The position numbers and the translations under genes were made by a program. From Candidatus Nomurabacteria bacterium RIFCSPHIGHO2_01_FULL_41_71 (GTDB lineage Bacteria > Patescibacteriota > Minisyncoccia > Phycocordibacterales > UBA9973), in NCBI GenBank assembly GCA_001785355.1, contig MFTQ01000021.1, positions 4,033 through 68,032 on the forward strand: 64,000 nt of DNA, read 5' to 3'. Positions 1-64,000 of this stretch are shown piece by piece. The notes beneath the pieces were generated by a model. It worked only from the letters and a program-made list of their open reading frames with translations, was not told the DNA's origin and did not search any database. How positions within the stretch are numbered: the stretch's first letter is position 1; each line of letters begins with the position of its first letter.

Positions 1-1898
1 AAGTCCGAGAAGGTGAACCGTTTAGGAACAGAGAAGCGGTAATGTGTATTGTAAAACATTGGGGAAAAGATGAATATTTATGCCAAGAGTGGAAAGATTT
101 TTCAGGTGTTCGAACTCTTATATCTGGTGGTATAGAACCAGATGAAGATGTTGTTACCGCTGGCAAGCGTGAAATTTTAGAAGAGTCAGGTTTTTTGAAT
201 GCAAAGTTTATCAGGCAATTAGGTGGTTTTTCCTATGTAGAATTTTATCACCAAAGGAAGCAGACAAATATGCGAGCACGCTTCCGCTATCTTTATTTTG
301 AATTAGAAAATGGACAACGGGAAAAAATATCTGATAAAGAAAATAATCAACATCAATTTATCTGGAAAAAACAAAACGAAGTTGTGGATTTTTTAAACAT
401 TTCGGAAAAGGAAAGGATTTGGGAACTTTTTATTAATGGAAAAAAAGAAATTTTTACAGATGTTGGATATTTAGTAAATTCGGATAAGTTTGACGGTCTG
501 GATTCTAAAAAAGCAAAAAAAGAAATTGTAAAATTTATCGGTGCAAAGGAAAAAACAACCTTCAAACTTCGCGACTGGGTTTTTTCTAGGCAAAGGTACT
601 GGGGCGAGCCGATACCGCTCGTATTCTGTGAAAATTGTAGACGTCGGACGTCTCTGGAGACGTCCGACGTCTACAATGCGGGCTGGGTGCCAGTGCCGGA
701 TAAGGACTTGCCGGTTTTACTTCCCAAAGTAAAAACTTACAAGCCACGAGATGATGGCGAATCACCGCTCGCGGGGATGAAATCTTGGGTCAATGTGAAA
801 TGTCCGAAGTGTAAAGGTCCGGCCAGGAGGGAAACAGACACGATGCCGAATTGGGCAGGAAGCTCTTGGTATTTTTTGCGCTATACAGACCCAAAAAATA
901 AAAAAGAATTTGCATCACGGAAAAATCTGGAATATTGGACACCTGTGGATTGGTACAACGGGGGAATGGAGCACACTACTTTACACCTTTTATATTCTCG
1001 TTTTTGGCATAAATTTTTATATGATTTGAAGCTAGTGCCGACTATTGAGCCGTACGCGAAACGTACTTCGCATGGGATGATTTTGGCCGATGATGGGACA
1101 AAATTTTCAAAATCGAAAGGCAACGGAGTAGATCCGGATGATTTGGTAAAAACATACGGCGCAGACACTGTTCGTCTGTATGAAATGTTCATGGGGCCGT
1201 TTGATCAGGCGGTATCTTGGAGCACGGACAGCATGGTAGGACCGCGCAGATTTTTAGAGCGGGTGTGGCATATGTCAAGGACCGTCCTTGACAAACCTCA
1301 TCTCAGTCTTCTCCTGAAAGGAGAGGAGAAAGGGAACCCCTTCCCCTTTCAGGGGAAGGCGGGGGATGAGGTTGAACGCCTGTTGCATAAAACAATTAAG
1401 AAAGTATCGGAAGACATTGAAGCTATGCGTTTCAACACAGCAATTTCTACGCTCATGATTTTTGTGAATGAAATTGCTAAATTTGATTCTATCTCGCGGG
1501 ATGTTTACGAAAGATTTCTAAGGCTTCTGGCTCCGTTTGCTCCGCACATCACAGAAGAACTATGGAAAAATATTCACCTACCTCAAACCCCTTCCGAAGG
1601 AAGGGGCAGAACCGGGGCCAAATCTCTCTCCTTTGGGGAGGGCTCGGTAGAGGTGAAGTCAATTCATTTGAGTGAGTGGCCGAAATGGGACCCGAATTTG
1701 ATCAAAGACGAAGAGGCAAAGATTGTAATACAGGTAAACGGAAAAGTGAGAGCTGAAATTATGGTTAAGACAGACGAGGACGAAGAAACTATTAAACATC
1801 AAGTGTTGAATAGCGGGATTGTTTCTAAATACACCGTTGGCAAAGACCTCAAAAAAATGATTTATGTCAAGCACAGACTTATCAACATCGTGATTTAG
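1..1898 (+). CDS. leuS: Leucyl-tRNA synthetase, 5'-truncated by the window edge (frame open from nt 3). Unexpected Nudix-hydrolase box near the visible N-terminus
   Basis: LeuRS motifs: FKLRDWVFSRQRYWGEPIP, CENC...CPKC zinc knuckle, KFSKSK (KMSKS), GADTVRLY, anticodon-binding C-terminus. Nudix box GGIEPDEDVVTAGKREILEESGF at aa 29-51 of the visible frame. Several in-frame GC-rich palindromes. Confidence 0.85.
   Translation, partial: VREGEPFRNREAVMCIVKHWGKDEYLCQEWKDFSGVRTLISGGIEPDEDVVTAGKREILEESGFLNAKFIRQLGGFSYVEFYHQRKQTNMRARFRYLYFELENGQREKISDKENNQHQFIWKKQNEVVDFLNISEKERIWELFINGKKEIFTDVGYLVNSDKFDGLDSKKAKKEIVKFIGAKEKTTFKLRDWVFSRQRYWGEPIPLVFCENCRRRTSLETSDVYNAGWVPVPDKDLPVLLPKVKTYKPRDDGESPLAGMKSWVNVKCPKCKGPARRETDTMPNWAGSSWYFLRYTDPKNKKEFASRKNLEYWTPVDWYNGGMEHTTLHLLYSRFWHKFLYDLKLVPTIEPYAKRTSHGMILADDGTKFSKSKGNGVDPDDLVKTYGADTVRLYEMFMGPFDQAVSWSTDSMVGPRRFLERVWHMSRTVLDKPHLSLLLKGEEKGNPFPFQGKAGDEVERLLHKTIKKVSEDIEAMRFNTAISTLMIFVNEIAKFDSISRDVYERFLRLLAPFAPHITEELWKNIHLPQTPSEGRGRTGAKSLSFGEGSVEVKSIHLSEWPKWDPNLIKDEEAKIVIQVNGKVRAEIMVKTDEDEETIKHQVLNSGIVSKYTVGKDLKKMIYVKHRLINIVI
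637..674. repeat. 38-bp palindrome (18-bp arms, 2-nt centre) inside leuS, in-frame. Core GACGTCGGACGTC
   Basis: gtagacgtcggacgtctc-tg-gagacgtccgacgtctac read directly. Encodes extra RRRTSLETSDVY inside the LeuRS Zn knuckle. Confidence 0.9.
1274..1292. repeat. REP-like palindrome gtcaaggaccgtccttgac inside leuS. Same core as the REPs flanking the RAYT at 5764-6438
   Basis: Core aaggaccgtcctt shared with 5709-5737 and 6444-6472. Confidence 0.7.
1339..1359. repeat. GC-rich hairpin ccttcccct-ttc-aggggaagg inside leuS (in-frame)
   Basis: 9-bp perfect stem. One of a cluster of GC hairpins at 1296-1362 and 1588-1650 encoding low-complexity inserts. Confidence 0.7.
1588..1606. repeat. GC-rich hairpin ccccttcc-gaa-ggaagggg inside leuS (in-frame)
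   Basis: 8-bp perfect stem read directly. Confidence 0.7.
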
Positions 1899-1933
1899 TT
1901 TTTACTTGTATATTTGCAACGATATATAGTATA

Positions 1934-3976
1934 ATGAAAACCATGTGGTCAAATATTTTAGATCGAGTATCTTTTTTATCAATATTTTTAGCAATAATTT
2001 TATTACCGATTTTCTTTCTGCCTTTTACCGGGATACCGATTGAAATTTCAAAAGGATTGCTTTTGGTGGTTGGAATTTCTATTTCACTTATTTTCTGGAC
2101 GATATCCAGGTTTTCGGTGGGCAGGGTAAATTTACCCCGTTCCCCGCTTATCTTCTCCGGCGCGGGAATTGTTTTAGCAGTGTTTTTGTCGGCTTTTTTC
2201 TCGGATGCGCCGGAGATGTCTTTTTTTGGCGTTATCTTTGACTTGGGTACATTTTGGTTTATGTTTGCGGCTTTCATGTTGATGCTTATTTCTTCCATGA
2301 TGGTAAAAGATTCCCAAAATGCTCGAATGCTCTTGTTTGGAGTTATTCTTTCTTCTGTCGTGGTGTCGGTCTTTCAGATTTTTAGGTTCTTCATGCCGGA
2401 AATTTTTTCGTTATCGGTTTTTGAAGGAAAAGCTGGCAATCTCGTTGGATCCTTGAACACCTTGGGGCTTTTAGCCGGTTTTTCCGCCCTAGCCTCTTTG
2501 TTTATTATTGAATTTTTTCCTATTACTAAGCGGATAAAATTTATTCTAGGGGCTTTTATTTTGATTTTCTTGTTTTTGGTTGCTTCCGTAAATTATATTC
2601 TTATTTGGGAGCTTCTGGGAATTTTTTCTTTGCTTATTTTTGTCTATAAAATCTCATTTTTTTCCAGGACTGAAGAAGAAGAAAAAAAGTCTTATTTTCC
2701 AGCTTTTTCTTTTGGAGTATTCATAGTATCGCTTTTATTTTTTATTTCCGGGCAGTTTATAGGGAGTTTCTTGCCCCAAAAGCTTGCTCTTTCCAATACG
2801 GAAGTGAGTCCTTCCATAAGCGGGACTTTCGCGATTATGAAAGAATCTCTAAAAGAAAATCCCGTATTCGGCGTTGGACCCAATAAATTCGGAGAAGCTT
2901 GGGCCATACATAAATCTCTACCCATAAACTCTACCATTTTTTGGGATGTTTTTTTTACTTCCGGGTCCGGGATTTTGCCAACCTTCGCTTCTACTACCGG
3001 AGGGCTTGGCATTTTGTCTTGGCTTGTTTTTTTAGGATTTTTCTTTGTTGAAGGAGTGAAGTCACTTTTTGTAACTATAAAGCAAAACATGAATCGCGAA
3101 GCAGGCATTTTCTTTCTATTATCCTTGTATTTGTTTTCGGCTTGCTTCTTTTATTCCGCGGGCTTGGTGATATTCCTGCTAGCTTTTGCTTTTACCGGAG
3201 TATTTATCGGGCTTTTGTCCAATCGTGAAAAGGGAGAATATCAAATATCGTTTTTAGATGATCACAGAAAAAGCTTTTTTTCCATTCTTTCTTTGGTTGT
3301 GATAATGATAGCTTCCGCGACCGTTGCCTTTAAGTATATAGAGCGTTTCGCTTCCGTTCCGCATTTCCGTAAGTCGGTGCAGACTTCTTCCGTAACTGAA
3401 GCGGAAGCTTCCATAGTTAAAGCTTTGTCACTCTACAACAATGACCTATATTTGAGGACTTATGCTCAGATTTTTCTTGTAAAACTGAATTCTCTTTTGA
3501 GCGAGAATCCATCCGGACTTTCTGATGCGCAAAAGGCGGATTTACAGAAAATGTTCGATCAGGCCGTGCTTGGAGCTTCAGGGGCAATTGCATACAATCC
3601 TAAAAATTATCTGAATCATCAATCCTTGGGCAATGTATATAGTGTGGCGGGGACCCTAGGGGTGGCGAATGCTTATCCAAAAGCGATAGAATCTTTTATG
3701 GCCGCTTCTGACTTAAATCCGCTTAATCCGCGCCTCAAACTTGCCATAGCTCAAATAAATCTTTCCAATAAAAATCAAGAAGAAGCGAAAAAATTCGCGA
3801 ATGAAGCTTTATCTTTGAAGCCGGACTATATTGATGCCATATTGATGCTCTCTCAAGTGGCGAGGGCGGGGGGCGACAGCAAATCGGCTCTTTCTTATGC
3901 TGAACAGGCGCTGTCTCTTTCTCCATCAAACCAGGATCTTTTGAAATATGTGGATTCGCTTAAGGCTGGAAACTAA
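1934..3976 (+). CDS. Polytopic membrane protein with C-terminal TPR repeats (O-antigen ligase/Wzy-like family, tentative)
   Basis: About 10 predicted TM helices, then TPR-like repeats in the last ~200 aa. Confidence 0.45.
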   Translation: MKTMWSNILDRVSFLSIFLAIILLPIFFLPFTGIPIEISKGLLLVVGISISLIFWTISRFSVGRVNLPRSPLIFSGAGIVLAVFLSAFFSDAPEMSFFGVIFDLGTFWFMFAAFMLMLISSMMVKDSQNARMLLFGVILSSVVVSVFQIFRFFMPEIFSLSVFEGKAGNLVGSLNTLGLLAGFSALASLFIIEFFPITKRIKFILGAFILIFLFLVASVNYILIWELLGIFSLLIFVYKISFFSRTEEEEKKSYFPAFSFGVFIVSLLFFISGQFIGSFLPQKLALSNTEVSPSISGTFAIMKESLKENPVFGVGPNKFGEAWAIHKSLPINSTIFWDVFFTSGSGILPTFASTTGGLGILSWLVFLGFFFVEGVKSLFVTIKQNMNREAGIFFLLSLYLFSACFFYSAGLVIFLLAFAFTGVFIGLLSNREKGEYQISFLDDHRKSFFSILSLVVIMIASATVAFKYIERFASVPHFRKSVQTSSVTEAEASIVKALSLYNNDLYLRTYAQIFLVKLNSLLSENPSGLSDAQKADLQKMFDQAVLGASGAIAYNPKNYLNHQSLGNVYSVAGTLGVANAYPKAIESFMAASDLNPLNPRLKLAIAQINLSNKNQEEAKKFANEALSLKPDYIDAILMLSQVARAGGDSKSALSYAEQALSLSPSNQDLLKYVDSLKAGN

Positions 3977-3988
3977 AATGATGGTTGA

Positions 3989-5680
3989 ATGGAAAAGATT
4001 TTCAAGATTTTTGGCAAAGAGTACGAAAATATAAATCAAGCTGCTATTCTCCTGGGGGGTTTTGCTCTTCTCTCTCAGATATTGGGACTTCTTCGGGATC
4101 GTTTACTTGCGCATTTTGTCGGTCCTTCCGCTTCGCTTGATATTTATTATGCGGCTTTCAGGATTCCGGATCTTATCTTCATATCTATTGCATCTCTGGC
4201 CTCTATCACCGTCATTATACCGTTCTTGCAGGAAAAAATGTCTAGTCGTTCAGGCGATGCTTCGATGACGGAGGAGGCGCGAAAATTCCTGAATGATATT
4301 TTTTCGGTGTTTTTTTCGGTGATTATTCTGGTATCGATCTTTGTTTTTTTTCTTATGCCCTATCTTTCTTTTTTTATTGCGCCCGGTTTTACTCCGGAGA
4401 ATCAAGCGCGAGTGATAGAGCTTTCCCGCATTATGCTTCTTTCTCCCATTCTTTTGGGATTATCCAATCTTTTTGGCGCTATTACCCAGATGAATCGCAG
4501 ATTTTTTATTTATGCCCTAAGTCCCATTTTTTATAATCTGGGTATAATCGCCGGTATTTTGTTTTTATATTCTATTTTTGGTTTGCGGGGGCTTGCTTTT
4601 GGAGTGAGTTTGGGAGCTCTAATGCATTTTTTAATTCAAGCTTTTGCTTCTTTCAAATTTGGTTTTTTTCCAAAATTTTCAATTTCTATCAATTTTCAAG
4701 ATATCAGAAAGGCGGTTTTTATTTCCCTACCGAGAACATTGGGGCTATCTGCAAACAACATAGCGCTGATTTTCATTGTGGCTATGGCATCTTTTCTCAA
4801 AAGTGGCTCTATTTCGGTTTTTAATTTATCCTTTAATCTTCAGTCCGTTCCTCTCAATATTGTCGGTATATCCTACGCAGTAGCGGCTTTTCCCACCCTG
4901 GTTAAATCTTTTACTGGCGGGAAAAACAATGAATTTAAAGATCATTTAAAGAGGGCGGGCCGGGCTATTGTATTCTGGTCTATTCCTATCACTTTCATCT
5001 TTATCGTTGCGCGAGCGCAGATTGTGCGGGTGATTCTGGGCTCGCCTTCTTTTTCATGGGAGAATACCAGGCTGGTGGCCGCCTCTCTCGCTATTTTTTC
5101 CGTATCTATTCTGGCGCAGGGTATGGTCGCTCTTTTATCTCGGGCTCATTATGCCAAAGGCAATACCAGACGCCCGCTTGTGGTAAATCTGGTGTCGTCG
5201 ACGGTTATGATATTTTTATCTTATATTCTTTTAAGTTTATTCGAGTCTTGGCCGCTTTTCCGGCACTTTATAGAGTCTATTCTCAAGGTATCGGATATTC
5301 CAGGCACCGCAGTCTTAATGCTTCCGCTGGCTTATGCCCTGGGTACTATATTAAATTTCATCATTCATCTCTACTTTGCCAAGAAAGAGTTTATGGATGG
5401 AGAATCTTTCATATCGAAAACTTTCTTTCAGACACTGGGAGCTTCTTTTTTTATAGGAGTAATGGCGTATTTATCTCTGGGTGTTTTTTCCAATATTTTT
5501 GGCACTACCACCTTCTGGGGAATATTTCTTCAAGGGTTTTTCTCCGTTATATTGGGCATTCTTGCCGGAATAATGGTTTTGCGTTTGCTTGGGAATGAAG
5601 AACTGGAAGAGCTTTTCCGGACTTTCCGAACTAAATTCTGGCGCGCCCGTATTTTACCCCCTTCCCAAGAAGGGCTTTAA
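3989..5680 (+). CDS. murJ: Lipid II flippase MurJ/MviN
   Basis: N-terminal LLGGFALLSQILGLLRDRLLAHFVG...YYAAFRIPD signature; 14-TM architecture. Confidence 0.85.
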   Translation: MEKIFKIFGKEYENINQAAILLGGFALLSQILGLLRDRLLAHFVGPSASLDIYYAAFRIPDLIFISIASLASITVIIPFLQEKMSSRSGDASMTEEARKFLNDIFSVFFSVIILVSIFVFFLMPYLSFFIAPGFTPENQARVIELSRIMLLSPILLGLSNLFGAITQMNRRFFIYALSPIFYNLGIIAGILFLYSIFGLRGLAFGVSLGALMHFLIQAFASFKFGFFPKFSISINFQDIRKAVFISLPRTLGLSANNIALIFIVAMASFLKSGSISVFNLSFNLQSVPLNIVGISYAVAAFPTLVKSFTGGKNNEFKDHLKRAGRAIVFWSIPITFIFIVARAQIVRVILGSPSFSWENTRLVAASLAIFSVSILAQGMVALLSRAHYAKGNTRRPLVVNLVSSTVMIFLSYILLSLFESWPLFRHFIESILKVSDIPGTAVLMLPLAYALGTILNFIIHLYFAKKEFMDGESFISKTFFQTLGASFFIGVMAYLSLGVFSNIFGTTTFWGIFLQGFFSVILGILAGIMVLRLLGNEELEELFRTFRTKFWRARILPPSQEGL

Positions 5681-5708
5681 AATTAAGCAAGAATTAAGCA
5701 AGGACCGG

Positions 5709-5737
5709 AATTAAGCAAGGACCGTCCTTGCTTAATT
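5709..5737. repeat. REP palindrome aattaagcaagga-ccg-tccttgcttaatt upstream of RAYT-1, preceded by partial copies (5681-5708)
   Basis: 13-bp arms read directly; inverted copy at 6444-6472 downstream of the gene. Confidence 0.85.
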
Positions 5738-5763
5738 GAAATATACAATATATAATATCATGT

Positions 5764-6438
5764 ATGTTACGCAAGGATCCATTTATCACCGGCGAATATT
5801 ATCATCTTTATAATCGTGGTATAGATAAAAGAGTAATATTCAAATCAAAAAAAGACTACGAGCGATTTATCATGCTTTTATATATTGCGAATACACAAAC
5901 AGAATCTTTTCGTTTGGATAATTTAATAAATCAACAGCATAAAACATTTAACGAAATTCTGGTATTAGATAGGGGTGAATTAATCATTTCTATTGGTGCA
6001 TGGTCTCTCATGACAAATCATTTTCATTTAATAGTAAGACAAGAAATCGATGGAGGAATTACTAAATTTATGAGAAAATTGGGGACAGGATACTCTATGT
6101 TTTTTAATATTAAATACCAAAGAACAGGTGCCTTGTTTGGCGGATTATTCAAATCAAAATTAATTGGAGTTGATGATAATTATATGCGACAATTATTCGG
6201 ATATATTCATATTAATCCCTTGGAAATAAAATTTCCTGATTGGCAAAAGCAAATCAAAAAACCTTTTAGTGAGATGAAAAAATTTCTTAGATTATATAAG
6301 TATTCCAGTTATCCCGATTATATTGAAGAGGATAGAGTAGAAAAAAATATATTAAATGCCAAAAATTTTCCTAAGTATTTTAATAATGCAAAATCCTTTA
6401 AAGATTTTATGGATGAATATTTCATCGAAAATAATTAA
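5764..6438 (+). CDS. IS200-like/REP-associated tyrosine transposase (RAYT) paralog 1
   Basis: GEYYHLYNRG N-terminus, HxH motif NHFHLIV, Y1-transposase fold hallmarks; flanked by cognate REP hairpins. Confidence 0.75.
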   Translation: MLRKDPFITGEYYHLYNRGIDKRVIFKSKKDYERFIMLLYIANTQTESFRLDNLINQQHKTFNEILVLDRGELIISIGAWSLMTNHFHLIVRQEIDGGITKFMRKLGTGYSMFFNIKYQRTGALFGGLFKSKLIGVDDNYMRQLFGYIHINPLEIKFPDWQKQIKKPFSEMKKFLRLYKYSSYPDYIEEDRVEKNILNAKNFPKYFNNAKSFKDFMDEYFIENN

Positions 6439-6443
6439 GCAAA

Positions 6444-6472
6444 AATTAAGCAAGGACGGTCCTTGCTTAATT
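6444..6472. repeat. REP palindrome (same family as 5709-5737) downstream of RAYT-1
   Basis: aattaagcaaggacggtccttgcttaatt. Confidence 0.85.
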
Positions 6473-6540
6473 TAAAGAGGGGCTTTAAAATTGCGATTTT
6501 TATGGTATCATTTAGTTAAGTCCGCCATGCGGGCTGTTTT

Positions 6541-8301
6541 ATGTTTAATTTAAAGGATTCAATTTCATATATATGGCCAATAATCTCAAAATATAAAAGG
6601 TCTTTTTTCTTTATTTATATTTTGTTTATTTCTAGACCACTTTTATCTAATACTATTGTTCCAATTTTCTACAAAAAAATTATAGATTTAGTTGTTACTC
6701 CAGGTGTTGATAAGTCGTTATTAACAAATTCACTTTTTAAATATGTTGCCATGATTGCTGTATCTTTTGCTATGGCTAATATTTTTATGCGCTGGGGGCA
6801 ATTTCTCGTTACTAGATTTCAATCTAGTGTCATGAAAAATTTAATGGATTTAACTTTTTCTAAACTACAAAATCACTCGTACACATTTTTTGCCGACAGT
6901 TTTTCTGGATCATTGGTAAATAAATCAAAAAAGTTTGTTAAATCGTTTGAAACCGTACACGATATCATTCTTGATAATTTTTGGCAACCATTTATTGCCT
7001 TTTTGTCTATTTTTATAGTGTTTTTTATACAATCTTATCCTATTGCACTGGTCTTTTTTGTAGTTTATCTTTTGTATTTCTTAATTATAATTTCTATGTC
7101 TAAAAAAACAATACAAGCGTATATAGAAAAAGCACAGGCCGATTCAAAAGTTACAGGATACATAGCTGATGCCTTGGTAAATATCTTAGCCACTAAAGCA
7201 TCTTCTGCATCTGCAAGAGAAATTGAAAGTTTTAAGATTGTAACAGCCGAAGAAGATTTTTTACGTTTTAGGGCATGGAATATGGCCAATAAACAACAAA
7301 TTGTGCAATCAATTCTTATTGTTTTTGTTCAAGTTTTCTGTGTATTCTTGGCTGTAGAACTTTGGATTTCTGGTAAAATAACAGCCGGTATGTTTTTACT
7401 AATTCAAAGTTATTCTATAACTCTTGGTAATTATTTTTGGGATTTAGGTAGATCAATGATTAGATTTACTGAAGCAACATCAGATATGAAAGAAATGATT
7501 GATATATTTAAAAAAGTTCCAGATGTACTTGATCCAGAAAAACCAGAGATTTTAAAGATAAAAGATGGAAACTTAGAGTTAAAAGATGTTTCCTTTAATT
7601 ATCTTAATGGTACTGAGGTATTAAATAATTTTTCACTTAAAATTAATAAAGGAGAAAAAGTTGGATTGGTGGGTCATTCCGGTTCTGGAAAATCAACTAT
7701 TACTAAACTCTTAATGCGTTTTGTTGATATATCTGAAGGGGAAATTTTAATTGACGGACAAAACATCAAAAATATAACCCAAGATGATTTAAGAAAAAAT
7801 ATCTCATATATTTCCCAGGAACCTATTTTGTTTCATAGAAGTATAAGAGACAATATTGCTTATAGTAAACCAGAAGCAAATGAAGAACAAATTATAGAGT
7901 CCTCTAAGGCGGCTCACGCAGACGAGTTTATTTCAAGATTAATTATGGGGTACAATACTTTTGTTGGTGAAAGAGGAGTTAAACTCTCCGGCGGAGAGAG
8001 ACAGAGGGTGGCTATAGCGAGAGCAATGTTAAAAGATGCACCAATTCTTATTCTTGATGAAGCGACAAGTTCGTTAGATAGTATTAGCGAGTCTTATATT
8101 CAGGACGCCTTTAATGAGTTAATGAAAGGCAAGACAGCAATAGTGATAGCTCATAGATTGTCCACCGTGCAAAAAATGGACAGGATTATAGTGCTTGATA
8201 AGGGGAAGATAGTGGAAGAAGGAACCCATAAAGAGCTTTTGACCAGAAACGGCTTTTATGCGGATTTATGGAATCATCAAACGGGCGGATTTCTGGAATA
8301 A
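6541..8301 (+). CDS. ABC exporter, fused permease + ATP-binding domain (MsbA-like)
   Basis: 6-TM N-terminal half; Walker A GHSGSGKST, signature LSGGERQRVAIARA, Walker B ILILDEATS. Confidence 0.8.
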   Translation: MFNLKDSISYIWPIISKYKRSFFFIYILFISRPLLSNTIVPIFYKKIIDLVVTPGVDKSLLTNSLFKYVAMIAVSFAMANIFMRWGQFLVTRFQSSVMKNLMDLTFSKLQNHSYTFFADSFSGSLVNKSKKFVKSFETVHDIILDNFWQPFIAFLSIFIVFFIQSYPIALVFFVVYLLYFLIIISMSKKTIQAYIEKAQADSKVTGYIADALVNILATKASSASAREIESFKIVTAEEDFLRFRAWNMANKQQIVQSILIVFVQVFCVFLAVELWISGKITAGMFLLIQSYSITLGNYFWDLGRSMIRFTEATSDMKEMIDIFKKVPDVLDPEKPEILKIKDGNLELKDVSFNYLNGTEVLNNFSLKINKGEKVGLVGHSGSGKSTITKLLMRFVDISEGEILIDGQNIKNITQDDLRKNISYISQEPILFHRSIRDNIAYSKPEANEEQIIESSKAAHADEFISRLIMGYNTFVGERGVKLSGGERQRVAIARAMLKDAPILILDEATSSLDSISESYIQDAFNELMKGKTAIVIAHRLSTVQKMDRIIVLDKGKIVEEGTHKELLTRNGFYADLWNHQTGGFLE

Positions 8302-8305
8302 ATAT

Positions 8306-10165
8306 ATGACAGACTTAAAATACATTCGAAATTTTAGTATCATTGCGCATATAGACCACGGCAAGTCTACCTTAGCAGATCGGATGTTGGAAATCACCCA
8401 TACTATTGAAGCGCGAAAAATGCGCGATCAAATACTTGACTCTATGGAACTTGAGCGCGAGCGGGGAATCACCATCAAGATGCAACCTGTTCGCATGGAA
8501 TATACAAACTTAGTACTCGGAGTACTAAGACTTAGTACTCCGAGTACTAAGACTAAATATATCTTAAATCTGATAGATACCCCGGGGCATATTGATTTTT
8601 CTTACGAGGTTTCCAGAGCGCTCAAGGCCGTGGAAGGTTCTATTTTATTGGTGGATTGCACCCAAGGAGTGCAGGCTCAGACTCTTACTACCCTTACCAT
8701 GGCCAGGGAAGGCGGACTTCGTATTATTCCGGTACTTTCTAAGATTGATTCTCCGCTTGCTCGAATAGAGGAAGTGAAAGAAGAAGTTAAACAGCTTTTA
8801 GGTTGTGGTGATGAGGAAGTGCTTTTGGTTTCTGGTAAGACCGGAGAAGGAGTGGAAAATCTGCTTCGTGAAGTAATAAAGCGTGTGCCGACACCTCGAG
8901 AAGATTATTCAGGAGACAATGTTTTACGCGCTCTTGTTTTCGATTTTAAGTATTCTAATCACAAAGGGGTAATAGTATTTGTGCGTATTCTGGATGGGGA
9001 AGTGAAGAAAGGAGATAACCTTCTCTTTTTGGTATCGGGAGAAAAATTTTCTTCTCTTGAAGTCGGAGTATTTACTCCGGAAGAAGTTTCTGCTGAATCA
9101 CTTTCATCCGGAGAAGTGGGATATATAGTAACTGGTATCAAGAGGCCGGGTATTGCTTCTGTCGGAGATACGATTACCATGTCCAAGAATCCTCTGCCCA
9201 CTCTTCCGGGATACATGAAGGCTATGCCGGTAGTATGGGCTTCCGTTTTTCCTGAAGATGCGGATGATTTCATAGAGTTAAAATTATCCTTAGGTAAGCT
9301 GAAGCTGTCTGATTCCGCTTTTTCTTATGAAGAAGAATCAAGCGGTTCACTCGGCCGGGGTTTCCGATGTGGATTTCTCGGGATGCTTCATTTAGAGATA
9401 ATTACCGAGAGGCTAAAACGTGAATTTGGACTAGAGCTTGTTATTACTACCCCCTCCATCACTTATGAAGTGGTAAAAAAGTCCTTTATAGGACAAGCAG
9501 GCAAAAGGGAGAAAATTTATTCCCCATACTTTTTCCCGGATGATGGCAGTGTTGAATCCGTATATGAACCATGGGTAAAAGCGCAAATAATCAGCCCCGC
9601 CGGATATTTGGGCGGTATTATGCAGCTTTTGTTCGAGCATGAAGCGGAAGTGGGCGAGACGCATAATTTTGGAGATAACAGATCGTCTATCTTGGTGGAA
9701 ATGCCGCTTCGGGAATTAATGCGCAATTTTTTCGACGAATTAAAAAGTATTTCCTCCGGTTATGCATCTATTTCTTATAAGCTTGGAGAGATGCGGAAGG
9801 CGGATGTGACCAGACTGGATATTCTGGTGGCTGACGAAGTGGTACCGGCATTTTCCAGGGTTGTGTCGAAAAAAAGAGTGGAAGAGGAAGCGGAGAAGGC
9901 AGTGGAGAAATTATATGGCCTTCTTCCTCGACAGATGTTTACTCTGAAGATTCAGGGAAGGGCTCTGGGGCGAATTATTTCTTCCCGCACTATTTCCGGT
10001 ATGAAGAAGGATGTAACCGCGCACATGTATGGAGGCGATATCACTCGTAAGATGAAACTTAGAGAAAAGCAAAAAAAAGGCAAAAAGAAAATGAAAGAAC
10101 GTGGGCGAGTAAATATTCCCCAAGATGTGTTTCTTAAAATGATGCGGTCGGGCAGAATTAACTAA
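8306..10165 (+). CDS. lepA: Elongation factor 4 (LepA)
   Basis: NFSIIAHIDHGKSTLADR G1 motif, DTPGHIDF, LepA C-terminal domain. Start moved to MTDLKYIRNF. Confidence 0.9.
   Translation: MTDLKYIRNFSIIAHIDHGKSTLADRMLEITHTIEARKMRDQILDSMELERERGITIKMQPVRMEYTNLVLGVLRLSTPSTKTKYILNLIDTPGHIDFSYEVSRALKAVEGSILLVDCTQGVQAQTLTTLTMAREGGLRIIPVLSKIDSPLARIEEVKEEVKQLLGCGDEEVLLVSGKTGEGVENLLREVIKRVPTPREDYSGDNVLRALVFDFKYSNHKGVIVFVRILDGEVKKGDNLLFLVSGEKFSSLEVGVFTPEEVSAESLSSGEVGYIVTGIKRPGIASVGDTITMSKNPLPTLPGYMKAMPVVWASVFPEDADDFIELKLSLGKLKLSDSAFSYEEESSGSLGRGFRCGFLGMLHLEIITERLKREFGLELVITTPSITYEVVKKSFIGQAGKREKIYSPYFFPDDGSVESVYEPWVKAQIISPAGYLGGIMQLLFEHEAEVGETHNFGDNRSSILVEMPLRELMRNFFDELKSISSGYASISYKLGEMRKADVTRLDILVADEVVPAFSRVVSKKRVEEEAEKAVEKLYGLLPRQMFTLKIQGRALGRIISSRTISGMKKDVTAHMYGGDITRKMKLREKQKKGKKKMKERGRVNIPQDVFLKMMRSGRIN
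8509..8551. repeat. 43-bp palindrome (two 21-bp AGTACT-containing units that are reverse complements of each other) inserted in-frame in lepA
   Basis: cttagtactcggagtactaag-a-cttagtactccgagtactaag. Adds ~14 aa (VLGVLRLSTPSTKT) between G1 and DTPGH. Confidence 0.85.
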
Positions 10166-10313
10166 TCAAAGTATGGACGACTATTGTGGAGAGAAGATGG
10201 GGGAATATAAAAGTATCATGCTTATTATTACCAGAATGGATATGGTTGCGAAAATCCACTGAATTTTCTTTTGATGTTTTTTATTAAAAAGCATACAATG
10301 ATAATATCATATC

Positions 10314-10691
10314 ATGAGAAATTTTCAAGAGAAAAAAAAATTGAAGAAAATACTGGGATCTCCCGCTGTTCTTATTGTGTTTTTTGTCTTTCTTGTGTTT
10401 TTTGTCTGGGTGGTAATTCGCTTTTTGGGGAAACTTTTTGAAACTTCAAAAAATAGAGAAATTGCTGAAAGCCGGGTGGTTGAGTTGAGAGAAGCTAGGG
10501 AATATTTCTTCTCGCAAATTGAAAATCTAAAAACCGAAAAAGGCATTGAGGAGAATCTTCGAGAAAAATTTCCGGTGGTGAAAGACGGCGAGGGGTTGAT
10601 CGTGGTAGTGGATGAAAAAAATTCGGAAAAAACAAAAGATGAAAAAAGTCAAAACGGGTTTCTCTTTTTTATAAAAAATTGGTTCAAATAG
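10314..10691 (+). CDS. Small membrane-anchored coiled-coil protein (FtsB/DivIC-like septum formation initiator, tentative)
   Basis: Single N-terminal TM followed by coiled-coil region. Confidence 0.35.
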   Translation: MRNFQEKKKLKKILGSPAVLIVFFVFLVFFVWVVIRFLGKLFETSKNREIAESRVVELREAREYFFSQIENLKTEKGIEENLREKFPVVKDGEGLIVVVDEKNSEKTKDEKSQNGFLFFIKNWFK

Positions 10692-10701
10692 GATTTTTTT
10701 G

Positions 10702-12318
10702 TTACACTATGCAAAAGCGGGATTGGTTTAGTGGTAGAATGCGACCTTCCCAAGGTTGAGACAGGAGTTCGATTCTCCTATCCCGCACCATAAACGAACT
10801 AGACGGTTTTTTAGAAGCTGAAATGCGGGACGCGCGAAGCGCGTCCCAAGGATTCCCGCCGAATTTCCCAAACGAATTCAGAATTTTTGGCGCGCTGGCG
10901 CGCACTAATTTTTCGCCAAGAAGCAGGTTCGAGCCAAAGATTTCTTTGGCACAGACCTTTTTCGCAAAAAGGTCTGTATCCTGTGCGATTCCATTCAGGT
11001 TTTGTGCGACTTTTAGCCAATCGAGTAGCGGTTCGAGCCAATCATTGTGCTTGTGTGAAAGAGAGGTCATTTCTTCTTCGAGCGACTTCTTTTGCAAAAT
11101 CAATTTTGCTTTTTCTACACGATAGGTTTCCTTTTCAATATCTTGGTCAAGGTAAGTATTCAGAAGTCGCTCTAACTTTTGTGAAATGACAGATATTTTG
11201 GTTTCTTTCTCTTTCACACTAGCACCCACGGATTGGGCGGAGTTTTTGAAATCAGCTCGTGCCATTTTTTCCAGTTCCTCCGCCCAATCTCGTGGCAAAG
11301 AAACTTTTTGAATTAGGGATGATAACTGGCGATTAAGTTCTTCTTCCCGAATACAAGGTTGAGAACATTTTACATTTTTGTTTTTCTTTGTGCAGTGATA
11401 ATAAGTGTAATTATGCACATTTCCGTTCTTCTGCTTCTTAACCTTGTATTCGCCAGTTATCATCATTCCACATTCGGTGCAAGATAATAACCCGCAAAAT
11501 GGTTGAGGTTCATTTTTAGATTTTCGTTCGGGTTGTCCGCGGAGTTTCATCACTTTTTGCACCGAATCAAAAAGTTTCTTTGAAATGATTGGCTCGTGCT
11601 TGCCTTCGTGCAATTCTCCCGCATAGTTGAAAAGTCCAGTATAAAAAGGGTTTGAAAGAATAAAAGTCGCACGAGTTTTGTGGATTCTCTTTCCACCTCT
11701 CGAAACGATTCCGTTTTTCGCCAAAAAGTTTGAAATATCTTCCAGTCGTTGATTTCCTTTCGCGTATCTCTCAAAAGCCAAGCGGATAATTTTCGCTTTC
11801 TTCTTTTCCACTACAATCGTTTTTGTTCTACTGTCGTTGATATATCCCAAAGGAGCTTGGCTTGGAAATATTCCCATTCTCACTTTTTGGCGAAGACCTC
11901 GTTTCGTATTTTCTGAAAGAGAATCCACATAGTATTTGCTTTGGACAAATGCCATAGAGAGTGAAAATTTCCCTTGCGGAGTATTCTCAAACCAGTGCGA
12001 AGGGAATTTCATGCTCGCAAGTTTTCCGATGTCGAGTAAGTAGATAATTTGTCCGCCATCCACCGAATTACGGGCTAGACGATCGGGATGCCAACTGACG
12101 ATACCATTTGCCTCACCTCGTTCAATGCGCTTCAGCATTTGCCCGAAAATAGGTCTGCCGGGAATTTTCGCAGATTGTTTTTCGATAAATTCCTCAATGA
12201 CCTCTAAGTTTTGCTCTCGGGCAAATGCCCGCAATTCGGTGAGTTGAGCGTCAATACTCAAAACTTGTTTGTCTTCGACATCGGTGCTCTTGCGAGCATA
12301 CAAAAAGAATTTTTGCAT
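10702..12318 (-). CDS. Large serine recombinase (resolvase/invertase catalytic domain + recombinase domain + Zn-ribbon). 3' end reads antisense through IR-A and tRNA-Gly
   Basis: YARKSTDVEDKQVLSIDAQ catalytic-Ser motif at N-terminus, CTECG...CTKKNKNVKC zinc ribbon, coiled-coil. True stop uncertain because the ORF runs through a GC-rich repeat. Confidence 0.85.
   Translation of the reverse strand: MQKFFLYARKSTDVEDKQVLSIDAQLTELRAFAREQNLEVIEEFIEKQSAKIPGRPIFGQMLKRIERGEANGIVSWHPDRLARNSVDGGQIIYLLDIGKLASMKFPSHWFENTPQGKFSLSMAFVQSKYYVDSLSENTKRGLRQKVRMGIFPSQAPLGYINDSRTKTIVVEKKKAKIIRLAFERYAKGNQRLEDISNFLAKNGIVSRGGKRIHKTRATFILSNPFYTGLFNYAGELHEGKHEPIISKKLFDSVQKVMKLRGQPERKSKNEPQPFCGLLSCTECGMMITGEYKVKKQKNGNVHNYTYYHCTKKNKNVKCSQPCIREEELNRQLSSLIQKVSLPRDWAEELEKMARADFKNSAQSVGASVKEKETKISVISQKLERLLNTYLDQDIEKETYRVEKAKLILQKKSLEEEMTSLSHKHNDWLEPLLDWLKVAQNLNGIAQDTDLFAKKVCAKEIFGSNLLLGEKLVRASAPKILNSFGKFGGNPWDALRASRISASKKPSSSFMVRDRRIELLSQPWEGRILPLNQSRFCIV
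10717..10790 (+). tRNA. tRNA-Gly (anticodon CCC), CCA encoded
   Basis: Cloverleaf folded by hand: acceptor GCGGGAT/ATCCCGC, anticodon loop TTCCCAA, T-arm AGGAG-TTCGATT-CTCCT. Confidence 0.85.
10785..10878. repeat. IR-A: 94-bp perfect inverted repeat, begins in the tRNA-Gly 3' end. Partner at 12545-12638
   Basis: Reverse complement of 10785-10878 equals 12545-12638 base for base. Similarity continues imperfectly ~55 bp further (10879-10935 vs 12481-12544). Confidence 0.9.
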
Positions 12319-12336
12319 ATATTTTTCTTAAAGCGA

Positions 12337-12393
12337 AAATGGCTATTTTAGGTTGAAATCCTAACGTTAGTTAGAAAACTAAAATAGCCATTT
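12337..12393. promoter_or_regulatory. 57-bp perfectly symmetric site (15-bp arms + central 10-bp palindrome ctaacgttag with CG centre) 19 bp upstream of the recombinase start. Candidate recombination site or operator
   Basis: aaatggctattttag-gttgaaatc-ctaacgttag-ttagaaaa-ctaaaatagccattt read directly. Confidence 0.4.
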
Positions 12394-12544
12394 CCGCCAA
12401 CTAACTGATAATGGATTTCAACACAGTTAGTATAGCAAAAATTCTTTTTGTATCCAAAGCAAATACTTTGAATTTGTATCGCACGGGATTTCGAACCTGC
12501 TTCTTGGCGAAAAAACAGTGCGCATCGCCGAAGGCGGTGCTCCA

Positions 12545-12638
12545 AATTCGTTTGGGAAATTCGGCGGGAATCCTTGGGACGCGCTTCGCGCGTCCCGCAT
12601 TTCAGCTTCTAAAAAACCGTCTAGTTCGTTTATGGTGC
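12545..12638. repeat. IR-A': inverted partner of IR-A, contains inverted copy of tRNA-Gly 3' end (ggtgc)
   Basis: See IR-A. Confidence 0.9.
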
Positions 12639-12958
12639 GTTTATTCTACCAAATCAGAACCTATTTTCAAAATCTGTAATCAATGGAGTTCCCCGCGCGC
12701 TACGCGCCTCTGTGCAAAGCACAGAGCTTTCCAAAGTGGAAAGTGCGGGGAACGCAACATCTCCGAACGGCTCAAATGCCAGTAAGTGAGCCGTTCAGTA
12801 AAATGGACGAAGTTTTGCAAAAACTATTTTCTGGGGAAAGGATTTTGCAAAACTTCGGCTAGTGTTTTTGAAATTCGGCGGGCATGCAAATTCCCCGCGC
12901 GGAGGAGGGGTCTGGGGAGGAATCCGCGCGGGCTTTGGATTTTGTTGGGCGGATGGGC
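12635..12958. repeat. IR-B: 324-bp perfect inverted repeat, GC-rich. Partner at 14801-15124
   Basis: Reverse complement equals 14801-15124. Generates identical 57-aa phantom N-termini on ORFs 12786 (+) and 14973 (-). Confidence 0.9.
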
Positions 12959-13010
12959 CACCTTTACTTTTTTAATCAAAAAATCTAGTATATTTTATGG
13001 AGGTGTTGAA

Positions 13011-13397
13011 TTGAAGACTTTCCTGAAGAAAGTCCTGCGATTCAGCATCGCAGGAGGTACCGGAGTTCTCAGCGGCTACGTGGCCCTGTATTCCCTCACC
13101 GAGTTTGTTGGGTGGTGGTATATATGGTCAGCTTTTGTGGCCTTCGTTCTTAACACTGGAGTGACTTTTTACCTCCAGAGGTTCTGGACGTTCAAAAACG
13201 AGAGCCTCAAACCTTTCAGCCCGAAGCAGTTTATCATGTACTCGATGATGACAGCTAGCTTCGTTGGCTCGAATATCATACTGCTTTACCTCTTAGTGGA
13301 GTACGTACATCTCCACTACATGGTAGCGCAGGTGTGTCTGACGGCTCTTTTTTCGGTGTTTAGCTTCGTGCTGACACCTAAGATCTTCACTCGCTAG
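13011..13397 (+). CDS. GtrA-family small membrane protein (polyprenol-sugar flippase-like). TTG start after ggaggtg RBS
   Basis: ~128 aa, 4 TM, FSIAGGTGVLSGY...LNTGVTFYLQRFWTF typical of GtrA family. Upstream part of the 203-aa ORF lies in IR-B and is not credited. Confidence 0.6.
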   Translation: MKTFLKKVLRFSIAGGTGVLSGYVALYSLTEFVGWWYIWSAFVAFVLNTGVTFYLQRFWTFKNESLKPFSPKQFIMYSMMTASFVGSNIILLYLLVEYVHLHYMVAQVCLTALFSVFSFVLTPKIFTR

Positions 13398-13477
13398 AAT
13401 CGGCGTGCTCCGCAAGGACACGCCGATCGCTACTTCTAATAGAAAAAATACTCCAAAAATGATAAAATGAACTAGCT

Positions 13478-14131
13478 ATGGACTCAGAAACTCAAAGACA
13501 ACAAATTGGTAATTCCCTGAAAATAACCACAGAAATTTTTGGAAGTTGTAATGCGGATTACCGAATTCTTGGTTCTGTTTTGTTGGTTGCATATACCAAT
13601 AGAGTTTTTAGACGCATAAATGATGTTGATATTCTCCTAGATATAAAAACTAAAGATTGTGTATTCGAAAAACTAAAAAACAATGGTTTCCAATTTGAGC
13701 CAAAAAAAGTGGCTGGATTTTCTTGGATTGAAGCAAAAAAAGATCAACACTTAGGACTAACCTTTTTTCTTGTTGGTGAATTCAGAAAAGAGTATTTTAC
13801 TTGGCGTTTTATGAAATTTTTTGAACTAAGAATACGAGCTGAATATTTACATCCAACTGAATATAATTTTGAAAATGTAAAATTTATTGGCATTCCCATT
13901 TCGTCTGCTATTGCTGGGATTAGACAATCATTTCTTAATCCGAAAAGAAAAATGGATAAGCAAATTTTAGAAAATGAAGTCAATAAATCTAAAGTAAAAA
14001 TTTACAATAATATTTCTGTTTATATTTTTGGTGTAAAGCTTCCATATTTGTATGATTCATTTTCTTTTCTTTACAATATTTATGGCGGGATACGAGTTAT
14101 GTTTGGTAAAAAGTATGAGGCTTGGGATTAA
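13478..14131 (+). CDS. Pol-beta-superfamily nucleotidyltransferase-like protein
   Basis: ILGSVLLVAY...x10...DVDILLD matches the GS-x(9-13)-DxD NTase motif. No further family assignment possible by eye. Confidence 0.4.
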   Translation: MDSETQRQQIGNSLKITTEIFGSCNADYRILGSVLLVAYTNRVFRRINDVDILLDIKTKDCVFEKLKNNGFQFEPKKVAGFSWIEAKKDQHLGLTFFLVGEFRKEYFTWRFMKFFELRIRAEYLHPTEYNFENVKFIGIPISSAIAGIRQSFLNPKRKMDKQILENEVNKSKVKIYNNISVYIFGVKLPYLYDSFSFLYNIYGGIRVMFGKKYEAWD

Positions 14132-14138
14132 ATAATTT

Positions 14139-14747
14139 ATGATTACATGGATAATAATTTGGTTATTTTTTTGGACTAGCGCATTAGGTTTTACTAACTA
14201 TCTTTTTAAAAAACATGGGATTACTTATTACGAAAAATCTTGGCAACACACTATTTTTTTTATAATCCTCACACTAATCCTTTTTGTTGTTTATCAAAAT
14301 CAGTTTTTCGTATATTTTAATAATTTTTCCCTATATCATTTATTGATTATCCTGCTCTTATTTATACTGTGGCTTTCTGTCCCAACTCTTTATAAAAATG
14401 ATTATTATGCCAAAAAAGAAAGGTTTGGTTATCAGTTGCCAAAATTTTTTGAAATATTTTTCCAAGACATTTGCTTTTTAGGTGGCTTACTGACCTTTGG
14501 GATTTCTCCGACAATGTTTGGTTTGGTGTTTTTCGTCGTTCATATTCCAGCAGTATTTCTCCTTCCTAAAAAATTTGCCCTCCTGCCTATATTTGGTTCA
14601 CTTTTTGGAGGGCTAATTTTGGCCCATTTACAATCTCAAGGGATAATAGGATTTTTAGTCACATTATTTATACATTTATCATTTTGGGCTACTCTACACT
14701 ATGCTCTACAGAAAAATATTTTAGGCATTACTCCATTAAAAAGATAA
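14139..14747 (+). CDS. Polytopic membrane protein, unknown function (cargo of the IR-B cassette)
   Basis: 6-7 hydrophobic helices; very AT-rich relative to the flanking repeats. Confidence 0.4.
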   Translation: MITWIIIWLFFWTSALGFTNYLFKKHGITYYEKSWQHTIFFIILTLILFVVYQNQFFVYFNNFSLYHLLIILLLFILWLSVPTLYKNDYYAKKERFGYQLPKFFEIFFQDICFLGGLLTFGISPTMFGLVFFVVHIPAVFLLPKKFALLPIFGSLFGGLILAHLQSQGIIGFLVTLFIHLSFWATLHYALQKNILGITPLKR

Positions 14748-14800
14748 TATTTGTATCTCGGCTTTGCCGAGATTTCAATATTTGAATTTGATTTCTTAAT

Positions 14801-15124
14801 GCCCATCCGCCCAACAAAATCCAAAGCCCGCGCGGATTCCTCCCCAGACCCCTCCTCCGCGCGGGGAATTTGCATGCCCGCCGAATTTCAAAAACACTAG
14901 CCGAAGTTTTGCAAAATCCTTTCCCCAGAAAATAGTTTTTGCAAAACTTCGTCCATTTTACTGAACGGCTCACTTACTGGCATTTGAGCCGTTCGGAGAT
15001 GTTGCGTTCCCCGCACTTTCCACTTTGGAAAGCTCTGTGCTTTGCACAGAGGCGCGTAGCGCGCGGGGAACTCCATTGATTACAGATTTTGAAAATAGGT
15101 TCTGATTTGGTAGAATAAACGCAC
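14801..15124. repeat. IR-B': inverted partner of IR-B
   Basis: See IR-B. Confidence 0.9.
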
Positions 15125-15206
15125 TTTTTTTTGAATAAAGTGTGTCACACTTTCATGTTTATATTTAGTTTTGACTTTCAAAAAGCGTGGGAGTATAATA
15201 TGGAGT

Positions 15207-15440
15207 ATGCAACATGTAGAAATTTATTCGACCCCTTCTTGTCATTTTTGCCATATGGCCAAGGAATTTTTTAAAGAAAAAAACGTGCCATTTACGGATT
15301 ATGATGTGGCTTCCGATGTTTCAAAAAGGCAGGAAATGATGGAGAAGAGCGGACAGATGGGTGTTCCGGTTATCGTTATAGGAAATGAACTTGTGGTGGG
15401 CTTCAATAAGGCGCTTATCTCCAAACTGCTTGGGATTTAG
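15207..15440 (+). CDS. Glutaredoxin/NrdH-like small redox protein
   Basis: VEIYSTPSCHFCHMAKEFF...GVPVIVIG thioredoxin-fold CxxC protein. Start moved to MQHVEIY. TTGACT-17-TATAAT promoter-like hexamers at 15171-15199. Confidence 0.65.
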   Translation: MQHVEIYSTPSCHFCHMAKEFFKEKNVPFTDYDVASDVSKRQEMMEKSGQMGVPVIVIGNELVVGFNKALISKLLGI

Positions 15441-15445
15441 GCTAT

Positions 15446-15520
15446 GTCCTCGTAGTTAAACGGATATAACGACTCCGTCCTAAGGAGTAATTGTAGGTTC
15501 AATTCCTGCCGAGGACACCA
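15446..15520 (+). tRNA. tRNA-Arg (anticodon CCT), CCA encoded
   Basis: Acceptor GTCCTCG/CGAGGAC, anticodon loop GTCCTAA, T-arm GTAGG-TTCAATT-CCTGC. Confidence 0.8.
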
Positions 15521-15597
15521 CAACCAAACTTTTGCTTTTGTCAGAAGAATTTTCGCGCGCTTCACGAAGCGAAGCGTAAGGTGGGATAGAGTTAAAT

Positions 15598-15807
15598 TCA
15601 ATCCGGCGATTTTTCAAAAACAGGTTCGAGCCAAATAATATTGCCTTTTTCTAATTCGGTCATTTTCTCCTCCAACGACTTCTTGCGGGAGAGAAGCCCA
15701 GCCTTCTCTGCAAGGTACTCATCTTGCTCTATATCCTCGTCAATAGACCGGACTTGTTTGTCTTCAATATCGGTTGATTTGCGAGCGTATAAGAGGTATT
15801 TAAGCAT
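15598..15807 (-). pseudogene. Internally deleted remnant of a large serine recombinase (N-terminal 23 aa fused to ~45 aa of the C-terminal coiled-coil)
   Basis: MLKYLLYARKSTDIEDKQVRSID matches the rec-1 N-terminus. EKAGLLSRKKSLEEKMTELEKGNIIWLEP matches rec-1 EKAKLILQKKSLEEEMTSLSHKHNDWLEP. Upstream DNA (15580-15630) resembles the inner part of IR-A (caggttcgagccaaa). Confidence 0.75.
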
Positions 15808-15884
15808 CGGTGTATTATACCACCTTGCTTTAGATGTGTTAATCTAATATAATCTCATATATCTAATATAATAGATTATAAGAC

Positions 15885-16934
15885 ATGAATTACAATAAAC
15901 GAATTAAGAATATACCACAAAATCTATGGGTATTCATCAATCAAATTGATGAATTAAAAGGCCGATGGATTGGTGGAGCCGAAATAAATCCACAAGCACT
16001 TGGCCGATTAAAACGTTCCGTTTTGGTTACGTCGACTGGCGCCTCCACTCGTATTGAAGGAGCCAAACTTTCCGACGAAGATATTGAAAAAATGATGCGT
16101 GGACTTTCTATGCAAAAATTTGCCGACCGCGACAAGCAAGAAGTGCAAGGATATTATGAACTTCTTGAAAATGTATTTAACTCTTACAACAAGATACCAT
16201 TTTCAGAAAGTAGCATTCAACATCTTCATAAGGAAATTTTAAAATATGTTGAGAAAGATAAATTTCATCGCGGAGAATACAAAAAAACTGAAAACAGAGT
16301 TGAAATGGTAAATGAAGTGGGTCAATCTATAGGTATTTTATTTGATACCACACCTGCCTGGCTCACACCGAAAGAAATGCAAGAATTATTCGAATGGACT
16401 AAAAAATCTCTCTCTTTAAAAGAAATTCATCCATTAATAATTATTGGAAATTTTATTGTGGAATTTCTTAATATCCACCCATTTCAAGATGGCAATGGTA
16501 GACTTTCACGCGTTCTTACAAATTTATTAATGCTCCAAGCTGGTTACGCATACATGCCGTATGTCTCGCATGAGAAATTGATTGAAGATAATAAGGCGGA
16601 ATATTATGTAGCTCTTAGAAAAAGTCAGAAAACTTTAAAAACCGATAATCCGAATGTTGTGCCTTGGCTTGAATTCTTTTTCAATGTTCTGCTTACACAA
16701 GCAAAACAAGCAATTGAGTTGCTGTCAAAAGAAAATATTGATAAACTTCTTTCCCCCAAACAACTTTTAGTGTGGCTCCATCTTAGTAATGTTGGGGAAG
16801 CCACGCCTAGAGACATATCTTTAAAAACAAAAGTTGCTCGCCCAACCGTGTCTCAAGCACTCGATACTCTTTTGCGTCTCAAGAAAGTTGAACGTATTGG
16901 ACAAGGACGAACGACGAGGTATAGGAAAATATAA
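15885..16934 (+). CDS. Fic/DOC family protein (AMPylation-type) with C-terminal winged helix
   Basis: Canonical Fic motif HPFQDGNGRLSRVLTNLLMLQAGY. Confidence 0.85.
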   Translation: MNYNKRIKNIPQNLWVFINQIDELKGRWIGGAEINPQALGRLKRSVLVTSTGASTRIEGAKLSDEDIEKMMRGLSMQKFADRDKQEVQGYYELLENVFNSYNKIPFSESSIQHLHKEILKYVEKDKFHRGEYKKTENRVEMVNEVGQSIGILFDTTPAWLTPKEMQELFEWTKKSLSLKEIHPLIIIGNFIVEFLNIHPFQDGNGRLSRVLTNLLMLQAGYAYMPYVSHEKLIEDNKAEYYVALRKSQKTLKTDNPNVVPWLEFFFNVLLTQAKQAIELLSKENIDKLLSPKQLLVWLHLSNVGEATPRDISLKTKVARPTVSQALDTLLRLKKVERIGQGRTTRYRKI

Positions 16935-17007
16935 AATATGTATAACCACTCAGGAAAAACTGGCTCTAAGTGCTGGATTTGTATGAAATTTATGCTAATA
17001 TACCCAA

Positions 17008-17265
17008 ATGGATCCGGAATCCAAAAAGCTCTTGGAAGAGAATTTGAGGCTTTCGCAAGAGAATAATGTTATTTTGCTTAAGCTCAAGCGCTCGATGCAG
17101 GTAAGGCGTTTTGTGAGTATAATTTATTGGACACTCATTGTAGGCTCGGCAGTGGGGGCTTATTATTTCATCCAGCCCTACATAGATCAGATGGTAAACA
17201 TTTATGGCGGGGCCAAAGATGACCTCGAAAATTTCAACCAGCTTTTTCAGAATTTGAAAAATTAA
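17008..17265 (+). CDS. Small hypothetical protein with one TM segment
   Basis: ORF only. Confidence 0.3.
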   Translation: MDPESKKLLEENLRLSQENNVILLKLKRSMQVRRFVSIIYWTLIVGSAVGAYYFIQPYIDQMVNIYGGAKDDLENFNQLFQNLKN

Positions 17266-17279
17266 TAAGATAAAAGATT

Positions 17280-17355
17280 GCCTGGGTAGCTCAGTCAGTA
17301 GAGCATTCCCCTGAAGAGGGAAGGGTCGGCAGTGCGATCCTGCCCCCAGGCACCA
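17280..17355 (+). tRNA. tRNA-Phe (anticodon GAA), CCA encoded
   Basis: Acceptor GCCTGGG/CCCAGGC, anticodon stem TTCCC/GGGAA with loop CTGAAGA. Confidence 0.85.
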
Positions 17356-17364
17356 AATTTTAGT

Positions 17365-17865
17365 TTAAATAGACTTTACTCGGATGACATTTTTCTTGTC
17401 TTTGTCCACTTTCTGGAGCTTGATGGTAAGGAGTCCGTGTCTCTCCACCGCTTCTACTTCTTCAGGCTCTATTTCTTGAGGAAGAACGATGGTACGGGAA
17501 AATTTGCCCCAGTAAAGCTCTCTGACGAAATAATTATCTTCATCGACATTGCGATTTTCTCCACGCTTGCCCTGAATGGTAACCATGTCTCTCGCTATGG
17601 TAAGCTCTAGATCTTCCGGTTTTACTCCGGCCACCATGGCTTGGATTACGATATCGGATGCTGTCTGATATACATCTATAGTGAGTTCTGCTTCATCATT
17701 CTCTTCTTCAATCCAGTTGCCACCCCCTTGCCCGTTTTTCTTTTCCAGCTTGGTTACGTGCTTACTGGGAGAAACTTCTTCCGGCCCTTCTTCCAAGCGC
17801 ATTGTTCCGGTTAATTTTTCAAAAAAAGTTCTTTTTCTATTTTCTTTTTCCATAATTTTTTTCAA
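17365..17865 (-). CDS. Hsp20/alpha-crystallin small heat-shock protein
   Basis: ACD core ...GLLTIKLQK, AxxxNGVL-like region. Confidence 0.8.
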   Translation of the reverse strand: MKKIMEKENRKRTFFEKLTGTMRLEEGPEEVSPSKHVTKLEKKNGQGGGNWIEEENDEAELTIDVYQTASDIVIQAMVAGVKPEDLELTIARDMVTIQGKRGENRNVDEDNYFVRELYWGKFSRTIVLPQEIEPEEVEAVERHGLLTIKLQKVDKDKKNVIRVKSI

Positions 17866-18569
17866 TTATTATTAAGATCCATTCTTCTCAATTTCTCAAA
17901 AAGGAGGAATATAATTATAGCGCCTACCCACAAGAAGGAAAACACTTTCAAAAAATCCGCTCCTCCATTCTTCATTATAAAAAAATTAAAGGCGCTATGC
18001 AAGCCGATGGCAAGGATAATTCCAACTATAGTGTATAAAAATTTTCTGCGTCCGTCCATAAAGAAAGAAAGCCCCATACTCACGCCGATTACTCCGCTTG
18101 AGACGGTATGTAGCAAAGTAGATCCCAGGAAGCGCAAGTGCCCGGTAAGGAGCCCTACCGCTGTCTGACCCAGAGAGATTGGTTTTATCAGGAAAAGGGT
18201 GTTTTCCAGCGCGGCAAATCCTAAAGCCACGGTTATGAGATATATAGGCCAGTCTGTGGGTTCATCGGCCTGGCTGGTATTTGAAACGATGAAAAGAACC
18301 ATTAAGAATTTTATCAATTCCTCTACGCCGGCCCAGGCCACAAGTTCCCAACCATGAGGCAGGGAAAATCCTTGAACAACTTTCTGGACCGGCAGAACCA
18401 GCAAGACACTTGCCATACCCAGAAAGAAAACCATTGCGAGCAATCCTTTAGGCTCTGGATTTTTTCTGTCTTCCCGAAGCCAAAACCACAGCCACAGTAG
18501 GGAAGGGATAATACCAATCAAGAATGCGATTCCTATAATTTTTGGATTACCGATGTTTAGCATGGCCAT
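17862..18569 (-). CDS. PrsW-family intramembrane protease-like membrane protein
   Basis: GVEELIKF and FAALENTLF motifs typical of PrsW. Start moved to MAMLNIG (upstream ORF part overlaps valS). Confidence 0.5.
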   Translation of the reverse strand: MAMLNIGNPKIIGIAFLIGIIPSLLWLWFWLREDRKNPEPKGLLAMVFFLGMASVLLVLPVQKVVQGFSLPHGWELVAWAGVEELIKFLMVLFIVSNTSQADEPTDWPIYLITVALGFAALENTLFLIKPISLGQTAVGLLTGHLRFLGSTLLHTVSSGVIGVSMGLSFFMDGRRKFLYTIVGIILAIGLHSAFNFFIMKNGGADFLKVFSFLWVGAIIIFLLFEKLRRMDLNNN

Positions 18570-20707
18570 TTTTCCGCTATTAATAAATTTTTTTGGTCGG
18601 GCCTGTCTATCCCCGCCTGTCCGGCAGGCGGGGATGAGGCAGACATCATTGACCAAATTTCTTCGGTGACAAAAGGCGTAAAGGGATGGAGTATTTTCAG
18701 GCAATCTTGCCAGATGGGTAAAAGCGATTTTTTCATATCATCGTCTTTTTTGCTTTGCTCGATTATTTCATCCGCAAATTTGTGCCAGATGTAATGATAA
18801 ATTTTTTCGCTTGCCAGATAAAAACGATAATTTTCCATATCGGCGGTTATGTCTTTTTTGATATTTTCAAATTCTTCTATGACATTCTTTTTTGTTTCTG
18901 ATTCCCCACTTTTTTGATTCTCCAGCACGAACCGGGTAATGTTCCAGATTTTATTGGCGAAGTTTTTATATCCGCGGATTTTATCTTCCGATAGGGCGAG
19001 GGAAGTGCCCGGGGTATTGCCGACTATCATGGCTATGCGAAAAGCATCGGTTCCGTATTTTTCCGTGAGTGTCATCGGATCGATAACATTTCCTTTGCTT
19101 TTTGACATCTTTTGAGCTTTTGGGTCGAGTACCATTCCATGCAGATAAACTATATTGAAAGGAACTTTCCCAGTCATATAAAGCCCGAGCATTATCATTC
19201 TGGATACCCAGAAAAATATAATGTCCCCTCCGGTTTCCATTATACTGGTGGGATAAAATGCGGCGTAATCTTTTTGGTCCGGGTAGCCTAGCGATAAATA
19301 CGGCCACTGGCCGGAAGAAAACCAAGTATCGAAGGTATCCTTGTCTTTGAGAACTTTACCCCCGCATTTGTCGCAGGCGGATATTGTGTCTTCCAGGTCC
19401 GCCATTCCGTGCCCGCAGGCTTGACATATCTTGGCCGGTATCGGTATGCCCCAGACTATCTGTCTTGAAATATTCCAGTCAATAATTTTTTCGAGCCAGT
19501 GAATCGAGATTTTCTGATAATGATCCGGAATGTATTTTATTTTTCCGTCTTTTATATTTTCAAGCGCTTTTTTAGCCAGCGGCTTCATTTTTATAAACCA
19601 TTGACTTTTAATTTGCGGTTCGATAAGGGTTCCGCATTTATAGCAGGTTCGGACGATATGTTTGTAATTTTCGTCGATTTTTTCCACCAAACCTTTGCTT
19701 TTTAATTTTTCAATTATGAGAGGCCTGGCTTTATTTATATGTGTGCCGGCGAATTCTCCCGCGATTGGCAGTAATTTCCCGGTTTCATCAATGATCTGCT
19801 CCTTGTCCAGTCCGTGCCTGTCCGCAATCTCAAAATCAGCCGTATCGTGCCAAGGGGTGATAGTCATGACACCAGTGCCAAATTCCATATCGATCGCCTC
19901 GTCTTTTACTATAGTAGCGGTGATGGGGCCGTTAATCCACTCAAGTTTTATCTTTTGTCCGTTTTTATAATCAGCGTATCTTTTATCATCCGGATGCATA
20001 ACCACGTATTTGTCTCCGAATTTCGTCTCCGGTCTGGCTGTGCCGATGACGAATGGCCCGTATTTTAGATAGTAAAAGCTGTCCGTCCTTTCTTCGTCTT
20101 TTATTTCCAAATCAGAAAAGGATATCCGATGTTTCGGGCACCAGCTTACTATCTTCTCTCCGCGATAGGCCATTCCATCGTCGTATAGTTTTTTAAAACT
20201 TTGGCGAACTTTTTCCACTATATCTTTATCTAAAGTGAATTTTTCGCGAGACCAGTCGCAAGAAGCGCCCATTTTTTTGATTTGATTTTTTATGTTGGAT
20301 GAATTGTCGAGAGTAAAATCTAGGATTTCTTTATACAAATTATCTGGGTTCATGTCGAATCTGCTCCGGCCTTCTTTTTCCAATTTTTTTTCGTAAACAA
20401 CTTGTGTTTCAAAACCGGCATGGTCAAGTCCGGGTAGCCAAAGAGTCTTGAATCCTCTCATTCGCTTGTAGCGTATCATTACGTCTTCAATGGTCATTAC
20501 CAGGCCGTGGCCGGCATGCAGAGATCCGTTGGCGTTGACCGGAGGCATGATGATGGAAAATGATTTTCCAAAGTTTAGGTTCGTATCCGGCGAGTGTGTC
20601 CAAGGCGCGCCGGTTTCGGGCTGAAAAAATCCGCTTTCTTCCCAGAGTTTGTAGATGCGCCCTTCTGTTTTTTTAGGGTCGTAGGGCTTGAGTAGCTTTG
20701 GGTCCAT
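18557..20707 (-). CDS. valS: Valyl-tRNA synthetase (short form without C-terminal coiled-coil)
   Basis: HAGH-type HIGH region (SLHAGHGL), KMSKSKGN, ValRS editing/CP1 region. Confidence 0.9.
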   Translation of the reverse strand: MDPKLLKPYDPKKTEGRIYKLWEESGFFQPETGAPWTHSPDTNLNFGKSFSIIMPPVNANGSLHAGHGLVMTIEDVMIRYKRMRGFKTLWLPGLDHAGFETQVVYEKKLEKEGRSRFDMNPDNLYKEILDFTLDNSSNIKNQIKKMGASCDWSREKFTLDKDIVEKVRQSFKKLYDDGMAYRGEKIVSWCPKHRISFSDLEIKDEERTDSFYYLKYGPFVIGTARPETKFGDKYVVMHPDDKRYADYKNGQKIKLEWINGPITATIVKDEAIDMEFGTGVMTITPWHDTADFEIADRHGLDKEQIIDETGKLLPIAGEFAGTHINKARPLIIEKLKSKGLVEKIDENYKHIVRTCYKCGTLIEPQIKSQWFIKMKPLAKKALENIKDGKIKYIPDHYQKISIHWLEKIIDWNISRQIVWGIPIPAKICQACGHGMADLEDTISACDKCGGKVLKDKDTFDTWFSSGQWPYLSLGYPDQKDYAAFYPTSIMETGGDIIFFWVSRMIMLGLYMTGKVPFNIVYLHGMVLDPKAQKMSKSKGNVIDPMTLTEKYGTDAFRIAMIVGNTPGTSLALSEDKIRGYKNFANKIWNITRFVLENQKSGESETKKNVIEEFENIKKDITADMENYRFYLASEKIYHYIWHKFADEIIEQSKKDDDMKKSLLPIWQDCLKILHPFTPFVTEEIWSMMSASSPPAGQAGIDRPDQKNLLIAEKWPC
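18609..18635. repeat. GC-rich palindrome atccccgcctg-tccgg-caggcggggat inside the valS 3' end, overlapping the prsW-like start
   Basis: 11-bp perfect arms; encodes SSPPAGQAGIDRP tail of ValRS. Confidence 0.8.
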
Positions 20708-20724
20708 GTTCGAATAATATCATA

Positions 20725-21786
20725 TTAAAGCTTTAAATTGCCAGTTGCCTTGATACTGCTTAAGTTCGGCGTTTTCTTTTTATTTTTTATGTAATTTAAA
20801 TATCCCGCGATGCCGATCATGATGGAATTATCTCCCGATAGTCCCTTTGGTGGAAAAAATAATTTTACTTTGTTTTTTGTTATTTTTTTTATTTCCCTCT
20901 GCAGGTGCGCGTTCCCGGCCACTCCGCCGGCGACGATAAGAGTTTTAATTTTGTATTTTTCCATAGCCTTTCCGGTTTTATAAACCAGGCATTCTACAGC
21001 GGCGTTTTCGAATTCGAGCGCTATTTGCGCTTTTGTTTTTTCATCCAGTTTTCCTATTTTTTTTATTAAATAAAAAACAGCCGTTTTTAATCCTGCGAAA
21101 GAAAAATTAAAATTAGGAGATTTCAACATTGGTCTCGGCAGTTTAATTTTTAATTCGTAATTTTTAATTCGTAATTTTTCGGCTAAGGCCGAAATATGGG
21201 GTCCGCCGGGGTAGGGGAGTTCGAGCATCCGGGCGACTTTGTCAAAGGCTTCACCGACCGCGTCGTCCAAAGTTTCGCCGATGATTTTATAATTCATCCA
21301 CTTTTTTATCAAAACCAGTTGCGTGTGTCCGCCGGATACAAGCAGTGAAAGTATTGGGAATTTTATATCAGGAATTTTGAATTTTCCTTTGCTTTTCCCG
21401 AATATGGACAGCACATGTCCCTCCATATGATTCACGGGAATAACCGGCACACCCCATTTTTTGGCCAATTTTTTCGCGAACAAAATCCCCTCCCAAAGGC
21501 ACATCTCCAGACCTGGGCCATAAGTGACGGCGATGAGGTTCACAGGCTTATGTTTTTTGCTTAGCTTGGTCTCTTTTAAACTTTTTTCGAGTAGTATCGG
21601 CAGATTTTTTATGTGCTCCCGCTTGGCAAGCGCCGGATACACTCCGCCGTAGGGTATATGGGTTTTTATCTGTGAATTTGAACAGTTTGCCAGTATTTTG
21701 AACTCGGCATTTTTTATTCCTCCTGTCGCCTCTATTATACTAATACAAGTGTCGTCGCAAGAAGTTTCAATCGAAAGGATTTTCAT
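20725..21786 (-). CDS. tsaD: tRNA N6-adenosine threonylcarbamoyltransferase TsaD
   Basis: Kae1/TsaD family: SIETSCDDT, VNHMEGH metal motif. Confidence 0.9.
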   Translation of the reverse strand: MKILSIETSCDDTCISIIEATGGIKNAEFKILANCSNSQIKTHIPYGGVYPALAKREHIKNLPILLEKSLKETKLSKKHKPVNLIAVTYGPGLEMCLWEGILFAKKLAKKWGVPVIPVNHMEGHVLSIFGKSKGKFKIPDIKFPILSLLVSGGHTQLVLIKKWMNYKIIGETLDDAVGEAFDKVARMLELPYPGGPHISALAEKLRIKNYELKIKLPRPMLKSPNFNFSFAGLKTAVFYLIKKIGKLDEKTKAQIALEFENAAVECLVYKTGKAMEKYKIKTLIVAGGVAGNAHLQREIKKITKNKVKLFFPPKGLSGDNSIMIGIAGYLNYIKNKKKTPNLSSIKATGNLKL

Positions 21787-21788
21787 TG

Positions 21789-21860
21789 TGCGCGGTGAGG
21801 GGATTGAACCCCCGGCCTACCCCACGTCAAGGGGTCGCTCTACCGCTGAGCTAACCGCGC
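21789..21860 (-). tRNA. tRNA-Val (anticodon GAC), no CCA encoded
   Basis: Minus-strand fold: acceptor GCGCGGT/ACCGCGC, anticodon stem ACCCC/GGGGT with loop TTGACGT, T-arm GGGGG-TTCAATC-CCCTC. Confidence 0.8.
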
Positions 21861-21869
21861 TTAGATCCT

Positions 21870-23090
21870 TTATATCATTTTTTCCTCTATTCTTTCAAGC
21901 GCGACGATGAAAGTGCTCATGCGGAAAGTCGTTTTCAATTCTTTTGACTTTTTCAATATTTTCTCCGAATTTTCTTCGAGCATCTTTTTCAATTTATCGA
22001 AAACTTCCTTTTCGCTCCAGTGCTCTTTTTTCAGATTCTGCTCCCATTCGAAATACGACACTATCACCCCGCCGGAGTTTACCAAAATATCCGGTACTAT
22101 CGGCACATCCCTTTTAAATAGAATTTCATCTGCTTCCGGAGTAGTGGGGCCGTTGGCAAGTTCCAGCACCACTTTGGCTTTTATTTTCTCCGCATTTGTT
22201 TCATTTATTTGGTTTTCCAAAGCCGCCGGAATGAGGAGATCACATTCGATTTCAAGTAGTTCCATATTTGAAATATTTTTTGCGCCGGAAAATCCGGATA
22301 GGGTTCCGGTCGATTTTTTGTGTTCCAGGAGTTTATCCATATCTAAACCCAGAGGATTGTAGACTCCGCCTTTCGAATCCGAAATGGCTACCACTTTATG
22401 TCCGGCTCGGCTAAAGACAACTCCGGCGAAAGATCCGGCGTTCCCAAATCCTTGTATGGCTACCGCGCATTTCTCCGGCAACCCTAATTCTTTCTTGAAT
22501 TTTTCAAACACGTAAAAAGCTCCTTGCGCCGTGGAAGTATTTCTTCCCTCCGAGCCTCCTTTGTCTATAGGCTTGCCGGTTATTACTGCCTTGGTTTTGT
22601 CTCCGGTGATTTTCTCAAATTCATCCGCTATCCAAGCCATGATCTCCGGAGTGGTGTTGACATCCGGGGCCGGCACGTCTTTGCGCGGACCCAGTACATC
22701 CGCCAATCTTCTCACCCATCCGCGAGAAAGCCTCTCCAGTTCTCCTTTCGAAAGATTTTTCGGATCGACTGTTACGCCTCCCTTGCCTCCGCCCATGGGA
22801 ATACCGGCGGCCGCGCATTTGAGAGTCATCCAGAAAGCAAGGGCCTTGATTTCATTTATGTCGGTGTCCGGATGATAGCGGATGCCTCCTTTATACGGAC
22901 CAAGCGTGTTATTGTATTCCACTCTGTATCCTTCGAAGATTTTTATAGAGCCATCGTCCATTTCAACCGGTATGGATATTCTGATATCTCTGTCTGGCAC
23001 CTTCATTCTAGAAATAAAAGCATGACCAAAATTACCGGCCCTAGCGGCTTGGTCGAGCTGACTCATGGCGTTGTCGAACGGATTTTTCAT
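21870..23090 (-). CDS. gdh: Glutamate (Glu/Leu/Phe/Val) dehydrogenase
   Basis: GGGKGG catalytic lysine region, NAD(P)-binding GFGNAGS. Confidence 0.9.
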   Translation of the reverse strand: MKNPFDNAMSQLDQAARAGNFGHAFISRMKVPDRDIRISIPVEMDDGSIKIFEGYRVEYNNTLGPYKGGIRYHPDTDINEIKALAFWMTLKCAAAGIPMGGGKGGVTVDPKNLSKGELERLSRGWVRRLADVLGPRKDVPAPDVNTTPEIMAWIADEFEKITGDKTKAVITGKPIDKGGSEGRNTSTAQGAFYVFEKFKKELGLPEKCAVAIQGFGNAGSFAGVVFSRAGHKVVAISDSKGGVYNPLGLDMDKLLEHKKSTGTLSGFSGAKNISNMELLEIECDLLIPAALENQINETNAEKIKAKVVLELANGPTTPEADEILFKRDVPIVPDILVNSGGVIVSYFEWEQNLKKEHWSEKEVFDKLKKMLEENSEKILKKSKELKTTFRMSTFIVALERIEEKMI

Positions 23091-23101
23091 AATAGCCGCA
23101 A

Positions 23102-23860
23102 TTATACCTCAAATTTCTCCAGCGTCTCAAGCTCTTCTTTTGAATTTGCTCCCAATCCTTCGCGCGGGTCTATATCAAAAGATTCTATTTTTTCTCCCTC
23201 CAAAATGGCTACCCTTATGAGATCCGTGAGATAGTATTCTTTCTGGGCATTGTCGGTTTTTAAATCTTTGATTTTTTTCCACAGCCACTTTGCTTCGAAG
23301 CACAAATATATGGGATTTACTTCGGTTATATTTTTTTCTTCTTCTTTCAGATCCTTCACCTGCACATCGCGCAATATTTCTCCATTTTTATCTCTGACAA
23401 TTCTGGAGAAGTTGTTGTAAAAGAACACTCGCCAGTCTTTGAAATCAGAGAGATAAATAGTAGCCATGGTTATTTTTGTTTTCGATGCCAAGTGTCTCCG
23501 GGCAAGATCCTTGATAGTTTTTTCGTTCACATAAGGATGATCGCTTGGGAGAATCAAAACATGCTCCGCTTTGTCTTGCATGAATTTTTGCGCGCTCATG
23601 ACCGCATGTCCGGTGCCTTCCTGTTTTTCTTGCACGACATAATCATATTTCTCTCCGAGCCTTTCCATGATTTTTTTCTTTTTGTGTCCGACTACGATTA
23701 TCGGCCTGTCGTCAACGCCGGATTTATGAATCGCTTCCAAGACATATCCGATCATGGGCTTGCCGCGGACCTGCGCCAGAGCCTTGGGAAGATCGCTTCT
23801 CATTCTTTTACCCAAACCGGCAGCCAGAACCAGAATTCTGATTTTTTCCTTGTTTATCAT
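23102..23860 (-). CDS. Sugar-phosphate nucleotidyltransferase (NTP_transferase fold)
   Basis: ILAAGLGKRMRSDLPKAL N-terminal signature. Start moved to MINKEK. Confidence 0.6.
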   Translation of the reverse strand: MINKEKIRILVLAAGLGKRMRSDLPKALAQVRGKPMIGYVLEAIHKSGVDDRPIIVVGHKKKKIMERLGEKYDYVVQEKQEGTGHAVMSAQKFMQDKAEHVLILPSDHPYVNEKTIKDLARRHLASKTKITMATIYLSDFKDWRVFFYNNFSRIVRDKNGEILRDVQVKDLKEEEKNITEVNPIYLCFEAKWLWKKIKDLKTDNAQKEYYLTDLIRVAILEGEKIESFDIDPREGLGANSKEELETLEKFEV

Positions 23861-23879
23861 TTTGTTATATAATACACAT

Positions 23880-24347
23880 ATGTCGAGAAAAGGAAAGGCA
23901 AAGAAAACAAAAAAAGTGGTCATGGTCAGCGGAGGTTTTGACCCAGTTCATATTGGTCATGTGCGATTATTTAAAGAGGCTAAAAAGTTGGGCGACGAAC
24001 TCGTGGTGGTCGTCAATAACGACAATTGGCTTAAGTTTAAAAAAGGATATACTTTTATGTCTGACGCGGACCGCAAAGAAATTATAGAATCATTTAGACC
24101 GGTTGATAAAGTTGTTTTGACTGTTCATAAACCGGATACAAATGACATAACAGTTTGCCGTGAGCTTGAATTAATCCGACCACATATCTTTGCCAATGGG
24201 GGAGACCGCAAAGAAAATGTCCCAGTTCCGGAATATGAAGTTTGCAAAAGGCTCGGCATACAAATGGTTTTTAATGTTGGTCACGGTGGCAAGGTGCGGT
24301 CTTCGTCTGAATTGGTGAAACAAGCTAAGAAGAGAAAAGTTAAGTGA
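23880..24347 (+). CDS. Cytidylyl/adenylyltransferase-like small nucleotidyltransferase (HIGH family)
   Basis: VMVSGGFDPVHIGHVRLF signature. Start moved to MSRKG; divergent from the previous gene with a 19-bp gap. Confidence 0.6.
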   Translation: MSRKGKAKKTKKVVMVSGGFDPVHIGHVRLFKEAKKLGDELVVVVNNDNWLKFKKGYTFMSDADRKEIIESFRPVDKVVLTVHKPDTNDITVCRELELIRPHIFANGGDRKENVPVPEYEVCKRLGIQMVFNVGHGGKVRSSSELVKQAKKRKVK

Positions 24348-24359
24348 TATAATAGAAAT

Positions 24360-25127
24360 ATGAAATCATTAAATCAGATGACTAAAGAAGATTTGAAAGA
24401 AATTAAAATGATTGTTTTTGATGTTGATGGTGTAATCGTTCCCAGAGGAACAAAAATAAAACAGGTAGGCAATACTACAACCCTACAAACAAAAATAATC
24501 GCACCGAAACAAATAGAACAAATAAAAGAATTATACAGAAAAGGATTTTTGATAAATATTAGTTCCGGTAGAGGACTTTATATGTTGCAAGAAATGTTTA
24601 GAGAAATTTTACCTTTTGTTAGTTTAACTTATGAATGTGGTAGTGCGACATGGTATAAAGGAAAAATCCACCAGCACATTAATAGTTTTGAACGTTTACA
24701 AGATGTATTTTTTAAATTGAAACGAATAGCTTTTAAGAATAAGAATGTTAGAGGCTTTGAACCGAAAGAGTTTATTATCACTGTTCATTGCAAAAAGAAA
24801 GATCAAAAGATTGAAGAAACAGTACAGAAAGAGCGTGGTCTTTGTACTCATTGGAATGGTGAAGCCTATGATGTTTTGATTAAAAAAGATCAGACTAAAG
24901 CACTTGGTTTACAAAAAGTAATGAAGATTTTCAAATTAAAGAAGCAAAATGTTATGGCGATAGGGGATAATTATAACGACCATGAATTATTGCAAGCCAG
25001 TGGAACACCTATTTCAGCTGATAAAACTAAGATTCAAGGTAAATTTTATGTGTCACTTCAGGGTGAATTTCTTCCGGCTGATATGCTAATGCAGAAAATA
25101 TTATTATTAAAAGGAAATAAGGTATAA
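24360..25127 (+). CDS. HAD-superfamily hydrolase (sugar-phosphatase-like)
   Basis: IVFDVDGVI motif I and GDNYNDHELL motif IV. Confidence 0.5.
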   Translation: MKSLNQMTKEDLKEIKMIVFDVDGVIVPRGTKIKQVGNTTTLQTKIIAPKQIEQIKELYRKGFLINISSGRGLYMLQEMFREILPFVSLTYECGSATWYKGKIHQHINSFERLQDVFFKLKRIAFKNKNVRGFEPKEFIITVHCKKKDQKIEETVQKERGLCTHWNGEAYDVLIKKDQTKALGLQKVMKIFKLKKQNVMAIGDNYNDHELLQASGTPISADKTKIQGKFYVSLQGEFLPADMLMQKILLLKGNKV

Positions 25128-25136
25128 TTAAATCGT

Positions 25137-25487
25137 ATGAAAGAATTCAAGCCTTTTACAATTGAACGTCCGTGGGGCACTTTCAGACAGCTGACCCACA
25201 ATAGTCTTTCGACTGTAAAACTTCACAGAATTAAACCGGGAGAAAAAACCAGCTGGCAGAGCCACACTAGGCGCTCGGAATTTTGGCATATTGTGGAAGG
25301 TAGCGGTATAATACGCGTAGAAGACAAGGAATACAATGTTGTTTCCGGTGACGAATATGATGCTCCGGTTGGCGCCAAGCATCGTTGGATTGCCGGAGAG
25401 TCTGGTTTGGTATTGATTGAAATAGCTATCGGAGACTTTGACGAAGAAGATATAACTCGTTATGAAGATAAATATGGCCGCGCTTAA
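25137..25487 (+). CDS. Cupin-domain protein (mannose-6-phosphate isomerase type II C-terminal-like)
   Basis: Cupin motifs G(X)5HxH-like: SWQSHTRRSEFWHIVEG...GAKHRW. Confidence 0.5.
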   Translation: MKEFKPFTIERPWGTFRQLTHNSLSTVKLHRIKPGEKTSWQSHTRRSEFWHIVEGSGIIRVEDKEYNVVSGDEYDAPVGAKHRWIAGESGLVLIEIAIGDFDEEDITRYEDKYGRA

Positions 25488-26610
25488 AAAAATAAAAGAA
25501 AAAATTAAAAAGAAGACAAAAAGCGCCTCTCTAAAAAAGAAGCCTGTCAAAAAGCAGGTACGCAGGAAAAGCGCAGACAGAAAAAGCAAATTAAAACTTA
25601 GCAGATCTCCGGGTAATCCCATTATTGAACCGGGAGCAAATTCTTGGGAATCCAAAGCCGCTTTCAATCCTACCGCTCTCTATCACGATGGCAAAGTGCA
25701 TGTCATTTACCGAGCCATCGGGGAGGGTGATGTCTCCGTACTTGGCTATGCTTCAAGCGAAGACGGAATAAATTTTACTTTGCGGTCGCCAGAGCCTGTT
25801 TTTACGCATGGCGGGCGCATTCCGACTTACGCGAATTTTAACAAGTTTTCCGTTCCGCGCATTGACTATATTTCCGGCGGGGGTTGGGGTGGCGGATGCG
25901 AAGATCCCAGGCTTACCAAGCTCGGAGATACCGCTTATATGATTTATACCGCTTTCGACGGCTGGGGATCCGTCAGACTTACCCTGACTTCCGTATCTCT
26001 GGATGACTTTGTTTCCGGGCGCTGGAATTGGCGGAGGCCAGTATTTATTTCTCCGCCCGGCGAAATTCATAAAAATTGGGTTATTTTCCCCGAAAAGATA
26101 AATGATAAATATGCCATTCTCCACAGCATTTCTCCAAAAATCATGGTGGATTATTTCAGATCTCTGGATGAGCTCGATGGCAAAAATTTTATTTACAGCG
26201 TTCATCAGGGCAGTCTCCTGTGGCAGGCGAGAGACAGGCTTGTGCGAGGCGTAGGACCCGCTCCGATAAAGACCAAGTTTGGCTGGCTAATTTTATATCA
26301 TAAAATGGAAAAGCACGATTCTCACAGATACAAGCTTTGGGCGATGATCTTGGACGCAAAAAATCCGGAGAAAATCTTGCATGTTTCCAAACACCCCATT
26401 CTTGAGCCGGATCTGTGGTATGAGAATGAGGGATATAAGGGTGGGGTGGTGTATTCTTGCGGAGCGGTGGTGAAAGATGGAAACTTGTTCGTGTATTATG
26501 GCGGAGCGGACAAAGTCTCTTGCGTGGCGCAGACCCGCTTGGATGAATTTTTAAAAGAACTTGTAAGTTCCGGGGTGCCGGCATTAAAAAATAAAAAAGT
26601 AAAAGTCTGA
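25462..26610 (+). CDS. GH130-family glycoside phosphorylase/hydrolase with lysine-rich N-terminal tail
   Basis: GCEDPRLT and YMIYTAFDG motifs typical of GH130 (beta-mannoside phosphorylases). Confidence 0.7.
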   Translation: MKINMAALKKIKEKIKKKTKSASLKKKPVKKQVRRKSADRKSKLKLSRSPGNPIIEPGANSWESKAAFNPTALYHDGKVHVIYRAIGEGDVSVLGYASSEDGINFTLRSPEPVFTHGGRIPTYANFNKFSVPRIDYISGGGWGGGCEDPRLTKLGDTAYMIYTAFDGWGSVRLTLTSVSLDDFVSGRWNWRRPVFISPPGEIHKNWVIFPEKINDKYAILHSISPKIMVDYFRSLDELDGKNFIYSVHQGSLLWQARDRLVRGVGPAPIKTKFGWLILYHKMEKHDSHRYKLWAMILDAKNPEKILHVSKHPILEPDLWYENEGYKGGVVYSCGAVVKDGNLFVYYGGADKVSCVAQTRLDEFLKELVSSGVPALKNKKVKV

Positions 26611-26611
26611 T

Positions 26612-28567
26612 ATGTTCGTCGTAAACAGATCTCACCACAATCCCATTCTTGTGCCTGATCGAGACCATTACTGGGAAGCGTATGCGACTTTCAATATGAG
26701 CGTGATTAAAAAAGGCGCGATATTTTTCGGCATCTACCGGGCTGTGTCCGCGCCGGATCATCTTCGCACTCCGGAACAAATCTCTATTATTGGCATAGGC
26801 AAGAGCAAGGACGGAGCGCACTTTGAAGATCGAGCACCCTTTATCGTTCCCACGGAAGAATGGGAAAAGTATGGCTGTGAAGATCCGCGCATAACTTACT
26901 TTGAAGGACAATACTATATTTTCTATACCGCTCTTTCGAAGTATCCCTTCGAGTCGGACGGTATTAAAGTCGCTGTCGCCGTGTCTTCGGATTTAAAGAA
27001 AATTCAAGAAAGGCATCCGGTAACGCCTTTCAATGCCAAAGCGATGTCACTTTTTTCGGAGCGTATCAATGGCAAGATTACCGCGATTCTTACAACCAAC
27101 ACTGACACTCCCCCCGCGAGGATTGCTTTGGCACAGGTTGATAGAATGGAAGAATTTTGGGATCCTGCTTTCTGGGAAAAGTGGTATGCCAATATAGACA
27201 AATATACCATTGACTTGAGAAGGGACCCTTTGGATCATGTCGAAGCGGGCGCTCCTCCCGTTAAAACTCCGCATGGGTGGCTCATCCTCTACTCTCATAT
27301 TCAAAATTATTTCTCCGGCGGAAACCCGGATCGCGTGTTCGGGATTGAGGCGGTGATTTTGGATTTGAATGATCCGTTCAAGGTTGTAGGGAGCACCCGC
27401 GGTCCGGTGCTGGTGCCGAGAGAGCCCTATGAACTTCTGGGACATGTGTCGAATGTGGTTTTCCCATCCGGATCAATTTTAAAAAAGTCTTCTCGGTCGG
27501 CCACCGGTGATACCCTTCTTATATATTACGGCGCTACCGACATGACTGTGTGCGTAGCTTCCGTAAACCTGGATGATCTTCTGGAAACCATCCGTCCGGA
27601 GACTAACTCGCGTCTGTGTTTCAAACGTTTTGCCAAAAACCCCGTTATTATACCGAACTCGAAGCATGCCTGGGAAGCGAAAGCGACTTTTAATCCCGCG
27701 GCTCTGCGTCTTGGACGGACTACTCACATATTATATCGAGCTCTTTCGGACGACAATGTCTCCAGTATCGGGTACGCATCTAGTAAAGATGGATTTAATG
27801 TGGGCAAGCGGGAGATAAATCCGATATATATCCCGAAAGAAAATTTTGAGATAAAAAAAGTAGCTGAAGGAAATTCCGGTTGTGAAGACCCGCGTATAAC
27901 CAAGATCGGCAAAACCATTTACATGTGCTACACGGCTTTCGATGGCATCGGTCCGCCTCGAGTCGCCATTACTTCCATTAAAGAGCGCGATTTTCTAGTG
28001 AAAAATTGGAAATGGGAGAAGCCGGTCCTTATAACTCCGGAGGGTTTCGATGACAAGGATACCTGTATTTTTCCTCAGAAAATAAACGGAGAATATTTTA
28101 TTTTACATCGGGTAGAGAATGAAATGTGCGGAGATTATTTCAAGACGCTTGATTTCAGAAAAGAGACGGTCAAGAAATGCATTCGGATTATCGGCCCGAG
28201 GATCAACACCTGGGACAGCGCCAAGGTGGGCATCTGCGCTCCTCCGATAAAGACCAAGTATGGCTGGCTACTCCTGTATCACGGAGTTTCCAAGAGTCAT
28301 AATACATATCGGATAGGAGCTGTTCTGCTTGATCTGAAAGATCCGGCTATCGTGCTCTCGCGCACCGCCGACCCGATATTCGAGCCGATGGAGATATATG
28401 AGAGGGAGGGGATCGTAAACAACGTCATCTTCCCGTGCGGAATGGTTGAAAAGGACGGCCTGCTTTTTATATATTACGGAGGCGCGGACAAAGTGGTCGG
28501 AGTGGCGACCATGGAGCTCAATCTTCTTATGCGGACTTTGACCAGAAATCTCCGCCCAAAGAAATAG
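26612..28567 (+). CDS. Tandem double GH130-domain protein
   Basis: Two repeats each carrying GCEDPRIT...Y(I/M)(F/C)YTA(L/F)...GYASS and C-terminal YYGGADK motifs. Confidence 0.7.
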   Translation: MFVVNRSHHNPILVPDRDHYWEAYATFNMSVIKKGAIFFGIYRAVSAPDHLRTPEQISIIGIGKSKDGAHFEDRAPFIVPTEEWEKYGCEDPRITYFEGQYYIFYTALSKYPFESDGIKVAVAVSSDLKKIQERHPVTPFNAKAMSLFSERINGKITAILTTNTDTPPARIALAQVDRMEEFWDPAFWEKWYANIDKYTIDLRRDPLDHVEAGAPPVKTPHGWLILYSHIQNYFSGGNPDRVFGIEAVILDLNDPFKVVGSTRGPVLVPREPYELLGHVSNVVFPSGSILKKSSRSATGDTLLIYYGATDMTVCVASVNLDDLLETIRPETNSRLCFKRFAKNPVIIPNSKHAWEAKATFNPAALRLGRTTHILYRALSDDNVSSIGYASSKDGFNVGKREINPIYIPKENFEIKKVAEGNSGCEDPRITKIGKTIYMCYTAFDGIGPPRVAITSIKERDFLVKNWKWEKPVLITPEGFDDKDTCIFPQKINGEYFILHRVENEMCGDYFKTLDFRKETVKKCIRIIGPRINTWDSAKVGICAPPIKTKYGWLLLYHGVSKSHNTYRIGAVLLDLKDPAIVLSRTADPIFEPMEIYEREGIVNNVIFPCGMVEKDGLLFIYYGGADKVVGVATMELNLLMRTLTRNLRPKK

Positions 28568-28674
28568 GATTTGTGTTTTTAAAACAGATTTCTTTAGGTG
28601 AACCCAAGAGTTGGCTTTCCGAACTCATAAAAGAATCTCAAGGGATAAAATTAAGTATATCAGAATTACAAAGT

Positions 28675-29214
28675 TTAGCTTTCCTTGCCGTCTAGCCCTT
28701 CTCCTAGAGTGATTTTCCCCAAAGCTGGATTAAAACTAACAGTTCCTAAATCGGTCTCTACTTTTGTTTTATCTTTTATCTCCATTTCCTTATCAACATT
28801 TAATTTCAAACCTGTGATACTGCCTCCGGAGCGGGAATCTTTTATGGCTATATCTACCGGTTTTTCAAAAATCTTCTGCACAGAATCATCGGAGGTTCGG
28901 CCATCCAATCCAGTAATGTCTCCTTCTGCCACAACATTAGAAATTAAAATTTTCAGGCCCGGTTCTACATTACTGATGTCTTCTCCATTCAGTTTATTAT
29001 CAATGGCAATGACCAACTCCAAAACTTTCTCCAAAGAGAGTTTCTGGCGCTCTATTTCAATAGCTTCTTTTGAGCCGACTAATACTCCATATAGAGCATC
29101 AAGGCCCGGCGCAAGGCCCAGTAATTTCTCAATAGCATTTTTATTGCGAATAGATTTTTCTCGCTTTTTTAGCTCAATTTCAATTTGTTTTTCTATATCT
29201 TCTTTTGTCTTCAT
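28675..29214 (-). CDS. Hypothetical coiled-coil protein (island cargo)
   Basis: ORF only. Confidence 0.3.
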   Translation of the reverse strand: MKTKEDIEKQIEIELKKREKSIRNKNAIEKLLGLAPGLDALYGVLVGSKEAIEIERQKLSLEKVLELVIAIDNKLNGEDISNVEPGLKILISNVVAEGDITGLDGRTSDDSVQKIFEKPVDIAIKDSRSGGSITGLKLNVDKEMEIKDKTKVETDLGTVSFNPALGKITLGEGLDGKES

Positions 29215-29254
29215 TTTTCTAGTTTAGCATTAACAGAAATAAAGTCATTCTTGG

Positions 29255-29878
29255 CTAAAATTTTTCAATAAATAATTCACCTACTATCTTTGTGGTGTTT
29301 TTTTCTCCACCTAATTCAAAACACCAATGAGGGCGGTCATTGATCCCAATTATGGATAGATTTTTTATCCAAAAATCAGCTGGTTTTTCAAGGGTCATTA
29401 TTGCTTTTATAGAGGTCTTAAACTTGCCCTTATTTTCAAGAGGAAAAACTAATGGCTTATTTTGTAAAAAGTAAGTCAAAGCACCGGCAATGGTTTTCCA
29501 ATTTTCATGATTGCTAAAAAGTTCCATGTTAAGGTCGTTTTCTTGAAAAAGAGAAGCTAGTTCTTTTCTTAAAGAATTTAAGCCAATTATTTTTGATATT
29601 TCACCATGCAGAGCTCTTGCATCAGATTTCCAGTATTTGGATAAAGCATTAGTTATATCGCGAAAAATCGCCAATCGCATGTCTGAAGGCCGGTCTAATT
29701 TTGTATGCACTATCCAGTCGCTATAGAATTCTATGGTTTTATATTTTGAAATGTCTGGGTGATTTTCAATTAAGTGTCGCGCTTGAACCATAAGGAAAAT
29801 GATGTCTTGTTTTTCTATATAACCGCCTCGTTCTGAAACCCTACTAAACCATTCCTTTATGTGATCTTTTGTAGTCAT
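29255..29878 (-). CDS. Hypothetical protein (island cargo)
   Basis: ORF only. Confidence 0.3.
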   Translation of the reverse strand: MTTKDHIKEWFSRVSERGGYIEKQDIIFLMVQARHLIENHPDISKYKTIEFYSDWIVHTKLDRPSDMRLAIFRDITNALSKYWKSDARALHGEISKIIGLNSLRKELASLFQENDLNMELFSNHENWKTIAGALTYFLQNKPLVFPLENKGKFKTSIKAIMTLEKPADFWIKNLSIIGINDRPHWCFELGGEKNTTKIVGELFIEKF

Positions 29879-29894
29879 AATAAAAATCTTTGAA

Positions 29895-30353
29895 TTACCC
29901 TATAATTTTATATTTTGCTTTTGCTTTTACTCCAAGTCGCCTATTTTGTATGTAATAGAAATCTATTATTCTGTCATTGTATGCTTCTTTGAGGATTGTT
30001 TTTACCTGTTCAGGTTCTTTGAGTATTTGTTGGTTAGTAAAACGAACAAACAAAACGCCTTTCCTTTTTCTTCCTATTTCCTGTTCTCGTTCAAAATCTT
30101 TTATTTGTTGATTTGTGTTATTGTGATATTCCCCGTCTATTTCAAAAATCATTTTTATTCTTGGGATGTAAAAGTCCATAATACGCACACTGCCTTTTTT
30201 CCTGCTAGTTATCATGCCTTTTTGGAAACGAAATGGTATATTCAGTTCTTCTAAAAATCCCTTAAATATAAGTTCTGCAGTGGTTGGATTATTTTTCAAT
30301 CTATACTGTGCCCAGAGTAATTTTGAAACAGGGCTTCTTGTTTTATTGTTCAT
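29895..30353 (-). CDS. DUF559/Vsr-like endonuclease-fold protein
   Basis: DFYIP...IFEIDGEYH...RKRKGVLFVRF pattern typical of DUF559 (restriction-endonuclease-like fold). Confidence 0.6.
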   Translation of the reverse strand: MNNKTRSPVSKLLWAQYRLKNNPTTAELIFKGFLEELNIPFRFQKGMITSRKKGSVRIMDFYIPRIKMIFEIDGEYHNNTNQQIKDFEREQEIGRKRKGVLFVRFTNQQILKEPEQVKTILKEAYNDRIIDFYYIQNRRLGVKAKAKYKIIG

Positions 30354-30361
30354 TTGTTTAA

Positions 30362-31720
30362 TTAAAAAGGTATTTCAAAGTCGTCATCATCTTCATTTTC
30401 TGCTTCTGCCCATATCTTAATTAGATTATTTTTAATATCTTCCTTTTTAGAAGGTTCAATAGAGTTAATTTCTTCCCTAGCTTCTTTTGAAAGTGATTTT
30501 AGTCCCTCATCTTGTTCCTTAATTTCACTGCTTATCTTTAGAGACATTTCATTCAAACCCATTAACTTGATCCCAGAAAGTGAACGCACGCGAGATAAAG
30601 CAACATAACCCATTCCCTCCGCAAATGCTTTGCTCAAGTCAATTTCAGCATAATCAAGCGTCATTCCTTGACTCTTGTGGACCGTAATAGCCCAAGCAAG
30701 ACGAAGCGGAATCTGACTGATTCCGGCTAGAACAATATCATCTTCTTCAAATTCCCAACTGGTTGGACTTGCAATGATGTTGCCATTGCGGGTTTTAACA
30801 ATGGGATAATTGCTATCCTTATCAAAATCAATGACCATACCTAAAGTTCCATTTACATACCCACGATCAAAATTGTTTTTTACAAACATTACCAAAGCCC
30901 CCTTTTTTACTTCTAAAGTTTCAGGGGCCAAGCAATCATCCTTTAGAATTTTTACTAAATCAGATTCTCCCCAAGATGTCATTTTGTAGAAGTTGGGAGG
31001 TTCGTCTATTTGCGCAAGTTCAAAAGCATTGATGGCATCAACATCTGCATTGTGGGTATAGAGTTTTGTCGGTTTCAGTATTCCCTCAATGTTTTTTTGA
31101 TACCTTTCCATCAGGTGGCTAAATGTTTCTTTATTAACAGCATCTTCTCGTATGGAATTTAGAATTGCTAAAAAGCGCAAATCTTCTTGACGATACTGTT
31201 TTTCTAAATAACAGACAGTAAATCTTGCTCTATGCCAAGCATTTGAAGCAAAAATAAATTCTGGTTTAGGTTCTCCTTTTTTGTAAACCGGAGGAAGCTG
31301 AAAAAGGTCTCCACTCAATACAACTTGAAGCCCTCCAAATGCAGATTCATTTTTTCTAATAGAGCGACAAACTTTTTCCACAAGGTCAATTACTCTTGCT
31401 TCCAACATTGAAACTTCATCAATTATGAGAACTTTGGCTTTCAATACTCGCGCTTGTATATTTTGACTATTAATAATTTTATAGAAATCTTTATTTTCAA
31501 GAGTTTTCTTCTTTCCAACACCAGACCACGAATGAATTGTTCGTCCGTTCATGTGAGTCGCGGCAATACCCGTGCTAGCAGTCACCGCAACGGGAATTCT
31601 GTTCTTTTTTAGATAAGCAATGTAGGAATTTAGAACATATGTTTTTCCACTCCCGGCTGGTCCAGTAAGAAAAACATTATGCCCCATCTTCAATACATCA
31701 AGGGTTTCTTCTTGGGTCAT
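30362..31720 (-). CDS. PIF1-like/RecD-like SF1 DNA helicase
   Basis: Walker A LTGPAGSGKTY, ASTGIAA, VLSGDLFQLPPV, C-terminal AITVHKSQGMT. Confidence 0.75.
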   Translation of the reverse strand: MTQEETLDVLKMGHNVFLTGPAGSGKTYVLNSYIAYLKKNRIPVAVTASTGIAATHMNGRTIHSWSGVGKKKTLENKDFYKIINSQNIQARVLKAKVLIIDEVSMLEARVIDLVEKVCRSIRKNESAFGGLQVVLSGDLFQLPPVYKKGEPKPEFIFASNAWHRARFTVCYLEKQYRQEDLRFLAILNSIREDAVNKETFSHLMERYQKNIEGILKPTKLYTHNADVDAINAFELAQIDEPPNFYKMTSWGESDLVKILKDDCLAPETLEVKKGALVMFVKNNFDRGYVNGTLGMVIDFDKDSNYPIVKTRNGNIIASPTSWEFEEDDIVLAGISQIPLRLAWAITVHKSQGMTLDYAEIDLSKAFAEGMGYVALSRVRSLSGIKLMGLNEMSLKISSEIKEQDEGLKSLSKEAREEINSIEPSKKEDIKNNLIKIWAEAENEDDDDFEIPF

Positions 31721-31724
31721 ATAA

Positions 31725-33998
31725 TCATTTACTTTTAGCTGGAATGATATTTTCTTGATCGTTCAACTTTATTATTACTGGTTGTCTCAACATAAGACCC
31801 TTACCAATTCCAATAGCGTGTCTTTCCTCAAGAGTAGAGAGTGTATCTGCGTAGTCACGGCCGATATAATTTTCTAAGAAAGTTTTACCAGTATCATCAA
31901 ATACACGAAGAGCAAAAATTGTATTACATTGGTTTAATATACTCTTACTAACATTTGCTGTTCTTTGGGTAATAATCAAACTTCCCAAACCGAATTTTCT
32001 TCCTTGCAAAATAACCTTAGCGATTCCATTTGTTGCACCTTCGTCTCCTTTATTTGCAACGGAATTCCATTCTGGAACAAGTGAGTGAGCTTCTTCAAAT
32101 ACTAGCAGGTATTTAGCATCTTTTGACTGACCTTTTGCTTTTGCGTTTTCAAGGATAATCTCTGATATTATTCTTGTTTTTTCCACCAGAGAAAGGTCGG
32201 CCATTGGTGCTTGATCTTGCCAATCATTTTGGCCCGCTCCCACTTTCTTCGGTTTTACATCGTTAGTTTGTTTGCTTACATCATAATCTTCTGGATTTAT
32301 TATTAAGAGCCGGTCACCATTGTCAAAAAAAGCATTGAGTAATTCAGTTATTTTTTGCCTAAAATTCCCATGATTTCCGCCACGATGCACATCTTTATTT
32401 ATTGTCGTATAGTTGGTTGATAACTCGGATATTAAATCTTTATCGGAAAGCACTACAGGAGAACAACCATAACCTGTCAGCGCATCAAAGTATTCTCCTG
32501 TAATATCAAAACAAACAACTTTTGCTTCAGTGCCACTTAAAACTTTTTGTATGAGTTCAAAAGTCAGACATGATTTTCCTATGCCTAAAATTCCAAGAAC
32601 AGCTGTATTGTGAGTCACAACAGAGTTGATGTCTTTCAATGGTATTTCATAATCAGTATTTGGAAGATGTCCAATTGATTCCTTTGCGCACTTTCTTTTT
32701 TGTTCATCGGTCATTTTTGGATTATTTATAAAGAATAGTGGAGAATAAACGGAGGGAACCCATCTACTAACATCAAGAATTTTTGTTGCTTTGTCATAGT
32801 TTCCCAATTTCCGAGCCACGCCAACAACGAATCCATGAGAGTCAAAATTCTCAAGATGTTCTTCTTTTGTATTCCCGTTTATAACTTGATATAAAGTTTC
32901 TTTTCCATAAATTTCTGTTTTCAAAACAAAACCCTCTGATATTTGTTTTTCCTTTTCATCAACATTGCCGATAATAGAAAAATTTATAGTGCTGATATTG
33001 GAACCCGTTGTGACATATCCAATAAATGTATTCCTTTCTTTATATAAAGTGTTGTCGTTTATTTTCTTCCTTTCTTCTTCCGGCAAGGATGTCAATTCAA
33101 TTGAATATGCGCAGTTCTTTTGAGAAAAGATTGATTTGGGGTCGGAAATAATCTTCTTGGAACGAAGGTCAATTTTCACAGGCACACCTGTCTCGTCTCT
33201 TAACAAATAAATACTTAGCCATCTCTTACTAAGAAGATGTTTTTTATCAACAACCATACCAATTGAACCCACATTTTGACTTGTCTCAATTGCCACCAAG
33301 TCACCGTATTTTACATTGGGTGCTTGAGTATTTTTTTGTAAATCTATTTCAACTCTATAAAAAAATGGGTTTTCGCAACCGATTGCTGTTCCCAATTCTT
33401 CTGTTCCCTTTGGATTAAACAAATTAAATAATCCTATAGCTTTTTTGACAATCAATCCGCCTAAGTCAAAAAATACTAGGACTACCCAGAAAGCAATCGC
33501 GATTATGAAATTTAGGTAGTTATTGGGGATGGCAAAATAAGAATAACTAGCGGAAAGATAAACTATAGAAAATAAAACTTCTGCCTTACCTAATATTCCT
33601 ACGAGTTTATATGCCAATTGACTGGCCTTTTTTAATTTTTCCCTGTGAGTATCTTTCGTGGCAATACAAAAAATACTTCCTAAAAAAACTAACAGTGTAT
33701 AGCAAAGTATCGGTGTATATGCCCATAGAGCTGATTTATTTGATAAGCTAATCATTCCAGCAAGAACAGCGATTGAATTGGCTAGTGCGTCAGATGGTTT
33801 TGTAAAATATGTTTCTATCACATATTTACCTAAAACAATCATCAGTGCGCCGGAGAAAAACCATATAGTATTGTCGTTAGATGCTTTACCCAACAAAGAA
33901 TCAAAATCTCCACCTATTATTTTGTAAATAACAACAAGAGCTATAAAATATAGAGTAGCGACCAGCAATCTTTCTCGTTGTTTTAGGTCAAATTTCAT
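31725..33998 (-). CDS. Membrane-anchored FtsK/HerA-superfamily ATPase (DUF87-like). N-terminal ~6 TM helices
   Basis: Walker A GILGIGKS and LLVFEEAHSLVP (EEAH Walker-B variant of HerA/VirB4/T4CP-type ATPases). Hydrophobic N-terminal 200 aa. Confidence 0.6.
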   Translation of the reverse strand: MKFDLKQRERLLVATLYFIALVVIYKIIGGDFDSLLGKASNDNTIWFFSGALMIVLGKYVIETYFTKPSDALANSIAVLAGMISLSNKSALWAYTPILCYTLLVFLGSIFCIATKDTHREKLKKASQLAYKLVGILGKAEVLFSIVYLSASYSYFAIPNNYLNFIIAIAFWVVLVFFDLGGLIVKKAIGLFNLFNPKGTEELGTAIGCENPFFYRVEIDLQKNTQAPNVKYGDLVAIETSQNVGSIGMVVDKKHLLSKRWLSIYLLRDETGVPVKIDLRSKKIISDPKSIFSQKNCAYSIELTSLPEEERKKINDNTLYKERNTFIGYVTTGSNISTINFSIIGNVDEKEKQISEGFVLKTEIYGKETLYQVINGNTKEEHLENFDSHGFVVGVARKLGNYDKATKILDVSRWVPSVYSPLFFINNPKMTDEQKRKCAKESIGHLPNTDYEIPLKDINSVVTHNTAVLGILGIGKSCLTFELIQKVLSGTEAKVVCFDITGEYFDALTGYGCSPVVLSDKDLISELSTNYTTINKDVHRGGNHGNFRQKITELLNAFFDNGDRLLIINPEDYDVSKQTNDVKPKKVGAGQNDWQDQAPMADLSLVEKTRIISEIILENAKAKGQSKDAKYLLVFEEAHSLVPEWNSVANKGDEGATNGIAKVILQGRKFGLGSLIITQRTANVSKSILNQCNTIFALRVFDDTGKTFLENYIGRDYADTLSTLEERHAIGIGKGLMLRQPVIIKLNDQENIIPAKSK

Positions 33999-34070
33999 AA
34001 ATTATTTTTCTGCTATTATCAACTCAAAATACCATAAAAAAGATAAATAATCTATAGAAAATATAGCTAT

Positions 34071-34499
34071 CTATTTTAGAAAGAAGCTAGAGATAAACCA
34101 TATGGAATACAAGAAAAAAACACTATTCAAGACAGCGAGAGAAAGTATTGAGTAATTGAGAAATGATTTTCTGCTCGCTGTTTCTTTTCTAACTTTAAGA
34201 CAGAACCATAAGGCCAAAGTCCACAGCAAAGGAGGTAAGAAGTATGGCAAATCTAGAAGAAAGGTGGGCGAAAATCCAAAGTAGTGATCTTGACCCGTAT
34301 AGATTAACTGGCCGGAAAAGATGTGGAAGTATTTATCCGCAAGACCGGGAGTAATGATGAATATAAATACAGGTAAAACAGTAAGCAAAATACTAACGAG
34401 TAGATTCTTAAATTGTTTTTTATTTTCCATGTGATTGTCGTGTTCTTCTTGCAACACCTTTATAGTTAATTTTTTTAATTTTTCTATGTCTTCACTCAT
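34071..34499 (-). CDS. Membrane protein, unknown
   Basis: ORF with 3-4 TM. Confidence 0.35.
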   Translation of the reverse strand: MSEDIEKLKKLTIKVLQEEHDNHMENKKQFKNLLVSILLTVLPVFIFIITPGLADKYFHIFSGQLIYTGQDHYFGFSPTFLLDLPYFLPPLLWTLALWFCLKVRKETASRKSFLNYSILSLAVLNSVFFLYSIWFISSFFLK

Positions 34500-34607
34500 T
34501 TGGATAATTAGAATTATGGGGTAGCCATGTATCTAGCGCAAAGGGAAAAATTATTGCACTGATTAAGAGTAGAAGCACGATAATTTCCCACAGGTTCTGC
34601 GGAGGCC

Positions 34608-34811
34608 TCATGGCTTCTTTGTTATAGTTCGGTAAAGCCACACAAGACCACATATAAGCCCTAAAAGGGCCACTATGCTACCTATAACCTCAAAAAGCGG
34701 ATAACCTGCAATGCTTAAAACATACCCTCCTAAAAGCCCAGTGATGGCATTTCGGCCATAATCCTTGCGTGTCATTTGCTTGAATGACAAAAAGCGTTTT
34801 TTGTTTTCCAT
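34608..34811 (-). CDS. Small membrane protein, unknown
   Basis: ORF with 2 TM. Confidence 0.3.
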   Translation of the reverse strand: MENKKRFLSFKQMTRKDYGRNAITGLLGGYVLSIAGYPLFEVIGSIVALLGLICGLVWLYRTITKKP

Positions 34812-34858
34812 TTCGCGTGGTTTTTAATGCTAGTAATAGCGGAGTTGATAGCAAAAAT

Positions 34859-34960
34859 GGCTACACAAGACCGCGACAATTCCTTTCGGAACTGCCCTGC
34901 ACCCTTTCGGGCACAGACCACGCGAGTAGGCGGCTTGTGTAGCCGTTTTTACCCGCGTGG
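34859..34960 (+). ncRNA. Candidate structured RNA / cis-regulatory leader: GC-rich nested and alternative hairpins in an AT-rich intergenic region (strand not established)
   Basis: 11-bp stem ggctacacaag...cttgtgtagcc enclosing two UUCG-type hairpins. Competing ccacgcg...cgcgtgg stem followed by T-rich run; a second cgcgtggttttt copy at 34814. Confidence 0.25.
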
Positions 34961-35158
34961 ATTTATTTTCACCATGCCATTTTACCGGTTTAGGTGTTGT
35001 AATTTCATAGTAGCTCTTTTTTGACCTAAAAACAACACAACTTGCATACTAAATTTGGTATGCTACAATTAAAGTAATTGAATATGGAATGATAGATCGG
35101 CCACATGGTTTAATTGCAAGTTTTGCAGTTAAGTCGGCCGTTTTTTTATTTAATATAC

Positions 35159-35608
35159 ATGAAAATAAGGGTAATAAAAAAAGGAAATAGAGAAAAGCCA
35201 AAGGTGAAAATCATCAAGCGTTCTCCTACTTTCAAGCAATCCCGTGTTATTGCAATTGTGCGGGAAAATGCGGGAAAGGTGGGGAGTAAGGCAGAGGTCT
35301 TGAGGCAAGCAGGATATGGCCCGGACGCAGTGAATAATCCGGAAAGAGTTTTTAACTCTCCGGCTGTCAAAGAAGCGCTTGATCCGATTGTGAGAAAAAT
35401 GAGAGAAATTCGCACAAAAGTTTTAGATGCACTTGATGAGAAAGATTTCAGTAAAGAAAGTGCCTTCAACCTCACTATGATTTCCGGGATGCTGACGAAA
35501 GATTCCGAGCTGTTAGATGGGAGACCAACCTCAAGGGACGGCTACCAGATAACGGAATCGGAAAAAGAACACATAAGACGATTATTGGAAAAGAACAGAA
35601 AAAAATAG
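35159..35608 (+). CDS. Terminase small-subunit-like / HTH DNA-binding protein (tentative)
   Basis: PTFKQSRVIAIVRENAGKVGSKAEVLRQAGYGPDAV resembles the Terminase_2/P27 small-subunit HTH. Start moved to MKIRVIKK. Confidence 0.35.
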   Translation: MKIRVIKKGNREKPKVKIIKRSPTFKQSRVIAIVRENAGKVGSKAEVLRQAGYGPDAVNNPERVFNSPAVKEALDPIVRKMREIRTKVLDALDEKDFSKESAFNLTMISGMLTKDSELLDGRPTSRDGYQITESEKEHIRRLLEKNRKK

Positions 35609-35680
35609 CTAGAACAATATGAAAAAGATTTTTACAAAAGAATTAGTTCGGCCACAAGGACCATGACCCTCCGAAGCCCG

Positions 35681-35705
35681 CAAGACGGGCTTCGGGAATC
35701 TAATA
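35681..35705. repeat. REP-like hairpin ccgaagcccg-CAAGA-cgggcttcgg upstream of recombinase 2
   Basis: 10-bp perfect stem, CAAGA loop identical to the loop of the REP family around RAYT-2. Confidence 0.7.
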
Positions 35706-35822
35706 ATGGATTAAGTGGCAATAAAAAGTCATTTTATTCCTCGCAAGAAATACAAAACATCTCGGGTTTAGGAGATGTATTGCGCAGTATACGCGCTCGG
35801 CTTATAAGAGACGGGGTATCCC

Positions 35823-37583
35823 TTGATAAAGAGCGCAGGAAGATTTTGCTTAAAAGAAAAAAGTTGGCTATTATATAAGTATAATCACATGCGTAAGAAT
35901 AAAGATGAAAAACCTTATAAGAATGAGTATCTGATATACAATCGGAAAAGCACGGACGATCAAGATAACCAAAAAAACTCTATCTCATACCAAACGATTG
36001 AAGCAATTAAGTTTGCAAAAAGAGAAAAATTATCAATTGCAAAAGTTGATATTCAAGGATTTTGTAAGGGAGGAATAATAAGCGAAAAACATACTGGCTT
36101 CAAAGAAGACAATAAACTCACAATCGGCGCTGATGGCCGAAGCATACAATATCAAATTAACAGACCGAAATTTGAGCAGTTAGTCCATGCACTAATAAAT
36201 GGCGAATATAGAGGTGTCATATTTCTTTGTTGGGATAGAGCTAGCCGTAATAAAAATGACGACAACATTATACGCAAATTGATGAAATTTAATGATTTAG
36301 ATATTCGGTTCGTTCAAGCAAACTATGATCATACGAGTGCCGGAGAGCTACACATGGATGTTGATGGAATGTTTGCACAACACCACTCAAGGAATACTAG
36401 CGAGAAAGTAACAAATACAAACAGGAAGCTTCGTGCAGAAGGCGTATGCACCTATAAGGCCCCAATAGGATACTTAAACACTGGAGACCCTCGTAATAAA
36501 CCTTTTGATCCAGAGCGTGCTTCGTTGGTCAAACAACTATTTGAAAAATATGCAGAAGACACATGGAGTTTAGCTGACCTTGCCCGTTGGGCAAACGATA
36601 ATGGTTTGACCATGCGACCTGTTCGCCGAAAAAGAACTACCGAAGAAATGCTTCGTGATGAGGAAGTAAAAATTGAGCCGGTTGCCCGTCCTATTACTTT
36701 CAATCATATCCACAAGATACTTACTAACTTATTCTATATTGGAAAGGTGTTGGGGAATAATGGAGTGTATGTGAAAAGTATTAGTCATGAGGCGCTTGTT
36801 GAAGAAGATTTATTTTATAGGGTGCAGGGTCTTTTGAATAAGAAAAGAGTCAGCGTTCATTACAAAAATAAACTTTATTTCGCTTACAGAGGACTTATAC
36901 GCTGTGGTCATTGTGAGCGTGTGTATACTCCTTACAAAAATAAAATCAAACAAAAAGAGTATTACGGAGCGCGTTGTATGAAAAATTGCATTAACACAAA
37001 AAGAAACATTGATGTTGATTTTATTGAGCAAAAAGTCGGTGCAATCATGTTTAATCTTTCTTTTACCAAAGAAGAAAAAGCTGACATTGACAGCCAAGTG
37101 CGAGATGAAGTTTCTACACTTGAAGACAAGCGCGTAGCTCAAATTAAGGCCATTGATCAAGAGAAGAAAAAACTCAACGAGGATTTATCATACTTGCGTA
37201 AGAATAAACTTACCTTGCTCAAAAATGGCGTTTACACTGGACAGGATTATCTCAATGAAGAATCCGATATAGCAAAAAAACTTGAAAACCTCCGAGAGCA
37301 AGAGAAGTCAAATAATGTTTCAATGCAGGAAGTGGTCAAAGATGTGGTATTTCTTTCCGAACTTCTAGAAGACGCGTATCTGTATTACACTTTGGCAAAT
37401 CCCACAGAAAAACAACAAATTATTACAAAAGTATTTTCCGAACTTTTACTATCCGGAGAAACCTTGAATTATAAGTGTAGAAATGGATTTAAGGTGTTTG
37501 AAAACAAAAAATCTCTCTTATGTGACCCTGCGGGGAGTCGAACCCCGGTTAACGGATTGAAAACCCGTTGTCCTAACCATTAG
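35823..37583 (+). CDS. Large serine recombinase (integrase) 2. 3' end reads antisense through tRNA-Glu
   Basis: YLIYNRKSTDDQDNQKNSISYQ catalytic-Ser motif, recombinase domain, CGHCERVY...CMKNC zinc ribbon, long coiled-coil. Confidence 0.85.
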   Translation: MIKSAGRFCLKEKSWLLYKYNHMRKNKDEKPYKNEYLIYNRKSTDDQDNQKNSISYQTIEAIKFAKREKLSIAKVDIQGFCKGGIISEKHTGFKEDNKLTIGADGRSIQYQINRPKFEQLVHALINGEYRGVIFLCWDRASRNKNDDNIIRKLMKFNDLDIRFVQANYDHTSAGELHMDVDGMFAQHHSRNTSEKVTNTNRKLRAEGVCTYKAPIGYLNTGDPRNKPFDPERASLVKQLFEKYAEDTWSLADLARWANDNGLTMRPVRRKRTTEEMLRDEEVKIEPVARPITFNHIHKILTNLFYIGKVLGNNGVYVKSISHEALVEEDLFYRVQGLLNKKRVSVHYKNKLYFAYRGLIRCGHCERVYTPYKNKIKQKEYYGARCMKNCINTKRNIDVDFIEQKVGAIMFNLSFTKEEKADIDSQVRDEVSTLEDKRVAQIKAIDQEKKKLNEDLSYLRKNKLTLLKNGVYTGQDYLNEESDIAKKLENLREQEKSNNVSMQEVVKDVVFLSELLEDAYLYYTLANPTEKQQIITKVFSELLLSGETLNYKCRNGFKVFENKKSLLCDPAGSRTPVNGLKTRCPNH

Positions 37584-37593
37584 ACGACAGGGC
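37522..37593 (-). tRNA. tRNA-Glu (anticodon TTC), no CCA
   Basis: Minus-strand fold: acceptor GGCCCTG/CAGGGTC (one GT pair), anticodon stem ACGGG/TCCGT with loop TTTTCAA, T-arm CGGGG-TTCGACT-CCCCG. Confidence 0.75.
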
Positions 37594-37654
37594 CATGGCG
37601 GTATAGTAGCTCATTTTTGAAAAATTCGCAAAAAATGCTATAATCCGTCCGCGT

Positions 37655-37873
37655 ATGTTAAGAAATAAAGTAACAATGTTATACCTTGCCAAGAATATTT
37701 CCGTCGTCATCGGTCTGGTTTTGATCTGGCGAGGGATATGGTATGTTTTGGACGGATTGGATAAATTAATTTTTGACGGTAGTCATATCTGGAGCGCTTT
37801 TGGCGGGATCATTCTCGGGTTGATTATCTTATATCTGCCGGATAAGGATTTGAAGGAAATTGAAAAATTATAA
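37655..37873 (+). CDS. Small membrane protein, unknown
   Basis: ORF with 2 TM. Confidence 0.3.
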   Translation: MLRNKVTMLYLAKNISVVIGLVLIWRGIWYVLDGLDKLIFDGSHIWSAFGGIILGLIILYLPDKDLKEIEKL

Positions 37874-37895
37874 TAAACTTGTCCGGTGCAAAGGC

Positions 37896-37977
37896 GGAGG
37901 GTTCGCCTAATGGTATGGCACTGGTTTCGAAAACCAGCGGGAGAAATCCCTTACAGGTTCAAGTCCTGTACCCTCCG
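37896..37977 (+). tRNA. tRNA-Ser (anticodon CGA), long variable arm, no CCA
   Basis: Acceptor GGAGGGT/ACCCTCC, anticodon stem CTGGT/ACCAG with loop TTCGAAA, T-arm ACAGG-TTCAAGT-CCTGT. Confidence 0.8.
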
Positions 37978-38000
37978 CTTTCGTACGGGATTGAGAAAAT

Positions 38001-38447
38001 ATGACAACAAAAAATATTTCAAAAAAGAAAATCAGAGAAACCGCACTTAAATATCTTGCAGGCAATAGGTTGATGATTTTGGCAACTGCCAATAAGGGCA
38101 AACCTTGGGCGGCCACGGTTTTCTTCGCTTATGATAAAGAATTTAATTTATATTTTTTCTCGAGGCCGGAGACAAAGCATTGTAAGCATATAGAGAAAAA
38201 TTCCAATGTGGCAGTGGCGATAAGCCATGACTGGGGCGAGCCCGGTTTTATCAAAGGTTTTCAGATGGTTGGTCAGGCGAGGCGGGTTTCTAAAACAGAT
38301 TACAAGCGTCTTTACGCGTTTTTTCGCAAGCGTTTTTCATGGGCGGACGAATCCCTTAACCATGTTTTGTATCAAATTAAACCTGCGGAAGTTTACCATA
38401 TCAACCAGAAAGTTTTTGGTCATTTTTATCGGGTGCGGGTTTTATAA
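38001..38447 (+). CDS. Pyridoxamine 5'-phosphate oxidase-like FMN-binding split-barrel protein
   Basis: LMILATANKGKPWAATVFFAY...NSNVAVAIS pattern of the PNPOx-like family. Confidence 0.55.
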   Translation: MTTKNISKKKIRETALKYLAGNRLMILATANKGKPWAATVFFAYDKEFNLYFFSRPETKHCKHIEKNSNVAVAISHDWGEPGFIKGFQMVGQARRVSKTDYKRLYAFFRKRFSWADESLNHVLYQIKPAEVYHINQKVFGHFYRVRVL

Positions 38448-38530
38448 AATTTTGACGATACCACAATAGCAACGACCGTAGCCATTATGGTATTAAAGAA
38501 ATAAATTTCGAATAAAAGATTTAAACTTCA

Positions 38531-39514
38531 TTACCTCGCGTGCAAGTAAAGATAAATATCTTCAAGCGCACGGACGGCATCGCCAGCCGCTATATTATTC
38601 TGGTGATAGAGCACGTTCGTGCAGTCTCCGGCGGCCCAGATACCCGGCACGTCAGTCTTGCCGGTGGATGGTTCAATTTTTATCCTGCCGATCTCGTCTA
38701 GGGAGAGTATATCTTTTACAAAATTGGTATTCGGAATCTGTCCGATCTCCACGAAAATTCCAGAAACTTTAAGTTCTTTTTCTTCGTCAGTTTTTTTATT
38801 TTTATATATTAATCCCTCTACGAATTTTTCACCTCTTACCTCCAGAATATCGGCATTTTTTATTACACTCATTTTCGGATTTTTTAAAACTTTTTCCACT
38901 GTAATTTCATCCGCTCGAAAAGTGTCGCTTCTGTTTATAAGCGTCACCGACTTGCAATACGCGAGTAGTTGGGCGGCTGTTTCAAAGCCCGCATTTCCGC
39001 CTCCTATGACCGCCACATCCATATCCGCAAAGAGTGGTCCATCGCAGGAAGCGCAGTAGGTAAGGCCCTTGTGTTCTAGTCGATCCGCGTTCTTGGCTTC
39101 GAGTTTTCTTCTGGCCGACCCGGTTGCCACCAGCACGGTCTTGGTTTCGAATTCTTCTCCTGTTTCTGTTTTTATCAGGAAGATTCTTTTGGACATTTCA
39201 GACGTTGGACGTCCGGTATTCGGATGTCCAACGTCTGAAACATCAGTCACTTTGGTTTCTTTCACTTCAAGTGTTTGCCCGCTTCCCGTATTAGCCATCA
39301 CGTGTTTCCTTAAATTTTCCGCCAGTTCAGCTCCGGAGAGGGAGGTGGTGCCGATCCAATTGTATACCTGTTCGGATACCACTGACTGCCCGCCCCATTC
39401 GGAGACGATAAGGAGGGTACGTAATTTTTTGCGCGCGGCATAAACCGCGGCGGCGGCTCCGGCGGGACCGCCGCCGATAATTATTAAATCGCATATCATA
39501 TTCACATTATACAC
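38531..39514 (-). CDS. trxB: Thioredoxin-disulfide reductase
   Basis: IIIGGGPAGAAAA FAD motif, redox-active CASCDG, NADPH GGGNAG motif. Confidence 0.85.
   Translation of the reverse strand: MYNVNMICDLIIIGGGPAGAAAAVYAARKKLRTLLIVSEWGGQSVVSEQVYNWIGTTSLSGAELAENLRKHVMANTGSGQTLEVKETKVTDVSDVGHPNTGRPTSEMSKRIFLIKTETGEEFETKTVLVATGSARRKLEAKNADRLEHKGLTYCASCDGPLFADMDVAVIGGGNAGFETAAQLLAYCKSVTLINRSDTFRADEITVEKVLKNPKMSVIKNADILEVRGEKFVEGLIYKNKKTDEEKELKVSGIFVEIGQIPNTNFVKDILSLDEIGRIKIEPSTGKTDVPGIWAAGDCTNVLYHQNNIAAGDAVRALEDIYLYLHAR
39196..39240. repeat. Imperfect 45-bp palindrome with GACGTTGGACGTCC core inserted in-frame in trxB
   Basis: tttcagacgttggacgtccgg-tat-tcggatgtccaacgtctgaaa. Encodes SDVGHPNTGRPTSEMS. 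Core nearly identical to the leuS palindrome at 637-674. Confidence 0.8.
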
Positions 39515-39525
39515 TATTTCGTAAA

Positions 39526-40713
39526 TTAGTTCTTCTTTCTCCTCAAAAATGCGGGCACTGCGCTCCAGTCGTCTCCGTCGTCTTCGATTATAATTTCTTC
39601 CTCTTTTTTCTTGTCTTCTTTTTTCATAAAATCGTTTCCACTTCCGATGTTGCTCTGAATCGTGTTATGTATTTCTTTTTTTGCTTGCCCCGCGTTGTCT
39701 TCTTTTAAAGTCGGTCCGCTCGAAACTGCGGAGAATAAACTCTTTCTGGATGTTTCACCCACGCCGAAACTGGTGGCAATGACAGTGACTTTGAGTTCTC
39801 CCTTTTTGAGTTTGTCGTCTCTGATGGTGCCGAAAATGACCTTCGCGTCCTTGTCTATGGATTCTGTTATTATTTTAGCGGCGTCTTGGATCTCGTGAAT
39901 GGTAATGTCGTCTCCGCCGGAGATAGCAAAAAGCACTCCTTTGGCTCCATTGATGGAGACCTCAAGAAGAGGAGAATTAATAGCCTGAAGCGCCGCCTTT
40001 TCGGCGCGCTTGTCTCCGGAAGAAAGGCCGATACCCATCAGGGCGGAGCCGGCGTCTTGCATGATGGCTCGGATATCCGCGAAGTCCACATTGATGATAC
40101 CCGGAGTGGTGATGAGGTCGGAGATGCCTTCTACCGCCTGGCGGAGTACATCGTCGCACTGGGCGAAAGCATCCTTGAAATTAGTATTTTTGTCCGCCAG
40201 CTGGAGAAGCTTGTCATTGGGGATGATAATAATGGCGTCCACTTCTTTGGCCAATTCCTCAATACCCTTTTCCGCTATCTTCATGCGATGAGCTCCTTCG
40301 AAGAAAAATGGCTTGGTGGTAACCGCGATGGTAAGAATGCCTTGCTCTCTAGCCGCTCGCGCCACTATCGGCGCCGCTCCCGTGCCGGTACCTCCGCCCA
40401 TTCCGCAGGCGATAAACACCATATCCGCCCCTTTCATTACATCCTGAATTTCTGATTTGGTTTCCTCGGCCGCCTTGCGTCCCACTTCCGGATTCATGCC
40501 GGCGCCGAGACCCTTGGTAAGATTTTTCCCTATGTGAATTTTCTTGTCGGCCAGAGAATGATGCAGATCTTGAGTATCGGTATTCATGCAGATAAACGAC
40601 ACCCCCTTGACTTTAGAGTTGATCATGTGGTTTACCGCATTCTTGCCTGATCCGCCTATTCCGAGCACTATTATTCTGGCAAAACTCTCTATCGCTTGGT
40701 TTACTTTTGGCAT
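39526..40713 (-). CDS. ftsZ: Cell division GTPase FtsZ
   Basis: GGGTGTG tubulin signature, T7 loop. Confidence 0.9.
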
Positions 40714-40797
40714 ATTTTCTTGATAAAATTAATCCGATTGGTATGTCGGGCTTGTATATGGGCATACTACCACTAGTCCGAAAAAAAGCAAACCCCA

Positions 40798-40818
40798 CTT
40801 GGAGGCAAGACCTCCAAG
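40798..40818. repeat. REP hairpin cttggagg-CAAGA-cctccaag (family cognate to RAYT-2), plus adjacent half-copy
   Basis: Copies also at 41272-41293 (inside RAYT-2 ORF) and 41496-41516. Confidence 0.85.
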
Positions 40819-40835
40819 TTCCCTCCAAGTTCGAA

Positions 40836-41480
40836 TTAATCAAATTCAAAGTTTTTGACCTCTTCCTTTCTATTACATGTAGTTTTCCAAGTTTCTAGTG
40901 CAAATTTCTCGTATTCTTTTTTGGATTTGAATTGGCCAAGAATCATAGATTTTTCACAAAAATTGATATTACTAGATTGGGTATATTCTATCCAACTTGA
41001 CATGTTTAACGATTTTTTAATTACCCCATTTTTGTCATAGTTGTTTAAATTTATATAAGCGCCAACTTGAAGTAAATACTCATTTGAATTTATGTGTTTA
41101 CTTTTAAATTTTCCCTGAAAGAGTGAACCCGATCTCTTATTTCTTTCGTTAAAATACATAGTGTAACCAGTTCCAAGTCGTTGCATAAATTTTTCCACTC
41201 CTTTTTCCACAAGGGGAGTGAGAAGAAAGTGATAATGATTAGGATTCAAACAGTAAGTTACAAATCTTACCAACTTGGAGGTCTTGCCTCCAAGTTGCTT
41301 TTCTTTTACAAAACTATTCTCATACAAACTACCAATGGGATTTTTAGTATTAAATTCTTTCATACTTTGAAAAAATCTTCCCAAATCTTTTTTATCGGAA
41401 AATATATTTCTTTTATCTACGCCCCTATTATAAATATGATAATACTCTCCTGGCAGGAAGGCCATTTTTCTCATAGACAT
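40836..41480 (-). CDS. IS200-like/RAYT-type tyrosine transposase paralog 2, inserted between ftsA and ftsZ
   Basis: GEYYHIYNRG, HYHFLLTP HxH motif. One REP copy inside the ORF encodes KQLGGKTSKLV in-frame. Confidence 0.7.
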   Translation of the reverse strand: MSMRKMAFLPGEYYHIYNRGVDKRNIFSDKKDLGRFFQSMKEFNTKNPIGSLYENSFVKEKQLGGKTSKLVRFVTYCLNPNHYHFLLTPLVEKGVEKFMQRLGTGYTMYFNERNKRSGSLFQGKFKSKHINSNEYLLQVGAYINLNNYDKNGVIKKSLNMSSWIEYTQSSNINFCEKSMILGQFKSKKEYEKFALETWKTTCNRKEEVKNFEFD

Positions 41481-41495
41481 ACCTAAATTATAGCA

Positions 41496-41516
41496 CTTGG
41501 AGGCAAGACCTCCAAG
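41496..41516. repeat. REP hairpin (RAYT-2 family) upstream of RAYT-2
   Basis: cttggaggcaagacctccaag. Confidence 0.85.
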
Positions 41517-41520
41517 TGGA

Positions 41521-42684
41521 TTAAGGCATCAGCTGTTTTAGTCCCGACTTCAGAGTTTTTTTTGTTTCTTTCCAGAATTGATGGAAAGAATTTCCGGAAT
41601 ATTCTTCTTTGCCTCGTACGGCTATTATAGTGCCTAGAGCGATGAACCAAGCCGGATCTCGAAGCTTGGTTTTAGCGTTGCCGAAAATTTCTGTTTCTCC
41701 TATTTTAGAAGGGAGCTTCAGCGCATCTTCGGCAAGTTCCACCAAGCGGGGGGTATTGGCGCCTCCGCCGATGAATACGATTCCGGCCGGCAAAAGCTCG
41801 GAACGTTTTATTTTTTTTAAATGATTTTCTAAAAGTTCAAAGATATCAGACAGACGAGCTTCTATTATTTCTTCCAGTTTTTTCTTTGAATATTCCTCGA
41901 TTAAGTTTCCAAGCTTCAAACTCTCCGCTGTTTCGAGGGGAATTTTCATACCGAGGGCTATATCGTTGGTAATGTCTTCTCCGCCTATCGAAAAAGTATG
42001 AATAGAGGAGAGCAATCCGTTTTCAAAAATAGAAATAGAGACTTTTTCCGCTCCGATATCCACCACCGCCGAACCCACCACTTTCTGTCTTTGCGAGAGG
42101 GCGATCATGCTTCCGGCTACTCCTCCCGGGACCACATCCACTGCTTCTATCCCGGCCTCCGCTACTGCGGCTAGCAGATCTTCCAGATGCACGGAAGAAT
42201 AAGTGACGAAAAGAGCCTTTGCTTCCAGCTTGTTTCCGCGCAAGCCCTCGAGTCTGCCGAGCACTTCTTTTCCGTCTAATCGGAAGGAAAGTGGCACCAC
42301 TTGAATTATTTTTTTGTTATTTAAATTAAGATTATCTTCACATTCATCCAACGCCTTGTTTACATCAAGGCTTGTGACTTCTCCATCGGATTTGGTGATA
42401 ATGGAGACTCCGGTCGAAACCACGCTTCGAAGAGTGGCGCCGGAGAGCGACACCAGAGCCCGCCTTATCTTAATGCCGCTTGATCTCTCCGCTATTTCTG
42501 CCGCCTTCTTTACCGAGGAGGCTATCTCTTCTATATTGATCACGTAGCCGTGCCTCATGCCAAAAGTGGGGCTTTCGCCCGCGCCGATTATTTTAGGATT
42601 TTGTTCTCCTTTGAGAAATTCCCCCACTACTATCCGGGTCATGGAGGAACCTACGTCTATTCCGATAGAAATATTTCTGGTCAT
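41521..42684 (-). CDS. ftsA: Cell division protein FtsA
   Basis: Actin-fold motifs IGIDVGSSMTRIVVGE, DIGAEKVSISI, FIGGGANTP. Confidence 0.9.
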   Translation of the reverse strand: MTRNISIGIDVGSSMTRIVVGEFLKGEQNPKIIGAGESPTFGMRHGYVINIEEIASSVKKAAEIAERSSGIKIRRALVSLSGATLRSVVSTGVSIITKSDGEVTSLDVNKALDECEDNLNLNNKKIIQVVPLSFRLDGKEVLGRLEGLRGNKLEAKALFVTYSSVHLEDLLAAVAEAGIEAVDVVPGGVAGSMIALSQRQKVVGSAVVDIGAEKVSISIFENGLLSSIHTFSIGGEDITNDIALGMKIPLETAESLKLGNLIEEYSKKKLEEIIEARLSDIFELLENHLKKIKRSELLPAGIVFIGGGANTPRLVELAEDALKLPSKIGETEIFGNAKTKLRDPAWFIALGTIIAVRGKEEYSGNSFHQFWKETKKTLKSGLKQLMP

Positions 42685-43072
42685 ATTTTTTTTCCGCTTT
42701 GTCCATTATACTGCCATGACGCATTCCTTTCAAATGAAGCATGCCGTGGATAACCAGAATGCCCAAGTGGAGGCCGAAAGTTTTTCCAAAACTTTCGGCC
42801 TCTTTCTTGATCACTGTTCCGCACAATATTATTTCACCTTCTTTTTTTTTAAGAGAAAAAGACAGCACGTTGGCGACTTTATCTTTTTTCCTGTATTTTT
42901 TGTTCAACTCCCGGGATTTTTTCTCATCCACGAAAGCTATCGATAAGGAGTAGTTTTCGCCCAAGATGTCGTTCTTTATAGCTGAAAATTGCAACCGAGG
43001 GATCCGGAGACGGGTCGTGTTTGTAGTGAAGAAACCGCCTTGCATTTTATCTGCGAGTCTGATGTCCGCCAC
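42593..43072 (-). CDS. ybeY: Endoribonuclease YbeY (with ~40-aa C-terminal extension overlapping ftsA start)
   Basis: HGMLHLKGMRHG metal-binding H-x3-H-x5-H motif. Confidence 0.7.
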   Translation of the reverse strand: MADIRLADKMQGGFFTTNTTRLRIPRLQFSAIKNDILGENYSLSIAFVDEKKSRELNKKYRKKDKVANVLSFSLKKKEGEIILCGTVIKKEAESFGKTFGLHLGILVIHGMLHLKGMRHGSIMDKAEKKYDQKYFYRNRRRFLHDPDSSGGISQRRTKS

Positions 43073-43295
43073 CGATCTTGCCGAGCTTCCTTAGGATTTC
43101 AATTTCTTTTCTTTTTTTGATTCTTTTCAGAGCACTTTTCTTAACTTTTAGCCTGGATTCTTTTCTTTCATTGTAGCGTGAACCCTTAATCTTGTGGATG
43201 ATGCCAGACTCTTGCACCCTGCGCGAAAAACGACGCAAGACGCTTGCGTTGTTTTCATTCGGATTTTTTTTGACTTCAATCACTGCTTTGGCCAT
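43047..43295 (-). CDS. rpsU: Ribosomal protein bS21
   Basis: Lys/Arg-rich 82-aa protein; VLRRFSRRVQESGII...KKSALKR pattern. Confidence 0.65.
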   Translation of the reverse strand: MAKAVIEVKKNPNENNASVLRRFSRRVQESGIIHKIKGSRYNERKESRLKVKKSALKRIKKRKEIEILRKLGKIGGGHQTRR

Positions 43296-43418
43296 ATTTT
43301 GTCCGCCGAAGCCTTGGCGAAGGCGGATGACTAGAGAATATCACAAAAATTATTTTTAGCAACCAGTTGGATTTGGATTTATTGACTTTCCGCTAAAAAA
43401 ATATAATAATTATTAATT

Positions 43419-43886
43419 ATGCAGCAAGTGGCGGACTATATAACCGAAGAGAAAAAACAGGAATTAGAAACGGAGCTTGCGGATTTGCGCGGTCCGAGAA
43501 GAAAAGAGATTTTAGAAGCTTTGCAGTATGCCAAATCTCTGGGTGACTTATCGGAGAACGCGGAATATCACCAAGCGAGGGAGGATCAGGGGAAACTCGA
43601 AGTCAGGATCCAAAAGATCGAACAAATTCTTCAGTCTGCCCAGGTAATTCAAAGTAAGGGCGGAAATATTATTCAAGTGGGATCGAAAGTAGTGGTGCAG
43701 AAAGCGGGAATGACCGAAGAGAAGATTTATGTGATAGTGGGTTCGGAGGAAGCCTCCATGGCTGAAGGAAAAATTTCCAATCGTTCTCCGTTCGGCGCGG
43801 CTATGTTCGGAAAAAAAAAGGGAGATAGGATATCCTTCGAGACTCCACGGGGAACGGTAAATTATAAAATAATAAAAGTGTCTTAA
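43419..43886 (+). CDS. greA: Transcription elongation factor GreA
   Basis: N-terminal coiled-coil with GDLSENAEY acidic tip, C-terminal FKBP-like domain. Confidence 0.85.
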   Translation: MQQVADYITEEKKQELETELADLRGPRRKEILEALQYAKSLGDLSENAEYHQAREDQGKLEVRIQKIEQILQSAQVIQSKGGNIIQVGSKVVVQKAGMTEEKIYVIVGSEEASMAEGKISNRSPFGAAMFGKKKGDRISFETPRGTVNYKIIKVS

Positions 43887-43908
43887 TCGCCCCTGGGGCG
43901 GAATAAAA

Positions 43909-45369
43909 ATGTCTTCACTCGACGAGATCAGGGACATCCGGATAAAAAAAATAAATCTGCTTCGAAAGGCGGGGATGGATCCGTATCCGGCGGATTCAAA
44001 AAGAGAAATTTCTTTAAAAGACGCGGTTGATAGTTTTGACAATTTAGAAAAAAATAGGAAAGAAAAATGGATTGCCGGACGCATCATGTCTATCCGTGGA
44101 CAGGGAGCAATAATTTTTTTCACTTTATACGACGGCACCGGCAGTTTCCAGGGAGTGCTCAAAAAGGACGTCTTGGGAGCCGAAAAACTCGATTTTTGGA
44201 ACGAAGTAGTCGACATTGGGGATTTCGTAGAAGTACGGGGAATTTTTTTTAAGACAAACAGGGGAGAAAAAACAATAGAAGCAAAAGACTGGCGCATGCT
44301 CTCAAAAAGTCTGCGGCCGCTTCCAGAGAAATGGCATGGACTCACAGACTCCGAAGAGAGATACAGAAAACGATATTTGGATATCTTGATGAATCCGGAG
44401 CTTAAGGAACTTTTCGAAAAGAAGGCAAAATTTTGGGATGTCACTCGGGAATTTATGAAGCAAAAAGGATTTCTGGAAGTAGAAACTCCGACACTTGAGA
44501 CGACTACCGGTGGCGCCGAAGCCACTCCTTTTAAGACTCACCATAATGATTATGATATGGATGTGTATTTAAGAATTTCTGTCGGCGAGCTTTGGCAGAA
44601 AAGGCTGATGGCTGGAGGATTTCCAAAAACCTTTGAAATCGGGAGAATATACAGGAACGAGGGTACTAGTCCGGAGCATGCGCAGGAATTTACAAATATG
44701 GAATTTTACTGGGGCTTTGCCAATTACAACGACGGTATGGCTCTAGTACGAGAGATGTATATTGAAATAGCCAAGAAAGTTTTTTGCACGACCAAATTCT
44801 CGAGTCACGGACACACTTTTGATCTGATGGATGAGTGGAAAGAAATAGATTATGTTTCAGAAATAAAAAATCGGACCGGGGTGGATGTTCTTTCCGCAGG
44901 CGAAAAAGATATGATGAAAAAATTAGACGAGCTTGGAGTGAAATATGAGGGTATGGGCAAAGAACGCTTGACGGATTCGCTCTGGAAGTATTGCCGAAAG
45001 CAAATATCCGGTCCGGCAATGCTTATTCATCATCCGACTCTAGTAGCCCCACTGTCAAAAATTAATCCCGCGAATCCGTTGACCACAGAAAGATTTCAGC
45101 CACTCATTGCAGGTAGCGAAGTAGGGAATGGATATTCGGAATTAAATGACCCCATAGATCAGCATGAACGTTTTGAAGTTCAGAGAAAGCTAATAGAAGC
45201 GGGGGATGAAGAGGCCATGATGCCGGATGACGAATTTGTGGAAATGCTCGAGTATGGTATGCCGCCTACTTGCGGATTCGGGTTTGGCGAGAGACTTTTT
45301 TCAATATTGTCAGATAAACCCCTTCGCGAAACTCAAATATTCCCGTTAATGAAGCCCAAGGAGAATTAA
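43909..45369 (+). CDS. lysS: Lysyl-tRNA synthetase, class II
   Basis: OB-fold N-domain, motif 2 FLEVETPTL...GGA.A.PF, motif 3 GFGFGERL. Confidence 0.9.
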   Translation: MSSLDEIRDIRIKKINLLRKAGMDPYPADSKREISLKDAVDSFDNLEKNRKEKWIAGRIMSIRGQGAIIFFTLYDGTGSFQGVLKKDVLGAEKLDFWNEVVDIGDFVEVRGIFFKTNRGEKTIEAKDWRMLSKSLRPLPEKWHGLTDSEERYRKRYLDILMNPELKELFEKKAKFWDVTREFMKQKGFLEVETPTLETTTGGAEATPFKTHHNDYDMDVYLRISVGELWQKRLMAGGFPKTFEIGRIYRNEGTSPEHAQEFTNMEFYWGFANYNDGMALVREMYIEIAKKVFCTTKFSSHGHTFDLMDEWKEIDYVSEIKNRTGVDVLSAGEKDMMKKLDELGVKYEGMGKERLTDSLWKYCRKQISGPAMLIHHPTLVAPLSKINPANPLTTERFQPLIAGSEVGNGYSELNDPIDQHERFEVQRKLIEAGDEEAMMPDDEFVEMLEYGMPPTCGFGFGERLFSILSDKPLRETQIFPLMKPKEN

Positions 45370-45389
45370 AAATAATTTAAATAATATTT

Positions 45390-45602
45390 ATGGAACAATC
45401 ATTTGGTAACAATGAATTAGAAAATAAAAAACCAACTCGAACAGTTGAGGAGCTGGAATCAATGATAGCAGTTATTGATGCAGAGATTGTTCGTGATGGT
45501 GAAAAAATTGATCCACATAAACTTGATAATCTGACTCGCGCCAAAGGTGTTTACTTGCGAGAATTAGCCAGATTAAAAGGCGAGATCATAAACAATGAAT
45601 GA
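45390..45602 (+). CDS. Small hypothetical protein
   Basis: ORF only. Confidence 0.3.
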   Translation: MEQSFGNNELENKKPTRTVEELESMIAVIDAEIVRDGEKIDPHKLDNLTRAKGVYLRELARLKGEIINNE

Positions 45603-45689
45603 AGGTATTACCAATTTTTCTTAATAAAAAATCTTCTCTAAATTTAAGACTCGCCTTGTCTCGGACAAGGTAAAATACAGGGCAAGCTA

Positions 45690-46082
45690 CTACTTGCGCC
45701 TAATAGCGAACACTTGAGGATTTGTTCTTCTTATTTCTTTTGTTTGATGGATTTGCCCCGGAAACATAGTATCAGATGTTTTCTCTTGTACGGCTTTGGG
45801 TTTTCTTTCAGTTCTGAGCACTTCTTTAGCTTTTTTTGAAATTTCATATTTTTCCTTGAGCTTATCTAAATCTATGCCGTAGACTTCGGCAATTTTCAGC
45901 AATTTTTCTTCGTCAGGGAGGTTTACACTACTTTCCCATCTTTCTAATGCAACTTGTGACACACTAAGTTGGGCCGCCAGGTTTTTTCTGCTTTTACCAG
46001 TTACGTTACGCTGTCTAGACAGCAAAACACCGAACTCGGAAATAAGCTCCTCATTTTGTGTTAAATCTATACCTTCTTTCAT
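45690..46082 (-). CDS. XRE-family helix-turn-helix transcriptional regulator
   Basis: LSRQRNVTGKSRKNLAAQLSVSQVALERWE HTH. Start moved to MKEGIDL. Confidence 0.5.
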   Translation of the reverse strand: MKEGIDLTQNEELISEFGVLLSRQRNVTGKSRKNLAAQLSVSQVALERWESSVNLPDEEKLLKIAEVYGIDLDKLKEKYEISKKAKEVLRTERKPKAVQEKTSDTMFPGQIHQTKEIRRTNPQVFAIRRK

Positions 46083-46141
46083 AATGTGTATTATAACAAA
46101 CTGTGCCTTTTGAGTTATCCACAGGCAAGACTTGCCAGAGC

Positions 46142-46163
46142 TTGCCAAAGCAAGGCTTTGGCA
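46142..46163. repeat. REP hairpin ttgccaaag-CAAGG-ctttggcaa (family cognate to RAYT-3)
   Basis: Copies at 46453-46478 (inside the RAYT-3 ORF) and 46881-46913 (14-bp arms). Confidence 0.85.
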
Positions 46164-46177
46164 GTAAACATGAGTGT

Positions 46178-46873
46178 ATGTCTATTCGAAAAATTCCATT
46201 TGTCCAGAGGGAGTTTTACCATATTTTTAGCAGGGGTAATAGTAAACAAGATATATTTTTAGATGATAAAGACAGGGAGCGTTTTACTCAGTTGCTGTAT
46301 CTTTGTAACTCTACAAAGAATGTGAATTACAGGGAAAATATTGTTAGGACTAATATAATCGCATGGGAGTTTGATAGGGGAGAAACAATTATTGCAATAG
46401 GCGCATGGGTTTTGATGTCTAATCATTTTCATCTCTATGTAACCCCAAAAAAGTTGCCAAAGCAAGGCTTTGGCAACTTTGAGAATAGCCTTACGGCATT
46501 CATGCATAAACTTCTTACTTCATATTCAAAATATTTTAATAAAAAATACAATAGAACAGGTAGTTTGTTTGAAAGTAAATTCAAATCTGTTCACATCAAG
46601 AGTGATCCTCAGGCGAAATATAATTTTTCATATATTCATTTGAATCCGATAAAATTAATTGACCGTAAATGGCGTGAGAATGGAATTAAGGATTTTAAAA
46701 AAGCTAAAAAGTTTTTGAAAGACTATAAATGGTCAAGTTATTTGGATTATAAAGGTGTCATTCGTCCGGAAAATAAGATTTTAGACAGAAAAAATTTTCT
46801 GGATTATTTTCAAAATATAAAGGATTTTGATTCTGAAATTCTTGAATGGCTTAAATTTGGGGAAGAAGAATAA
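46178..46873 (+). CDS. IS200-like/RAYT-type tyrosine transposase paralog 3
   Basis: REFYHIFSRG, SNHFHLYVTP. Internal REP encodes KKLPKQGFGNFE in-frame directly after the HxH motif. Start moved to MSIRK. Confidence 0.7.
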   Translation: MSIRKIPFVQREFYHIFSRGNSKQDIFLDDKDRERFTQLLYLCNSTKNVNYRENIVRTNIIAWEFDRGETIIAIGAWVLMSNHFHLYVTPKKLPKQGFGNFENSLTAFMHKLLTSYSKYFNKKYNRTGSLFESKFKSVHIKSDPQAKYNFSYIHLNPIKLIDRKWRENGIKDFKKAKKFLKDYKWSSYLDYKGVIRPENKILDRKNFLDYFQNIKDFDSEILEWLKFGEEE

Positions 46874-46880
46874 GGAATTA

Positions 46881-46913
46881 CCAAATTGCCAAAGCAAGGC
46901 TTTGGCAATTTGG
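46881..46913. repeat. REP hairpin (RAYT-3 family), extended 14-bp arms
   Basis: ccaaattgccaaag-caagg-ctttggcaatttgg. Confidence 0.85.
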
Positions 46914-46914
46914 T

Positions 46915-47225
46915 AAAAAAGACAAATAAATATGCCTCGAAAGTCGAAGACTTCGAGGCGCTTTTGGGCGATTGGAATCAATCGCCCGATTTGTACCGTG
47001 GGCCGGAAACTCTTTGCCTCGCCCGCGTCAAGAACGGGGCAAAAAGACCTTTCGCCGGACCTTGCACTCCGGCTCCCCCGGCTCCACGGTATTTTCGATA
47101 TTAACACAGATTTTTTCTTGATTAAAAAGTTATCCACACCCTTCGTTTGCAAGGGTTTCACGCCGTGGTTTATAATGCGTATCAAGTGGGAAAAAGTGGG
47201 AAAAATGGGGATAAGTAATTTTTAG
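46915..47225. other. GC-rich hairpin-dense non-coding region upstream of mraZ (candidate structured RNA or leader)
   Basis: Perfect 8-bp hairpins gcctcgaa...ttcgaggc and ggcgattg-gaat-caatcgcc; GC content far above the local average; gtgggaaaaa direct repeat. Confidence 0.2.
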
Positions 47226-47232
47226 AAAATTT

Positions 47233-47670
47233 ATGCTGATCGGAGAGTACATTCACACAATAGACGAGAAGAATCGGGTATCCTTGCCTTTTAAGTTTCG
47301 CAAAGAGATGGGCAGAAAAATTATTATCACCCCGGGGCTCGGTCGATGCTTGTTTGTTTTCACAAGCAAAGAATGGGAAAAAGTTGCTAAAAAACTTTCC
47401 GATTCGGATTCCGATTTATCTTTTTTAAAAGCAGACCAGCGAAGTTTTAACAGATATATGTTTGGTCGAGCGGCGGAAGTGGAAGTGGATTCGATCGGGC
47501 GGATACTGATACCGGAATTTTTGCAGGAAGGGATACGGCTTCGGGACAAGGCGGCGATCATCGGGGTATCCGACAGGGTAGAGGTTTGGAACGAAAAAGC
47601 ATGGTCGGAGCAGAAGCAAAAAGTTGCCAAAGAAGCGGAGCGGTTAGCGGAGAAGCTTGGAAATGCATAA
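47233..47670 (+). CDS. mraZ: Transcriptional regulator MraZ
   Basis: Duplicated DxxxR SpoVT/AbrB-like halves; position at head of dcw cluster. Confidence 0.85.
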   Translation: MLIGEYIHTIDEKNRVSLPFKFRKEMGRKIIITPGLGRCLFVFTSKEWEKVAKKLSDSDSDLSFLKADQRSFNRYMFGRAAEVEVDSIGRILIPEFLQEGIRLRDKAAIIGVSDRVEVWNEKAWSEQKQKVAKEAERLAEKLGNA

Positions 47671-48526
47671 GACAGTTCTTTTAAATGAAACAATAGATGG
47701 CCTTGATCTGAAAGAAGATTCAGTGGTGCTTGATGCCACATTCGGCGGTGGAGGACACTCGGCAGAAATTTTGAAAAGATTTCCCGAGGTAAAAATCATA
47801 GCTTTAGATCAAGATGCAAGTGTATGGAAGTCTCAGCCGGGAATTTCTTTTCATAACAAGAACTTCAGAAATTTAGATGAAGTATTGAAAAAGGAAGGAA
47901 AAGAAAAAGTTGACGGAATTATTTTTGATTTAGGCTTGAGCTCCGATCAGCTGGAAAATTCCGGACGGGGATTTTCTTTCATGAAGGACGAGCCGCTCTT
48001 CATGACCATGAAAGAAAATCCCCGTCCGGAAGATCTCACCGCCCGGGAGATTGTAAACGATTGGGACGAACAAAATCTCGCGGATATCATCTATGGTTTT
48101 GGCGAAGAAAGATATGGCAGAAGGATCGCCGGAGCGATCGCGCAAGCGAGAAAACAGAAACCGATTGAAACCACTTTTGATTTGGTGGGGATTATCAAAA
48201 GAGCGGTGCCGGCGCGATACAGAGAAGGGAGACTGCACTTTGCCACCAAGACCTTCCAGGCAATCCGCATAGCGGTAAACGACGAGCTCGAGGCGCTTCG
48301 AGAGGGGCTCAAAGTAGGTTTTGAATCTCTTCGATCGGGGGGCAGGATGGCGGTCATAAGCTTTCACAGTCTGGAAGACAGGATTACAAAGAGATTTTTT
48401 AAAGATAAACAGAAAGCAGGAGAGGCGATTTTAATAAACAAAAAGCCCATTGTGGCCAAAAGAGAAGAAATAAAAAATAATCCAAGATCAAGAAGCGCGA
48501 AATTGAGAATAATTCAAAAACAATGA
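47657..48526 (+). CDS. rsmH: 16S rRNA (cytosine1402-N4)-methyltransferase RsmH
   Basis: SAM motif DATFGGGGHS, FHSLEDR. Confidence 0.9.
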   Translation: MEMHKTVLLNETIDGLDLKEDSVVLDATFGGGGHSAEILKRFPEVKIIALDQDASVWKSQPGISFHNKNFRNLDEVLKKEGKEKVDGIIFDLGLSSDQLENSGRGFSFMKDEPLFMTMKENPRPEDLTAREIVNDWDEQNLADIIYGFGEERYGRRIAGAIAQARKQKPIETTFDLVGIIKRAVPARYREGRLHFATKTFQAIRIAVNDELEALREGLKVGFESLRSGGRMAVISFHSLEDRITKRFFKDKQKAGEAILINKKPIVAKREEIKNNPRSRSAKLRIIQKQ

Positions 48527-48891
48527 AACAAGCAGGTTTAAAACTAAAAATGTATGTGGAGAAAACCGATGTAATTAGAGACAGCGTTTTTTTCGGATAC
48601 ATTTTGCATGTTATGTTCGGAGCTTTTGGGGTCCTGGCTATCGCTTATGTGGTGATACTGGGAAATATGATATTCAATATTAACGAAAGGAAATCGCTCG
48701 AGAAGGAAGTGTCCACGCTTTCAAGCGAGGTGGGCGAACTGGAACTCGAATATCTCGCTCTTTCGAAGAAAGTGGATCTGGGGCTTTCCCGCACTCTCGG
48801 CTTTAAGGAAGCCAAGCCGGCTTTCGCCGCTCGCAAATCTCTCGGATTCGACACTTCTAATCTAACTACGGAGCCGGACAATGAGATCTAG
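48523..48891 (+). CDS. ftsL: FtsL-like cell-division protein (TM + coiled coil)
   Basis: Position between rsmH and ftsI; single TM + leucine-zipper-like segment. Confidence 0.5.
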   Translation: MKQAGLKLKMYVEKTDVIRDSVFFGYILHVMFGAFGVLAIAYVVILGNMIFNINERKSLEKEVSTLSSEVGELELEYLALSKKVDLGLSRTLGFKEAKPAFAARKSLGFDTSNLTTEPDNEI

Positions 48892-50590
48892 TTTGTTTTG
48901 GAGAACAAGAATTTTGCTTTTTTTTATAATGTTGTTTTCTTTTATTCTTCTGTTTAAGCTTTTTCTGGTGCAAGTGGTTCATAATAGCTCATATTCCGAG
49001 AGGGCGGACAGGCAGTATGCCACTCCAGCTGAAAATATTTTTGAAAGAGGTACGATTTTTTTTACTAGCAAAGCGGACCAGCTTGTTTCCGCGGCTATGC
49101 AGATATCCGGATATAAATTGGCCGTCGATCCATCCAAGCTCTCCGATTGGGAAGACGCACATCAGAAGCTTTCCGTAATCAGAGAGATAAACAAAGATGA
49201 TTTCGCTTCCAAGGCGGCCAAGAAAAACGACCCTTATGAAGAAATAGCCAATCATCTCTCCAAAGAGGAAGCGGATGCGGTATCCGCTCTTAAAATCCCT
49301 GGCGTAAATATTTTTAAAGAGAAATGGAGATTTTATCCCGGAGACAATCTTGCTTCTCACGCACTCGGGTTCGTGGGATATAAGGGAGACGAGCTTTCCG
49401 GCCGATATGGGCTGGAGAGGCAATATAATACGACGCTCTCCAGAAATAAAAATAATCCTTATGTGAATTTTTTTGCGGAAGTTTTTTCCAATATAAACGA
49501 AGTTTTATTCGAAGAAGAGAGTAGGGAAGGAAATGTAATAACGACTATTGAACCGTCGGTGCAGAGTTTATTAGAAGAAAAGCTAAAAGAAACAGGAGAG
49601 AAATACCAGACGGATTCGATAGGCGGAATCATCATGAATCCGAAAAACGGCTCGATCTACGCGCTCGGAGTGAAGCCTGATTTTAATCTCAATACTTTTT
49701 CCAAAGTAGAAAAAATTTCCATCTTTTCGAATCCTTTGGTGGAGAATGTGCTTGAATTCGGATCAGTGGTGAAGCCTTTGGTAATGGCGGCCGCTCTAAA
49801 CGAAGGAGTGATTGCTCCGGAAACCAAATATGAAGACAGGGGATCTGTCTGGGTGGAAAAAAAAGAAATTTTCAACTTCGACAAGAAAGCCCGCGGGGTG
49901 GTCAATATGCAGGAAGTGCTAAATCAGTCTCTCAATACCGGCATGGTTTTCGTTTATCAAAAACTTGGCAAAAAAAATCTCAAGGATTATCTCCTTTCTT
50001 ATGGCATCAAAGATAAGACCGGCATCGATCTTCCCAATGAAACCTCCGGATTGGTTTCCAATCTGGAAAGCCCAAGAGACATAGAATTCGCGAACGCTTC
50101 TTTCGGACAGGGGATCGCTCTTACTCCGATTGGCATGCTACGAGCCCTTGCTTCTCTTTCAAATGGAGGAAAGCTGGTGGTTCCGCATCTGGTGCGGGAG
50201 ATCAGATATGCGGATGGCACCTCTAAAAAAATGGAATATGAGACTCTGCCTACGAAAATTTCCACGGAAACTTCCGCTAAAATTACCGAAATGTTGGTCG
50301 GAGTGATGGATAAGGCGATCAAAGGAGGAACTGAAAGATTTGAACGCTTTAGCGTGGCGGTGAAAACCGGCACAGCTCAAGTTGCCAATGCGGAAGCCGG
50401 AGGATACTATAAGGACAGGCATACCCATTCATTTTTCGGATATTTTCCGGCGTATGATCCGGAATTCATAGTGTTTTTGTATGCGGTCAATCCAAAGGGA
50501 GTGGAATACGCGGCCACCACTTGGGCAGATCCATTTCTGGATATCACCAAGTTTCTGCTGAATTATTATGAAGTGCCTCCGGATCGGTAA
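48881..50590 (+). CDS. ftsI: Peptidoglycan D,D-transpeptidase FtsI / class B PBP
   Basis: SVVKP (SxxK), SLNT (SxN), KTGTA (KTG) motifs. Confidence 0.85.
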   Translation: MRSSLFWRTRILLFFIMLFSFILLFKLFLVQVVHNSSYSERADRQYATPAENIFERGTIFFTSKADQLVSAAMQISGYKLAVDPSKLSDWEDAHQKLSVIREINKDDFASKAAKKNDPYEEIANHLSKEEADAVSALKIPGVNIFKEKWRFYPGDNLASHALGFVGYKGDELSGRYGLERQYNTTLSRNKNNPYVNFFAEVFSNINEVLFEEESREGNVITTIEPSVQSLLEEKLKETGEKYQTDSIGGIIMNPKNGSIYALGVKPDFNLNTFSKVEKISIFSNPLVENVLEFGSVVKPLVMAAALNEGVIAPETKYEDRGSVWVEKKEIFNFDKKARGVVNMQEVLNQSLNTGMVFVYQKLGKKNLKDYLLSYGIKDKTGIDLPNETSGLVSNLESPRDIEFANASFGQGIALTPIGMLRALASLSNGGKLVVPHLVREIRYADGTSKKMEYETLPTKISTETSAKITEMLVGVMDKAIKGGTERFERFSVAVKTGTAQVANAEAGGYYKDRHTHSFFGYFPAYDPEFIVFLYAVNPKGVEYAATTWADPFLDITKFLLNYYEVPPDR

Positions 50591-50604
50591 AATAAATAAA
50601 CGAA

Positions 50605-51924
50605 GTGAAAACATTTTTCAAAAAAATAATAATTTATATTCTGCAAGTGGAATCCAGGCTTGTGATTGCCAAGTATAAGCCGAAAATCATTGCCATCACC
50701 GGCTCGGTAGGCAAGACTTCCACCAAGGATGCGATTTATGCGGTGATTTCCAAGGTTTCGCATGTTCGTAAAAGCGAGAAAAGTTATAACAGTGAAGTGG
50801 GTCTTCCGCTTACTATTCTCGGAGTGTCGAACGGATGGAACAATCCGGTGCTCTGGATTCGGAATGTCTTGCGGGGGATGTGGTTGTATTTGTCTCCGCA
50901 TAAGTATCCAAAATGGCTGGTACTGGAGGTCGGAGTGGGGAAAACCGGAGACATGAAACGCACGGCGTCCTGGCTCAAGACGGATGCAGTGGTCATCACC
51001 ACTATAGGAGATACCCCGGCTCATATAGAATTTTTCAATTCCCGCAGGCATTTGATAGAGGAAAAAAGCGGGCTTATAAAAACTTTAAAAAAAGACGGCG
51101 TCTTGGCGCTGAATGCGGATGATGAATCGGTGCTCGCGCTTGGAGAAAAGACTAAAAATAGGGTTATGACTTTCGGCTTTGGAGAGAAGGCGGAGGTGCG
51201 GGGAAGTCAGCTTAGTATTTCTTACAATGAAAAGAATATTCCGGACGGAATAATTTTTCGAGTGGATGAAGGGGGAGCGAGCCTGCCGGTTTCCGTGGAA
51301 GGAGTTTTCGGCAAAAATCACGTATACGCCGCGCTTGCCGCTCTCACTTTGGCTTCGGAGTTGAAACTCAATATGCTTTCCGCTATCTCCGCGCTTAAAA
51401 ATTACGATGTTCCCCCGGGCCGAATGCGCCTGCTTGCGGGCATCAACAATGCTCTCATAATAGATGATACTTACAATTCTTCTCCTTTCGCTTGCGAGTC
51501 CGCTCTTAAAACTCTGGGGGAAATAAGATATGACGACCCCTCGGCTTCATTCGGGATCAAAAGAAAGATTGCCGTCCTGGGCGACATGCTTGAGCTTGGC
51601 AAGCATACTAGTGATGCGCACAAAAATATCGGTAGAATAGCCAGAGAAAACGCAGACGCGCTTGTAGTAGTCGGCCAGAGAGCGCAGGCTATAAAAGAAG
51701 GCGCGATGGAAGCAGGAATGGATAAAGAAAAAGTTTTTGAGTTCGTGAATTCGCAAAAAGCCGGAAATTTCTTAAAGACTTTTATTCGCTCTGGCGATTT
51801 GGTGCTCGTCAAAGGTTCTCAAACCATGCGTATGGAGCGCGCCGTGGAAGCGATACTCGCGGATCGTGGGAACAAAGAAAAACTCCTCGTTCGTCAAGAC
51901 AGCGAATGGTTGGCAAAGGAGTAG
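50605..51924 (+). CDS. murF: UDP-MurNAc-tripeptide--D-alanyl-D-alanine ligase MurF
   Basis: Mur ligase P-loop IAITGSVGKTSTKD; dcw position after ftsI. Confidence 0.8.
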   Translation: MKTFFKKIIIYILQVESRLVIAKYKPKIIAITGSVGKTSTKDAIYAVISKVSHVRKSEKSYNSEVGLPLTILGVSNGWNNPVLWIRNVLRGMWLYLSPHKYPKWLVLEVGVGKTGDMKRTASWLKTDAVVITTIGDTPAHIEFFNSRRHLIEEKSGLIKTLKKDGVLALNADDESVLALGEKTKNRVMTFGFGEKAEVRGSQLSISYNEKNIPDGIIFRVDEGGASLPVSVEGVFGKNHVYAALAALTLASELKLNMLSAISALKNYDVPPGRMRLLAGINNALIIDDTYNSSPFACESALKTLGEIRYDDPSASFGIKRKIAVLGDMLELGKHTSDAHKNIGRIARENADALVVVGQRAQAIKEGAMEAGMDKEKVFEFVNSQKAGNFLKTFIRSGDLVLVKGSQTMRMERAVEAILADRGNKEKLLVRQDSEWLAKE

Positions 51925-51993
51925 AAGCAAAGCATCCCTTAGAGCGAAAAGCAAAATTGTTGGCTTATGCGCCATGGCTCCGATTTATCGCGG

Positions 51994-52065
51994 TGACCCT
52001 ACTGGGGATCGCACCCAGATTTAAAGCTTGAGAAGCTTTTGTCCTAACTATTAGACGATAGGGCC
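51994..52065 (-). tRNA. tRNA-Glu (anticodon CTC), no CCA
   Basis: Minus-strand fold: acceptor GGCCCTA/TAGGGTC, anticodon stem AAAGC/GCTTT with loop TTCTCAA. D-arm nearly identical to the tRNA-Glu at 37522-37593. Confidence 0.75.
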
Positions 52066-52066
52066 A

Positions 52067-53650
52067 ATGAGAAAAATATATCACACAAATATGATATACT
52101 CAAAGCGCGAAAGCATGCCGGATTTTATAAATTATAAAATTCAAAAAATAATTTCCAAGAACAGCTTTGTGTTTCTAGTTTTTGTTTGCGCGGTTTTATT
52201 CGCCTACGGAAATATCTTATTCGGAGATTTTGTTTTCGATGACAATATTTTTATCGAAAACAACGCTCAAATTCGTTCGCCTTCAAATGTGGAAGAGATA
52301 TATTCTTCCAGCACCACGGCTGGTTCGGGGCTTTTGAACGACAATTTTTATCGTCCCAACCAACAACTTATTTATACTCTGCTTTACACCTTCTTCGGCT
52401 TTTCGCCTTCTTTCTTTCATCTGGCGCCATTGTTGTTTCATATTTTTAACGGTTTTCTGATTTTCTTATTATTCTCCCGACTTGGAATTTCTCGGCGCGC
52501 TTCGTTTTTAGGATCTTTACTGTTTCTTCTTCATCCCATTCTCACCCAGGCGGTAAGCTACATATCCGGACTTTCGGAGCCCCTGGTCGTCTCCACCATT
52601 CTCGGCGCGCTTCTTATTTTTCTCAAAACTTTCGAATCGGACGAGAAATTTTACAAATGGCTTCTGTTGGGCGCACTGGTTTTTTTTATCGGCCTTTTTT
52701 CCAAAGAAAGCCAAGTTGTTTCCCTGGGCCTGATGGGACTTGTTTTGATTTTTAAATGGTCTCGGCAAGAAGTGGAAGATTTTTTCAAGCCGATTTTATT
52801 TATTTTGTTCTTGTCCGCCATTTTTTCCTTCTTTCTTTATATTCGCATAAATTTTCTCAATTTTACCGGTGTCATGGGTCTTACCGGAGACATCAATCCA
52901 TATACGGAGAATATCTGGCTTCGTATTTCCACCTTTGTTCACATTTTGCCGGAATATTTTAAAATGATTCTTTTTCCTTTGCATTTGCATTACGAGAGAC
53001 CCTATATTTTTTATGATTCATACACCGAGACGCAGTCCATTTTCAGTTTAATTTTTCTGATTTTCGGCTTTTTGGCGTCAATTTTTTTAGTTTTTAAGAA
53101 AAGGCCGGAGTTATTTTTTGGTTTCTTTTGGTTTCTCGGCGCGCTTCTCCCTGTCTCCGGCGTCATTCCGGTTAATTCCATATATCTCGAACACTGGCTG
53201 TATATGCCCATTATTGGAATGATATTTTTTCTTTGTTATATATTTGACAATCTTGGTGAAAAATCAAAAAATATTATTATCATTTTTCTTTTCTTTATAT
53301 TTCTCTTGTTTTCTTTCCGCATTATGGCGCGGAATGCCGAATGGGGAGACCCGGTCAGATTTTATAAAAATGAAATACGATATACGAAAAATTCCGCCCG
53401 TATTTACAACAATCTGGCTATGGAGCTTGCCGATAGGAACGATTGCGTATCGGCTATTCCGAATTATGAGATGGCCATAGCCGTAAATGACGCATATCCT
53501 CAGACTCATCACAATCTGGCCCGATGCCTGCAAGTTATGGGTATGCAGAAAGAAGCAGAAAGAGAATACATGGAGGCTCTTAGGATCGAGCCGAATTTTC
53601 GTTACAGCCTGGAAGCCCTTAAGAATCTGCGTTCTATTCTAGAGCCTTAG
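52067..53650 (+). CDS. Polytopic membrane protein with C-terminal TPR repeats (TMTC/DUF1736-like putative glycosyltransferase, tentative)
   Basis: 10+ TM helices, FVFDDNIFIENN acidic loop motif, TPR-like C-terminal 120 aa. Confidence 0.4.
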   Translation: MRKIYHTNMIYSKRESMPDFINYKIQKIISKNSFVFLVFVCAVLFAYGNILFGDFVFDDNIFIENNAQIRSPSNVEEIYSSSTTAGSGLLNDNFYRPNQQLIYTLLYTFFGFSPSFFHLAPLLFHIFNGFLIFLLFSRLGISRRASFLGSLLFLLHPILTQAVSYISGLSEPLVVSTILGALLIFLKTFESDEKFYKWLLLGALVFFIGLFSKESQVVSLGLMGLVLIFKWSRQEVEDFFKPILFILFLSAIFSFFLYIRINFLNFTGVMGLTGDINPYTENIWLRISTFVHILPEYFKMILFPLHLHYERPYIFYDSYTETQSIFSLIFLIFGFLASIFLVFKKRPELFFGFFWFLGALLPVSGVIPVNSIYLEHWLYMPIIGMIFFLCYIFDNLGEKSKNIIIIFLFFIFLLFSFRIMARNAEWGDPVRFYKNEIRYTKNSARIYNNLAMELADRNDCVSAIPNYEMAIAVNDAYPQTHHNLARCLQVMGMQKEAEREYMEALRIEPNFRYSLEALKNLRSILEP

Positions 53651-54692
53651 GTTTATCAATTTCCAAAAGAGAAATATCCGGAGAAGAACCCGCAATTCTT
53701 AGCACGTCTTTGTCAATTTTTTTCAATTCTTTATTTGAAGCGTTGTAATGATTCACAGCTGTGCCGAGAGCGTTGCCCAGTTTGCCGTGATACTCGTCAT
53801 AGCTTTTCAAATGCCTGCCCAGATCTTCCACTTTTTTAATAATTTCTTTGGCGGACTCTTCTATCTGAAGCGCCTTGAGTCCTTGGAGGACTGTTTGCAA
53901 GTATGCCAGAAAAGAAGTCGGGGAGGTGATAATCACTTTATATTTGCCGGCCGCGCGCTGGATCAGATTTTCATTCTGATTGTCTTTATTGTCCGACGTT
54001 AATGCGCCTACTTTATTGGTTAGTAAGTCATAGTAAATAGCTTCATGGGGGATAAACATAAAAGCAAAATCAGTTGTGTTTTGTGCGGGTTGGATATATT
54101 TTGCCGTTTCAGTAATTCTATTTTTTAAGTCATTTACAAAAACTGTTTCTAATTTTTTCTTTTCCGCCAGGTCTCTTTCTTCCGCCATTTTATTGTAATT
54201 CTCCAGCGAGAATTTAGAATCAATCGGGATGATTTTATCTTTCACGAATACCACCGCGTCCACAATCGTGCCATCCGGGAAAGGGTATTGCATCTGGTAG
54301 CTCCCGGGCGGAAGCACGTTTTTCAATACTGTCTCAAGGTAATATTCTCCGAGGATTCCGCGTTGTTTCGGATTTTTCAAAATATTCTCCAAGCTTTGGA
54401 GTTGGTCGGCGAAGGAGATAACTTGCTTGTTGGTTTCGTCGAGGCGGGTGAGGCGCTCCGTCACATCGCGAATTATTTTATTTGATTCACTGGAATGAAA
54501 CTGCAAACTGTCCCGCACCTGTTTATGCGACTCGCCGATTTTGTTATCTATTGTGCGGGCAAGCTCGTTTAGCTGTTGCAGTATCAACTGTAGCCCGAGA
54601 TCGTCTTTCTTTTCTTCTTTCTTGCTCTTCAAGAAAAAATACACAACCAAGCCTCCGCCAATCACCGCTAAAATTATCCAAATGATTTGCAT
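53634..54692 (-). CDS. rmuC: DNA recombination protein RmuC
   Basis: N-terminal TM, long coiled-coil, C-terminal RmuC nuclease-like domain. Confidence 0.75.
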   Translation of the reverse strand: MQIIWIILAVIGGGLVVYFFLKSKKEEKKDDLGLQLILQQLNELARTIDNKIGESHKQVRDSLQFHSSESNKIIRDVTERLTRLDETNKQVISFADQLQSLENILKNPKQRGILGEYYLETVLKNVLPPGSYQMQYPFPDGTIVDAVVFVKDKIIPIDSKFSLENYNKMAEERDLAEKKKLETVFVNDLKNRITETAKYIQPAQNTTDFAFMFIPHEAIYYDLLTNKVGALTSDNKDNQNENLIQRAAGKYKVIITSPTSFLAYLQTVLQGLKALQIEESAKEIIKKVEDLGRHLKSYDEYHGKLGNALGTAVNHYNASNKELKKIDKDVLRIAGSSPDISLLEIDKPKALE

Positions 54693-54991
54693 GAGTCAAT
54701 TCTACCATCTAAAACCAAATTATCCGAGCCCTTGACAAAGCGATATATATATATATTAGTTTTTTTTATTGAAAGGAGGGAGCATGAAACTCCCATTGGT
54801 AGTGGCCTTGGCGATAAAAAAGGGGGGTTGGACGGAGAAAGCAATAGAAGCCCGTCCAACCCAAAGCGCAAAGTCGTTAAGACTTCTTTGAAGACCCTGG
54901 CGGCTTTTTTAATTTCACCAAAATATAAAATACAAAATTACCGAACTCTACCGATCGAAAAAGTTAGGTAATTTATTTTTTCGGAAAAAAT

Positions 54992-55717
54992 TTATTTATT
55001 TAGATAATGCTTCAGGGTATAAATCCAGTCTTCGTCTATGCCGTCGCCGTTTAGTTTTTGTTCCAGGAGCCACTCCAGGTAGCCGCGGTCTATCTTCATC
55101 ACTTCTTCGATCCTTTTGCCGTTGTGCTTTCCGAATTTGAAAGTGTGGAGAAGGGAAGGATGCGAGGAGATTTCCATCATTTTTTCTATAATCTCTTCCT
55201 CGTCGGCATTCTCGCCCAATTCTTTTTGCATTTTATTTTTGAGCCTTTCAAAAAGTTTTTCTAAAACCAACACGTCGCCGAGGGCATCGTGAGCGGTGGC
55301 TTCTATTTCTATTTCAAGCAAGTATCGCAAGTATTGCAAATTATATTTTTCTATTTTTTCTTCTTTATCCAAATATCTCGCAAGGCGTAGAGTGCAGATG
55401 AATTTTTTTGGCTCTATATTTTCTTTCTTGATCATCAAGAGGTCAAAAGGCGCATTATGAGCCACAACAACAGCTTTTTCATCCTCAAAAAGTTTCTTGA
55501 TTTTTTTCAAGTCGCCGCTTTGGGCAAAAGACGGTTTATCAGTCACTATTTTGTTGGTGATGTGATGCACGGCCGAAGCTTCGGGCGGAATTTTAATAGG
55601 GGGTTTGTAAAGTCCAATAAAATTCTCACTGTTTGTTTTATAGGCGATCTGGCAAAAGAAATCTTTGTCCGTATTGCCGGTGGTTTCGGTGTCGAAAAAT
55701 ATTAATTTATACGGCAT
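54992..55717 (-). CDS. DnaQ-like 3'-5' exonuclease (DEDDh)
   Basis: Exo I FFDTETTG, Exo II HNAPFDLLM, Exo III HDALGDV. Confidence 0.75.
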   Translation of the reverse strand: MPYKLIFFDTETTGNTDKDFFCQIAYKTNSENFIGLYKPPIKIPPEASAVHHITNKIVTDKPSFAQSGDLKKIKKLFEDEKAVVVAHNAPFDLLMIKKENIEPKKFICTLRLARYLDKEEKIEKYNLQYLRYLLEIEIEATAHDALGDVLVLEKLFERLKNKMQKELGENADEEEIIEKMMEISSHPSLLHTFKFGKHNGKRIEEVMKIDRGYLEWLLEQKLNGDGIDEDWIYTLKHYLNK

Positions 55718-55777
55718 AGTGCTATTTTAGCACATTTCTGTTATAATTCATCCAGAAATGATAATATTTCTTCTTAA

Positions 55778-56227
55778 ATGCTTCACGAACAAATAAAAAA
55801 TGGAATAAAAGAAGCGATGCTGGCTAAGGACGCGTTACGGCTCAAGGTTTATCGGGCTATGTCTGCGGCGTTTACCAATGAATTGGTAGCTAAAGGAAAA
55901 AAGCCACAGGATGTACTCACGGACGAAGAGGCGTTAGCGGTAGTGGGAAAGCTGGCAAAACAGAGAAAGGATTCGATCGGAGAATTCCGAAAGGGAGGCA
56001 GAGAGGATTTGGTGGTCGAAGAAGAAGCAGAGCTTGAAATACTTGAGACATATTTGCCCAAAATGATGGAGAGAAGTGAGGTGGAGAGTCTGGCTAGAAA
56101 GAAGAAAGAAGAACTTGACATTACGGATTCTTCAAAAAAGGGCATACTCATGTTCGCTCTTATGAAGGATTTGAAAGGCAGGGCGGACGGCGCTATGGTA
56201 AAGGAAGCGGTGGATTCACTTTTTTAA
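55778..56227 (+). CDS. GatB/YqeY-domain protein
   Basis: Family pattern ...LRLKVYRAMSAAF...ETYLP. Confidence 0.75.
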   Translation: MLHEQIKNGIKEAMLAKDALRLKVYRAMSAAFTNELVAKGKKPQDVLTDEEALAVVGKLAKQRKDSIGEFRKGGREDLVVEEEAELEILETYLPKMMERSEVESLARKKKEELDITDSSKKGILMFALMKDLKGRADGAMVKEAVDSLF

Positions 56228-56237
56228 AATATTTAAA

Positions 56238-57125
56238 ATGCAAAAAAAGAAATTAATCACGCACAATGGCTCTTTTCACACTGATGATGTTTTTGCCTGT
56301 GCGGCGTTTATGCTTCTTCTTGATCGCAAGGGAGATCAGTATGAAGTAGTGCGTACTCGAGAGGAGAAACTGATCGAAGAAGGGGATTATGTTTTTGATG
56401 TTGGAGGAATCTACGATGAAGCTAAAAACAGATTTGACCATCATCAGCGGGGCGGCGCTGGTAAAAGGGCAAATGGTATCGAATATGCTTCTTTTGGTTT
56501 GGTTTGGAAAAAATTCGGAAAGGAATTGTGTGAATCAAACAAAGCGGCGGATATTGTGGAGAAAAAGCTGGTATCTCCGGTGGATGCGCACGATAACGGG
56601 TTAGACCTTGTGGAAAACAAGCATGAAGTGTCTCCGTATCTTATCCAACATGCGTTCCTCGCCACGGAAGCTACCTGGAGAGAGGGCTTAATTAATGATG
56701 AAATGTTTCAAAAAAGCGTTTCCATCGCCAAGGAAATCCTCTCCAGGGAAATTATTCAGGCGAAAGACTTGCTTCTTGCCGAAGAAGCAGTCGTCGAAAA
56801 TTACAAAAGCAGTCCGGACAAAAGAGTGATTGTTTTGGATCGGAATTATCCCTATGATATTCTCGGCACTTTTCCGGAGCCGCTTTTCGTAATTTATTTC
56901 AAAGAAAGCAGTAACAATTGGCACATCAAAGCCGTAAGAGAGAATCCGAAAATATTCAAGAACAGAAAGAATTTTCCCTCGGCTTGGGCTGGACTTCGGG
57001 ATGAAGAATTGCAAGAAACTACAAAAGTAGCGGATGCGGTGTTTTGCCATCGGGGATTATTTTTGGCGGTAGCTAAGTCCAAGGAAGGGGCTGTAAAATT
57101 GGCGCAGATTACGGTAGAATTCTAA
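56238..57125 (+). CDS. MYG1/UPF0160-family metal-dependent hydrolase
   Basis: THNGSFHTDDVFACA N-terminal signature. Confidence 0.7.
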   Translation: MQKKKLITHNGSFHTDDVFACAAFMLLLDRKGDQYEVVRTREEKLIEEGDYVFDVGGIYDEAKNRFDHHQRGGAGKRANGIEYASFGLVWKKFGKELCESNKAADIVEKKLVSPVDAHDNGLDLVENKHEVSPYLIQHAFLATEATWREGLINDEMFQKSVSIAKEILSREIIQAKDLLLAEEAVVENYKSSPDKRVIVLDRNYPYDILGTFPEPLFVIYFKESSNNWHIKAVRENPKIFKNRKNFPSAWAGLRDEELQETTKVADAVFCHRGLFLAVAKSKEGAVKLAQITVEF

Positions 57126-57127
57126 AA

Positions 57128-58123
57128 ATGTCTTTTATTGATGAAATAACTTTTGAAGCTTCTGCCGGGCGAGGAGGTGACGGAGTGGTGCGTTGGCGTC
57201 AGGAGAAATTTATACCCAAGGGCGGACCTGCCGGAGGCGATGGTGGCCGGGGAGGAGATTTTTATGTGCAGGCGGTACGGGATGCGCATATTTTATCAAA
57301 ATATAAAGCTCAGAAAAATTTCTCTGCCGGACGGGGAGAAGATGGAGGTAGCGCAAGTCTTCATGGCAGGAAGGGGGAAGATTTTATACTTGATTTGCCG
57401 GTGGGATCTGTTGTCACCAATCTGGAGACGGATGAGATATGGCGATTCAAAAAAGAAGACGAGCGAATATTGCTCCTTCGCGGTGGTCACGGCGGATGGG
57501 GCAATGAGCATTTTAAGCGTTCCGACAATACCACGCCAAAAGAATGGCGTCCGGGAGGCGAGGGTGAGAAGGCGAATTTTCGAATCGAACTTGAGCTTTT
57601 TGCCGATGTCGGGTTGATTGGACTTCCCAATGCCGGCAAGTCGTCGCTTCTTAATGTCCTTACCAACGCGCGTTCCAAAGTGGGGGATTATCCTTTTACT
57701 ACCCTGGATCCTAATTTGGGAAATTTCTATGGATACATTATTGCCGATATTCCGGGACTGATCGAAGGCGCGTCTGAAGGCAAGGGTCTCGGTATTAAAT
57801 TTCTGCGTCACATCAAACGCACAAAGATACTCGCGCATTTAGTTTCTTTCGAGAATGCGAATATGCTAAAAACTTACAAAGAAATTCGAAGAGAATTGAA
57901 AAAATACGATAAAAAATTTAATTTGAACGAAGATGAATTGTCTTTTAAAAAAGAAATCGTTATCCTGACTAAAAGTGATGTGGCAGAAAATCCAAAAATT
58001 ATCGCCAAAAAGACGAAAGAATTTCAAAAAATAACAAAAAATGTTTTTGCAATTTCTCTTTTTGACGATAAAGCAATAAAGAAATTTAGAGATGAATTAA
58101 TAAAGATTTTAAAGAAAAGCTAA
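57128..58123 (+). CDS. obg: GTPase Obg
   Basis: Gly-rich Obg fold GGDGGRGGD, G1 GLPNAGKSS, G3 DIPG. Confidence 0.9.
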   Translation: MSFIDEITFEASAGRGGDGVVRWRQEKFIPKGGPAGGDGGRGGDFYVQAVRDAHILSKYKAQKNFSAGRGEDGGSASLHGRKGEDFILDLPVGSVVTNLETDEIWRFKKEDERILLLRGGHGGWGNEHFKRSDNTTPKEWRPGGEGEKANFRIELELFADVGLIGLPNAGKSSLLNVLTNARSKVGDYPFTTLDPNLGNFYGYIIADIPGLIEGASEGKGLGIKFLRHIKRTKILAHLVSFENANMLKTYKEIRRELKKYDKKFNLNEDELSFKKEIVILTKSDVAENPKIIAKKTKEFQKITKNVFAISLFDDKAIKKFRDELIKILKKS

Positions 58124-58179
58124 TCCCCTTGTTTACTATAATTACCATATGATAAAATCAGTAAACATTTAATAAAAAA

Positions 58180-58746
58180 ATGAAAGGCAAAATCTTATAT
58201 CAAATTTTGGATTTTATTGAAGATACCAGTCTAAGTATGATTGATATCAATATGGCGATTTTAAGCGCAGGATACGGCGCAAGTATGGGGGAAATAGACC
58301 GAAAATATGAATACTTGGCTCAAAGGAGAGATGCCTATAAAATGAATCGCGACAAAAAAAGACATTTGCAAATTTATCTTTCAAAATTAAAGAGCGAAGG
58401 ATTAATAACGGAAAATTCTTTAAACAAAATCACGCTTTCTTTAGAAGGAAAGAAAAAGCTGAATTTATTAAAAAAGAGAAAAATTTTGAATAAAAATTCT
58501 TACAAAAAGGAAAAAGGAGACCGGATGATTATAGTGAGTTATGATATTCCCGTGTTTTTTAATAAAGAAAGAGCGATTTTGAGAGATATATTACGACGTT
58601 TGGGTTTTAATATAGTCCACAAAAGTGTTTGGATAGGAAAGGTAAAATTGCCAAAAGAATTTATTTTAGCTGTAGGAGAGTTGGGTATTCATGAGTTTAT
58701 AGAAATATTGGAAGTGACAAAGAATGGCAGTTTGAAATCAATTTGA
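58180..58746 (+). CDS. PaaX-like regulator: N-terminal wHTH + C-terminal Cas2/VapD-like domain (tentative)
   Basis: C-terminal MIIVSYDIP...ERAILRDILRRLGFNIVHKSVW resembles the Cas2/PaaX_C pattern. No cas genes nearby. Confidence 0.35.
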   Translation: MKGKILYQILDFIEDTSLSMIDINMAILSAGYGASMGEIDRKYEYLAQRRDAYKMNRDKKRHLQIYLSKLKSEGLITENSLNKITLSLEGKKKLNLLKKRKILNKNSYKKEKGDRMIIVSYDIPVFFNKERAILRDILRRLGFNIVHKSVWIGKVKLPKEFILAVGELGIHEFIEILEVTKNGSLKSI

Positions 58747-58857
58747 ATTGTTTACCATAATTATCATATGGTAAAGATGGTAAACAATAGACAAATTGAA
58801 TATTTTTTTGTTAGAATATACTCGAAAACATTTATATCAGATTTTGAAAAGCAATAT

Positions 58858-60282
58858 ATGAATAAATATTTTTATACCATAGGACTTGAAATACATGCAC
58901 AGCTTTCGACGAATACGAAGATGTTTTGTTCGTGCAAGAATGACCCTAACGCAGAGAAACCAAATGTCAATATTTGTCCGATATGCATGGCTCATCCGGG
59001 GGCCCTGCCGGTACTTAACAAAAAAGCTATTGAAAATGTGATCAAAGTAGGTCTTGCCGTAGGCGGCAATATTGCGGATTTTACTGAATTTGACCGCAAG
59101 AATTACTTTTATCCGGATGTTCCTAAAGGCTATCAGATTTCTCAGTACAAGTATCCAATAGTGGCAGGCGGATATCTATCTGGTTTTGATATTACCAGAG
59201 TGCATCTCGAGGAAGATACCGCCAACAATAAGCATTTCGTCGATTATTCTTTGGTTGATTTTAATCGTTCGGGAGTTCCGCTTATGGAGCTTGTCACCGA
59301 GCCGTGCACTTTTCAAAGCGCCGAGAAAACTGCTGAGGGCGCTGTGCGCTTTGCCAAGGAGCTTCAGCTTATTCTCTGGTATCTTGGCGTATCGGAAGCG
59401 AATATGGAAAAAGGAGAGATGCGAGTGGAAGCGAATGTTTCAATTTCAAACGATTCCAAGAAATTTGGCACTAAAGTAGAAATAAAAAATTTAAATTCTT
59501 TTCGGAGCGCGGAACGGGCTATTTTTTACGAACTTATTCGTATGGAAGAACTCTTGGATGACGAAAAGGAGAGTAAAATAATTCAAGAAACTCGTGGCTG
59601 GGATGAAGCCAAACAGAAAACTTTTTCCCAAAGAAAAAAAGAGTCAAGTCAAGATTATAGATATTTTCCGGATCCGGATTTGCCGAAATTAAAATTACAT
59701 GAAGCGTTTGATTTAGAACAAATGAAAAAAGATTTGCCGGAACTGCCGAAGGTAAAGCGCGCGCGGTATGAAAAAGATTTTGGAATCAAAGATGAGGATA
59801 TCGAGATTTATATCAATGATCCTTTGCTTGGTGATTGGTTTGAAGGTATGGCAAAAATTTTAGGAAATAAAGAAAAAATTAAAATTGCTTCAAACTACAT
59901 TACCTCTGACTATATAGGTCTCAAGAAAGCCAACTTGAAAGTTAAGCTCCCAAGTGCTAAAAATTTTGCGGAATTGGTAAATCTAGTGGCAGAAAATAAA
60001 ATTTCTTCCCGCGCAACCAAAGATATTTTGGCGATGATTGTGGTGAATGACGAATCGCCACTTAAAATCGCCACAACGAAAGGATTGCTTCAAGAAAGCG
60101 ACACCGGAATTCTCAAGGTTGTCGCAGAGAGAATTATTAATGCCAATCCGAAAGCGGTAGCGGATTATAAAAGCGGCAAAGAAACCGCTCTTATGTCGCT
60201 TATCGGAGCTGTTATGAAAGAAACCAAGGGTAGCGCAAACCCTGCTGTCGCCAGGCAGATATTACTAGATTTATTAGGGTAA
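58858..60282 (+). CDS. gatB: Asp/Glu-tRNA(Asn/Gln) amidotransferase subunit B
   Basis: YFYTIGLEIHAQL N-terminus, C-terminal GatB/YqeY domain. Start moved to MNKYFY. Confidence 0.9.
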   Translation: MNKYFYTIGLEIHAQLSTNTKMFCSCKNDPNAEKPNVNICPICMAHPGALPVLNKKAIENVIKVGLAVGGNIADFTEFDRKNYFYPDVPKGYQISQYKYPIVAGGYLSGFDITRVHLEEDTANNKHFVDYSLVDFNRSGVPLMELVTEPCTFQSAEKTAEGAVRFAKELQLILWYLGVSEANMEKGEMRVEANVSISNDSKKFGTKVEIKNLNSFRSAERAIFYELIRMEELLDDEKESKIIQETRGWDEAKQKTFSQRKKESSQDYRYFPDPDLPKLKLHEAFDLEQMKKDLPELPKVKRARYEKDFGIKDEDIEIYINDPLLGDWFEGMAKILGNKEKIKIASNYITSDYIGLKKANLKVKLPSAKNFAELVNLVAENKISSRATKDILAMIVVNDESPLKIATTKGLLQESDTGILKVVAERIINANPKAVADYKSGKETALMSLIGAVMKETKGSANPAVARQILLDLLG

Positions 60283-60289
60283 AAAAATT

Positions 60290-61285
60290 ATGAATCAAGA
60301 AATTTTGATTAATACAGTTAAAAAATTAATAACGTCTCCGAAAGGAATTTTGGCAATAGATGAGAGTTTGGGTACATGCCGGGGTCGCTTTGAGAAGCTC
60401 AGCGTGCCATTTACGGAAGAAAAGCGTCGTGAATACCGAGAACTCCTTATCACAGCTCCAGGTATTGAACAATACATCAGTGGCTATATTCTTGTTGATG
60501 AAACCGCTTTTCAAAAAACCAAAGCAGTCGTGCCTTTTACCGATGTTTTAATAAAAAAAGGAATATGTGTCGGCATTACGGCATATACTGGATATGCGCC
60601 TTTTAATGGGACAGAAGAAAAAGTAACCGAAGGTCTAAATAATTTTTCGGATCGCATCAAAGAATACAAAAAACTTGGAGCAAGCTTTTCCAAATGGCGA
60701 GAGATGATAAGAATCGGGCAAAATATTCCGACTGAAAATTTTTTGAACGAGAACGCCAAGCGCATGGCCGAATATGCCCTAATCTGCCAGAGAGAAGAAA
60801 TTGTGCCATTTGTAGAACCGGAAATAATGATCGACGGCGATCATTCCATAGAAAAATGCTATGAAATAACCGCGCGTAACCTAGATGTTGTATTTTCTGA
60901 ATTAAAATCAGCCGGTGTGTATATACCGGGAATAATTTTGAAAACCAGCATGGTGCTTTCAGGTAAAAACGCGCAAAATCGGGCAGATTCAGGGAAAGTG
61001 GCGGAAATGACAATAAGGATTTTAAAGAAACATGTGCCAAAGGATATAGGCGGAATTGTGTTTTTATCCGGCGGGCAAACTGATGAAGAAGCGGTAAATA
61101 ATTTAAATGCCATGAATAAAATTCCTAACTTACCTTGGCGTTTAACTTTCTCTTATGGTCGCGCAATTCAAAATCCCGCGCTTCAAAGTTGGGCGAAAAA
61201 TCCAGAAGATGTCTCAGGCGCGCAAAAACTTCTTCTTGAGGCTGCACGAAATAACAGTCTTGCTTCCATAGGAGAATACAAATAA
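60290..61285 (+). CDS. Fructose-bisphosphate aldolase, class I
   Basis: GILAIDESLGT Schiff-base family N-terminus, LSGG. Confidence 0.75.
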   Translation: MNQEILINTVKKLITSPKGILAIDESLGTCRGRFEKLSVPFTEEKRREYRELLITAPGIEQYISGYILVDETAFQKTKAVVPFTDVLIKKGICVGITAYTGYAPFNGTEEKVTEGLNNFSDRIKEYKKLGASFSKWREMIRIGQNIPTENFLNENAKRMAEYALICQREEIVPFVEPEIMIDGDHSIEKCYEITARNLDVVFSELKSAGVYIPGIILKTSMVLSGKNAQNRADSGKVAEMTIRILKKHVPKDIGGIVFLSGGQTDEEAVNNLNAMNKIPNLPWRLTFSYGRAIQNPALQSWAKNPEDVSGAQKLLLEAARNNSLASIGEYK

Positions 61286-61332
61286 AACAGTGTTCCAATA
61301 TTCTATAGAATTATAGAATAGATAAAATTTTT

Positions 61333-63078
61333 ATGAAAGAAGAAATCAAAAAATTTTTTAAGGGAGATTTGGAAAGTGAGCGGGAGATACTTGAAAAGTA
61401 TTCACATGACGCGAGTCTTTTAATGGTACGGCCTAAATTGGTTTTATTTCCAAAAGATTCCGAAGATGTGAAAAACTTAGTTAAGTGGGTGGGAGACAAT
61501 TGTGTTAGGCAAGACCTAGCACAAAAGTATGGGAAACTTTCCATTACGCCGCGTTGTGCGGGTACGGACATGTCCGGCGGGGCTATCGGGGAATCTATAA
61601 TTTTAGATTTCACCAGATATATGAATCATCTGGTGAAGTTTATGGATGATATTCCACAGGCGTCCAGAAAGCAAAAGACGTCTCCCCAAAATTCTTCCGC
61701 TTTTGGAGAGAAGTCTTTTACGATTACTGTCCAGCCGGGAATGTTTTATCGGGATTTTGAGAAAATTACGTTAGAAAAAGGATTAATTTTGCCCTGTTAT
61801 ACGGCTTCCAAGAGTCTAAACGCCATGGGCGGGATGTATGGCAATAATTCTGCCGGCGAACGTACCCTTAAATATGGCAAAACGGAAGATTATATTTTAT
61901 CAGCCAAGATAGTTTTCGCGGACGGGATTGAGAGGGTTGTAAAGTCTTTTGCCCTAAATGAGATTTCAAAACAAGAAGAAATTTATAAAAAAACTTATGA
62001 ACTAATCAGACAGAATGAAGAAGAGATAAAAAGGGCAAGGCCGAACGTGCACAAAAATTCGGCCGGTTATAGCGTATGGAATGTCATCCGCCTAAAAAAT
62101 TCTTCTCTTGTTTTTGACTTAAATAAACTTTTAGTCGGCTCGCAGGGGACATTGGGGATTGTGACGGAGATCACCTTCAAATTAGTTTCCCAGACGAAGC
62201 ACTCCAAGCTGGTAGTTATATTTATGAATGATCTTGCTCCGCTTGGCGGTTTGGTGGATGAAATTTTAGCTCTTTCTCCGGAGACGCTGGAGGCCTATGA
62301 CGACAAGACTATGCGCCTGGCCGTGAAATTTTTCCCTGATTTTTTAAAAAATAAAGGATTTATCGGGATGCTTGAATTAATGCGGTCATTTCTTCCGGAA
62401 TTTGGAATGATGCTTGTTTCCGGATTTCCAAAATTAATATTACTTGCCGAATTTGCCGGTCAAAGTGAAAATGATGTGCAAAAAAAATGTCTAGAATTAA
62501 AAAATAAAATCAAGGGTTTCAAACTCAAAATTCATATCACCAAAGACGAAAACGAAGCGAATAAATATTGGAATATTCGGCGGGAGAGCTTTGCTCTTTT
62601 GCGCAAGCATGTGCGTGGCATGCGCACAGCTCCTTTTATAGACGATATAATCGTACGACCGGAATTCTTGCCGAAGTTTTTGCCGGAGCTAAATTCTATT
62701 TTAAAAAAGTATGATCTGATCTACACCTTGGCGGGACACGCCGGAGACGGAAATTTCCATATTATTCCCCTGATGGATTTCTCTCGACCGGATACGAGCA
62801 GGATAATTTTAGAACTTTCCGACAAGGTATATGATCTAGTGCTTCGCTATCACGGCTCGATTACCGCCGAACACAACGATGGCCTGATTCGCACTCCGTA
62901 TTTGAATAAAATGTATTCTCCCGCCATGCTTCAAATTTTCAAAAAAATAAAAGAAATCTTTGATCCGAAAAATATTTTTAACCCCGGCAAGAAAATTCCA
63001 ACTCAAAATCAAGGTGGTACTAAAGAATACATAACAAAGCATATTGCGGCAGAACACAAAATTACACACAGAGTTTAG
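61333..63078 (+). CDS. FAD-binding oxidoreductase (FAD_binding_4 / GlcD-D-lactate dehydrogenase-like)
   Basis: PCMH-type FAD-binding domain, C-terminal FAD-oxidase_C. Confidence 0.65.
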   Translation: MKEEIKKFFKGDLESEREILEKYSHDASLLMVRPKLVLFPKDSEDVKNLVKWVGDNCVRQDLAQKYGKLSITPRCAGTDMSGGAIGESIILDFTRYMNHLVKFMDDIPQASRKQKTSPQNSSAFGEKSFTITVQPGMFYRDFEKITLEKGLILPCYTASKSLNAMGGMYGNNSAGERTLKYGKTEDYILSAKIVFADGIERVVKSFALNEISKQEEIYKKTYELIRQNEEEIKRARPNVHKNSAGYSVWNVIRLKNSSLVFDLNKLLVGSQGTLGIVTEITFKLVSQTKHSKLVVIFMNDLAPLGGLVDEILALSPETLEAYDDKTMRLAVKFFPDFLKNKGFIGMLELMRSFLPEFGMMLVSGFPKLILLAEFAGQSENDVQKKCLELKNKIKGFKLKIHITKDENEANKYWNIRRESFALLRKHVRGMRTAPFIDDIIVRPEFLPKFLPELNSILKKYDLIYTLAGHAGDGNFHIIPLMDFSRPDTSRIILELSDKVYDLVLRYHGSITAEHNDGLIRTPYLNKMYSPAMLQIFKKIKEIFDPKNIFNPGKKIPTQNQGGTKEYITKHIAAEHKITHRV

Positions 63079-63090
63079 CGTAAAACAACA

Positions 63091-63119
63091 GACTGGCTCG
63101 GCAACTCGCCGGGCCAGTC
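63091..63119 (+). terminator. Possible stem-loop terminator after the oxidoreductase gene (weak T-tract)
   Basis: gactggctcgg-caactcg-ccgggccagtc; a second hairpin atgtctac...gtagacat + TTTTTT at 63151-63195. Confidence 0.3.
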
Positions 63120-63233
63120 CGTCTATATTTAACTTTACTATGTCTACCGAATTAAACATATGTCTTTTTCAGTAGACATACTTTTTTGCTCCTCTCAATT
63201 TGCTTTTTGAGTGTTTTTGTATATAATGTTTCT

Positions 63234-63911
63234 ATGTTTTCAATCAAGGCTAAAAAGCGGGATTTGAATATAAAACCAAATATTTTGAGAAAATCCGGCG
63301 AGATCCCCGGAGTCTTTTATGGAGCCGGTAAAGCAAATACCGCGATTTCCATCGGTAATGTTGAATTCAAGAAAATCTGGAAGGAGGCCGGAGAATCTTC
63401 CGCAGTGAAAATTTCTTCCGGTAAAGACGAGATAGACGCGTTGATTCACGAAGTGCAGGTGGATCCCGTTTCCGGCGAGCCGATGCATGTAGATTTTCTA
63501 GCTATAGATATGACCAAGAAGATTAAAGTGAAAGTGGGACTTGTCTTCGAAGGAATATCGGAAGCGGTGAAGAGTGGGATGGGGAATCTGGTAAAAGTGC
63601 TTCACGAAATAGAAATTGAAGCTTTACCAAAAGATCTTCCGCACAATTTATTCGTAAATATTTCAAAGCTTGCCACCTTGGCGGACAATATTGTCGTATC
63701 CGATATAAAATTACCCTTCGGAGTGGGGGCGGTGACTAATGGCGGGGATATAGTGGCTTCCATCGTAGAACAAAAAGAAGAAAAAGAAGAAGAACCGGTT
63801 CCTGTTGATTTGTCTGCTATTGAAGTAGAAAAGAAAGGCAAGAAAGAAGAAGACGAAACTGATGCAAAAGAGACTACTTCGGAGAAAGAAGAAAAAGCTG
63901 AAAATAAATAA
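63234..63911 (+). CDS. rplY: Ribosomal protein bL25 (Ctc form, acidic C-terminal tail)
   Basis: MFSIKAKKR...GEIPGVFYG L25 N-domain. Start moved to MFSIKAK. Confidence 0.8.
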   Translation: MFSIKAKKRDLNIKPNILRKSGEIPGVFYGAGKANTAISIGNVEFKKIWKEAGESSAVKISSGKDEIDALIHEVQVDPVSGEPMHVDFLAIDMTKKIKVKVGLVFEGISEAVKSGMGNLVKVLHEIEIEALPKDLPHNLFVNISKLATLADNIVVSDIKLPFGVGAVTNGGDIVASIVEQKEEKEEEPVPVDLSAIEVEKKGKKEEDETDAKETTSEKEEKAENK

Positions 63912-64000
63912 ATTGTGATACAATTACGGTGATGGTACAGAAAACCATACTTTTTGTTGTATCGTTTGGGGTGTTTTTATTTGCCATTGTTGCTTGGGCA

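Follow-up and report, generated by a model that had tools for sequence, protein, structure and literature searches.

The 3′-portion of leuS at the start of this stretch raises the question of how an essential gene comes to hold a cluster of GC-rich hairpins and still keep its reading frame. The window (the whole 64-kb stretch of DNA that was analyzed) opens within an unbroken ORF (3..1898, plus strand) that, from the ORF reading of the window, encodes the C-terminal 631 residues of leucyl-tRNA synthetase (LeuRS). A sequence-only reading of this DNA had reported six palindromes, in frame and free of stops, and had likened them to the elements that colonize Rickettsia coding sequences. The ORF is indeed continuous across the palindromes, and what had been listed as six hairpins are four elements, drawn from three families and all in frame:

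634..677, no strand: P1 element in leuS, a 44-nt perfect palindrome
1273..1293, no strand: P2 in leuS, a 21-nt palindrome
1295..1372, plus strand: family A double-hairpin element in leuS, 78 nt, with terminal inverted repeats
1573..1657, plus strand: site-3 double-hairpin element in leuS, 85 nt, a divergent relative of family A

A fifth element of leuS lies directly upstream of the window, beside these four. With sizes of 21, 44, 78, and 85 nt, the elements are GC-rich within a genome of 40% GC. When perfect stems of at least 8 bp with an arm GC content of at least 50% are counted, the 3′ 1.9 kb of leuS contains four perfect GC-rich hairpins, against a mean of 0.04 and a maximum of 1 in 300 codon shuffles; the same criterion gives 0.28 hairpins per kb over the entire 64-kb window. 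We consider it likely that the leuS hairpins are four copies of REP/REPIN-type short palindromic repeats, belonging to three families and lodged in frame.

Most of the palindromes are where the sequence-only reading had placed them. The one proposed at 637-674 is real and somewhat longer (634-677), its perfect arms of 21 bp enclosing a 2-nt loop; the one proposed at 1274-1292 occupies 1273-1293, where arms of 10 bp enclose a single nucleotide. Two of four further GC hairpins, at 1339-1359 (9-bp stem, 3-nt loop) and 1588-1606 (8-bp stem, 3-nt loop), were given exactly, whereas the one assigned to 1296-1320 was misplaced and the one at 1628-1650 is weak and imperfect. The actual hairpin in the former case is 1307-1327, TCTTCTCC TGAAA GGAGAGGA, of 8 bp with one G·T pair, positions 1295-1306 being the left terminal inverted repeat of the larger family A element; the latter belongs to a longer imperfect stem at ~1609-1649. 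Sequence inspection found no T-run after any leuS element, and on that ground we rejected a reading of the hairpins as terminators. Perfect palindromes are also a known signature of chimeras, and an artefact of assembly or amplification, such as fold-back chimeras, would have to be considered on that general ground, nothing specific pointing to it. A second, independent ENA assembly of this organism (L104) has, however, exactly the same leuS palindromes, which are therefore not an assembly artefact; the reading frame is intact, and related copies occur in many unrelated assemblies and at orthologous positions. We regard an artefact as exceedingly improbable.

Comparison with orthologues shows that the inserts are lineage-specific or patchy. 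They had been described as absent from typical bacterial LeuRS, which holds for sites 1 and 3, where most relatives are empty (the peptide insert is missing in 28 of 39 close LeuRS relatives at site 1 and in 33 of 39 at site 3) and where LeuRS from Thermus thermophilus (1h3n) has gaps in the alignment, but not for site 2, a region whose length varies in all LeuRS. Some orthologues carry other palindromes at the same leuS sites. A situation in which all orthologues have the same peptides on non-palindromic DNA was not what we saw, the inserts there being mostly other palindromes. Four orthologues have an AKASAGKE insert at site 1, and the DNA encoding it in L002 has no clear palindrome, so that not every insert at the leuS sites can be assigned to a hairpin element. 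An AlphaFold model of LeuRS has pLDDT values below 50 at residues 830-847 (family A insert) and 928-946 (site-3 insert) and an intermediate value of ~60 at residues 611-620 (P1), with confident surrounding domains. The family A and site-3 inserts are thereby predicted to lie in low-confidence loops, compatible with the protein fold.

The hairpin sequences recur far from leuS. A scan of the kind that the sequence-only reading had proposed found them in another gene of the window, in other Patescibacteria genes and spacers, and in 85 metagenome contigs. Together with the patchiness among orthologues, this recurrence at non-homologous loci bears out the comparison with Rickettsia-type colonization of coding sequence. 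In leuS, P1 has arms ATTGTAGACGTCGGACGTCTC and GAGACGTCCGACGTCTACAAT around a TG loop, each arm being itself a mini-hairpin (AGACGT-CGG-ACGTCT), and encodes RRRTSLETSDVY directly behind the CENC of the zinc knuckle; its DNA folds with −24.4 kcal/mol (z = −10.2). The P1 family follows the plan AGACGT-YGG-ACGTCT, spacer, and then the inverse, and it counts 91 copies, those of the window and of low-GC metagenome contigs taken together; a scan of viral contigs gave no matches. All ten hosts of P1 that were scanned against Pfam are housekeeping genes (e.g., topA, RNase J, gatB, smc, and purH). REPs are marked by a conserved tetranucleotide, GTAG or CGTC, at their end; the leuS copy starts with GTAG and ends with CTAC, the feet of other copies differ (CCAG, ACAG, and TTAG), and all P1 arms contain CGTC. 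P1 lies on both sides of RAYT-like genes in L063, on one side in L037 and L058, and within such genes in L023 and L037. The second copy in the window and its host are as follows:

39196..39240, no strand: second P1 copy in the window, in frame within the thioredoxin-reductase/AhpF-like gene, encoding SDVGHPNTGRPTSE
38531-39514, minus strand: thioredoxin-reductase/AhpF-like (trxB-like) gene, host of the second P1 copy

Around this copy, the trxB-like protein has ~14 residues more than solved homologues.

The ends of family A are sharp (ACCTCA...TGAGGT, i.e., ACCTCACC...GGTGAGGT). The leuS copy has terminal inverted repeats ACCTCATC / GATGAGGT enclosing hairpin A (1307-1327), a variable spacer, and hairpin B (1339-1359), which approximates the reverse complement of hairpin A (17 nt, 88%), and it encodes PHLSLLLKGEEKGNPFPFQGKAGDEV. 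A search of 596 Gb of species-representative genomes with the family A pattern gave 15 matches, all in Patescibacteria, with at most four copies per genome, on three contigs of one MAG. We collected 18 full copies from the window and ~10 other Patescibacteria assemblies (9 GTDB genomes and one metagenome contig). Their hosts are unrelated genes plus intergenic spacers: 13 of the 18 lie within ORFs of at least 100 aa, and 4 to 5 appear intergenic, the two of these that were checked both lying between convergent genes. The 18 aligned copies with their flanks show no direct repeat that would indicate a target-site duplication; all that stands out is that A tends to precede the element and T to follow it. 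The site-3 element, with terminal repeats TTCACCT / AGGTGAA, the hairpin at 1588-1606, and the imperfect hairpin at ~1609-1649, encodes HLPQTPSEGRGRTGAKSLSFGEGSVEV and is the only other significant match of the family A covariance model in the window (29.5 bits, E ~2e-6, full-length); its fold z-score is only −2.7. No transposase partner for family A or the site-3 element was found in the loci examined. Each leuS family is a dispersed repeat with sharp ends, seen in unrelated genes and in spacers of Patescibacteria genomes.

How these copies are kept bears on whether they serve the host, either as nucleic acid or as protein. One possibility is that the hairpins are selected cis-acting structures, with a role in the stability or processing of mRNA, in pausing, or in binding a protein at the DNA level, and are spread or kept by host need. 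The elements are better conserved than the surrounding coding DNA: between leuS and L001, a comparison picked by protein homology and not by the elements, P2 is identical at 20/21 bases and family A at 68/78, against 64–74% for the flanking leuS DNA. Orthologous codons of topA, RNase J, and gatB hold P1 arms without a single difference in species whose flanks are 67–82% identical, in a set that was picked by exact arm pattern. Family A stems stay paired in 97% of cells, and its terminal helix, ACCTCA(C)CC... / ...GG(GA)TGAGGT, in 94%. Recent insertion or homogenization predicts such conservation as well, however, and that of P2 and family A counts in favor of the REP/REPIN reading too. The one compensatory pair, which divides two subfamilies, is a single event and too little to speak for a selected structure. 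A host function also sits badly with the patchy occurrence among orthologues, with unrelated palindromes in the same loops, and with the lack of a T-run after every leuS element, and we think cis-acting selection quite unlikely as the explanation. All 13 coding copies of family A (~9 independent sites) have one orientation and one right-half reading frame, a uniformity that would fit a cis-acting role, counts against the REP/REPIN reading, and is unpredicted by a purely neutral insertion model. Selection of the inserted peptides as lineage-specific surface loops, with the DNA palindromy secondary, would fit a right half that is always read as FPFQGKAGDEV, as well as P1 copies in long ORFs that are read mostly as xDVGR..RRPTSx. 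Yet the uniform frame is confined to the right half of family A, the left half being read in two, and P1 copies use all three; intergenic copies exist, the hosts are proteins with no relation to one another, disorder is predicted for the inserts, and a frame bias is the expected residue of purifying selection on random insertions. Peptide-level selection is in our view very unlikely.

The P2 palindrome connects leuS to a candidate transposase gene. P2 (TGTCAAGGAC-C-GTCCTTGACA; fold z = −6.3) encodes MSRTVLDK and shows no length difference relative to orthologues, so that it is no more than a putative insertion; L001 has the palindrome at the same leuS position with the center base flipped. The sequence-only reading had called it a REP core, which was apt, as the 15-nt core CAAGGACsGTCCTTG is common to P2 and the REP-like palindromes around a RAYT-like gene 4.4 kb downstream:

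5709..5737, no strand: REP-like palindrome upstream of RAYT-like gene 1, AATTAAGCAAGGAC-C-GTCCTTGCTTAATT
5764..6438, plus strand: RAYT-like Y1 (HUH) transposase gene 1, 224 aa
6443..6473, no strand: REP-like palindrome downstream of RAYT-like gene 1, AAATTAAGCAAGGAC-G-GTCCTTGCTTAATTT, center base flipped relative to the upstream copy

In L105/L106 the homologous gene is bordered by the gene 1 palindrome as well, and in L012 by a compensated variant of it; L002 lacks the gene in its syntenic murJ-ABC interval. Both P1 and the P2 core are found at the flanks of RAYT-like Y1 (HUH) transposase genes. Gene 1 is one of three RAYT-like genes in the window, all with a flanking palindrome of their own, the other two being:

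40797..41518, minus strand: RAYT-like gene 2 (gene 40836-41480) with palindromes ACTTGGAGGCAAGACCTCCAAGT
46143..46916, plus strand: RAYT-like gene 3 (gene ~46184-46870) with palindromes TGCCAAAGCAAGGCTTTGGCA

Both have their palindrome on either side (40797-40819 and 41494-41518 for gene 2; 46143-46163 and 46878-46916 for gene 3) and again in frame inside the gene, at 41271-41297 in gene 2 and at 46450-46480 in gene 3, where it forms a 9-aa insert behind the HUH motif. The assignment of these proteins as RAYT-like rests on distant matches. Gene 2 matches Pfam PF01797 with 31.2 bits, above the cut-off of 23, and gene 1 with 22.3 bits against the same cut-off (E = 1.5e-4); the best NCBIfam match of the RAYT-like proteins is REP_Tyr_transpos (NF047646), at 24–29 bits where the cut-off is 80. 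All of 28 sequences compared keep the NHxH and Y-x-x-x-N motifs unchanged, and at least 970 homologues occur in Parcubacteria, some of them named transposase or IS200-like. A PDB sequence search with RAYT-like protein 2 returned nothing meaningful, and the AlphaFold model of protein 1 (pLDDT 45.5) was too poor for a fold test.

Other genes of the window hold further palindromes:

8500..8560, no strand: palindrome doublet in lepA, two 21-nt palindromes CTTAGTACTC-G/C-GAGTACTAAG, in frame
18609..18635, no strand: GC-rich hairpin in the second class-I aminoacyl-tRNA synthetase gene, ATCCCCGCCTG-TCCGG-CAGGCGGGGAT, in frame
18557-20707, minus strand: second class-I aminoacyl-tRNA synthetase gene, host of the hairpin at 18609..18635

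The lepA doublet adds 12 aa in the loop PVRMEY[..]YILNLIDTPGH, and the same LepA loop holds a family A element in L014 and a different insert in L018 and is empty in L002 and L101. P1, family A, and the lepA doublet share the REPIN doublet plan of two inverted hairpin units with a short spacer. The synthetase hairpin lies behind the EEIW helix, at a position homologous to leuS site 3. The overlapping ORF 17862-18704 was considered as a frameshifted C-terminus of this synthetase and rejected; it is a PrsW-family protease, and there is consequently no frameshift at the hairpin. Families have 2–3 copies each in the 64-kb window, the part of this genome that the count covers; REPs run to tens or hundreds of copies within one genome. 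In rsmH, a perfect 25-bp inverted repeat (47959-48031) has a left arm that encodes the conserved GRGFSFM, and the product has just 3 residues more than a homologue. Palindromes of this kind could be made in place, by template-switch (snap-back) replication errors that copy the neighboring strand as its reverse complement, with no mobile element involved. P1 in leuS likewise reaches into flanking codons with its outermost 5 bp, and P2 adds no length. The rsmH arm of conserved coding sequence and the reach of P1 point to some local templated palindrome formation, but local templating cannot yield identical sequences at unrelated loci, and the same sharp-ended sequences of 28–80 nt recur across many genomes, both within unrelated genes and between genes, as well as beside transposase-like genes. 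Template switching as the whole explanation is unlikely; it may act on top of insertion, for example by perfecting or extending the arms.

We return to the reading of the leuS hairpins as REP/REPIN-type repeats. Their recurrence in essential genes, with two of the three families beside transposase-like genes, makes them look like the protein-coding palindromes of Rickettsia. In the mechanism we propose, RAYT-like proteins would recognize the hairpins when the DNA is single-stranded and would duplicate or relocate the elements, leaving no target-site duplication. Survivors in coding DNA would be those whose length is divisible by three, that are free of stops, and that sit in tolerant surface loops, and they would simply be translated as additional low-complexity peptide. 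Because these genomes have very little intergenic DNA, many of the surviving insertions would lie in protein-coding DNA, and the same permissive loops (three in LeuRS, one in LepA, and one common to the paralogous synthetase) would be hit repeatedly by different families across lineages. The mobility of the elements is inferred from sequence comparison, which turned up no two strains that differ in having a given insertion. More tentatively, and with the balance leaning against it, we speculate that Paceibacteria-type CPR bacteria keep several co-resident RAYT-REPIN-like systems that live mainly in the surface loops of essential proteins and not in intergenic DNA, the elements being more uniform than host genes through re-insertion, homogenization, or a host function. 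The essential proteins concerned are aminoacyl-tRNA synthetases, EF4, topoisomerase I, RNase J, GatB, and SMC. If this is true, such loops would provide a steady lineage-wide source of new peptide and a previously unrecognized layer of genome dynamics in minimal genomes.

For a long time, palindromes in protein-coding DNA were described as peculiar to Rickettsia, and intragenic REPs have since been reported from a few proteobacteria and Opitutus. Some mitochondrial GC clusters and double-hairpin elements also lie in coding regions. The ~1-Mb genomes of Patescibacteria are usually called streamlined and repeat-poor, and the literature collection that we searched contained no report of such elements for this lineage (Patescibacteria, Parcubacteria, or candidate phyla radiation). 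The case described here has four elements in one essential gene, loops that are re-used by unrelated elements, and candidate transposases next door. If our reading is correct, it would be a natural system for how REPIN-type elements choose and survive in coding DNA, and it would explain many of the lineage-specific low-complexity inserts in CPR proteins that hamper alignments and phylogenies. Gene callers and builders of protein families should then treat such segments as mobile DNA and not as conserved sequence.

Among known systems, the mobile GC clusters and double-hairpin elements of mitochondria (PMC4478555, PMC7218506, and PMC2800124) are alike in being GC-rich hairpins in an AT-rich compact genome, but they are organellar, unrelated in sequence, and of a different or unknown mobility mechanism, so that the likeness is one of form only. 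MITEs such as Correia and ERIC share with family A the terminal inverted repeats and compact palindromic body, and in-frame fusions of MITEs to ORFs are known (PMC10969869); family A differs in lacking a target-site duplication, in being shorter than most MITEs, and in that no parent insertion sequence with its termini was found in ~700 kb of loci. The Rickettsia palindromic elements (RPEs; Ogata et al. 2000, 2002), as far as the summary in PMC10969869 goes, are likewise in-frame palindromic repeats in many unrelated housekeeping genes of a host with a reduced genome and add peptide at fold-compatible positions. Here, in-frame insertion with intact ORFs is seen in the genes for LeuRS, TrxR-like protein, LepA, TopA, RNase J, GatB, SMC, and PurH, whose translation through the inserts is inferred. 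The elements differ from RPEs in length (21–85 nt versus ~100–150 nt for RPE-1), in their GC-richness in a 40% GC genome of another phylum, and in having a candidate transposase, none being known for RPEs within the compass of the same summary. Judged by their size and their Patescibacteria host, they fall outside RPE families 1–10.

REP/REPIN-RAYT systems (Bertels & Rainey 2011, PMC3116915; Di Nocera et al. 2013, PMC3733652) share more. Their short (~20–40 nt) stem-loop palindromes correspond to the P1 arms, P2, hairpins A and B, and the palindromes of the three RAYT-like genes (REP1-3), and their doublets of inverted units with a short spacer to P1, the lepA doublet, and family A. In both, a Y1/HUH transposase-like gene lies amid cognate palindromes (here, for the P2 core, gene 1 of the window, L012, and L105/L106; for P1, L063, L037, and L058), and palindrome and gene vary together across genomes. 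The present elements differ in their Patescibacteria host and new sequences, in transposase-like proteins that are only distantly similar to curated RAYT models, in several RAYT-like genes per 64 kb where RAYTs are usually single-copy, and in cognate palindromes that also occur within the transposase genes. REPs are extragenic by name, whereas the leuS, trxB-like, lepA, and aminoacyl-tRNA synthetase copies lie within intact ORFs and a large share of copies is intragenic in essential genes. Di Nocera et al. (2013, PMC3733652) nevertheless list REPs and REP dimers within ORFs, encoding 20–30 aa; some RPEs are a subset of these intragenic REPs. Intragenic REPs and Rickettsia RPEs have thus already been described, and the leuS elements are a further case in Patescibacteria, with the REP/REPIN-RAYT systems and intragenic REPs as their closer known relatives.

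The six in-frame GC-rich hairpins that the sequence-only reading had reported in leuS, and likened to Rickettsia-type palindromic elements, are four elements.

Features of the window (coordinates, strand where assigned, description)
3..1898, plus strand: leuS open reading frame, coding for the C-terminal 631 residues of LeuRS
634-677: leuS hairpin P1 (site 1), perfect 21-bp arms, 2-nt loop
1273-1293: leuS hairpin P2, 10-bp arms
1339-1359: leuS hairpin, 9-bp stem
1588-1606: leuS hairpin, 8-bp stem
5764-6438: RAYT-like gene 1, 224 aa, matching the IS200-like Y1 transposase family at threshold level
8500-8560: doublet of two 21-nt palindromes in lepA, adding 12 aa in the loop before YILNLIDTPGH
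18609-18635: GC-rich hairpin (SSPPAGQAGID) inside a second class-I aminoacyl-tRNA synthetase gene
34875-34996, minus strand: LOOT RNA (Rfam RF03000, 66.4 bits)
39196-39240: second P1 copy, in frame in a thioredoxin-reductase/AhpF-like gene
40836-41480: RAYT-like gene 2, a paralogue, with its own palindrome on both sides (region 40797-41518)
about 46184-46870: RAYT-like gene 3, a paralogue, with its own palindrome on both sides (region 46143-46916)
47959-48031: perfect inverted repeat of 25 bp with a 23-nt spacer, inside rsmH

Four of the reported hairpins (634-677, 1273-1293, 1339-1359, and 1588-1606) are exact; the one claimed at 1296-1320 truly lies at 1307-1327, and that at 1628-1650 is a weak hairpin forming part of a longer imperfect stem. 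The leuS segment holds 4 perfect GC-rich hairpins with stems of at least 8 bp, versus a mean of 0.04 and a maximum of 1 in 300 codon shuffles. A single 78-nt element at site 2 (1295-1372, family A) comprises hairpins 1307-1327 and 1339-1359 as its halves; it is bounded by the terminal inverted repeats ACCTCATC / GATGAGGT, and its spacer varies among copies. Because its hairpin B approximates the reverse complement of hairpin A, the element can fold into a Y or into one long hairpin. Hairpin 1588-1606, together with a stem at about 1609-1649, makes up a second element on the same plan at site 3 (1573-1657, ends TTCACCT / AGGTGAA), and this is the only other significant match in the 64-kb window to a covariance model built from 18 family A copies (29.5 bits, E ~2e-6), the match spanning the full model. 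P1 is a doublet too, each arm being a mini-hairpin of the form AGACGT-YGG-ACGTCT, and direct reading finds zero stop codons in all six frames. P2 sits one base ahead of the 78-nt element.

The window has a GC content of 40% and seven tRNA genes, and the proteins closest to its LeuRS are those of Nomurabacteria, Paceibacterota, and Parcubacteria MAGs, which places the organism in the Patescibacteria (CPR). A full-length LeuRS of 1028 aa (P0001) is encoded on an independently assembled ENA contig, L104, which shows only four differences from the window across 11 kb and then diverges near 10951. All leuS palindromes are the same in both, and they are therefore not an assembly artefact. L104 has T for G at 1679 and 1688, turning the otherwise invariant WPKW of LeuRS into CPKC, which may reflect strain variation or sequencing error. 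Around the point of divergence, a large serine recombinase gene (10702-12318, minus strand) adjoins tRNA-Gly, and the two copies of a 95-nt perfect inverted repeat (10784-10878 / 12545-12639) bracket it. Next comes a 324-nt perfect inverted repeat (12635-12958 / 14801-15124), which encloses 1.8 kb containing a GtrA-like gene; the 10700-15130 region may be an integrated or invertible segment. LeuRS also contains a Nudix hydrolase domain (PF00293; window 3-600, box GGIEPDEDVVTAGKREILEESGF at about 130-200) upstream of the KLRDW motif, and precomputed Pfam hits place such an embedded domain in 118 of the 120 best LeuRS homologues of Parcubacteria-type bacteria.

At sites 1 and 3, most orthologous genes are empty where the window carries elements. 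In an alignment of 39 LeuRS relatives (59-71% identical), 28 show the minimal CxxCG form at site 1 and the other 11 various inserts at or beside the same point, and 33 have no insert at site 3; the inserts at both sites are also missing from T. thermophilus LeuRS (1h3n). Site 2 falls in a region of variable length, and its FPFQGKAGDEV peptide is shared among these relatives by one protein only, P0010. The same peptides encoded by non-palindromic DNA, the outcome that would speak against palindromic elements, were not seen: orthologue leuS DNA, retrieved via protein identity, has GC-rich hairpins of its own. The orthologous locus L001 reads TGTCAAGGAC-G-GTCCTTGACA at site 2 together with a hairpin B identical to that of the window, site 3 in L001 and L003 reads CCCCTCCCCTGATAAGGGGAGGGG, and L002 has a 27-nt palindrome at a different variable site; the exception is an AKASAGKE insert, whose DNA does not form a clear palindrome. 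As modelled by AlphaFold, the full LeuRS (mean pLDDT 79.8) has five segments below pLDDT 50, among them residues 830-847 (the 78-nt element) and 928-946 (the site-3 element), and both double-hairpin inserts are located in low-confidence loops of the model; the P1 insert is of intermediate confidence. A fifth palindromic insert lies upstream of the window (residues 233-260, L104 3800-3880, CCTCACCCATAGCCTCTCTCCTT...AAGGAGAGGGTGGCCTAAGGATGAGTGAG) at a variable site of the editing-domain region, and it too falls below pLDDT 50 (segment 240-260).

Both P1 and family A are dispersed across genes and genomes. A strict two-arm pattern found P1 in 85 metagenome stretches, giving 91 copies with the window's two, on contigs of 30-48% GC with no more than three copies each. 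About 40 of the 91 fall in ORFs of 200 aa or more; the ten longest host ORFs code for topoisomerase I, SMC, RNase J, PurH, and GatB, and the thioredoxin-reductase/AhpF-like gene of the window has about 14 extra residues in the P1 region. Copies of P1 differ in the loop and outer stem but have constant arms, and they are read mostly as xDVGR..RRPTSx. The family A pattern had 15 matches in 596 Gb of species-representative genomes, all 15 in Patescibacteria and mostly in Nomurabacteria; one MAG contributes four copies and another three. Adding the window copy and two from L001 brings the number of full copies to 18. Their ends are sharp and their flanks unrelated. Thirteen of the 18 lie within ORFs of at least 100 aa, and four or five seem intergenic, the two examined (L007 and L009) lying between convergent genes. 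The right half is always read FPFQGKAGDEV, and the left half uses two frames, with spacer length compensating.

The LepA loop that holds the window's doublet is occupied by a family A copy in L014 and, in L018, by another kind of insert that is 29 aa longer; it is empty in L002 and L101. The hairpin of the second synthetase gene follows the EEIW helix, at a position homologous to leuS site 3. Particular surface loops have therefore been hit repeatedly by unrelated elements. The rsmH repeat looks like a local inverted copy of adjoining coding sequence rather than an inserted element, its left arm coding for the conserved GRGFSFM and the gene being only 3 residues longer than its homologue in L080.

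Two families are associated with Y1 transposase-like genes, of which there are three RAYT-like members in 64 kb. Gene 1, whose best NCBIfam match is the REP-associated tyrosine transposase model, is missing from the syntenic interval of L002 and has AATTAAGCAAGGACsGTCCTTGCTTAATT on both sides; the 15-nt core of this palindrome is the core of leuS P2. The association is conserved: L105/L106 have a 78%-identical homologue with the same palindrome on both sides, and L012 has a 68%-identical homologue with TAAGCTAGGACTGTCCTAGCTTA, a compensated variant. P1 lies on both sides of a RAYT-like gene in L063 and on one side in L037 and L058 (loci collected via P1), and inside such genes in L023 and L037. 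Genes 2 and 3 each also contain one in-frame copy of their own flanking palindrome, at 41271-41297 in gene 2 and at 46450-46480 in gene 3, where it adds 9 aa directly behind the HUH motif. NHxH and Y-x-x-x-N are invariant in 28 family members. The family has at least 970 homologues in many Parcubacteria classes, some annotated as transposase, and at 73-79% identity it is more conserved than LeuRS (about 51-65%) among the same groups, which suggests strong constraint or recent horizontal spread. A transposase partner of family A was not found among the RAYT-like genes looked for in the collected loci.

By analogy with REP/REPIN-RAYT systems (PMC3116915, PMC3733652), the transposase-like proteins would act on the hairpins when the DNA is single-stranded and spread them without duplicating the target site; family A ends show no such duplication. 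In an almost wholly coding genome, the survivors would include stop-free, multiple-of-three insertions in tolerant loops, and purifying selection would explain the frame bias of P1 and family A. Some observations sit less easily with this model. The coding family A copies (about nine independent sites) all have one orientation. Between the window and L001, compared on the basis of protein homology rather than of elements, P2 is identical at 20/21 positions and family A at 68/78, against 64-74% for flanking leuS DNA. Likewise, in topA, RNase J, and gatB, species whose flanks are 67-82% identical have identical P1 arms at the orthologous codons, in a set selected by the arm pattern itself. Uniform orientation and element identity above that of the flanks suggest recent independent insertion at the same sites, homogenisation, or constraint on the hairpin. 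The leuS P1 palindrome reaches 5 bp into flanking codons, and this extension and the rsmH repeat indicate that local templated palindrome formation may contribute.

For Patescibacteria, our literature search turned up no description of elements of this kind. What makes the case interesting is how densely elements occupy a single essential gene, that different families use the same loops again, that several RAYT-like genes lie within 64 kb, and that palindromes occur inside the transposase genes. Rickettsia palindromic elements (RPEs) are the classic in-frame palindromic repeats of housekeeping genes (PMC10969869); REPs tagged with GTAG or CGTC, some of them dimers that encode 20-30 aa, occur inside ORFs of several bacteria (Di Nocera et al., PMC3733652), and some RPEs are of the CGTC class (PMC3733652). 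The leuS elements differ from RPEs in size and host, and the present elements differ from MITEs in target duplication. Copy number and the strength of the transposase assignment aside, the defining features of REP/REPIN-RAYT systems (REPINs and RAYTs, PMC3116915) are present here save for extragenic location.

What the first reader, a model, noticed from the sequence alone, without database searches (positions are those of the whole stretch)
5681..6472. Three RAYT/IS200-like transposase paralogs, each with its own REP hairpin family, with REP copies inserted in-frame inside the transposase genes
Three paralogs: RAYT-1 (5764-6438), RAYT-2 (40836-41480) and RAYT-3 (46178-46873). Each is flanked on both sides by a private hairpin:
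- aattaagcaagga-ccg-tccttgcttaatt (RAYT-1);
- cttggagg-CAAGA-cctccaag (RAYT-2);
- ttgccaaag-CAAGG-ctttggcaa (RAYT-3).
For RAYT-2 and RAYT-3 a third copy lies inside the ORF, read in-frame (KQLGGKTSKLV; KKLPKQGFGNFE). These copies are at different positions relative to the HxH motif, so they are independent insertions. Three hairpin families share a CAAGR loop or GCAAGG element, possibly the recognition/cleavage determinant. This is a compact example of transposase/REP co-evolution with a REP invading its own transposase.
Basis: partly seen in the sequence, partly recalled or inferred. Interest (0 to 1): 0.7.

Follow-up and report, generated by a model that had tools for sequence, protein, structure and literature searches.

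The report
RAYT genes carrying their own palindromes
Three diverged single-strand-DNA "tyrosine transposase" genes in a candidate-phyla-radiation bacterium are each bracketed by a private perfect DNA palindrome, and two also carry it in frame; across about 170 related genes all copies at a locus change together, a known kind of arrangement seen here in a new lineage.

Summary
The window holds three Y1/HUH (RAYT-like) paralogues, each flanked by a private perfect palindrome. RAYT-2 and RAYT-3 each carry a third, in-frame copy. No other copies occur in the 64 kb.

In about 170 related Paceibacterota genes the in-ORF palindrome sits at fixed, clade-specific loop sites: before the HUH strands, just after them, or after the catalytic Tyr. 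In 134 of 147 cases it has the same stem as the flank copies of its own locus, against 3.9% for other loci. Orthologues show all copies switching tip sequence together, so the set evolves in concert.

The upstream copy abuts a -10 box of a probably leaderless gene. For RAYT-2 the downstream copy precedes a T-run.

In-frame REPs inside tnpAREP genes were already reported (Quentin et al. 2018, subclass 2.4). Multiple RAYTs with private REPs are also known. New here are the CPR lineage, proteins whose motifs fit the reportedly REP-less subclass 2.1, several in-ORF sites, and measured concerted evolution.

Unexpectedly, at the conserved ftsA–RAYT-2–ftsZ site, seven different cargo genes are each bracketed by two cognate palindromes. 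This hints at hairpin-mediated gene insertion.

Verdict: new variant of a known kind.

The parts
5672..5684 (+). Left copy of a 13-nt direct repeat GGGCTTTAAAATT. It contains the murJ stop codon and borders the RAYT-1 unit.
   Evidence: exact copies only at 5672-5684 and 6480-6492; flanking repeats of 10 nt or more are rare (4 of 92 units; 0.4% in control).
5681..5708 (+). Two orphan left-arm copies of the RAYT-1 palindrome: aattaagcaag, then aattaagcaaggaccgg.
   Evidence: The same orphan-arm arrangement is kept in orthologue L176, which sits in a different genomic context.
5709..5737 (.). RAYT-1 upstream perfect palindrome, 13-bp stem, loop CCG.
5751..5756 (+). TATAAT -10-like box 7 nt before the RAYT-1 ATG, suggesting a leaderless or near-leaderless transcript.
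   Evidence: Read. Family-wide enrichment: 114 of 167 RAYT-like genes against 301 of 1451 control ORFs.
5764..6438 (+). RAYT-1, a Y1/HUH protein of 224 aa (NHFH aa 85, YIHIN aa 147). It has no in-ORF palindrome.
   Evidence: The clade is very uniform at 222-225 aa.
6433..6443 (+). Orphan left arm (aattaagcaaa) overlapping the RAYT-1 stop codon.
6444..6472 (.). RAYT-1 downstream palindrome, loop CGG (inverted relative to the upstream copy).
6480..6492 (+). Right copy of the 13-nt direct repeat GGGCTTTAAAATT.
40781..40796 (-). On the gene strand this reads tggggtttgcttttttt directly after the downstream palindrome. It is terminator-like and is followed by the ftsZ promoter region.
   Evidence: The segment is conserved after the distal or only palindrome in eight orthologous loci.
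40797..40819 (.). RAYT-2 downstream palindrome: acttggagg-CAAGA-cctccaagt.
40821..40831 (-). Orphan arm (ccctccaagtt on the + strand) between the RAYT-2 stop codon and the downstream palindrome. It is a possible scar of cargo loss.
   Evidence: The scar reading is inference.
40836..41480 (-). RAYT-2, a Y1/HUH protein of 214 aa (NHYH aa 81, LFQ aa 120-122 within the SGSLFQ match that starts at aa 117, YINLN aa 142). It lies between ftsA and ftsZ.
   Evidence: Orthologues sit at the same ftsA-ftsZ site in 16 further loci or gene maps from other assemblies.
41271..41297 (.). In-ORF palindrome of RAYT-2 (11-bp stem), read as QLGGKTSKL (aa 62-70). It lies in the low-confidence loop before the strand pair that carries HUH.
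41487..41492 (-). TATAAT -10 box (gene strand) 6 nt before the RAYT-2 ATG. It is preceded by TGc supplied by the foot of the palindrome, giving an extended -10.
   Evidence: Read; family pattern.
41494..41518 (.). RAYT-2 upstream palindrome (cacttggagg-CAAGA-cctccaagtg on the + strand).
46131..46140 (+). Degenerate orphan left arm (cttgccagag) 5' of the RAYT-3 upstream palindrome.
   Evidence: Read.
46142..46164 (.). RAYT-3 upstream palindrome (perfect part 46143-46163). Homology with orthologue L164 starts exactly here.
46178..46873 (+). RAYT-3, a Y1/HUH protein of 231 aa (NHFH aa 82, YIHLN aa 152). A longer ORF from GTG 46103 reads the upstream palindrome in frame but is probably not the real start.
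46450..46480 (.). In-ORF palindrome of RAYT-3 (14-bp stem, loop AAG), read as KKLPKQGFGNF (aa 91-101). It lies in the loop between the HUH strand (E83-90) and the next helix (H99-123).
46878..46916 (.). RAYT-3 downstream palindrome. The stem is 18 bp, of which only the inner ~10 bp are shared with the other two copies.

Best explanation
These are three resident, REPtron/TIRtron-like units of a large Paceibacterota family of Y1/HUH single-strand-DNA endonuclease-transposase homologues (class 2 TnpAY1, RAYT/TIRYT type). Each gene has its own perfect DNA palindrome, which I infer to be the cognate hairpin substrate of the encoded enzyme.

Shown:
- One copy sits directly upstream of a -10 box that lies 5-8 nt before the start codon, so the gene is probably leaderless and this copy is not transcribed from its own promoter.
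- One copy sits just after the stop codon. At the RAYT-2 locus and its orthologues a T-run follows it, which looks like a terminator.
- In two clades, one or two further copies sit in frame in surface loops of the protein: before the HUH strand pair, right after it, or after the catalytic-Tyr helix.
- All copies at a locus keep the same stem while stems differ widely between loci. Orthologues at the same chromosomal site have switched the tip (innermost base pair plus loop) in all copies together. The set therefore evolves in concert.
- Pairing is strictly Watson-Crick and loop orientation is free.

Inferred:
- The in-ORF copies began as old insertions of the cognate palindrome into insertion-tolerant loops, at least one per site and clade. 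They have since been kept identical to the flank copies.
- Homogenisation works by two processes. Within a palindrome, template switching gives self-correction. Between neighbouring copies, exchange occurs, most plausibly through the enzyme's own hairpin-directed cleavage and rejoining acting in cis.
- The same activity seeds the few distant copies, including in-frame ones in housekeeping genes.
- The same activity may underlie insertion or loss of neighbouring genes between two cognate palindromes.
For: Identity of the proteins:
- HUH and Tyr motifs are present.
- Pfam and NCBIfam give weak matches.
- The top 28 Foldseek PDB hits are all Y1 transposases or putative transposases, probability 0.87-1.00.

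In-ORF sites are clade-wide:
- Homologue peptides at the sites read as translated palindromes with compensatory residue pairs, such as LPK..FGK against LRK..FRK and LGG..SKL against LRG..SQL.
- Perfect palindromes are present at the DNA level in about 50 of 62 R3-type loci and about 50 of 80 R2-type loci.
- Site counts are 52 (after the HUH strand), 43 (before it) and 40+12 (after the Tyr).
- Many R2-clade proteins carry the same peptide twice.

Co-variation:
- 134 of 147 in-ORF palindromes match an own-locus flank copy, against 3.9% in the control.
- There are 80 distinct inner arms among loci.
- On 106 distinct in-ORF copies, 455 cells show a change on both sides. One-sided changes and G-U pairs are almost absent: the next two stem positions beyond the seven required by selection show 2 and 1 G-U pairs.

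Concerted change in orthologues:
- Window ttgccaaagcAAGgctttggc against L164 ttgccaaagtCGGactttggc, at all three positions.
- R2 orthologues show three tip types (CAAGA, AAGAA, gcAAGgc), each uniform within its locus.
- R1 orthologue L178 has aagga changed to aagaa in all three copies.

Other points:
- In-ORF sites fall in loops or low-pLDDT segments.
- A -10-like box ends 5-8 nt before the ATG in 68% of these genes against 21% of control ORFs.
- A T-run follows the downstream palindrome at the RAYT-2 locus and its orthologues.
- Copies are about 180-fold enriched at the gene.
- Prior literature shows that RAYT genes sit among their cognate REPs and that in-frame REPs occur in tnpAREP genes (PMC6006769).
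Against: - No biochemical evidence links these proteins to these palindromes. The link rests on co-location, co-variation and analogy with E. coli TnpAREP and IS608 TnpA.
- The palindromes lack the GT[AG]G foot of canonical REPs and are few per genome (about 1 per 60 kb away from the gene). A 'mobile REP population' is not demonstrated.
- Loop orientation among the upstream, in-ORF and downstream copies is close to random. This does not fit a strand-specific LE/RE mechanism of the IS200/IS605 kind.
- Homogenisation could be entirely host-driven, through template switching at palindromes or short-repeat conversion.
- In the R3 clade the palindrome sits in three different reading phases (35/13/4). 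In-situ conversion alone therefore cannot explain everything, and some re-insertion or indel turnover is needed.
- The profile search against PDB sequences found nothing, and the NCBIfam score is far below the RAYT cut-off.
Confidence: 0.6

Rival explanations
1. One reading: ordinary dispersed REPs that have recently and independently jumped into the RAYT-2 and RAYT-3 genes of this genome.
For: - The two in-ORF copies are at different positions relative to HUH.
- The R3 copy is a 9-aa insertion relative to RAYT-1.
- In the R3 clade the reading phase and length of the insert vary, so some turnover does occur.
Against: - The same two sites are occupied in 43 and 52 related genes from different assemblies.
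- Orthologues at the same chromosomal positions have them.
- In the R2 clade the phase is invariant: 43 of 43 and 39 of 40.
- There are no dispersed copies in the 64-kb window to jump from.
Confidence: 0.08
2. Active IS200/IS605-type insertion sequences. The flanking hairpins are the LE/RE ends used for peel-and-paste transposition of the whole unit, and the in-ORF copies are incidental.
For: - The proteins have the Y1 HUH fold.
- Hairpins lie at both ends of a ~0.8-kb unit.
- RAYT-1-type units with nearly identical palindromes, and even the same orphan arms, lie in three different genomic contexts (window, L176, L178).
- A 13-nt direct repeat flanks the RAYT-1 unit. Three other units have 10-18-nt repeats.
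Against: - No near-identical gene copies were found. The window paralogues are 34-43% identical, and the only locus among the first 80 with a second gene (L053) has two copies only 51-57% identical to RAYT-3.
- RAYT-2 orthologues stay at one fixed site (ftsA-ftsZ) in all 16 further loci or gene maps examined.
- The Tyr motif is Y---NP (class 2), not the Y---Q of IS200 (PMC6006769).
- Both ends carry the same perfect palindrome in either orientation, rather than distinct imperfect LE/RE hairpins on one strand.
- IS200/IS605 elements make no target duplication (established knowledge).
Confidence: 0.12
3. The palindromes act as RNA structures (terminators, mRNA stabilisers, translational brakes or protein-binding RNA hairpins) and are conserved for that reason.
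For: - At the RAYT-2 locus and its orthologues the downstream copy is followed by a T-run.
- In-ORF copies are necessarily transcribed.
- REPs are known to stabilise mRNA 3' ends (PMC3733652).
Against: - Pairing is strictly Watson-Crick with almost no G-U pairs. The next two stem positions beyond the seven selected for show 2 and 1 G-U pairs in 106 sequences.
- The loop flips freely between the two strands.
- The upstream copy lies before the -10 box and so outside the gene's own transcript.
- The same palindromes bracket neighbouring genes on the other strand.
- A secondary terminator role for the downstream copy is not excluded.
Confidence: 0.1
4. Peptide-level selection: the segment encoded by the palindrome is a functional protein motif (for example QLGxxxxKL, present twice) and DNA palindromy is a side effect.
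For: - R2-clade proteins carry the same peptide at two sites in the same reading phase.
- The outer stem ACTTGG/CCAAGT, read as L-G...K-L, is conserved in that clade.
Against: - The peptides are hypervariable in sequence and length.
- In the R3 clade the same palindrome type is read in all three phases.
- Identical sequences occur in non-coding flanks and around cargo genes.
- The segments fall in low-confidence loops.
- A coding sequence has no reason to be a perfect 19-39-nt palindrome.
Confidence: 0.05
5. Host-only palindrome dynamics. Perfect palindromes are kept and homogenised by replication template switching and short-repeat conversion. The Y1 protein has another cellular role and is associated with them only by history.
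For: - Each copy extends its palindrome beyond the shared core with different sequence. In the window, the in-ORF copy reads aaag|core|cttt and the downstream copy reads ttaccaaa|core|tttggtaa.
- Loop flipping is frequent.
- The window has 37 perfect hairpins with stems of 8 bp or more, against about 8 expected. Many belong to families with no RAYT in view.
Against: - This does not explain why each gene has a private family concentrated about 180-fold at its own locus.
- It does not explain why paralogues in one genome keep distinct families.
- Conversion between 20-nt repeats 200-400 nt apart without an enzyme is expected to be rare (inference).
Confidence: 0.15

Closest known systems
TnpAY1 subclass 2.4 (Bertels RAYT group 4) with REPs inserted in frame inside tnpAREP (Quentin, Siguier, Chandler, Fichant 2018, PMC6006769)
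   Same: - Cognate REP copies flank the gene and also lie inside it without breaking the frame.
- The main site is between strand beta3 (HuH) and helix alphaC, with a further small insertion at the end of alphaB.
- The insert is variable in length and sequence and modelled as peripheral. This matches the RAYT-3 site and roughly the RAYT-2 site.
   Different: - Subclass 2.4 motifs are NH[IFV]H / WQ / YIxNNP, with a median length of 194 aa and no tail domain. Its REPs carry a GT[AG]G foot or 'double foot', and it is found in Cyanobacteria and Bacteroidetes.
- The window proteins have LF[QEG] instead of WQ, YIHLNP/YIHINP/YINLNN, an SS-containing tail and 214-231 aa. Their palindromes are perfect and have no GTAG foot.
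- No CPR genomes were in that study.
- Locus-by-locus concerted evolution, the post-Tyr site and cargo bracketing are not mentioned in the sections of that paper that I read.
TnpAY1 subclass 2.1 / TIRYT 'TIRtrons' (Di Nocera et al. 2013, PMC3733652; Quentin et al. 2018)
   Same: - The motif pattern NH[YF]H, FQ, Y[IV]HLNP, an SS tail motif and ~238 aa fits the window proteins best.
- TIRYT genes are flanked by inverted repeats, some of them self-complementary, with low-copy repeat families.
   Different: - Subclass 2.1 is reported to have no REP-like sequences nearby and carries HTH/DnaA_C-like C-terminal domains.
- Here the flanks are short perfect palindromes, copies lie inside the ORF, and no such Pfam domain is detected.
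- Assignment is by motif inspection only. The authors' HMMs were not run.
E. coli REPtron: TnpAREP (RayT/YafM, PDB 4ER8) with REP/BIME
   Same: - Y1 HUH fold.
- A low-copy gene embedded in its own palindromic repeats, one private repeat family per paralogue (PMC6006769).
   Different: - NCBIfam REP_Tyr_transpos scores 24-37 bits against a cut-off of 80, and the profile search against PDB sequences finds nothing.
- E. coli REPs are imperfect, GTAG-tagged and present in hundreds of copies.
- Here the palindromes are perfect, untagged and occur about once per 60 kb outside the locus.
IS200/IS605 TnpA elements (IS608, ISDra2)
   Same: - Best structural neighbours.
- Hairpins near both ends of a ~0.8-kb single-gene unit.
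   Different: - Class 1 has the Y---Q motif, is multi-copy and near-identical, has distinct imperfect LE/RE hairpins on one strand, and makes no target duplication.
- None of these features is seen here.
Rickettsia palindromic elements (RPE) and REPs inside ORFs (cited in PMC3733652)
   Same: Palindromic repeats are inserted in frame into functional genes at permissive sites. The window's lepA (8509-8551) and L164's trxB show the same thing.
   Different: RPEs are 100-150 bp and are not known to sit inside a cognate transposase gene or to co-vary with flank copies.
Integron gene cassettes (attC hairpins recombined as single strands) — analogy only
   Same: At a fixed chromosomal platform next to a recombinase-type gene, different single genes are each bounded by copies of a hairpin-forming site.
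   Different: The enzyme class differs (HUH/Y1, not IntI tyrosine recombinase). There are no attI/Pc features, only one cargo gene per side was seen, and no recombination has been demonstrated.

Membership tests
Y1 HUH endonuclease/transposase superfamily (TnpAY1) | HUH motif on a beta strand plus a single catalytic Tyr on a following helix | tested here: met
   NHFH/NHYH/NHFH and YIHIN/YINLN/YIHLN are present in all three. In the models the HUH lies on strand E83-90 (R3) or E82-89 (R2).
Y1 HUH endonuclease/transposase superfamily (TnpAY1) | Fold similarity to solved Y1 transposases | tested here: met
   The top 28 Foldseek PDB hits are all ISDra2, IS200, TnpAREP (4ER8), IS608 or other (putative) IS200-family transposases, probability 0.87-1.00. 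E-values are only 2e-3 or weaker and TM-scores on the target are 0.41-0.57. The model pLDDT is 73.
Y1 HUH endonuclease/transposase superfamily (TnpAY1) | Pfam PF01797 Y1_Tnp at or above the gathering score (23 bits) | tested here: inconclusive
   R2 31.2 bits (passes), R1 22.3 bits (just below), R3 no match. Many homologues carry a precomputed PF01797 hit.
Class 2 TnpAY1 (TnpAREP/RAYT-like) as opposed to class 1 (IS200) | Tyr motif Y---NP rather than Y---Q; low copy number with diverged intragenomic copies | tested here: met
   YIHLNP and YIHINP fit; R2 has YINLNN. The paralogues are 34-43% identical. Criteria are from PMC6006769.
Canonical RAYT (NCBIfam REP_Tyr_transpos NF047646 equivalog) | Score of at least 80 bits against the curated model | tested here: not met
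   24.1, 29.3 and 36.9 bits.
Canonical RAYT / REPtron | Gene flanked by its cognate palindromic repeats | tested here: met
   Met in the window. Among 173 related genes, at least 142 have two or more own-locus copies of one palindrome within 150 nt of the gene.
Canonical RAYT / REPtron | REPs carry a 5' GT[AG]G foot | tested here: not met
   The feet are aatt (R1), (c)ac/aac...gtg/gtt (R2) and tt[gc]cc (R3). No GTAG is present.
Canonical RAYT / REPtron | The cognate repeat is abundant and dispersed through the genome | tested here: inconclusive
   There are zero extra copies in the 64-kb window. In 1.69 Mb of flanks of related loci there are 28 copies, about 1 per 60 kb. No complete genome could be censused.
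TnpAY1 subclass 2.4 (in-ORF REP subclass) | Motifs NH[IFV]H, WQ, YIxNNP; ~194 aa; no tail domain | tested here: not met
   The window proteins have LFG/LFQ/LFE instead of WQ, YIHINP/YINLNN/YIHLNP, 214-231 aa and an SS-containing tail. This is motif inspection only; the subclass HMMs were not available.
TnpAY1 subclass 2.4 (in-ORF REP subclass) | Cognate REP inserted in frame between HuH and Tyr (beta3:alphaC) | tested here: met
   Met for RAYT-3 at 46450-46480 and for 52 relatives. The RAYT-2 site is different (before HUH).
TnpAY1 subclass 2.1 / TIRYT | Motifs NH[YF]H, FQ (or W[EQ]), Y[IV]HLNP, SS tail motif, ~238 aa | tested here: inconclusive
   NHFH/NHYH fit. FQ is present only in R2 (FE in R3, FG in R1). 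YIHLNP is present only in R3. SSY/SSW is present in all three. The expected HTH/DnaA_C-like tail is not detected by Pfam.
TnpAY1 subclass 2.1 / TIRYT | No REP-like sequences nearby; flanked by terminal inverted repeats | tested here: inconclusive
   The flanks are short perfect palindromes, which are trivially also inverted repeats of each other. This differs from the published description.
IS200/IS605 insertion sequence | Several near-identical copies per genome; distinct LE/RE hairpins on one strand | tested here: not met
   No near-identical gene copies were found. The same palindrome lies at both ends in either orientation. RAYT-2 is fixed at one site in all 16 further loci or gene maps examined.
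Integron (analogy for the cargo observation) | IntI tyrosine recombinase, attI, Pc promoter, attC-bounded cassettes | tested here: not met
   The neighbouring enzyme is Y1/HUH, not IntI. The only shared trait is single genes bounded by hairpin-forming sites.

The most novel reading that the evidence does not exclude
The cognate palindromes next to these Y1/HUH genes may be recombination sites at which foreign genes are inserted and lost. A RAYT-type enzyme plus its hairpin would then work as a small gene-capture platform: an HUH-based, single-strand analogue of an integron, or a REPIN with a gene as spacer.

Basis:
- At the conserved ftsA–RAYT-2–ftsZ site, seven different cargo genes for which DNA was held are each bracketed by exactly two cognate palindromes: PRK-family kinase, DUF6899, semialdehyde dehydrogenase, Exo_endo_phos, and ORFs of 203, 167 and 199 aa.
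- Two more cargo genes, a methyltransferase and a 193-aa ORF, appear in gene maps that came without DNA.
- Sides without cargo have a single palindrome.
- Adjacent conserved intergenic regions have none.
- The window's own downstream palindrome looks like a proximal/distal hybrid with an orphan arm beside it.
- A similar case occurs at a RAYT-1-type gene (L178).
Probability: 0.2. Interest if true: 0.85.

Novelty: new variant of a known kind. Interest (0 to 1): 0.55.

Why it matters
RAYT/REP systems are a long-standing puzzle. It is unclear how the repeats are copied, why each enzyme keeps a private repeat, and what the host gains.

The CPR family described here is large: 970 to 5314 homologues per query among 5.8 billion proteins. 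It is compact and unusually legible:
- The repeats are perfect palindromes, few in number, and sit at defined functional positions (promoter edge, terminator, protein loops).
- Orthologous loci show the whole set changing together.

This gives a clean natural experiment on enzyme/hairpin co-evolution and on concerted evolution of very short repeats. It also supplies ready-made cognate and non-cognate substrate pairs for biochemistry.

The result extends in-ORF cognate repeats to a lineage, and apparently a subclass, in which no repeats had been reported.

The cargo-bracketing pattern, if it reflects mechanism, would tie RAYT-type enzymes to gene flux in streamlined CPR genomes.

Tried and rejected
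- **Shared CAAGR/GCAAGG determinant.** Rejected. Loops and tips are diverse across the family.
- **Conserved synteny for RAYT-3-type genes.** Mostly absent. Only L003 and L164-166 are syntenic with the window. Several unrelated units sit right after murJ.
- **Target-site duplications as a general signature.** Only 4 of 92 units have flanking direct repeats of 10 nt or more, the window's RAYT-1 among them. This is not a family rule.
- **Orphan half-arms on a consistent side of the flank palindromes.** They are present in roughly 10-30% of flanks, with no clear side preference.
- **Loop orientation as a clue to strand specificity.** The split between same and inverted is close to random, except upstream against in-ORF copies in the R2 clade (36 inverted, 12 same). 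That may reflect codon constraints.
- **Sequence-profile link to solved structures.** None found at E of 1 or less.
- **A fourth paralogue at 54219-54290** (weak tblastn hit, E 0.065). It lies inside another ORF on the other strand and was dismissed.
- **Literature on RAYTs in CPR/Patescibacteria.** None of the 12 top-ranked papers that hold CPR terms also mentions 'REP-associated tyrosine'. No paper in the library holds TnpAREP, in-frame and palindrom- together.
- **Empty-site comparison for RAYT-2.** L164 has ftsZ-ftsA without the gene, but its intergenic region holds other hairpins, so no clean empty site was obtained.
- **Whole-genome census.** Not possible.


Full report
**1. What is in the window**

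They are paralogues at 34-43% identity. Each has an HUH motif (NHFH, NHYH, NHFH) and a downstream Tyr motif (YIHIN, YINLN, YIHLN).

Library support is weak but points one way:
- Pfam Y1_Tnp gives 31.2 bits for RAYT-2 (cut-off 23), 22.3 bits for RAYT-1 and nothing for RAYT-3.
- NCBIfam REP_Tyr_transpos gives 24-37 bits against a cut-off of 80.
- A profile of RAYT-2 relatives finds no PDB sequence.
- An AlphaFold model of RAYT-3 (pLDDT 73) has solved Y1 HUH transposases or putative transposases as all of its top 28 Foldseek neighbours, including ISDra2, IS200, E. coli TnpAREP 4ER8 and IS608. Probability is 0.87-1.00 and E is about 2e-3 at best.

The host is a Paceibacterota-type CPR bacterium, judged from the source names of the homologues.

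**2. The palindromes**

Each gene is bracketed by a private perfect palindrome, and none of the three patterns is expected by chance (0.00 matches in shuffles).

| Gene | Upstream / downstream copies | In-ORF copy |
|---|---|---|
| RAYT-1 | 5709-5737 (loop CCG) and 6444-6472 (loop CGG) | none |
| RAYT-2 | 41496-41516 and 40798-40818 | 41274-41294, opposite orientation |
| RAYT-3 | 46142-46164 and 46886-46908 | 46454-46476 |

The in-ORF copies read QLGGKTSKL (RAYT-2 aa 62-70) and KKLPKQGFGNF (RAYT-3 aa 91-101). No other copy of any family occurs in the 64 kb.

**3. The in-ORF copies are clade-wide features, not local accidents**

In 120 homologues of RAYT-3, the segment just after the HUH strand is hypervariable. 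It reads like translated palindromes with compensatory residue pairs, for example LPKSDFGK, LRKSDFRK, PRKQGFRK, EARLPS. In RAYT-2 homologues, the segment before the HUH strands reads LGGxxSKL, LRGxxSQL or LGSxxSKL.

I fetched 80 genome loci for the RAYT-3 clade and 80 metagenome loci for the RAYT-2 clade.
- About 50 of the 62 closest RAYT-3-type loci have a perfect palindrome 18-40 nt after the Asn codon of NHFH. Stems are 7-14 bp and loops are mostly 3 nt.
- The more distant, RAYT-1-like loci have none.
- About 50 of 80 RAYT-2-type loci have one about 180 nt into the gene.
- Roughly half of the RAYT-2-type loci have a second one at about 450-480 nt, after the catalytic Tyr.

Those R2-clade proteins carry the same palindrome-encoded peptide twice, for example PQLGCGAPKLV and HQLGCGAPKLM in L143.

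In the models all three sites lie in loops or low-confidence segments:
- RAYT-3 site: between strand E83-90 and helix H99-123.
- RAYT-2 site: just before strand E71-79.
- Post-Tyr site: after helix H133-144.

**4. Co-variation and concerted evolution**

Stems differ widely between loci, with 80 distinct inner arms, but are uniform within a locus.
- Of 147 in-ORF perfect palindromes, 134 share the inner 8 nt of the arm with a flank palindrome of the same locus. When compared with flanks of other loci of the same clade the figure is 3.9%.
- On 106 distinct in-ORF copies aligned on the loop, every one of the 12 stem pairs shows changes on both sides, 455 cells in all.
- The next two stem positions beyond the seven required by my selection show only 2 and 1 G-U pairs in 106 sequences.

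This is the signature of a DNA palindrome rather than an RNA helix. The inner seven pairs were a selection criterion, so only the outer pairs and the diversity of pair types carry weight.

Orthologues give the clearest picture:
- L164 is syntenic with the window (tRNA synthetase – RAYT – mraZ, 76% nucleotide identity over the gene). It has ttgccaaagtCGGactttggc at all three positions where the window has ttgccaaagcAAGgctttggc.
- RAYT-2 orthologues at the ftsA-ftsZ site show three tip types (CAAGA, AAGAA, gcAAGgc), each uniform within its locus.
- A RAYT-1 orthologue (L178) has aagga changed to aagaa in all three of its copies.
- Intermediate states are rare. L054 and L087 differ by one compensated pair between in-ORF and flank copies.

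Loop orientation among the copies is almost always 'same' or 'inverted', in roughly equal shares, and rarely different. Individual copies extend their palindrome beyond the shared core with private sequence. The window's in-ORF copy reads aaag|core|cttt and its downstream copy reads ttaccaaa|core|tttggtaa. This fits self-perfecting by template switching, which is an inference.

The two clades differ in reading phase. In the R2 clade the phase of the palindrome is invariant (43 of 43 and 39 of 40). In the R3 clade it varies (35/13/4). In-situ homogenisation therefore dominates, but some re-insertion or indel turnover occurs.

**5. Position relative to expression signals**

A -10-like hexamer ends 5-8 nt before the ATG in 114 of 167 of these genes, against 301 of 1451 control ORFs. 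In the window the hexamer is TATAAT at 5751-5756 for RAYT-1 and at 41487-41492 (gene strand) for RAYT-2. The RAYT-2 box is preceded by TGc supplied by the foot of the palindrome.

The genes are therefore probably leaderless, and the upstream palindrome sits at the promoter's upstream edge, outside the transcript. At the RAYT-2 locus and its orthologues the downstream palindrome is followed by gtttgcttttttt and then the ftsZ promoter region. This suggests a secondary terminator role.

**6. Mobility and copy number**

Away from the gene, cognate copies are rare: 28 in 1.69 Mb of flanks, about 1 per 60 kb, against 3-5 in about 1 kb at the gene. Some distant copies are inverted doublets and some are in frame in housekeeping genes, such as trxB of L164.

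RAYT-2 orthologues (68-85% identical) sit just downstream of ftsA and upstream of ftsZ in all 16 further loci or gene maps examined; where no cargo intervenes the gene starts about 40 nt after the ftsA stop. The syntenic relative L164 lacks the gene. They behave as vertically inherited residents with occasional loss.

RAYT-1-type units behave differently. Nearly the same palindrome, and even the same orphan half-arms, lie in three different contexts (window after murJ; L176; L178). The window's unit is bordered by a 13-nt direct repeat that includes the murJ stop codon (5672-5684 and 6480-6492). Such repeats are rare overall, at 4 of 92 units.

**7. An unplanned finding: cargo genes between cognate palindromes**

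At the conserved ftsA–RAYT-2–ftsZ site, related genomes carry different single genes on one side of the RAYT gene or the other.

| Locus | Cargo |
|---|---|
| L167/168 | PRK-family kinase |
| L169/170 | DUF6899 |
| L171/173 | semialdehyde dehydrogenase |
| L174 | Exo_endo_phos |
| L081 | 203-aa ORF |
| L085 | 167-aa ORF |
| L086 | 199-aa ORF |
| two gene maps without DNA | a methyltransferase and a 193-aa ORF |

- In all seven cargo types with DNA, the cargo is bracketed by exactly two cognate palindromes.
- Sides without cargo have one palindrome: both sides in the window, L084 and L175, and the downstream side in L086.
- The neighbouring conserved intergenic regions have none.
- The conserved ftsZ-proximal sequence always follows the distal palindrome. 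The insertion is therefore 'cargo plus one palindrome'.
- The window's single downstream palindrome has the left foot typical of proximal copies (aac) and the right foot typical of distal copies (gtg), with an orphan arm next to it. This is what a deletion or recombination between two copies would leave (inference).
- About 20 further 'palindrome – ORF – palindrome' intervals lie next to other family members, with cargo in both orientations.

Cargo loss by recombination between direct repeats is ordinary. Cargo gain at the palindrome is the interesting part, and it is not demonstrated.

**8. Comparison with what is known**

Several RAYTs per genome, each with a private REP family, is established (PMC6006769). 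So is the in-frame insertion of cognate REPs inside tnpAREP genes. Quentin et al. 2018 describe it as a unique feature of TnpAY1 subclass 2.4, mostly between beta3 (HuH) and alphaC, with a small insertion at the end of alphaB. REPs and Rickettsia RPEs inside other ORFs are also known (PMC3733652).

What differs here:
- The lineage is CPR/Patescibacteria. It is absent from that study. None of the 12 top-ranked papers holding CPR terms also mentions 'REP-associated tyrosine'.
- The proteins' motifs (NH[FY]H, LF[QEG], YIHLNP-like, SS tail, 214-231 aa) fit subclass 2.1/TIRYT better than 2.4. Subclass 2.1 is reported to have no REP-like sequences. This is motif inspection only.
- The repeats are short perfect palindromes without a GTAG foot and at low copy number.
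- There are three distinct in-ORF sites, including a doubled peptide.
- Locus-by-locus concerted evolution is measured here.
- Cargo genes are bracketed by cognate palindromes.

**9. Mechanism: what is shown and what is inferred**

Shown:
- The architecture.
- Its conservation across two clades.
- Strict Watson-Crick palindromy.
- Within-locus identity with between-locus diversity.
- Concerted change in orthologues.
- Placement of in-ORF copies in protein loops.
- Promoter and terminator adjacency.
- Enrichment at the gene.

Inferred:
- The palindrome is the enzyme's cognate single-strand hairpin substrate, by analogy with TnpAREP and IS608 TnpA.
- The in-ORF copies began as insertions into tolerant loops and are passengers at the protein level.
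- Homogenisation combines palindrome self-correction with exchange between neighbouring copies. That exchange is either catalysed by the enzyme acting in cis or is host-driven.

I put 0.6 on the overall model. Within it I put about 0.7 on the cognate-substrate step and about 0.4 on enzyme-driven homogenisation. The rivals are weighed in their own section: recent independent insertions, an active IS200-like element, RNA-level function, peptide-level selection, and host-only dynamics.

**10. Verdict**

Its headline interpretation is already in the literature for another subclass, and one of its inferences (independent recent insertions, shared CAAGR determinant) is wrong. It is best filed as a new variant of a known kind, with moderate interest. 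The cargo-bracketing pattern is the lead most worth following.

Noticed in passing
L081, L085, L086, L167-L171, L173, L174 (ftsA–RAYT-2–ftsZ loci); window 40797-40831: At one conserved chromosomal site, seven different cargo genes are each bracketed by two cognate palindromes, while sides without cargo have one. The window's downstream palindrome looks like a proximal/distal hybrid with an orphan arm beside it.
   Followed up: partly
window 8509-8551 (inside lepA, ORF 8258-10165): A 43-nt compound palindrome (cttagtactCGGagtactaag-a-cttagtactCCGagtactaag, a REPIN-like inverted doublet) is read in frame. It encodes much of an ~11-aa insertion in the LepA G domain, judged against E. coli LepA recalled from memory. 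No cognate RAYT is in the window.
   Followed up: partly
L164 4057-4100 (inside trxB-like ORF 3402-4364): An inverted doublet of the locus's RAYT-3-type palindrome (gccaaagtCGG/CCGactttggc) is read in frame in a variable loop of thioredoxin-reductase-like protein. It lies 5.6 kb from the RAYT gene. The window orthologue has a hairpin-free segment of similar length.
   Followed up: partly
window 5672-5684 and 6480-6492: An exact 13-nt direct repeat GGGCTTTAAAATT, including the murJ stop codon, borders the whole RAYT-1 unit like a target duplication. Three other family members have 10-18-nt repeats. IS200/IS605 elements make none.
   Followed up: partly
window 5681-5708, 6433-6443, 40821-40831, 46131-46140: Orphan half-arms of the cognate palindrome lie next to a flank copy at all three genes. 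The RAYT-1 pattern is conserved in orthologue L176 in a different genomic context.
   Followed up: partly
window 1-64000: The window has 37 perfect hairpins with stems of 8 bp or more, against about 8 expected from a Markov model. They include two-copy families with flipped loops: gggacgcgc-GAA/TTC at 10827 and 12576, and ctctgtgc-AAA/TTT at 12708 and 15033.
   Followed up: no
window 634-677, 1273-1293, 1339-1359, 1588-1606 (ORF 42-1898): An ORF combining a NUDIX domain with the C-terminal half of a class I aminoacyl-tRNA synthetase holds several perfect palindromes in frame. One has a 20-bp stem. One (tgtcaaggaCCGtccttgaca) has the same tip as the RAYT-1 palindrome.
   Followed up: no
window 10702-12318 (-) with tRNA 10717-10787; window 35823-37583 (+) with tRNA 37523-37594: Two large serine recombinases (Resolvase, Recombinase, and in the first also a Zn_ribbon_recom domain) each overlap or abut a tRNA gene. 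This suggests integrated elements. A Fic/DOC gene lies at 15885-16934.
   Followed up: no
window 45372-46141 compared with L164 9650-9654: Relative to the syntenic relative L164, the window has about 770 nt inserted between the tRNA-synthetase gene and the RAYT-3 upstream palindrome. The insert holds an XRE-type HTH gene (45690-46148, -) and an apparent convergent small ORF, with a ccttgtc-TCG-gacaagg hairpin downstream of the XRE gene. L164 instead has a 141-aa gene inserted after the RAYT gene.
   Followed up: partly
window 46917-47232: The RAYT-3–mraZ spacer holds further hairpins. One is an imperfect hairpin with a RAYT-3-like tip (gcctcgaaagtc-gaa-gacttcgaggc, ~46925-46952). Another is gggcgattg-GAAT-caatcgccc (46966-46987).
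   Followed up: no
window 35671-35695 and 42770-42802: There are intergenic perfect palindromes. ccgaagcccg-CAAGA-cgggcttcgg has the same loop as the RAYT-2 family. A 15-bp-stem palindrome lies upstream of ftsA.
   Followed up: no
window 46103-46177: A GTG-started ORF extension reads the RAYT-3 upstream palindrome in the same frame and phase as the in-ORF copy (LPKQGFGS against LPKQGFGN). Public gene calls (P0001, 256 aa) use this start. Homologues begin at MSIRK (46178).
   Followed up: partly
window 34875-34996 (-): An Rfam LOOT RNA match scores 66.4 bits against a gathering score of 46.4.
   Followed up: no
L018, L045, L049 and window 5681-6492: The position immediately downstream of murJ is occupied by RAYT-type units of different clades and with different palindromes in different genomes. 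It appears to be a recurrent insertion site.
   Followed up: no

Follow-up and report, generated by a model that had tools for sequence, protein, structure and literature searches.

An in-frame 43-bp palindrome in lepA of a Nomurabacteria genome is probably a REPIN-like doublet of a dispersed hairpin repeat

Introduction

How does a perfect 43-bp palindrome come to lie in frame within lepA, the gene for elongation factor 4 (EF4), in a tiny groundwater (CPR) bacterium of the Nomurabacteria, and does it do anything for the protein that carries it? The palindrome occupies positions 8509-8551 of the window, i.e. the whole 64-kb stretch of DNA that was analysed, and had been described in a first-pass annotation as an AGTACT-centred double palindrome of two 21-bp units that are reverse complements of each other. 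Both statements proved exact, the structure being a perfect palindrome (21+1+21).

Precedents for short palindromic repeats of this general kind are the REP/REPIN elements and their RAYTs, which are known in E. coli, Pseudomonas and Stenotrophomonas (PMC2817692, PMC3116915, PMC3733652; structure 4er8). In classical REPs one hairpin end carries a tag, GTAG or CGTC, that stays unpaired; intragenic, in-frame REP dimers are documented, including in tRNA synthetases, and Rickettsia palindromic elements are mentioned in the same context (PMC3733652). We consider it probable (roughly 0.6) that the lepA palindrome is an inverted, REPIN-like doublet of a 22/23-nt REP-type hairpin, inserted in frame into a loop; the hairpin would have been spread by RAYT-type activity, and the insert would have no function for EF4.

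Results

Structure and authenticity of the lepA palindrome

The lepA palindrome is nested, with AGTACT inside a 21-mer that itself lies inside the 43-mer (Table 1); each unit is palindromic by itself (10+1+10), and because the units are centred on G and then C, the 43-mer as a whole is perfectly palindromic. Even when up to three mismatches were allowed, the 21-mer had no counterpart in 100 dinucleotide-preserving shuffles. Hairpin formation, which the first-pass annotation had proposed as a check, is borne out by computation: the 43-mer has a folding energy of -20.7 kcal/mol as single-stranded DNA (z = -8.9), and the corresponding RNA, folded within 101 nt of sequence, has one of -36.4 kcal/mol (z = -8.0) and a stem of 20 bp, no shuffle being as stable in either case. 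A search of Rfam at the palindrome returned only far sub-threshold, miRNA-like hairpin matches and no known RNA family. Neither a target-site duplication nor a common target motif could be recognised in the flanks of the units.

The AGTACT unit is present in the window at one locus only, as two units, and the four AGTACT sites of the window all fall within the lepA palindrome; no further site lies outside it, where base composition would predict 20.6 and a maximal-order Markov model 3.1. For GTAC the depletion is about four-fold (54 observed, 230 expected), whereas GACGTC is not depleted (3 observed, 2.2 expected from the Markov model).

A perfect palindrome is the classical product of fold-back artefacts, and an origin of the lepA palindrome in assembly, chimera formation (e.g. 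a fold-back chimera) or amplification has to be weighed. At least 22 independently assembled contigs, which come from several samples and assemblers (MEGAHIT k141 contigs, 'ANAN16-1' scaffolds, JGI), code for the identical EF4 protein, and the DNA of the loop is the same in all seven loci that were read, including those of strains that differ elsewhere. The sampled strains are nearly identical, with one SNP in lepA; some are set apart by that SNP and by a 4.3-kb indel, and the palindrome is present in every one. Together with its in-frame, stop-free state and the finding of AGTACT-type units in other genomes, these observations make an artefact practically inconceivable.

Table 1. Coordinates, in the window, of the lepA palindrome, its host gene and related elements
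Feature	Position	Strand	Remarks
lepA / elongation factor 4, host gene	8306..10165	+	TIGR01393; insert at hairpin tip between GITIK and DTPGH
Unit 1, AGTACT-type hairpin repeat, centre G	8509..8529	.	CTTAGTACTCGGAGTACTAAG; in-frame LVLGVL
Unit 2, centre C, exact reverse complement of unit 1	8531..8551	.	CTTAGTACTCCGAGTACTAAG; in-frame LSTPSTK
Whole palindrome, REPIN-like doublet	8509..8551	.	22-nt period; centre A at 8530
Architectural twin, 44-bp double palindrome	634..677	.	Four GACGTC sites, centres G then C; 14-aa in-frame insertion, LeuRS
REP-A-core copy within LeuRS reading frame	1273..1293	.	CAAGGACCGTCCTTG
REP-A upstream of RAYT-A, centre C	5709..5737	.	
RAYT-A, RAYT-like gene	5764..6438	+	Predicted fold best matches TnpA-REP (4er8)
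REP-A downstream of RAYT-A, centre G, inverted	6443..6473	.	
REP-B copy, 23 nt	40797..40819	.	ACTTGGAGGCAAGACCTCCAAGT; length and ACTT...AAGT stem base as AGTACT unit
RAYT-B, RAYT-like HUH/Y1 transposase, REP-B on flanks	40836..41480	-	PF01797 31 bits; NHYH and YINLN motifs
REP-B copy inside RAYT-B	41273..41295	.	In frame (QLGGKTSKL)
REP-B copy upstream of RAYT-B	41495..41517	.	
RAYT-C, third RAYT-like paralogue	46178..46873	+	
REP-C copies	46142-46164; 46450-46480; 46878-46916		Second copy internal to RAYT-C, in frame

The palindrome extends a permissive loop of EF4

The host protein matches the LepA equivalog model TIGR01393 with 742.9 bits (cut-off 533.9) over residues 6-614, and has the Pfam domains GTP_EFTU, D2, EFG_C and LepA_C. 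In a set of 120 homologues, i.e. 119 orthologues and the present EF4, the loop between GITIK and DTPGH has a modal length of 20 residues (75/120), compared with 32 residues here, a net in-frame gain of 12; relative to T. thermophilus EF4 the gain is 11 residues, and alignment to solved EF4 chains opens a gap of 11 residues, so the earlier estimate of about 14 added residues was too high. The insertion had been placed between the G1 P-loop and DTPGH; more precisely, it lies between G2/switch I (GITIK) and G3 (DTPGH). This placement was taken from alignment to solved EF4 chains rather than from the AlphaFold model of the protein, which has a mean pLDDT of 57 and values below 50 over residues 1-111.

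The proposal that the palindrome was inserted with the frame kept holds: the inserted residues are absent from all 119 orthologues, and the 743-bit match to TIGR01393 is full-length. In the orthologue alignment that the first-pass annotation had called for, no relative encodes the palindrome residues, and the closest syntenic relative has a non-repetitive, non-palindromic empty site, with the loop sequence ATA GTA GAT GGT GAA AAG, so the check that might have overturned the first-pass reading leaves it standing. On balance lepA has gained 36 nt, fewer than the 43-45 nt of the palindrome. Loops longer than the mode occur in 45/120 EF4 proteins, and in each of the four relatives whose loops were read as DNA, the loop sequence either forms hairpins strongly or is rich in repeats; at this position, related lineages have other, unrelated inserts or none. 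Judged from these alignments, the loop at the tip of this G-domain hairpin is an insertion hotspot and apparently a highly permissive site.

The AGTACT-type unit belongs to a dispersed family

The unit, which can be written as ACTTAGTACTC-S-GAGTACTAAGT (23 nt), is a member of a family that is dispersed across loci and species: exact copies lie at six further sites, which represent at least two additional Nomurabacteria species. In Nomurabacteria Ike-100m-33 an exact 21-25-mer lies between convergent genes; in another Nomurabacteria species a single 84-kb contig carries one unit between atpA and atpG and another inside miaA. Elsewhere a unit lies between two tandem genes (L014), and at a further locus (L017) two units are 148 bp apart. 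At three of the loci (L001, L014 and L020) the homologous proteins are only ~45-52% identical to those of the present genome. Inverted arrangement of centre bases is common to the pairs, being G then C in lepA and LeuRS, and C then G at L017 and in the flanks of RAYT-A.

Several matches were set aside. Three metagenome matches (L015, L016 and L021) are probably due to chance, having another centre base or a GC content of 0.59 and lacking the family flanks, the absence of which also keeps L012 and L013 out of the AGTACT family. L022 and L023 are rolling-circle plasmids (Rep_1), which probably carry an unrelated element with the same core; a plasmid collection contained nothing like the L022 palindrome region, and viral contigs contained no copy of the core.

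All hairpins of the form ACTT-N15-AAGT that were found are exactly 23 nt long, including the three REP-B copies at RAYT-B, and the window has four of them compared with 0.16 in shuffles. The AGTACT unit is best explained as belonging to a putative superfamily of 23-nt 'ACTT...AAGT' palindromic repeats of Nomurabacteria-type CPR bacteria. The earlier separation of the palindrome from GC-rich elements in the same DNA is correct as to sequence, but does not hold as to class, since these are the same class of in-frame hairpin inserts: the AGTACT doublet has its GACGTC twin in LeuRS, and shares its length and stem base with REP-B.

RAYT-like genes and their palindromes in the same genome

The window contains three sets of a transposase gene plus palindromes, each RAYT-like gene having its own (Table 1), and the RAYT-B/REP-B set is 32 kb from the lepA palindrome. 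The flanks of RAYT-A are inverted with respect to each other by their centre base; REP-B and REP-C flank their RAYT-like genes. The HUH motif (NHFHL/NHYHF) and the tyrosine are invariant in the RAYT-like proteins. The best fold match of the RAYT-A model is 4er8, the structure of TnpA-REP bound to a REP hairpin (E 1e-4, prob 1.00). With the NCBIfam RAYT model NF047646 the three proteins score 24-36 bits, under its cut-off of 80, and the RAYT-specific motif NP(L/V)(R/K)xG is partial (NPLEIK, NPIKLI), the NP being absent in RAYT-B. A phmmer search of PDB sequences with RAYT-B was uninformative.

The RAYT-like genes are single, with 72-79% identity across genomes, which is about the level of housekeeping genes, and the REP-A core is likewise found on the flanks of RAYT-A orthologues from two further genomes. 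In RAYT-B-like representatives the ends of QLG..SKL are kept, while the middle varies. In the 14 AGTACT-bearing loci, tblastn with the three RAYT-like proteins found no RAYT homologue, and the translated units (LVLGVL, LVLRVL, LSTPSTK and LSTRSTK) occur in none of 120 RAYT-A/C-like homologues and 150 RAYT-B-like representatives; among these loci and proteins there is no RAYT gene with AGTACT-type flanks.

By comparison with orthologues, the GACGTC doublet is a clean 14-residue insertion in LeuRS. This twin begins GTAG-ACGTC.

Length-neutral hairpins in MiaA

The unit inside miaA was considered as a second in-frame insertion and dropped because it is length-neutral, 94 of the 96 parsed orthologues having the same 8-residue segment. 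At this site the orthologues form a series (NLATEPPS, HLAVKPPS, HLVLRPPS and HLVLGVLS), each member of which is encoded by a 23-nt hairpin with a shared stem base and a differing interior, and one locus (L033) combines an AGTACT-type left arm with a REP-B right arm. Simple insertion does not explain this length neutrality, which, on the aligned sequences, hints at replacement instead.

Discussion

The dispersal of the unit, and the presence of RAYT-like transposases with cognate palindromes in the genome that carries the lepA copy, lead us to favour a REPIN-like doublet as the source of the extra EF4 residues. In the mechanism that we propose, the unit would have spread as a single-stranded DNA hairpin through a RAYT-type transposase, for which the RAYT-B lineage may be the most plausible mobiliser, REP-B having the same length and stem base. 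The doublet would have entered lepA where the gene encodes the hairpin tip linking switch I to G3, a loop likely to be tolerant of extra residues. The third reading frame of the palindrome has TAG and TAA, and the doublet may persist because it lies in the sole stop-free phase of the three and adds a length divisible by three; being in frame and stop-free, it would be read as a 12-residue loop extension, ..TN-LVLGVLRLSTPSTK-TK.., probably without function for EF4.

Similarities with REP/REPIN and RAYT systems are manifold. The AGTACT unit is a short palindrome (21-23 nt, with arms of 10-11 bp), inverted doublets fold into one longer hairpin, copies lie between convergent or same-direction genes, and the same unit occurs at unrelated loci of related genomes; moreover, family-specific palindromes flank single HUH/Y1 genes in the three sets of the window, and the transposase gene is conserved between genomes along with its palindrome. 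There are differences also. Against a REP reading, the palindrome is perfect, unlike classical REPs: in AGTACT units only the centre base (C or G) is unpaired, and the end reads (C)ACTTAG, in place of an unpaired GTAG or CGTC tag. The lepA units are 1 nt apart, compared with the tens of nucleotides typical of REPINs, the copy number as seen is low, a cognate RAYT is not known for the AGTACT type, and the RAYT-like proteins of the window score under the NCBIfam cut-off.

The TnpA enzymes of the IS200/IS605 family (IS608, ISDra2) share the HUH/Y1 fold and are among the next-best structural matches to the RAYT-A model. They recognise single-stranded DNA hairpins and do not duplicate the target site, a behaviour with which the flanks observed here agree; AGTACT units, however, have neither a TnpB partner nor IS-like surroundings. 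As the RAYT-like genes are single, conserved and accompanied by short flanking palindromes, they fit RAYTs better than active insertion sequences.

In Rickettsia, RPE-1 is ~100-150 bp long and encodes 30-50 residues, and we know of no transposase for it. RPEs have reportedly been described (Ogata and colleagues are said to have done so in 2000) as selfish palindromic repeats in frame within Rickettsia protein-coding genes. The likeness is that of in-frame palindromes in genes that are conserved, and in many cases essential, in a bacterium with a reduced genome, giving extra surface-loop residues while the protein stays intact; by contrast, the lepA element has 43 bp and a net 12 residues, belongs to another lineage with another sequence, and has RAYT-like genes nearby. 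We would see this resemblance as functional only and, the host being one of the Nomurabacteria and the element 43 bp long, would not class it as an RPE. Short hairpin inserts in coding sequence can also be bypassed by the ribosome, as in T4 gene 60 and the mitochondrial 'byps', where the frame is interrupted and the insert skipped. In contrast, all intragenic copies here (in lepA, LeuRS, MiaA, RAYT-B and RAYT-C) are in frame and stop-free, which argues for plain translation.

Other origins of the palindrome can be envisaged. It might have been built or maintained locally, without insertion by a transposase, through intrastrand template switching or hairpin-primed repair that created and perfected it, or through gene conversion between dispersed ACTT...AAGT hairpins with overwriting of the interior. 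Such an origin, which we regard as unlikely, would suit the nested structure, the length-neutral MiaA copy with its orthologue series of common stem base and differing interiors, the variable middle between the conserved ends of QLG..SKL in RAYT-B-like representatives, and the lack of a cognate RAYT among the loci and proteins searched; yet a purely local process could not yield the base-identical 23-25-mers found at seven unrelated sites in genomes whose few shared homologous proteins are only ~45-52% identical, and lepA has gained a net 36 nt relative to a non-palindromic empty site. Conversion between copies, moreover, still needs a dispersed family and overlaps the preferred reading except for the enzyme. 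A related proposal, unlikely on balance, is that 23-nt ACTT...AAGT hairpins are fixed 'cassette' sites, the interiors of which would be overwritten in place, with length and stem base kept, either by RAYT-mediated strand exchange or by inter-copy conversion; it would apply to MiaA, to the RAYT gene and, once the hairpin had doubled, to EF4.

Selection for the hairpin within lepA, whether as an mRNA fold that tunes EF4 levels by delaying ribosomes or by being a target of RNase III, or as a protein-bound AGTACT site in DNA, is quite improbable. The perfect symmetry, undecayed in any strain, the very stable 20-bp RNA stem, the four GTAC/AGTACT sites in a genome that strongly avoids GTAC, and the operon and 3' positions of other units, like those of classical REPs affecting mRNA, are in its favour, but no orthologue keeps the palindrome, the same loop has unrelated inserts or none, and neither a known RNA family nor a candidate binding protein was found. 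As the strains are nearly identical, the symmetry may simply reflect a young insert. The confinement of AGTACT to the palindrome, the depletion of GTAC and the construction of the LeuRS twin from four AatII-type GACGTC sites might instead bring to mind restriction-modification, the ScaI/RsaI-type site cluster being a decoy or methylation switch, or a repair footprint at a restriction cut. This we consider very improbable, given that GACGTC is not depleted, that REP-A, REP-B and REP-C are not made of repeated 6-bp restriction-type palindromes, and that no restriction-modification gene was linked to the palindrome; a repeat family accounts better for a 23-nt unit that is dispersed and has a conserved stem base.

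With a REPIN-like doublet as the preferred reading, we note that a limited literature search found no report of REP/RAYT systems in CPR bacteria, nor of in-frame insertion of hairpin repeats in them. The overall results indicate that streamlined CPR/Patescibacteria genomes carry REP/RAYT-like hairpin repeat systems, the repeats of which lodge in frame in the core translation genes for EF4, LeuRS and MiaA, a phenomenon best known in Rickettsia. The length-neutral MiaA copies provide a testable handle on the in-place reshaping of hairpins by RAYT-type enzymes; if the proposal of overwritten cassettes were true, transposase-driven replacement would recode protein loops, even in essential genes. 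The loop lengths of CPR marker proteins such as LepA can stem from selfish DNA rather than from adaptation, which matters for alignments and for the phylogenies built on them.

Results

The ORF at 8306-10165 encodes elongation factor 4 (EF4; TIGR01393, 743 bits), and the AGTACT-type element within it comprises two 21-mers that are exact reverse complements of each other (Table). As the first-pass annotation had described, both combined form one long palindrome, which is a perfect 21+1+21; each unit is in itself a 10+1+10 palindrome. When up to 3 mismatches were allowed, the 21-mer had no match in 100 dinucleotide-preserving shuffles. The hairpin formation which that annotation proposed to check is supported by computed folding, with no shuffle equalling the palindrome region either as DNA (-20.7 kcal/mol, z = -8.9) or as RNA (-36.4 kcal/mol, z = -8.0). 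All four AGTACT copies in the window lie within the palindrome; once the element is masked, no 6-bp palindrome of the window is more strongly under-represented than AGTACT (0 observed, versus 20.6 expected on base composition and 3.1 under a Markov model). This scarcity follows from an approximately four-fold depletion of GTAC (54 observed versus 230 expected), which suggests pressure by a GTAC-specific restriction system. TGTACA is likewise absent from the window outside the palindrome.

The window EF4 is 100% identical to that of Candidatus Nomurabacteria bacterium RIFCSPHIGHO2_02_FULL_41_18, and the identical protein is encoded by at least 22 contigs from various samples and assemblers. The loop DNA is the same in all seven loci read, including strains separated by a SNP in lepA and strains lacking or rearranging a 4.3-kb segment just downstream; an artefact is thus excluded as the source of the palindrome. 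The strain-variable segment itself (10789-15119) starts just before the end of tRNA-Gly(ccc) (10717-10790). Strain L002 lacks it and L003/L004 have part of it inverted, so that it is probably an integrative element.

In a set of 120 EF4 proteins (119 orthologues and the window protein), the loop from ERERGITIK, which contains switch I (GITIK), to the G3 motif DTPGH has 20 residues (MQPVRMEY-xxxGxK-YILNLI) in 75 cases, and 32 in the window EF4. The orthologue comparison suggested in the first-pass annotation found LVLGVLRLSTPSTK in none of the 119 orthologues, with the closest relative, 85% identical and syntenic, having plain codons, ATA GTA GAT GGT GAA AAG, at the insert site; solved Thermus thermophilus EF4 chains (5imq, 4w2e) have an 11-residue alignment gap at the hairpin turn TYRAKDGEEYVF. 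The window gene has hence gained a net 36 nt (12 aa) between switch I and G3, its junctions being placed only approximately since the palindrome measures 43 bp. The proposed in-frame insertion thus stands, with its length corrected from ~14 residues to a net 12 and its site refined to the switch I/G3 interval. The AlphaFold model of the window EF4 was of too low quality to inform on the insert.

The AGTACT unit is stop-free in two frames, i.e. L-S-T-(P/R)-S-T-K and L-V-L-(G/R)-V-L, the third being blocked by TAG and TAA. With a 22-nt period, a doublet avoids stops in just one of its three phases, and this is the phase of the lepA doublet (LVLGVL, then LSTPSTK), as expected if selection had filtered insertions made at random into a needed gene.

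The EF4 loop is an insertion hotspot: it is longer in 45 of the 120 proteins, with many unrelated sequences, and the loop DNA of all four relatives examined is strongly hairpin-forming or repeat-rich. In the LepA homologue P0119 (L036, 487-2769), a 160-aa PD-(D/E)XK ORF (PDDEXK_3, PF13366), with the arms of a 12-bp inverted repeat (AACGCAGACTGA / TCAGTCTGCGTT) on either side, lies in frame in the same loop. In Parcubacteria GW2011_GWD1_44_9, lepA is directly preceded, and overlapped, by a gene with a faint LAGLIDADG_3 match.

Sister palindromes in LeuRS and the EF4 loop behave like the lepA element. A 44-bp double palindrome at 634-677 with four GACGTC hexamers, ATTGTAGACGTCGGACGTCTC TG GAGACGTCCGACGTCTACAAT, has the same architecture and the same G-then-C unit centres, and is a clean 14-aa in-frame LeuRS insertion, CENC-[RRRTSLETSDVYNA]-GWVPVP, with respect to four syntenic orthologues. 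The RAYT-A palindrome core also occurs within LeuRS, the C-terminal part of which is interrupted by two GC-rich hairpin inserts, probably the 'GC-rich elements' of the first-pass annotation; the region of the second is missing in 4/4 LeuRS orthologues. The LeuRS ORF, which runs off the left end of the window, contains a NUDIX hydrolase domain (42 to about 400), an insertion common to the relatives L026 and L027 and absent from the relatives L025 and L028.

A survey of perfect palindromes in the window and their positions revealed three paralogous RAYT-like HUH/Y1 transposase genes within 64 kb of a very small genome. Their proteins are mutually 34-44% identical with invariant HUH and Tyr motifs, and match Pfam Y1_Tnp and the NCBIfam REP-associated tyrosine transposase weakly, under the NCBIfam cut-off. 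Each gene has its own palindrome family on its flanks, within 5-27 bp, RAYT-B and RAYT-C having an additional internal in-frame copy. The best PDB match of the predicted RAYT-A structure (pLDDT 78.6) is 4er8, Escherichia coli RAYT in complex with a REP hairpin, with IS608 and ISDra2 TnpA among the next matches. The same core, GCAAGRAC-S-GTYCTTGC (S, centre base C or G), flanks RAYT-A orthologues in two other genomes; RAYT-A was absent from the syntenic relative L009. The RAYT-A family has >7,300 database members, many 72-79% identical to RAYT-A; those with source names are, by annotation, Paceibacterota-, Parcubacteria- or Nomurabacteria-type CPR. In these respects the family resembles the vertically inherited, domesticated RAYTs of the literature.

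Features of the window and of comparison loci (L numbers) from other genomes and metagenomes
Feature	Locus	Position (strand)	Detail
lepA palindrome, unit 1	window	8509-8529	CTTAGTACTCGGAGTACTAAG
lepA palindrome, centre	window	8530	A
lepA palindrome, unit 2	window	8531-8551	CTTAGTACTCCGAGTACTAAG
AGTACT unit	L018/L020		between atpA and atpG; metagenome scan
AGTACT unit	L019/L024		inside miaA; metagenome scan
AGTACT unit	L014		between two tandem genes; metagenome scan
Two AGTACT units	L017		148 bp apart, centres C then G, between convergent genes; metagenome scan
Rolling-circle plasmid palindrome	L022	about 505-570	
Rolling-circle plasmid palindrome	L023	about 5365-5430	
RAYT-A	window	5764-6438	REP-A; gene + palindromes 5709-6473
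RAYT-B	window	40836-41480 (minus)	REP-B; gene + palindromes 40797-41517
RAYT-C	window	46178-46873	REP-C; gene + palindromes 46142-46916
MiaA site	L035	3063-3085	AACTTGGCG-ACCGAAC-CGCCAAGTT
MiaA site	L034	2048-2070	ACTTGGCGGTT-A-AACCGCCAAGT
MiaA site	L019	3285-3307	AGTACT type
MiaA site	L033		imperfect hybrid: AGTACT-type left arm, REP-B right arm CCTCCAAGT
Serine recombinase gene	window	10702-12318 (minus)	in strain-variable segment; 3' end runs across tRNA-Gly(ccc) gene
GC-rich hairpin insert 1, LeuRS	window	1293-1373	translated KPHLSLLLKGEEKGNPFPFQGKAGDEV; -50.5 kcal/mol
GC-rich hairpin insert 2, LeuRS	window	1575-1661	translated HLPQTPSEGRGRT..SLSFGEGSVEV; -37.7 kcal/mol
EF4 loop insert	L025	8172-8309	CAATTTC x4 tandem, inverted AT-rich repeats
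EF4 loop insert	L026	8172-8279	nested GC-rich hairpins encoding PSPWQGEGGQRPGEV
EF4 loop insert	L028	8172-8282	palindrome CCCCGAAACCAGGTTTAGGGG-GAATT-CCCCTAAACCTGGTTTCGGGG, 23-bp stem, -55.9 kcal/mol
LAGLIDADG_3-like gene by lepA	L031	15349-16176	faint match
LAGLIDADG_3-like gene by lepA	L032	15349-16080	faint match
LOOT RNA (Rfam RF03000)	window	34875-34996 (minus)	66 bits, above its gathering score

Discussion

In the GTDB species set the exact 21-mer was found a single time, in another Nomurabacteria MAG, where it is part of a 35-bp palindrome that separates convergent genes. Scanning metagenomes for the 19-nt core yielded 13 loci, in eight of which, representing six distinct sites, the match extends to (C)ACTTAGTACTC-S-GAGTACTAAGT(G). 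L019 and L020 share one 84-kb contig; by their proteins they come from a further Candidatus Nomurabacteria species, of which four MAGs are known. Where homologues of window proteins were found in L001, L014 and L020, they share only ~45-52% identity with their window counterparts, so the base-perfect 23-25-nt identity across loci is not a product of neutral vertical inheritance. With respect to the other core matches, those in L015, L016 and L021 are probably due to chance, and the palindromes of L012 and L013 were not assigned to the AGTACT family. L022 and L023 are rolling-circle plasmids (Rep_1 replication protein) sharing the 19-nt core in a different palindrome with 21-bp arms and AGTACT x4; this may be a plasmid origin hairpin, and a search of a plasmid collection gave no match to it.

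No RAYT gene with AGTACT flanks was found in the AGTACT-bearing loci or RAYT-like proteins examined, which is the main gap in the link to RAYTs. The AGTACT type nevertheless appears, from sequence, to be connected indirectly with RAYT-B, via ACTT-N15-AAGT length and stem and a MiaA series. A length of exactly 23 nt is common to all ACTT-N15-AAGT hairpins in the sequences examined: the AGTACT type, REP-B in its three copies at RAYT-B, and the L034 and L035 variants. Four of them lie in the window, versus 0.16 in shuffles. At one codon-aligned MiaA site every orthologue examined has a 23-nt hairpin, with different members in different species; the stem base, ACTT(G/A)G..C(C/T)AAGT, is conserved and the interior varies at constant protein length. 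Of the 96 orthologues parsed, 94 have the 8-residue segment at equal length, the unit adding no residues to MiaA; the interior at this site has therefore been replaced or has co-varied, with retention of length and stem base. QLG..(S/P/A)KL is kept around a variable middle in many of the RAYT-B-like representatives inspected; together with the length neutrality in MiaA, this suggests that conversion or RAYT-mediated exchange between hairpins may operate, beyond simple insertion alone.

REP systems are defined by RAYT genes with inverted REP flanks (PMC2817692). Intragenic REPs, mostly dimers encoding 20-30 aa, have been reported from several bacteria, tRNA synthetases being among their hosts, and some Rickettsia palindromic elements are regarded as the same thing (PMC3733652). 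Our limited literature search turned up no account of REP/RAYT systems, or of palindromes inserted in frame, for CPR bacteria; RAYT and CPR were mentioned together in a single paper of that search, on a RAYT gene of an archaeal (Pacearchaeales) genome. The lepA element resembles REP systems in the size of its unit, its doublet architecture, its dispersal and its genomic company. Unlike REPs, it is perfectly palindromic and has no GTAG/CGTC tag, its units abut, few copies were seen and no cognate RAYT was found. A HUH transposase of the RAYT type has probably spread its AGTACT unit; the lepA palindrome itself is real, a REP/REPIN-like hairpin doublet inserted in frame where the EF4 loop is permissive.
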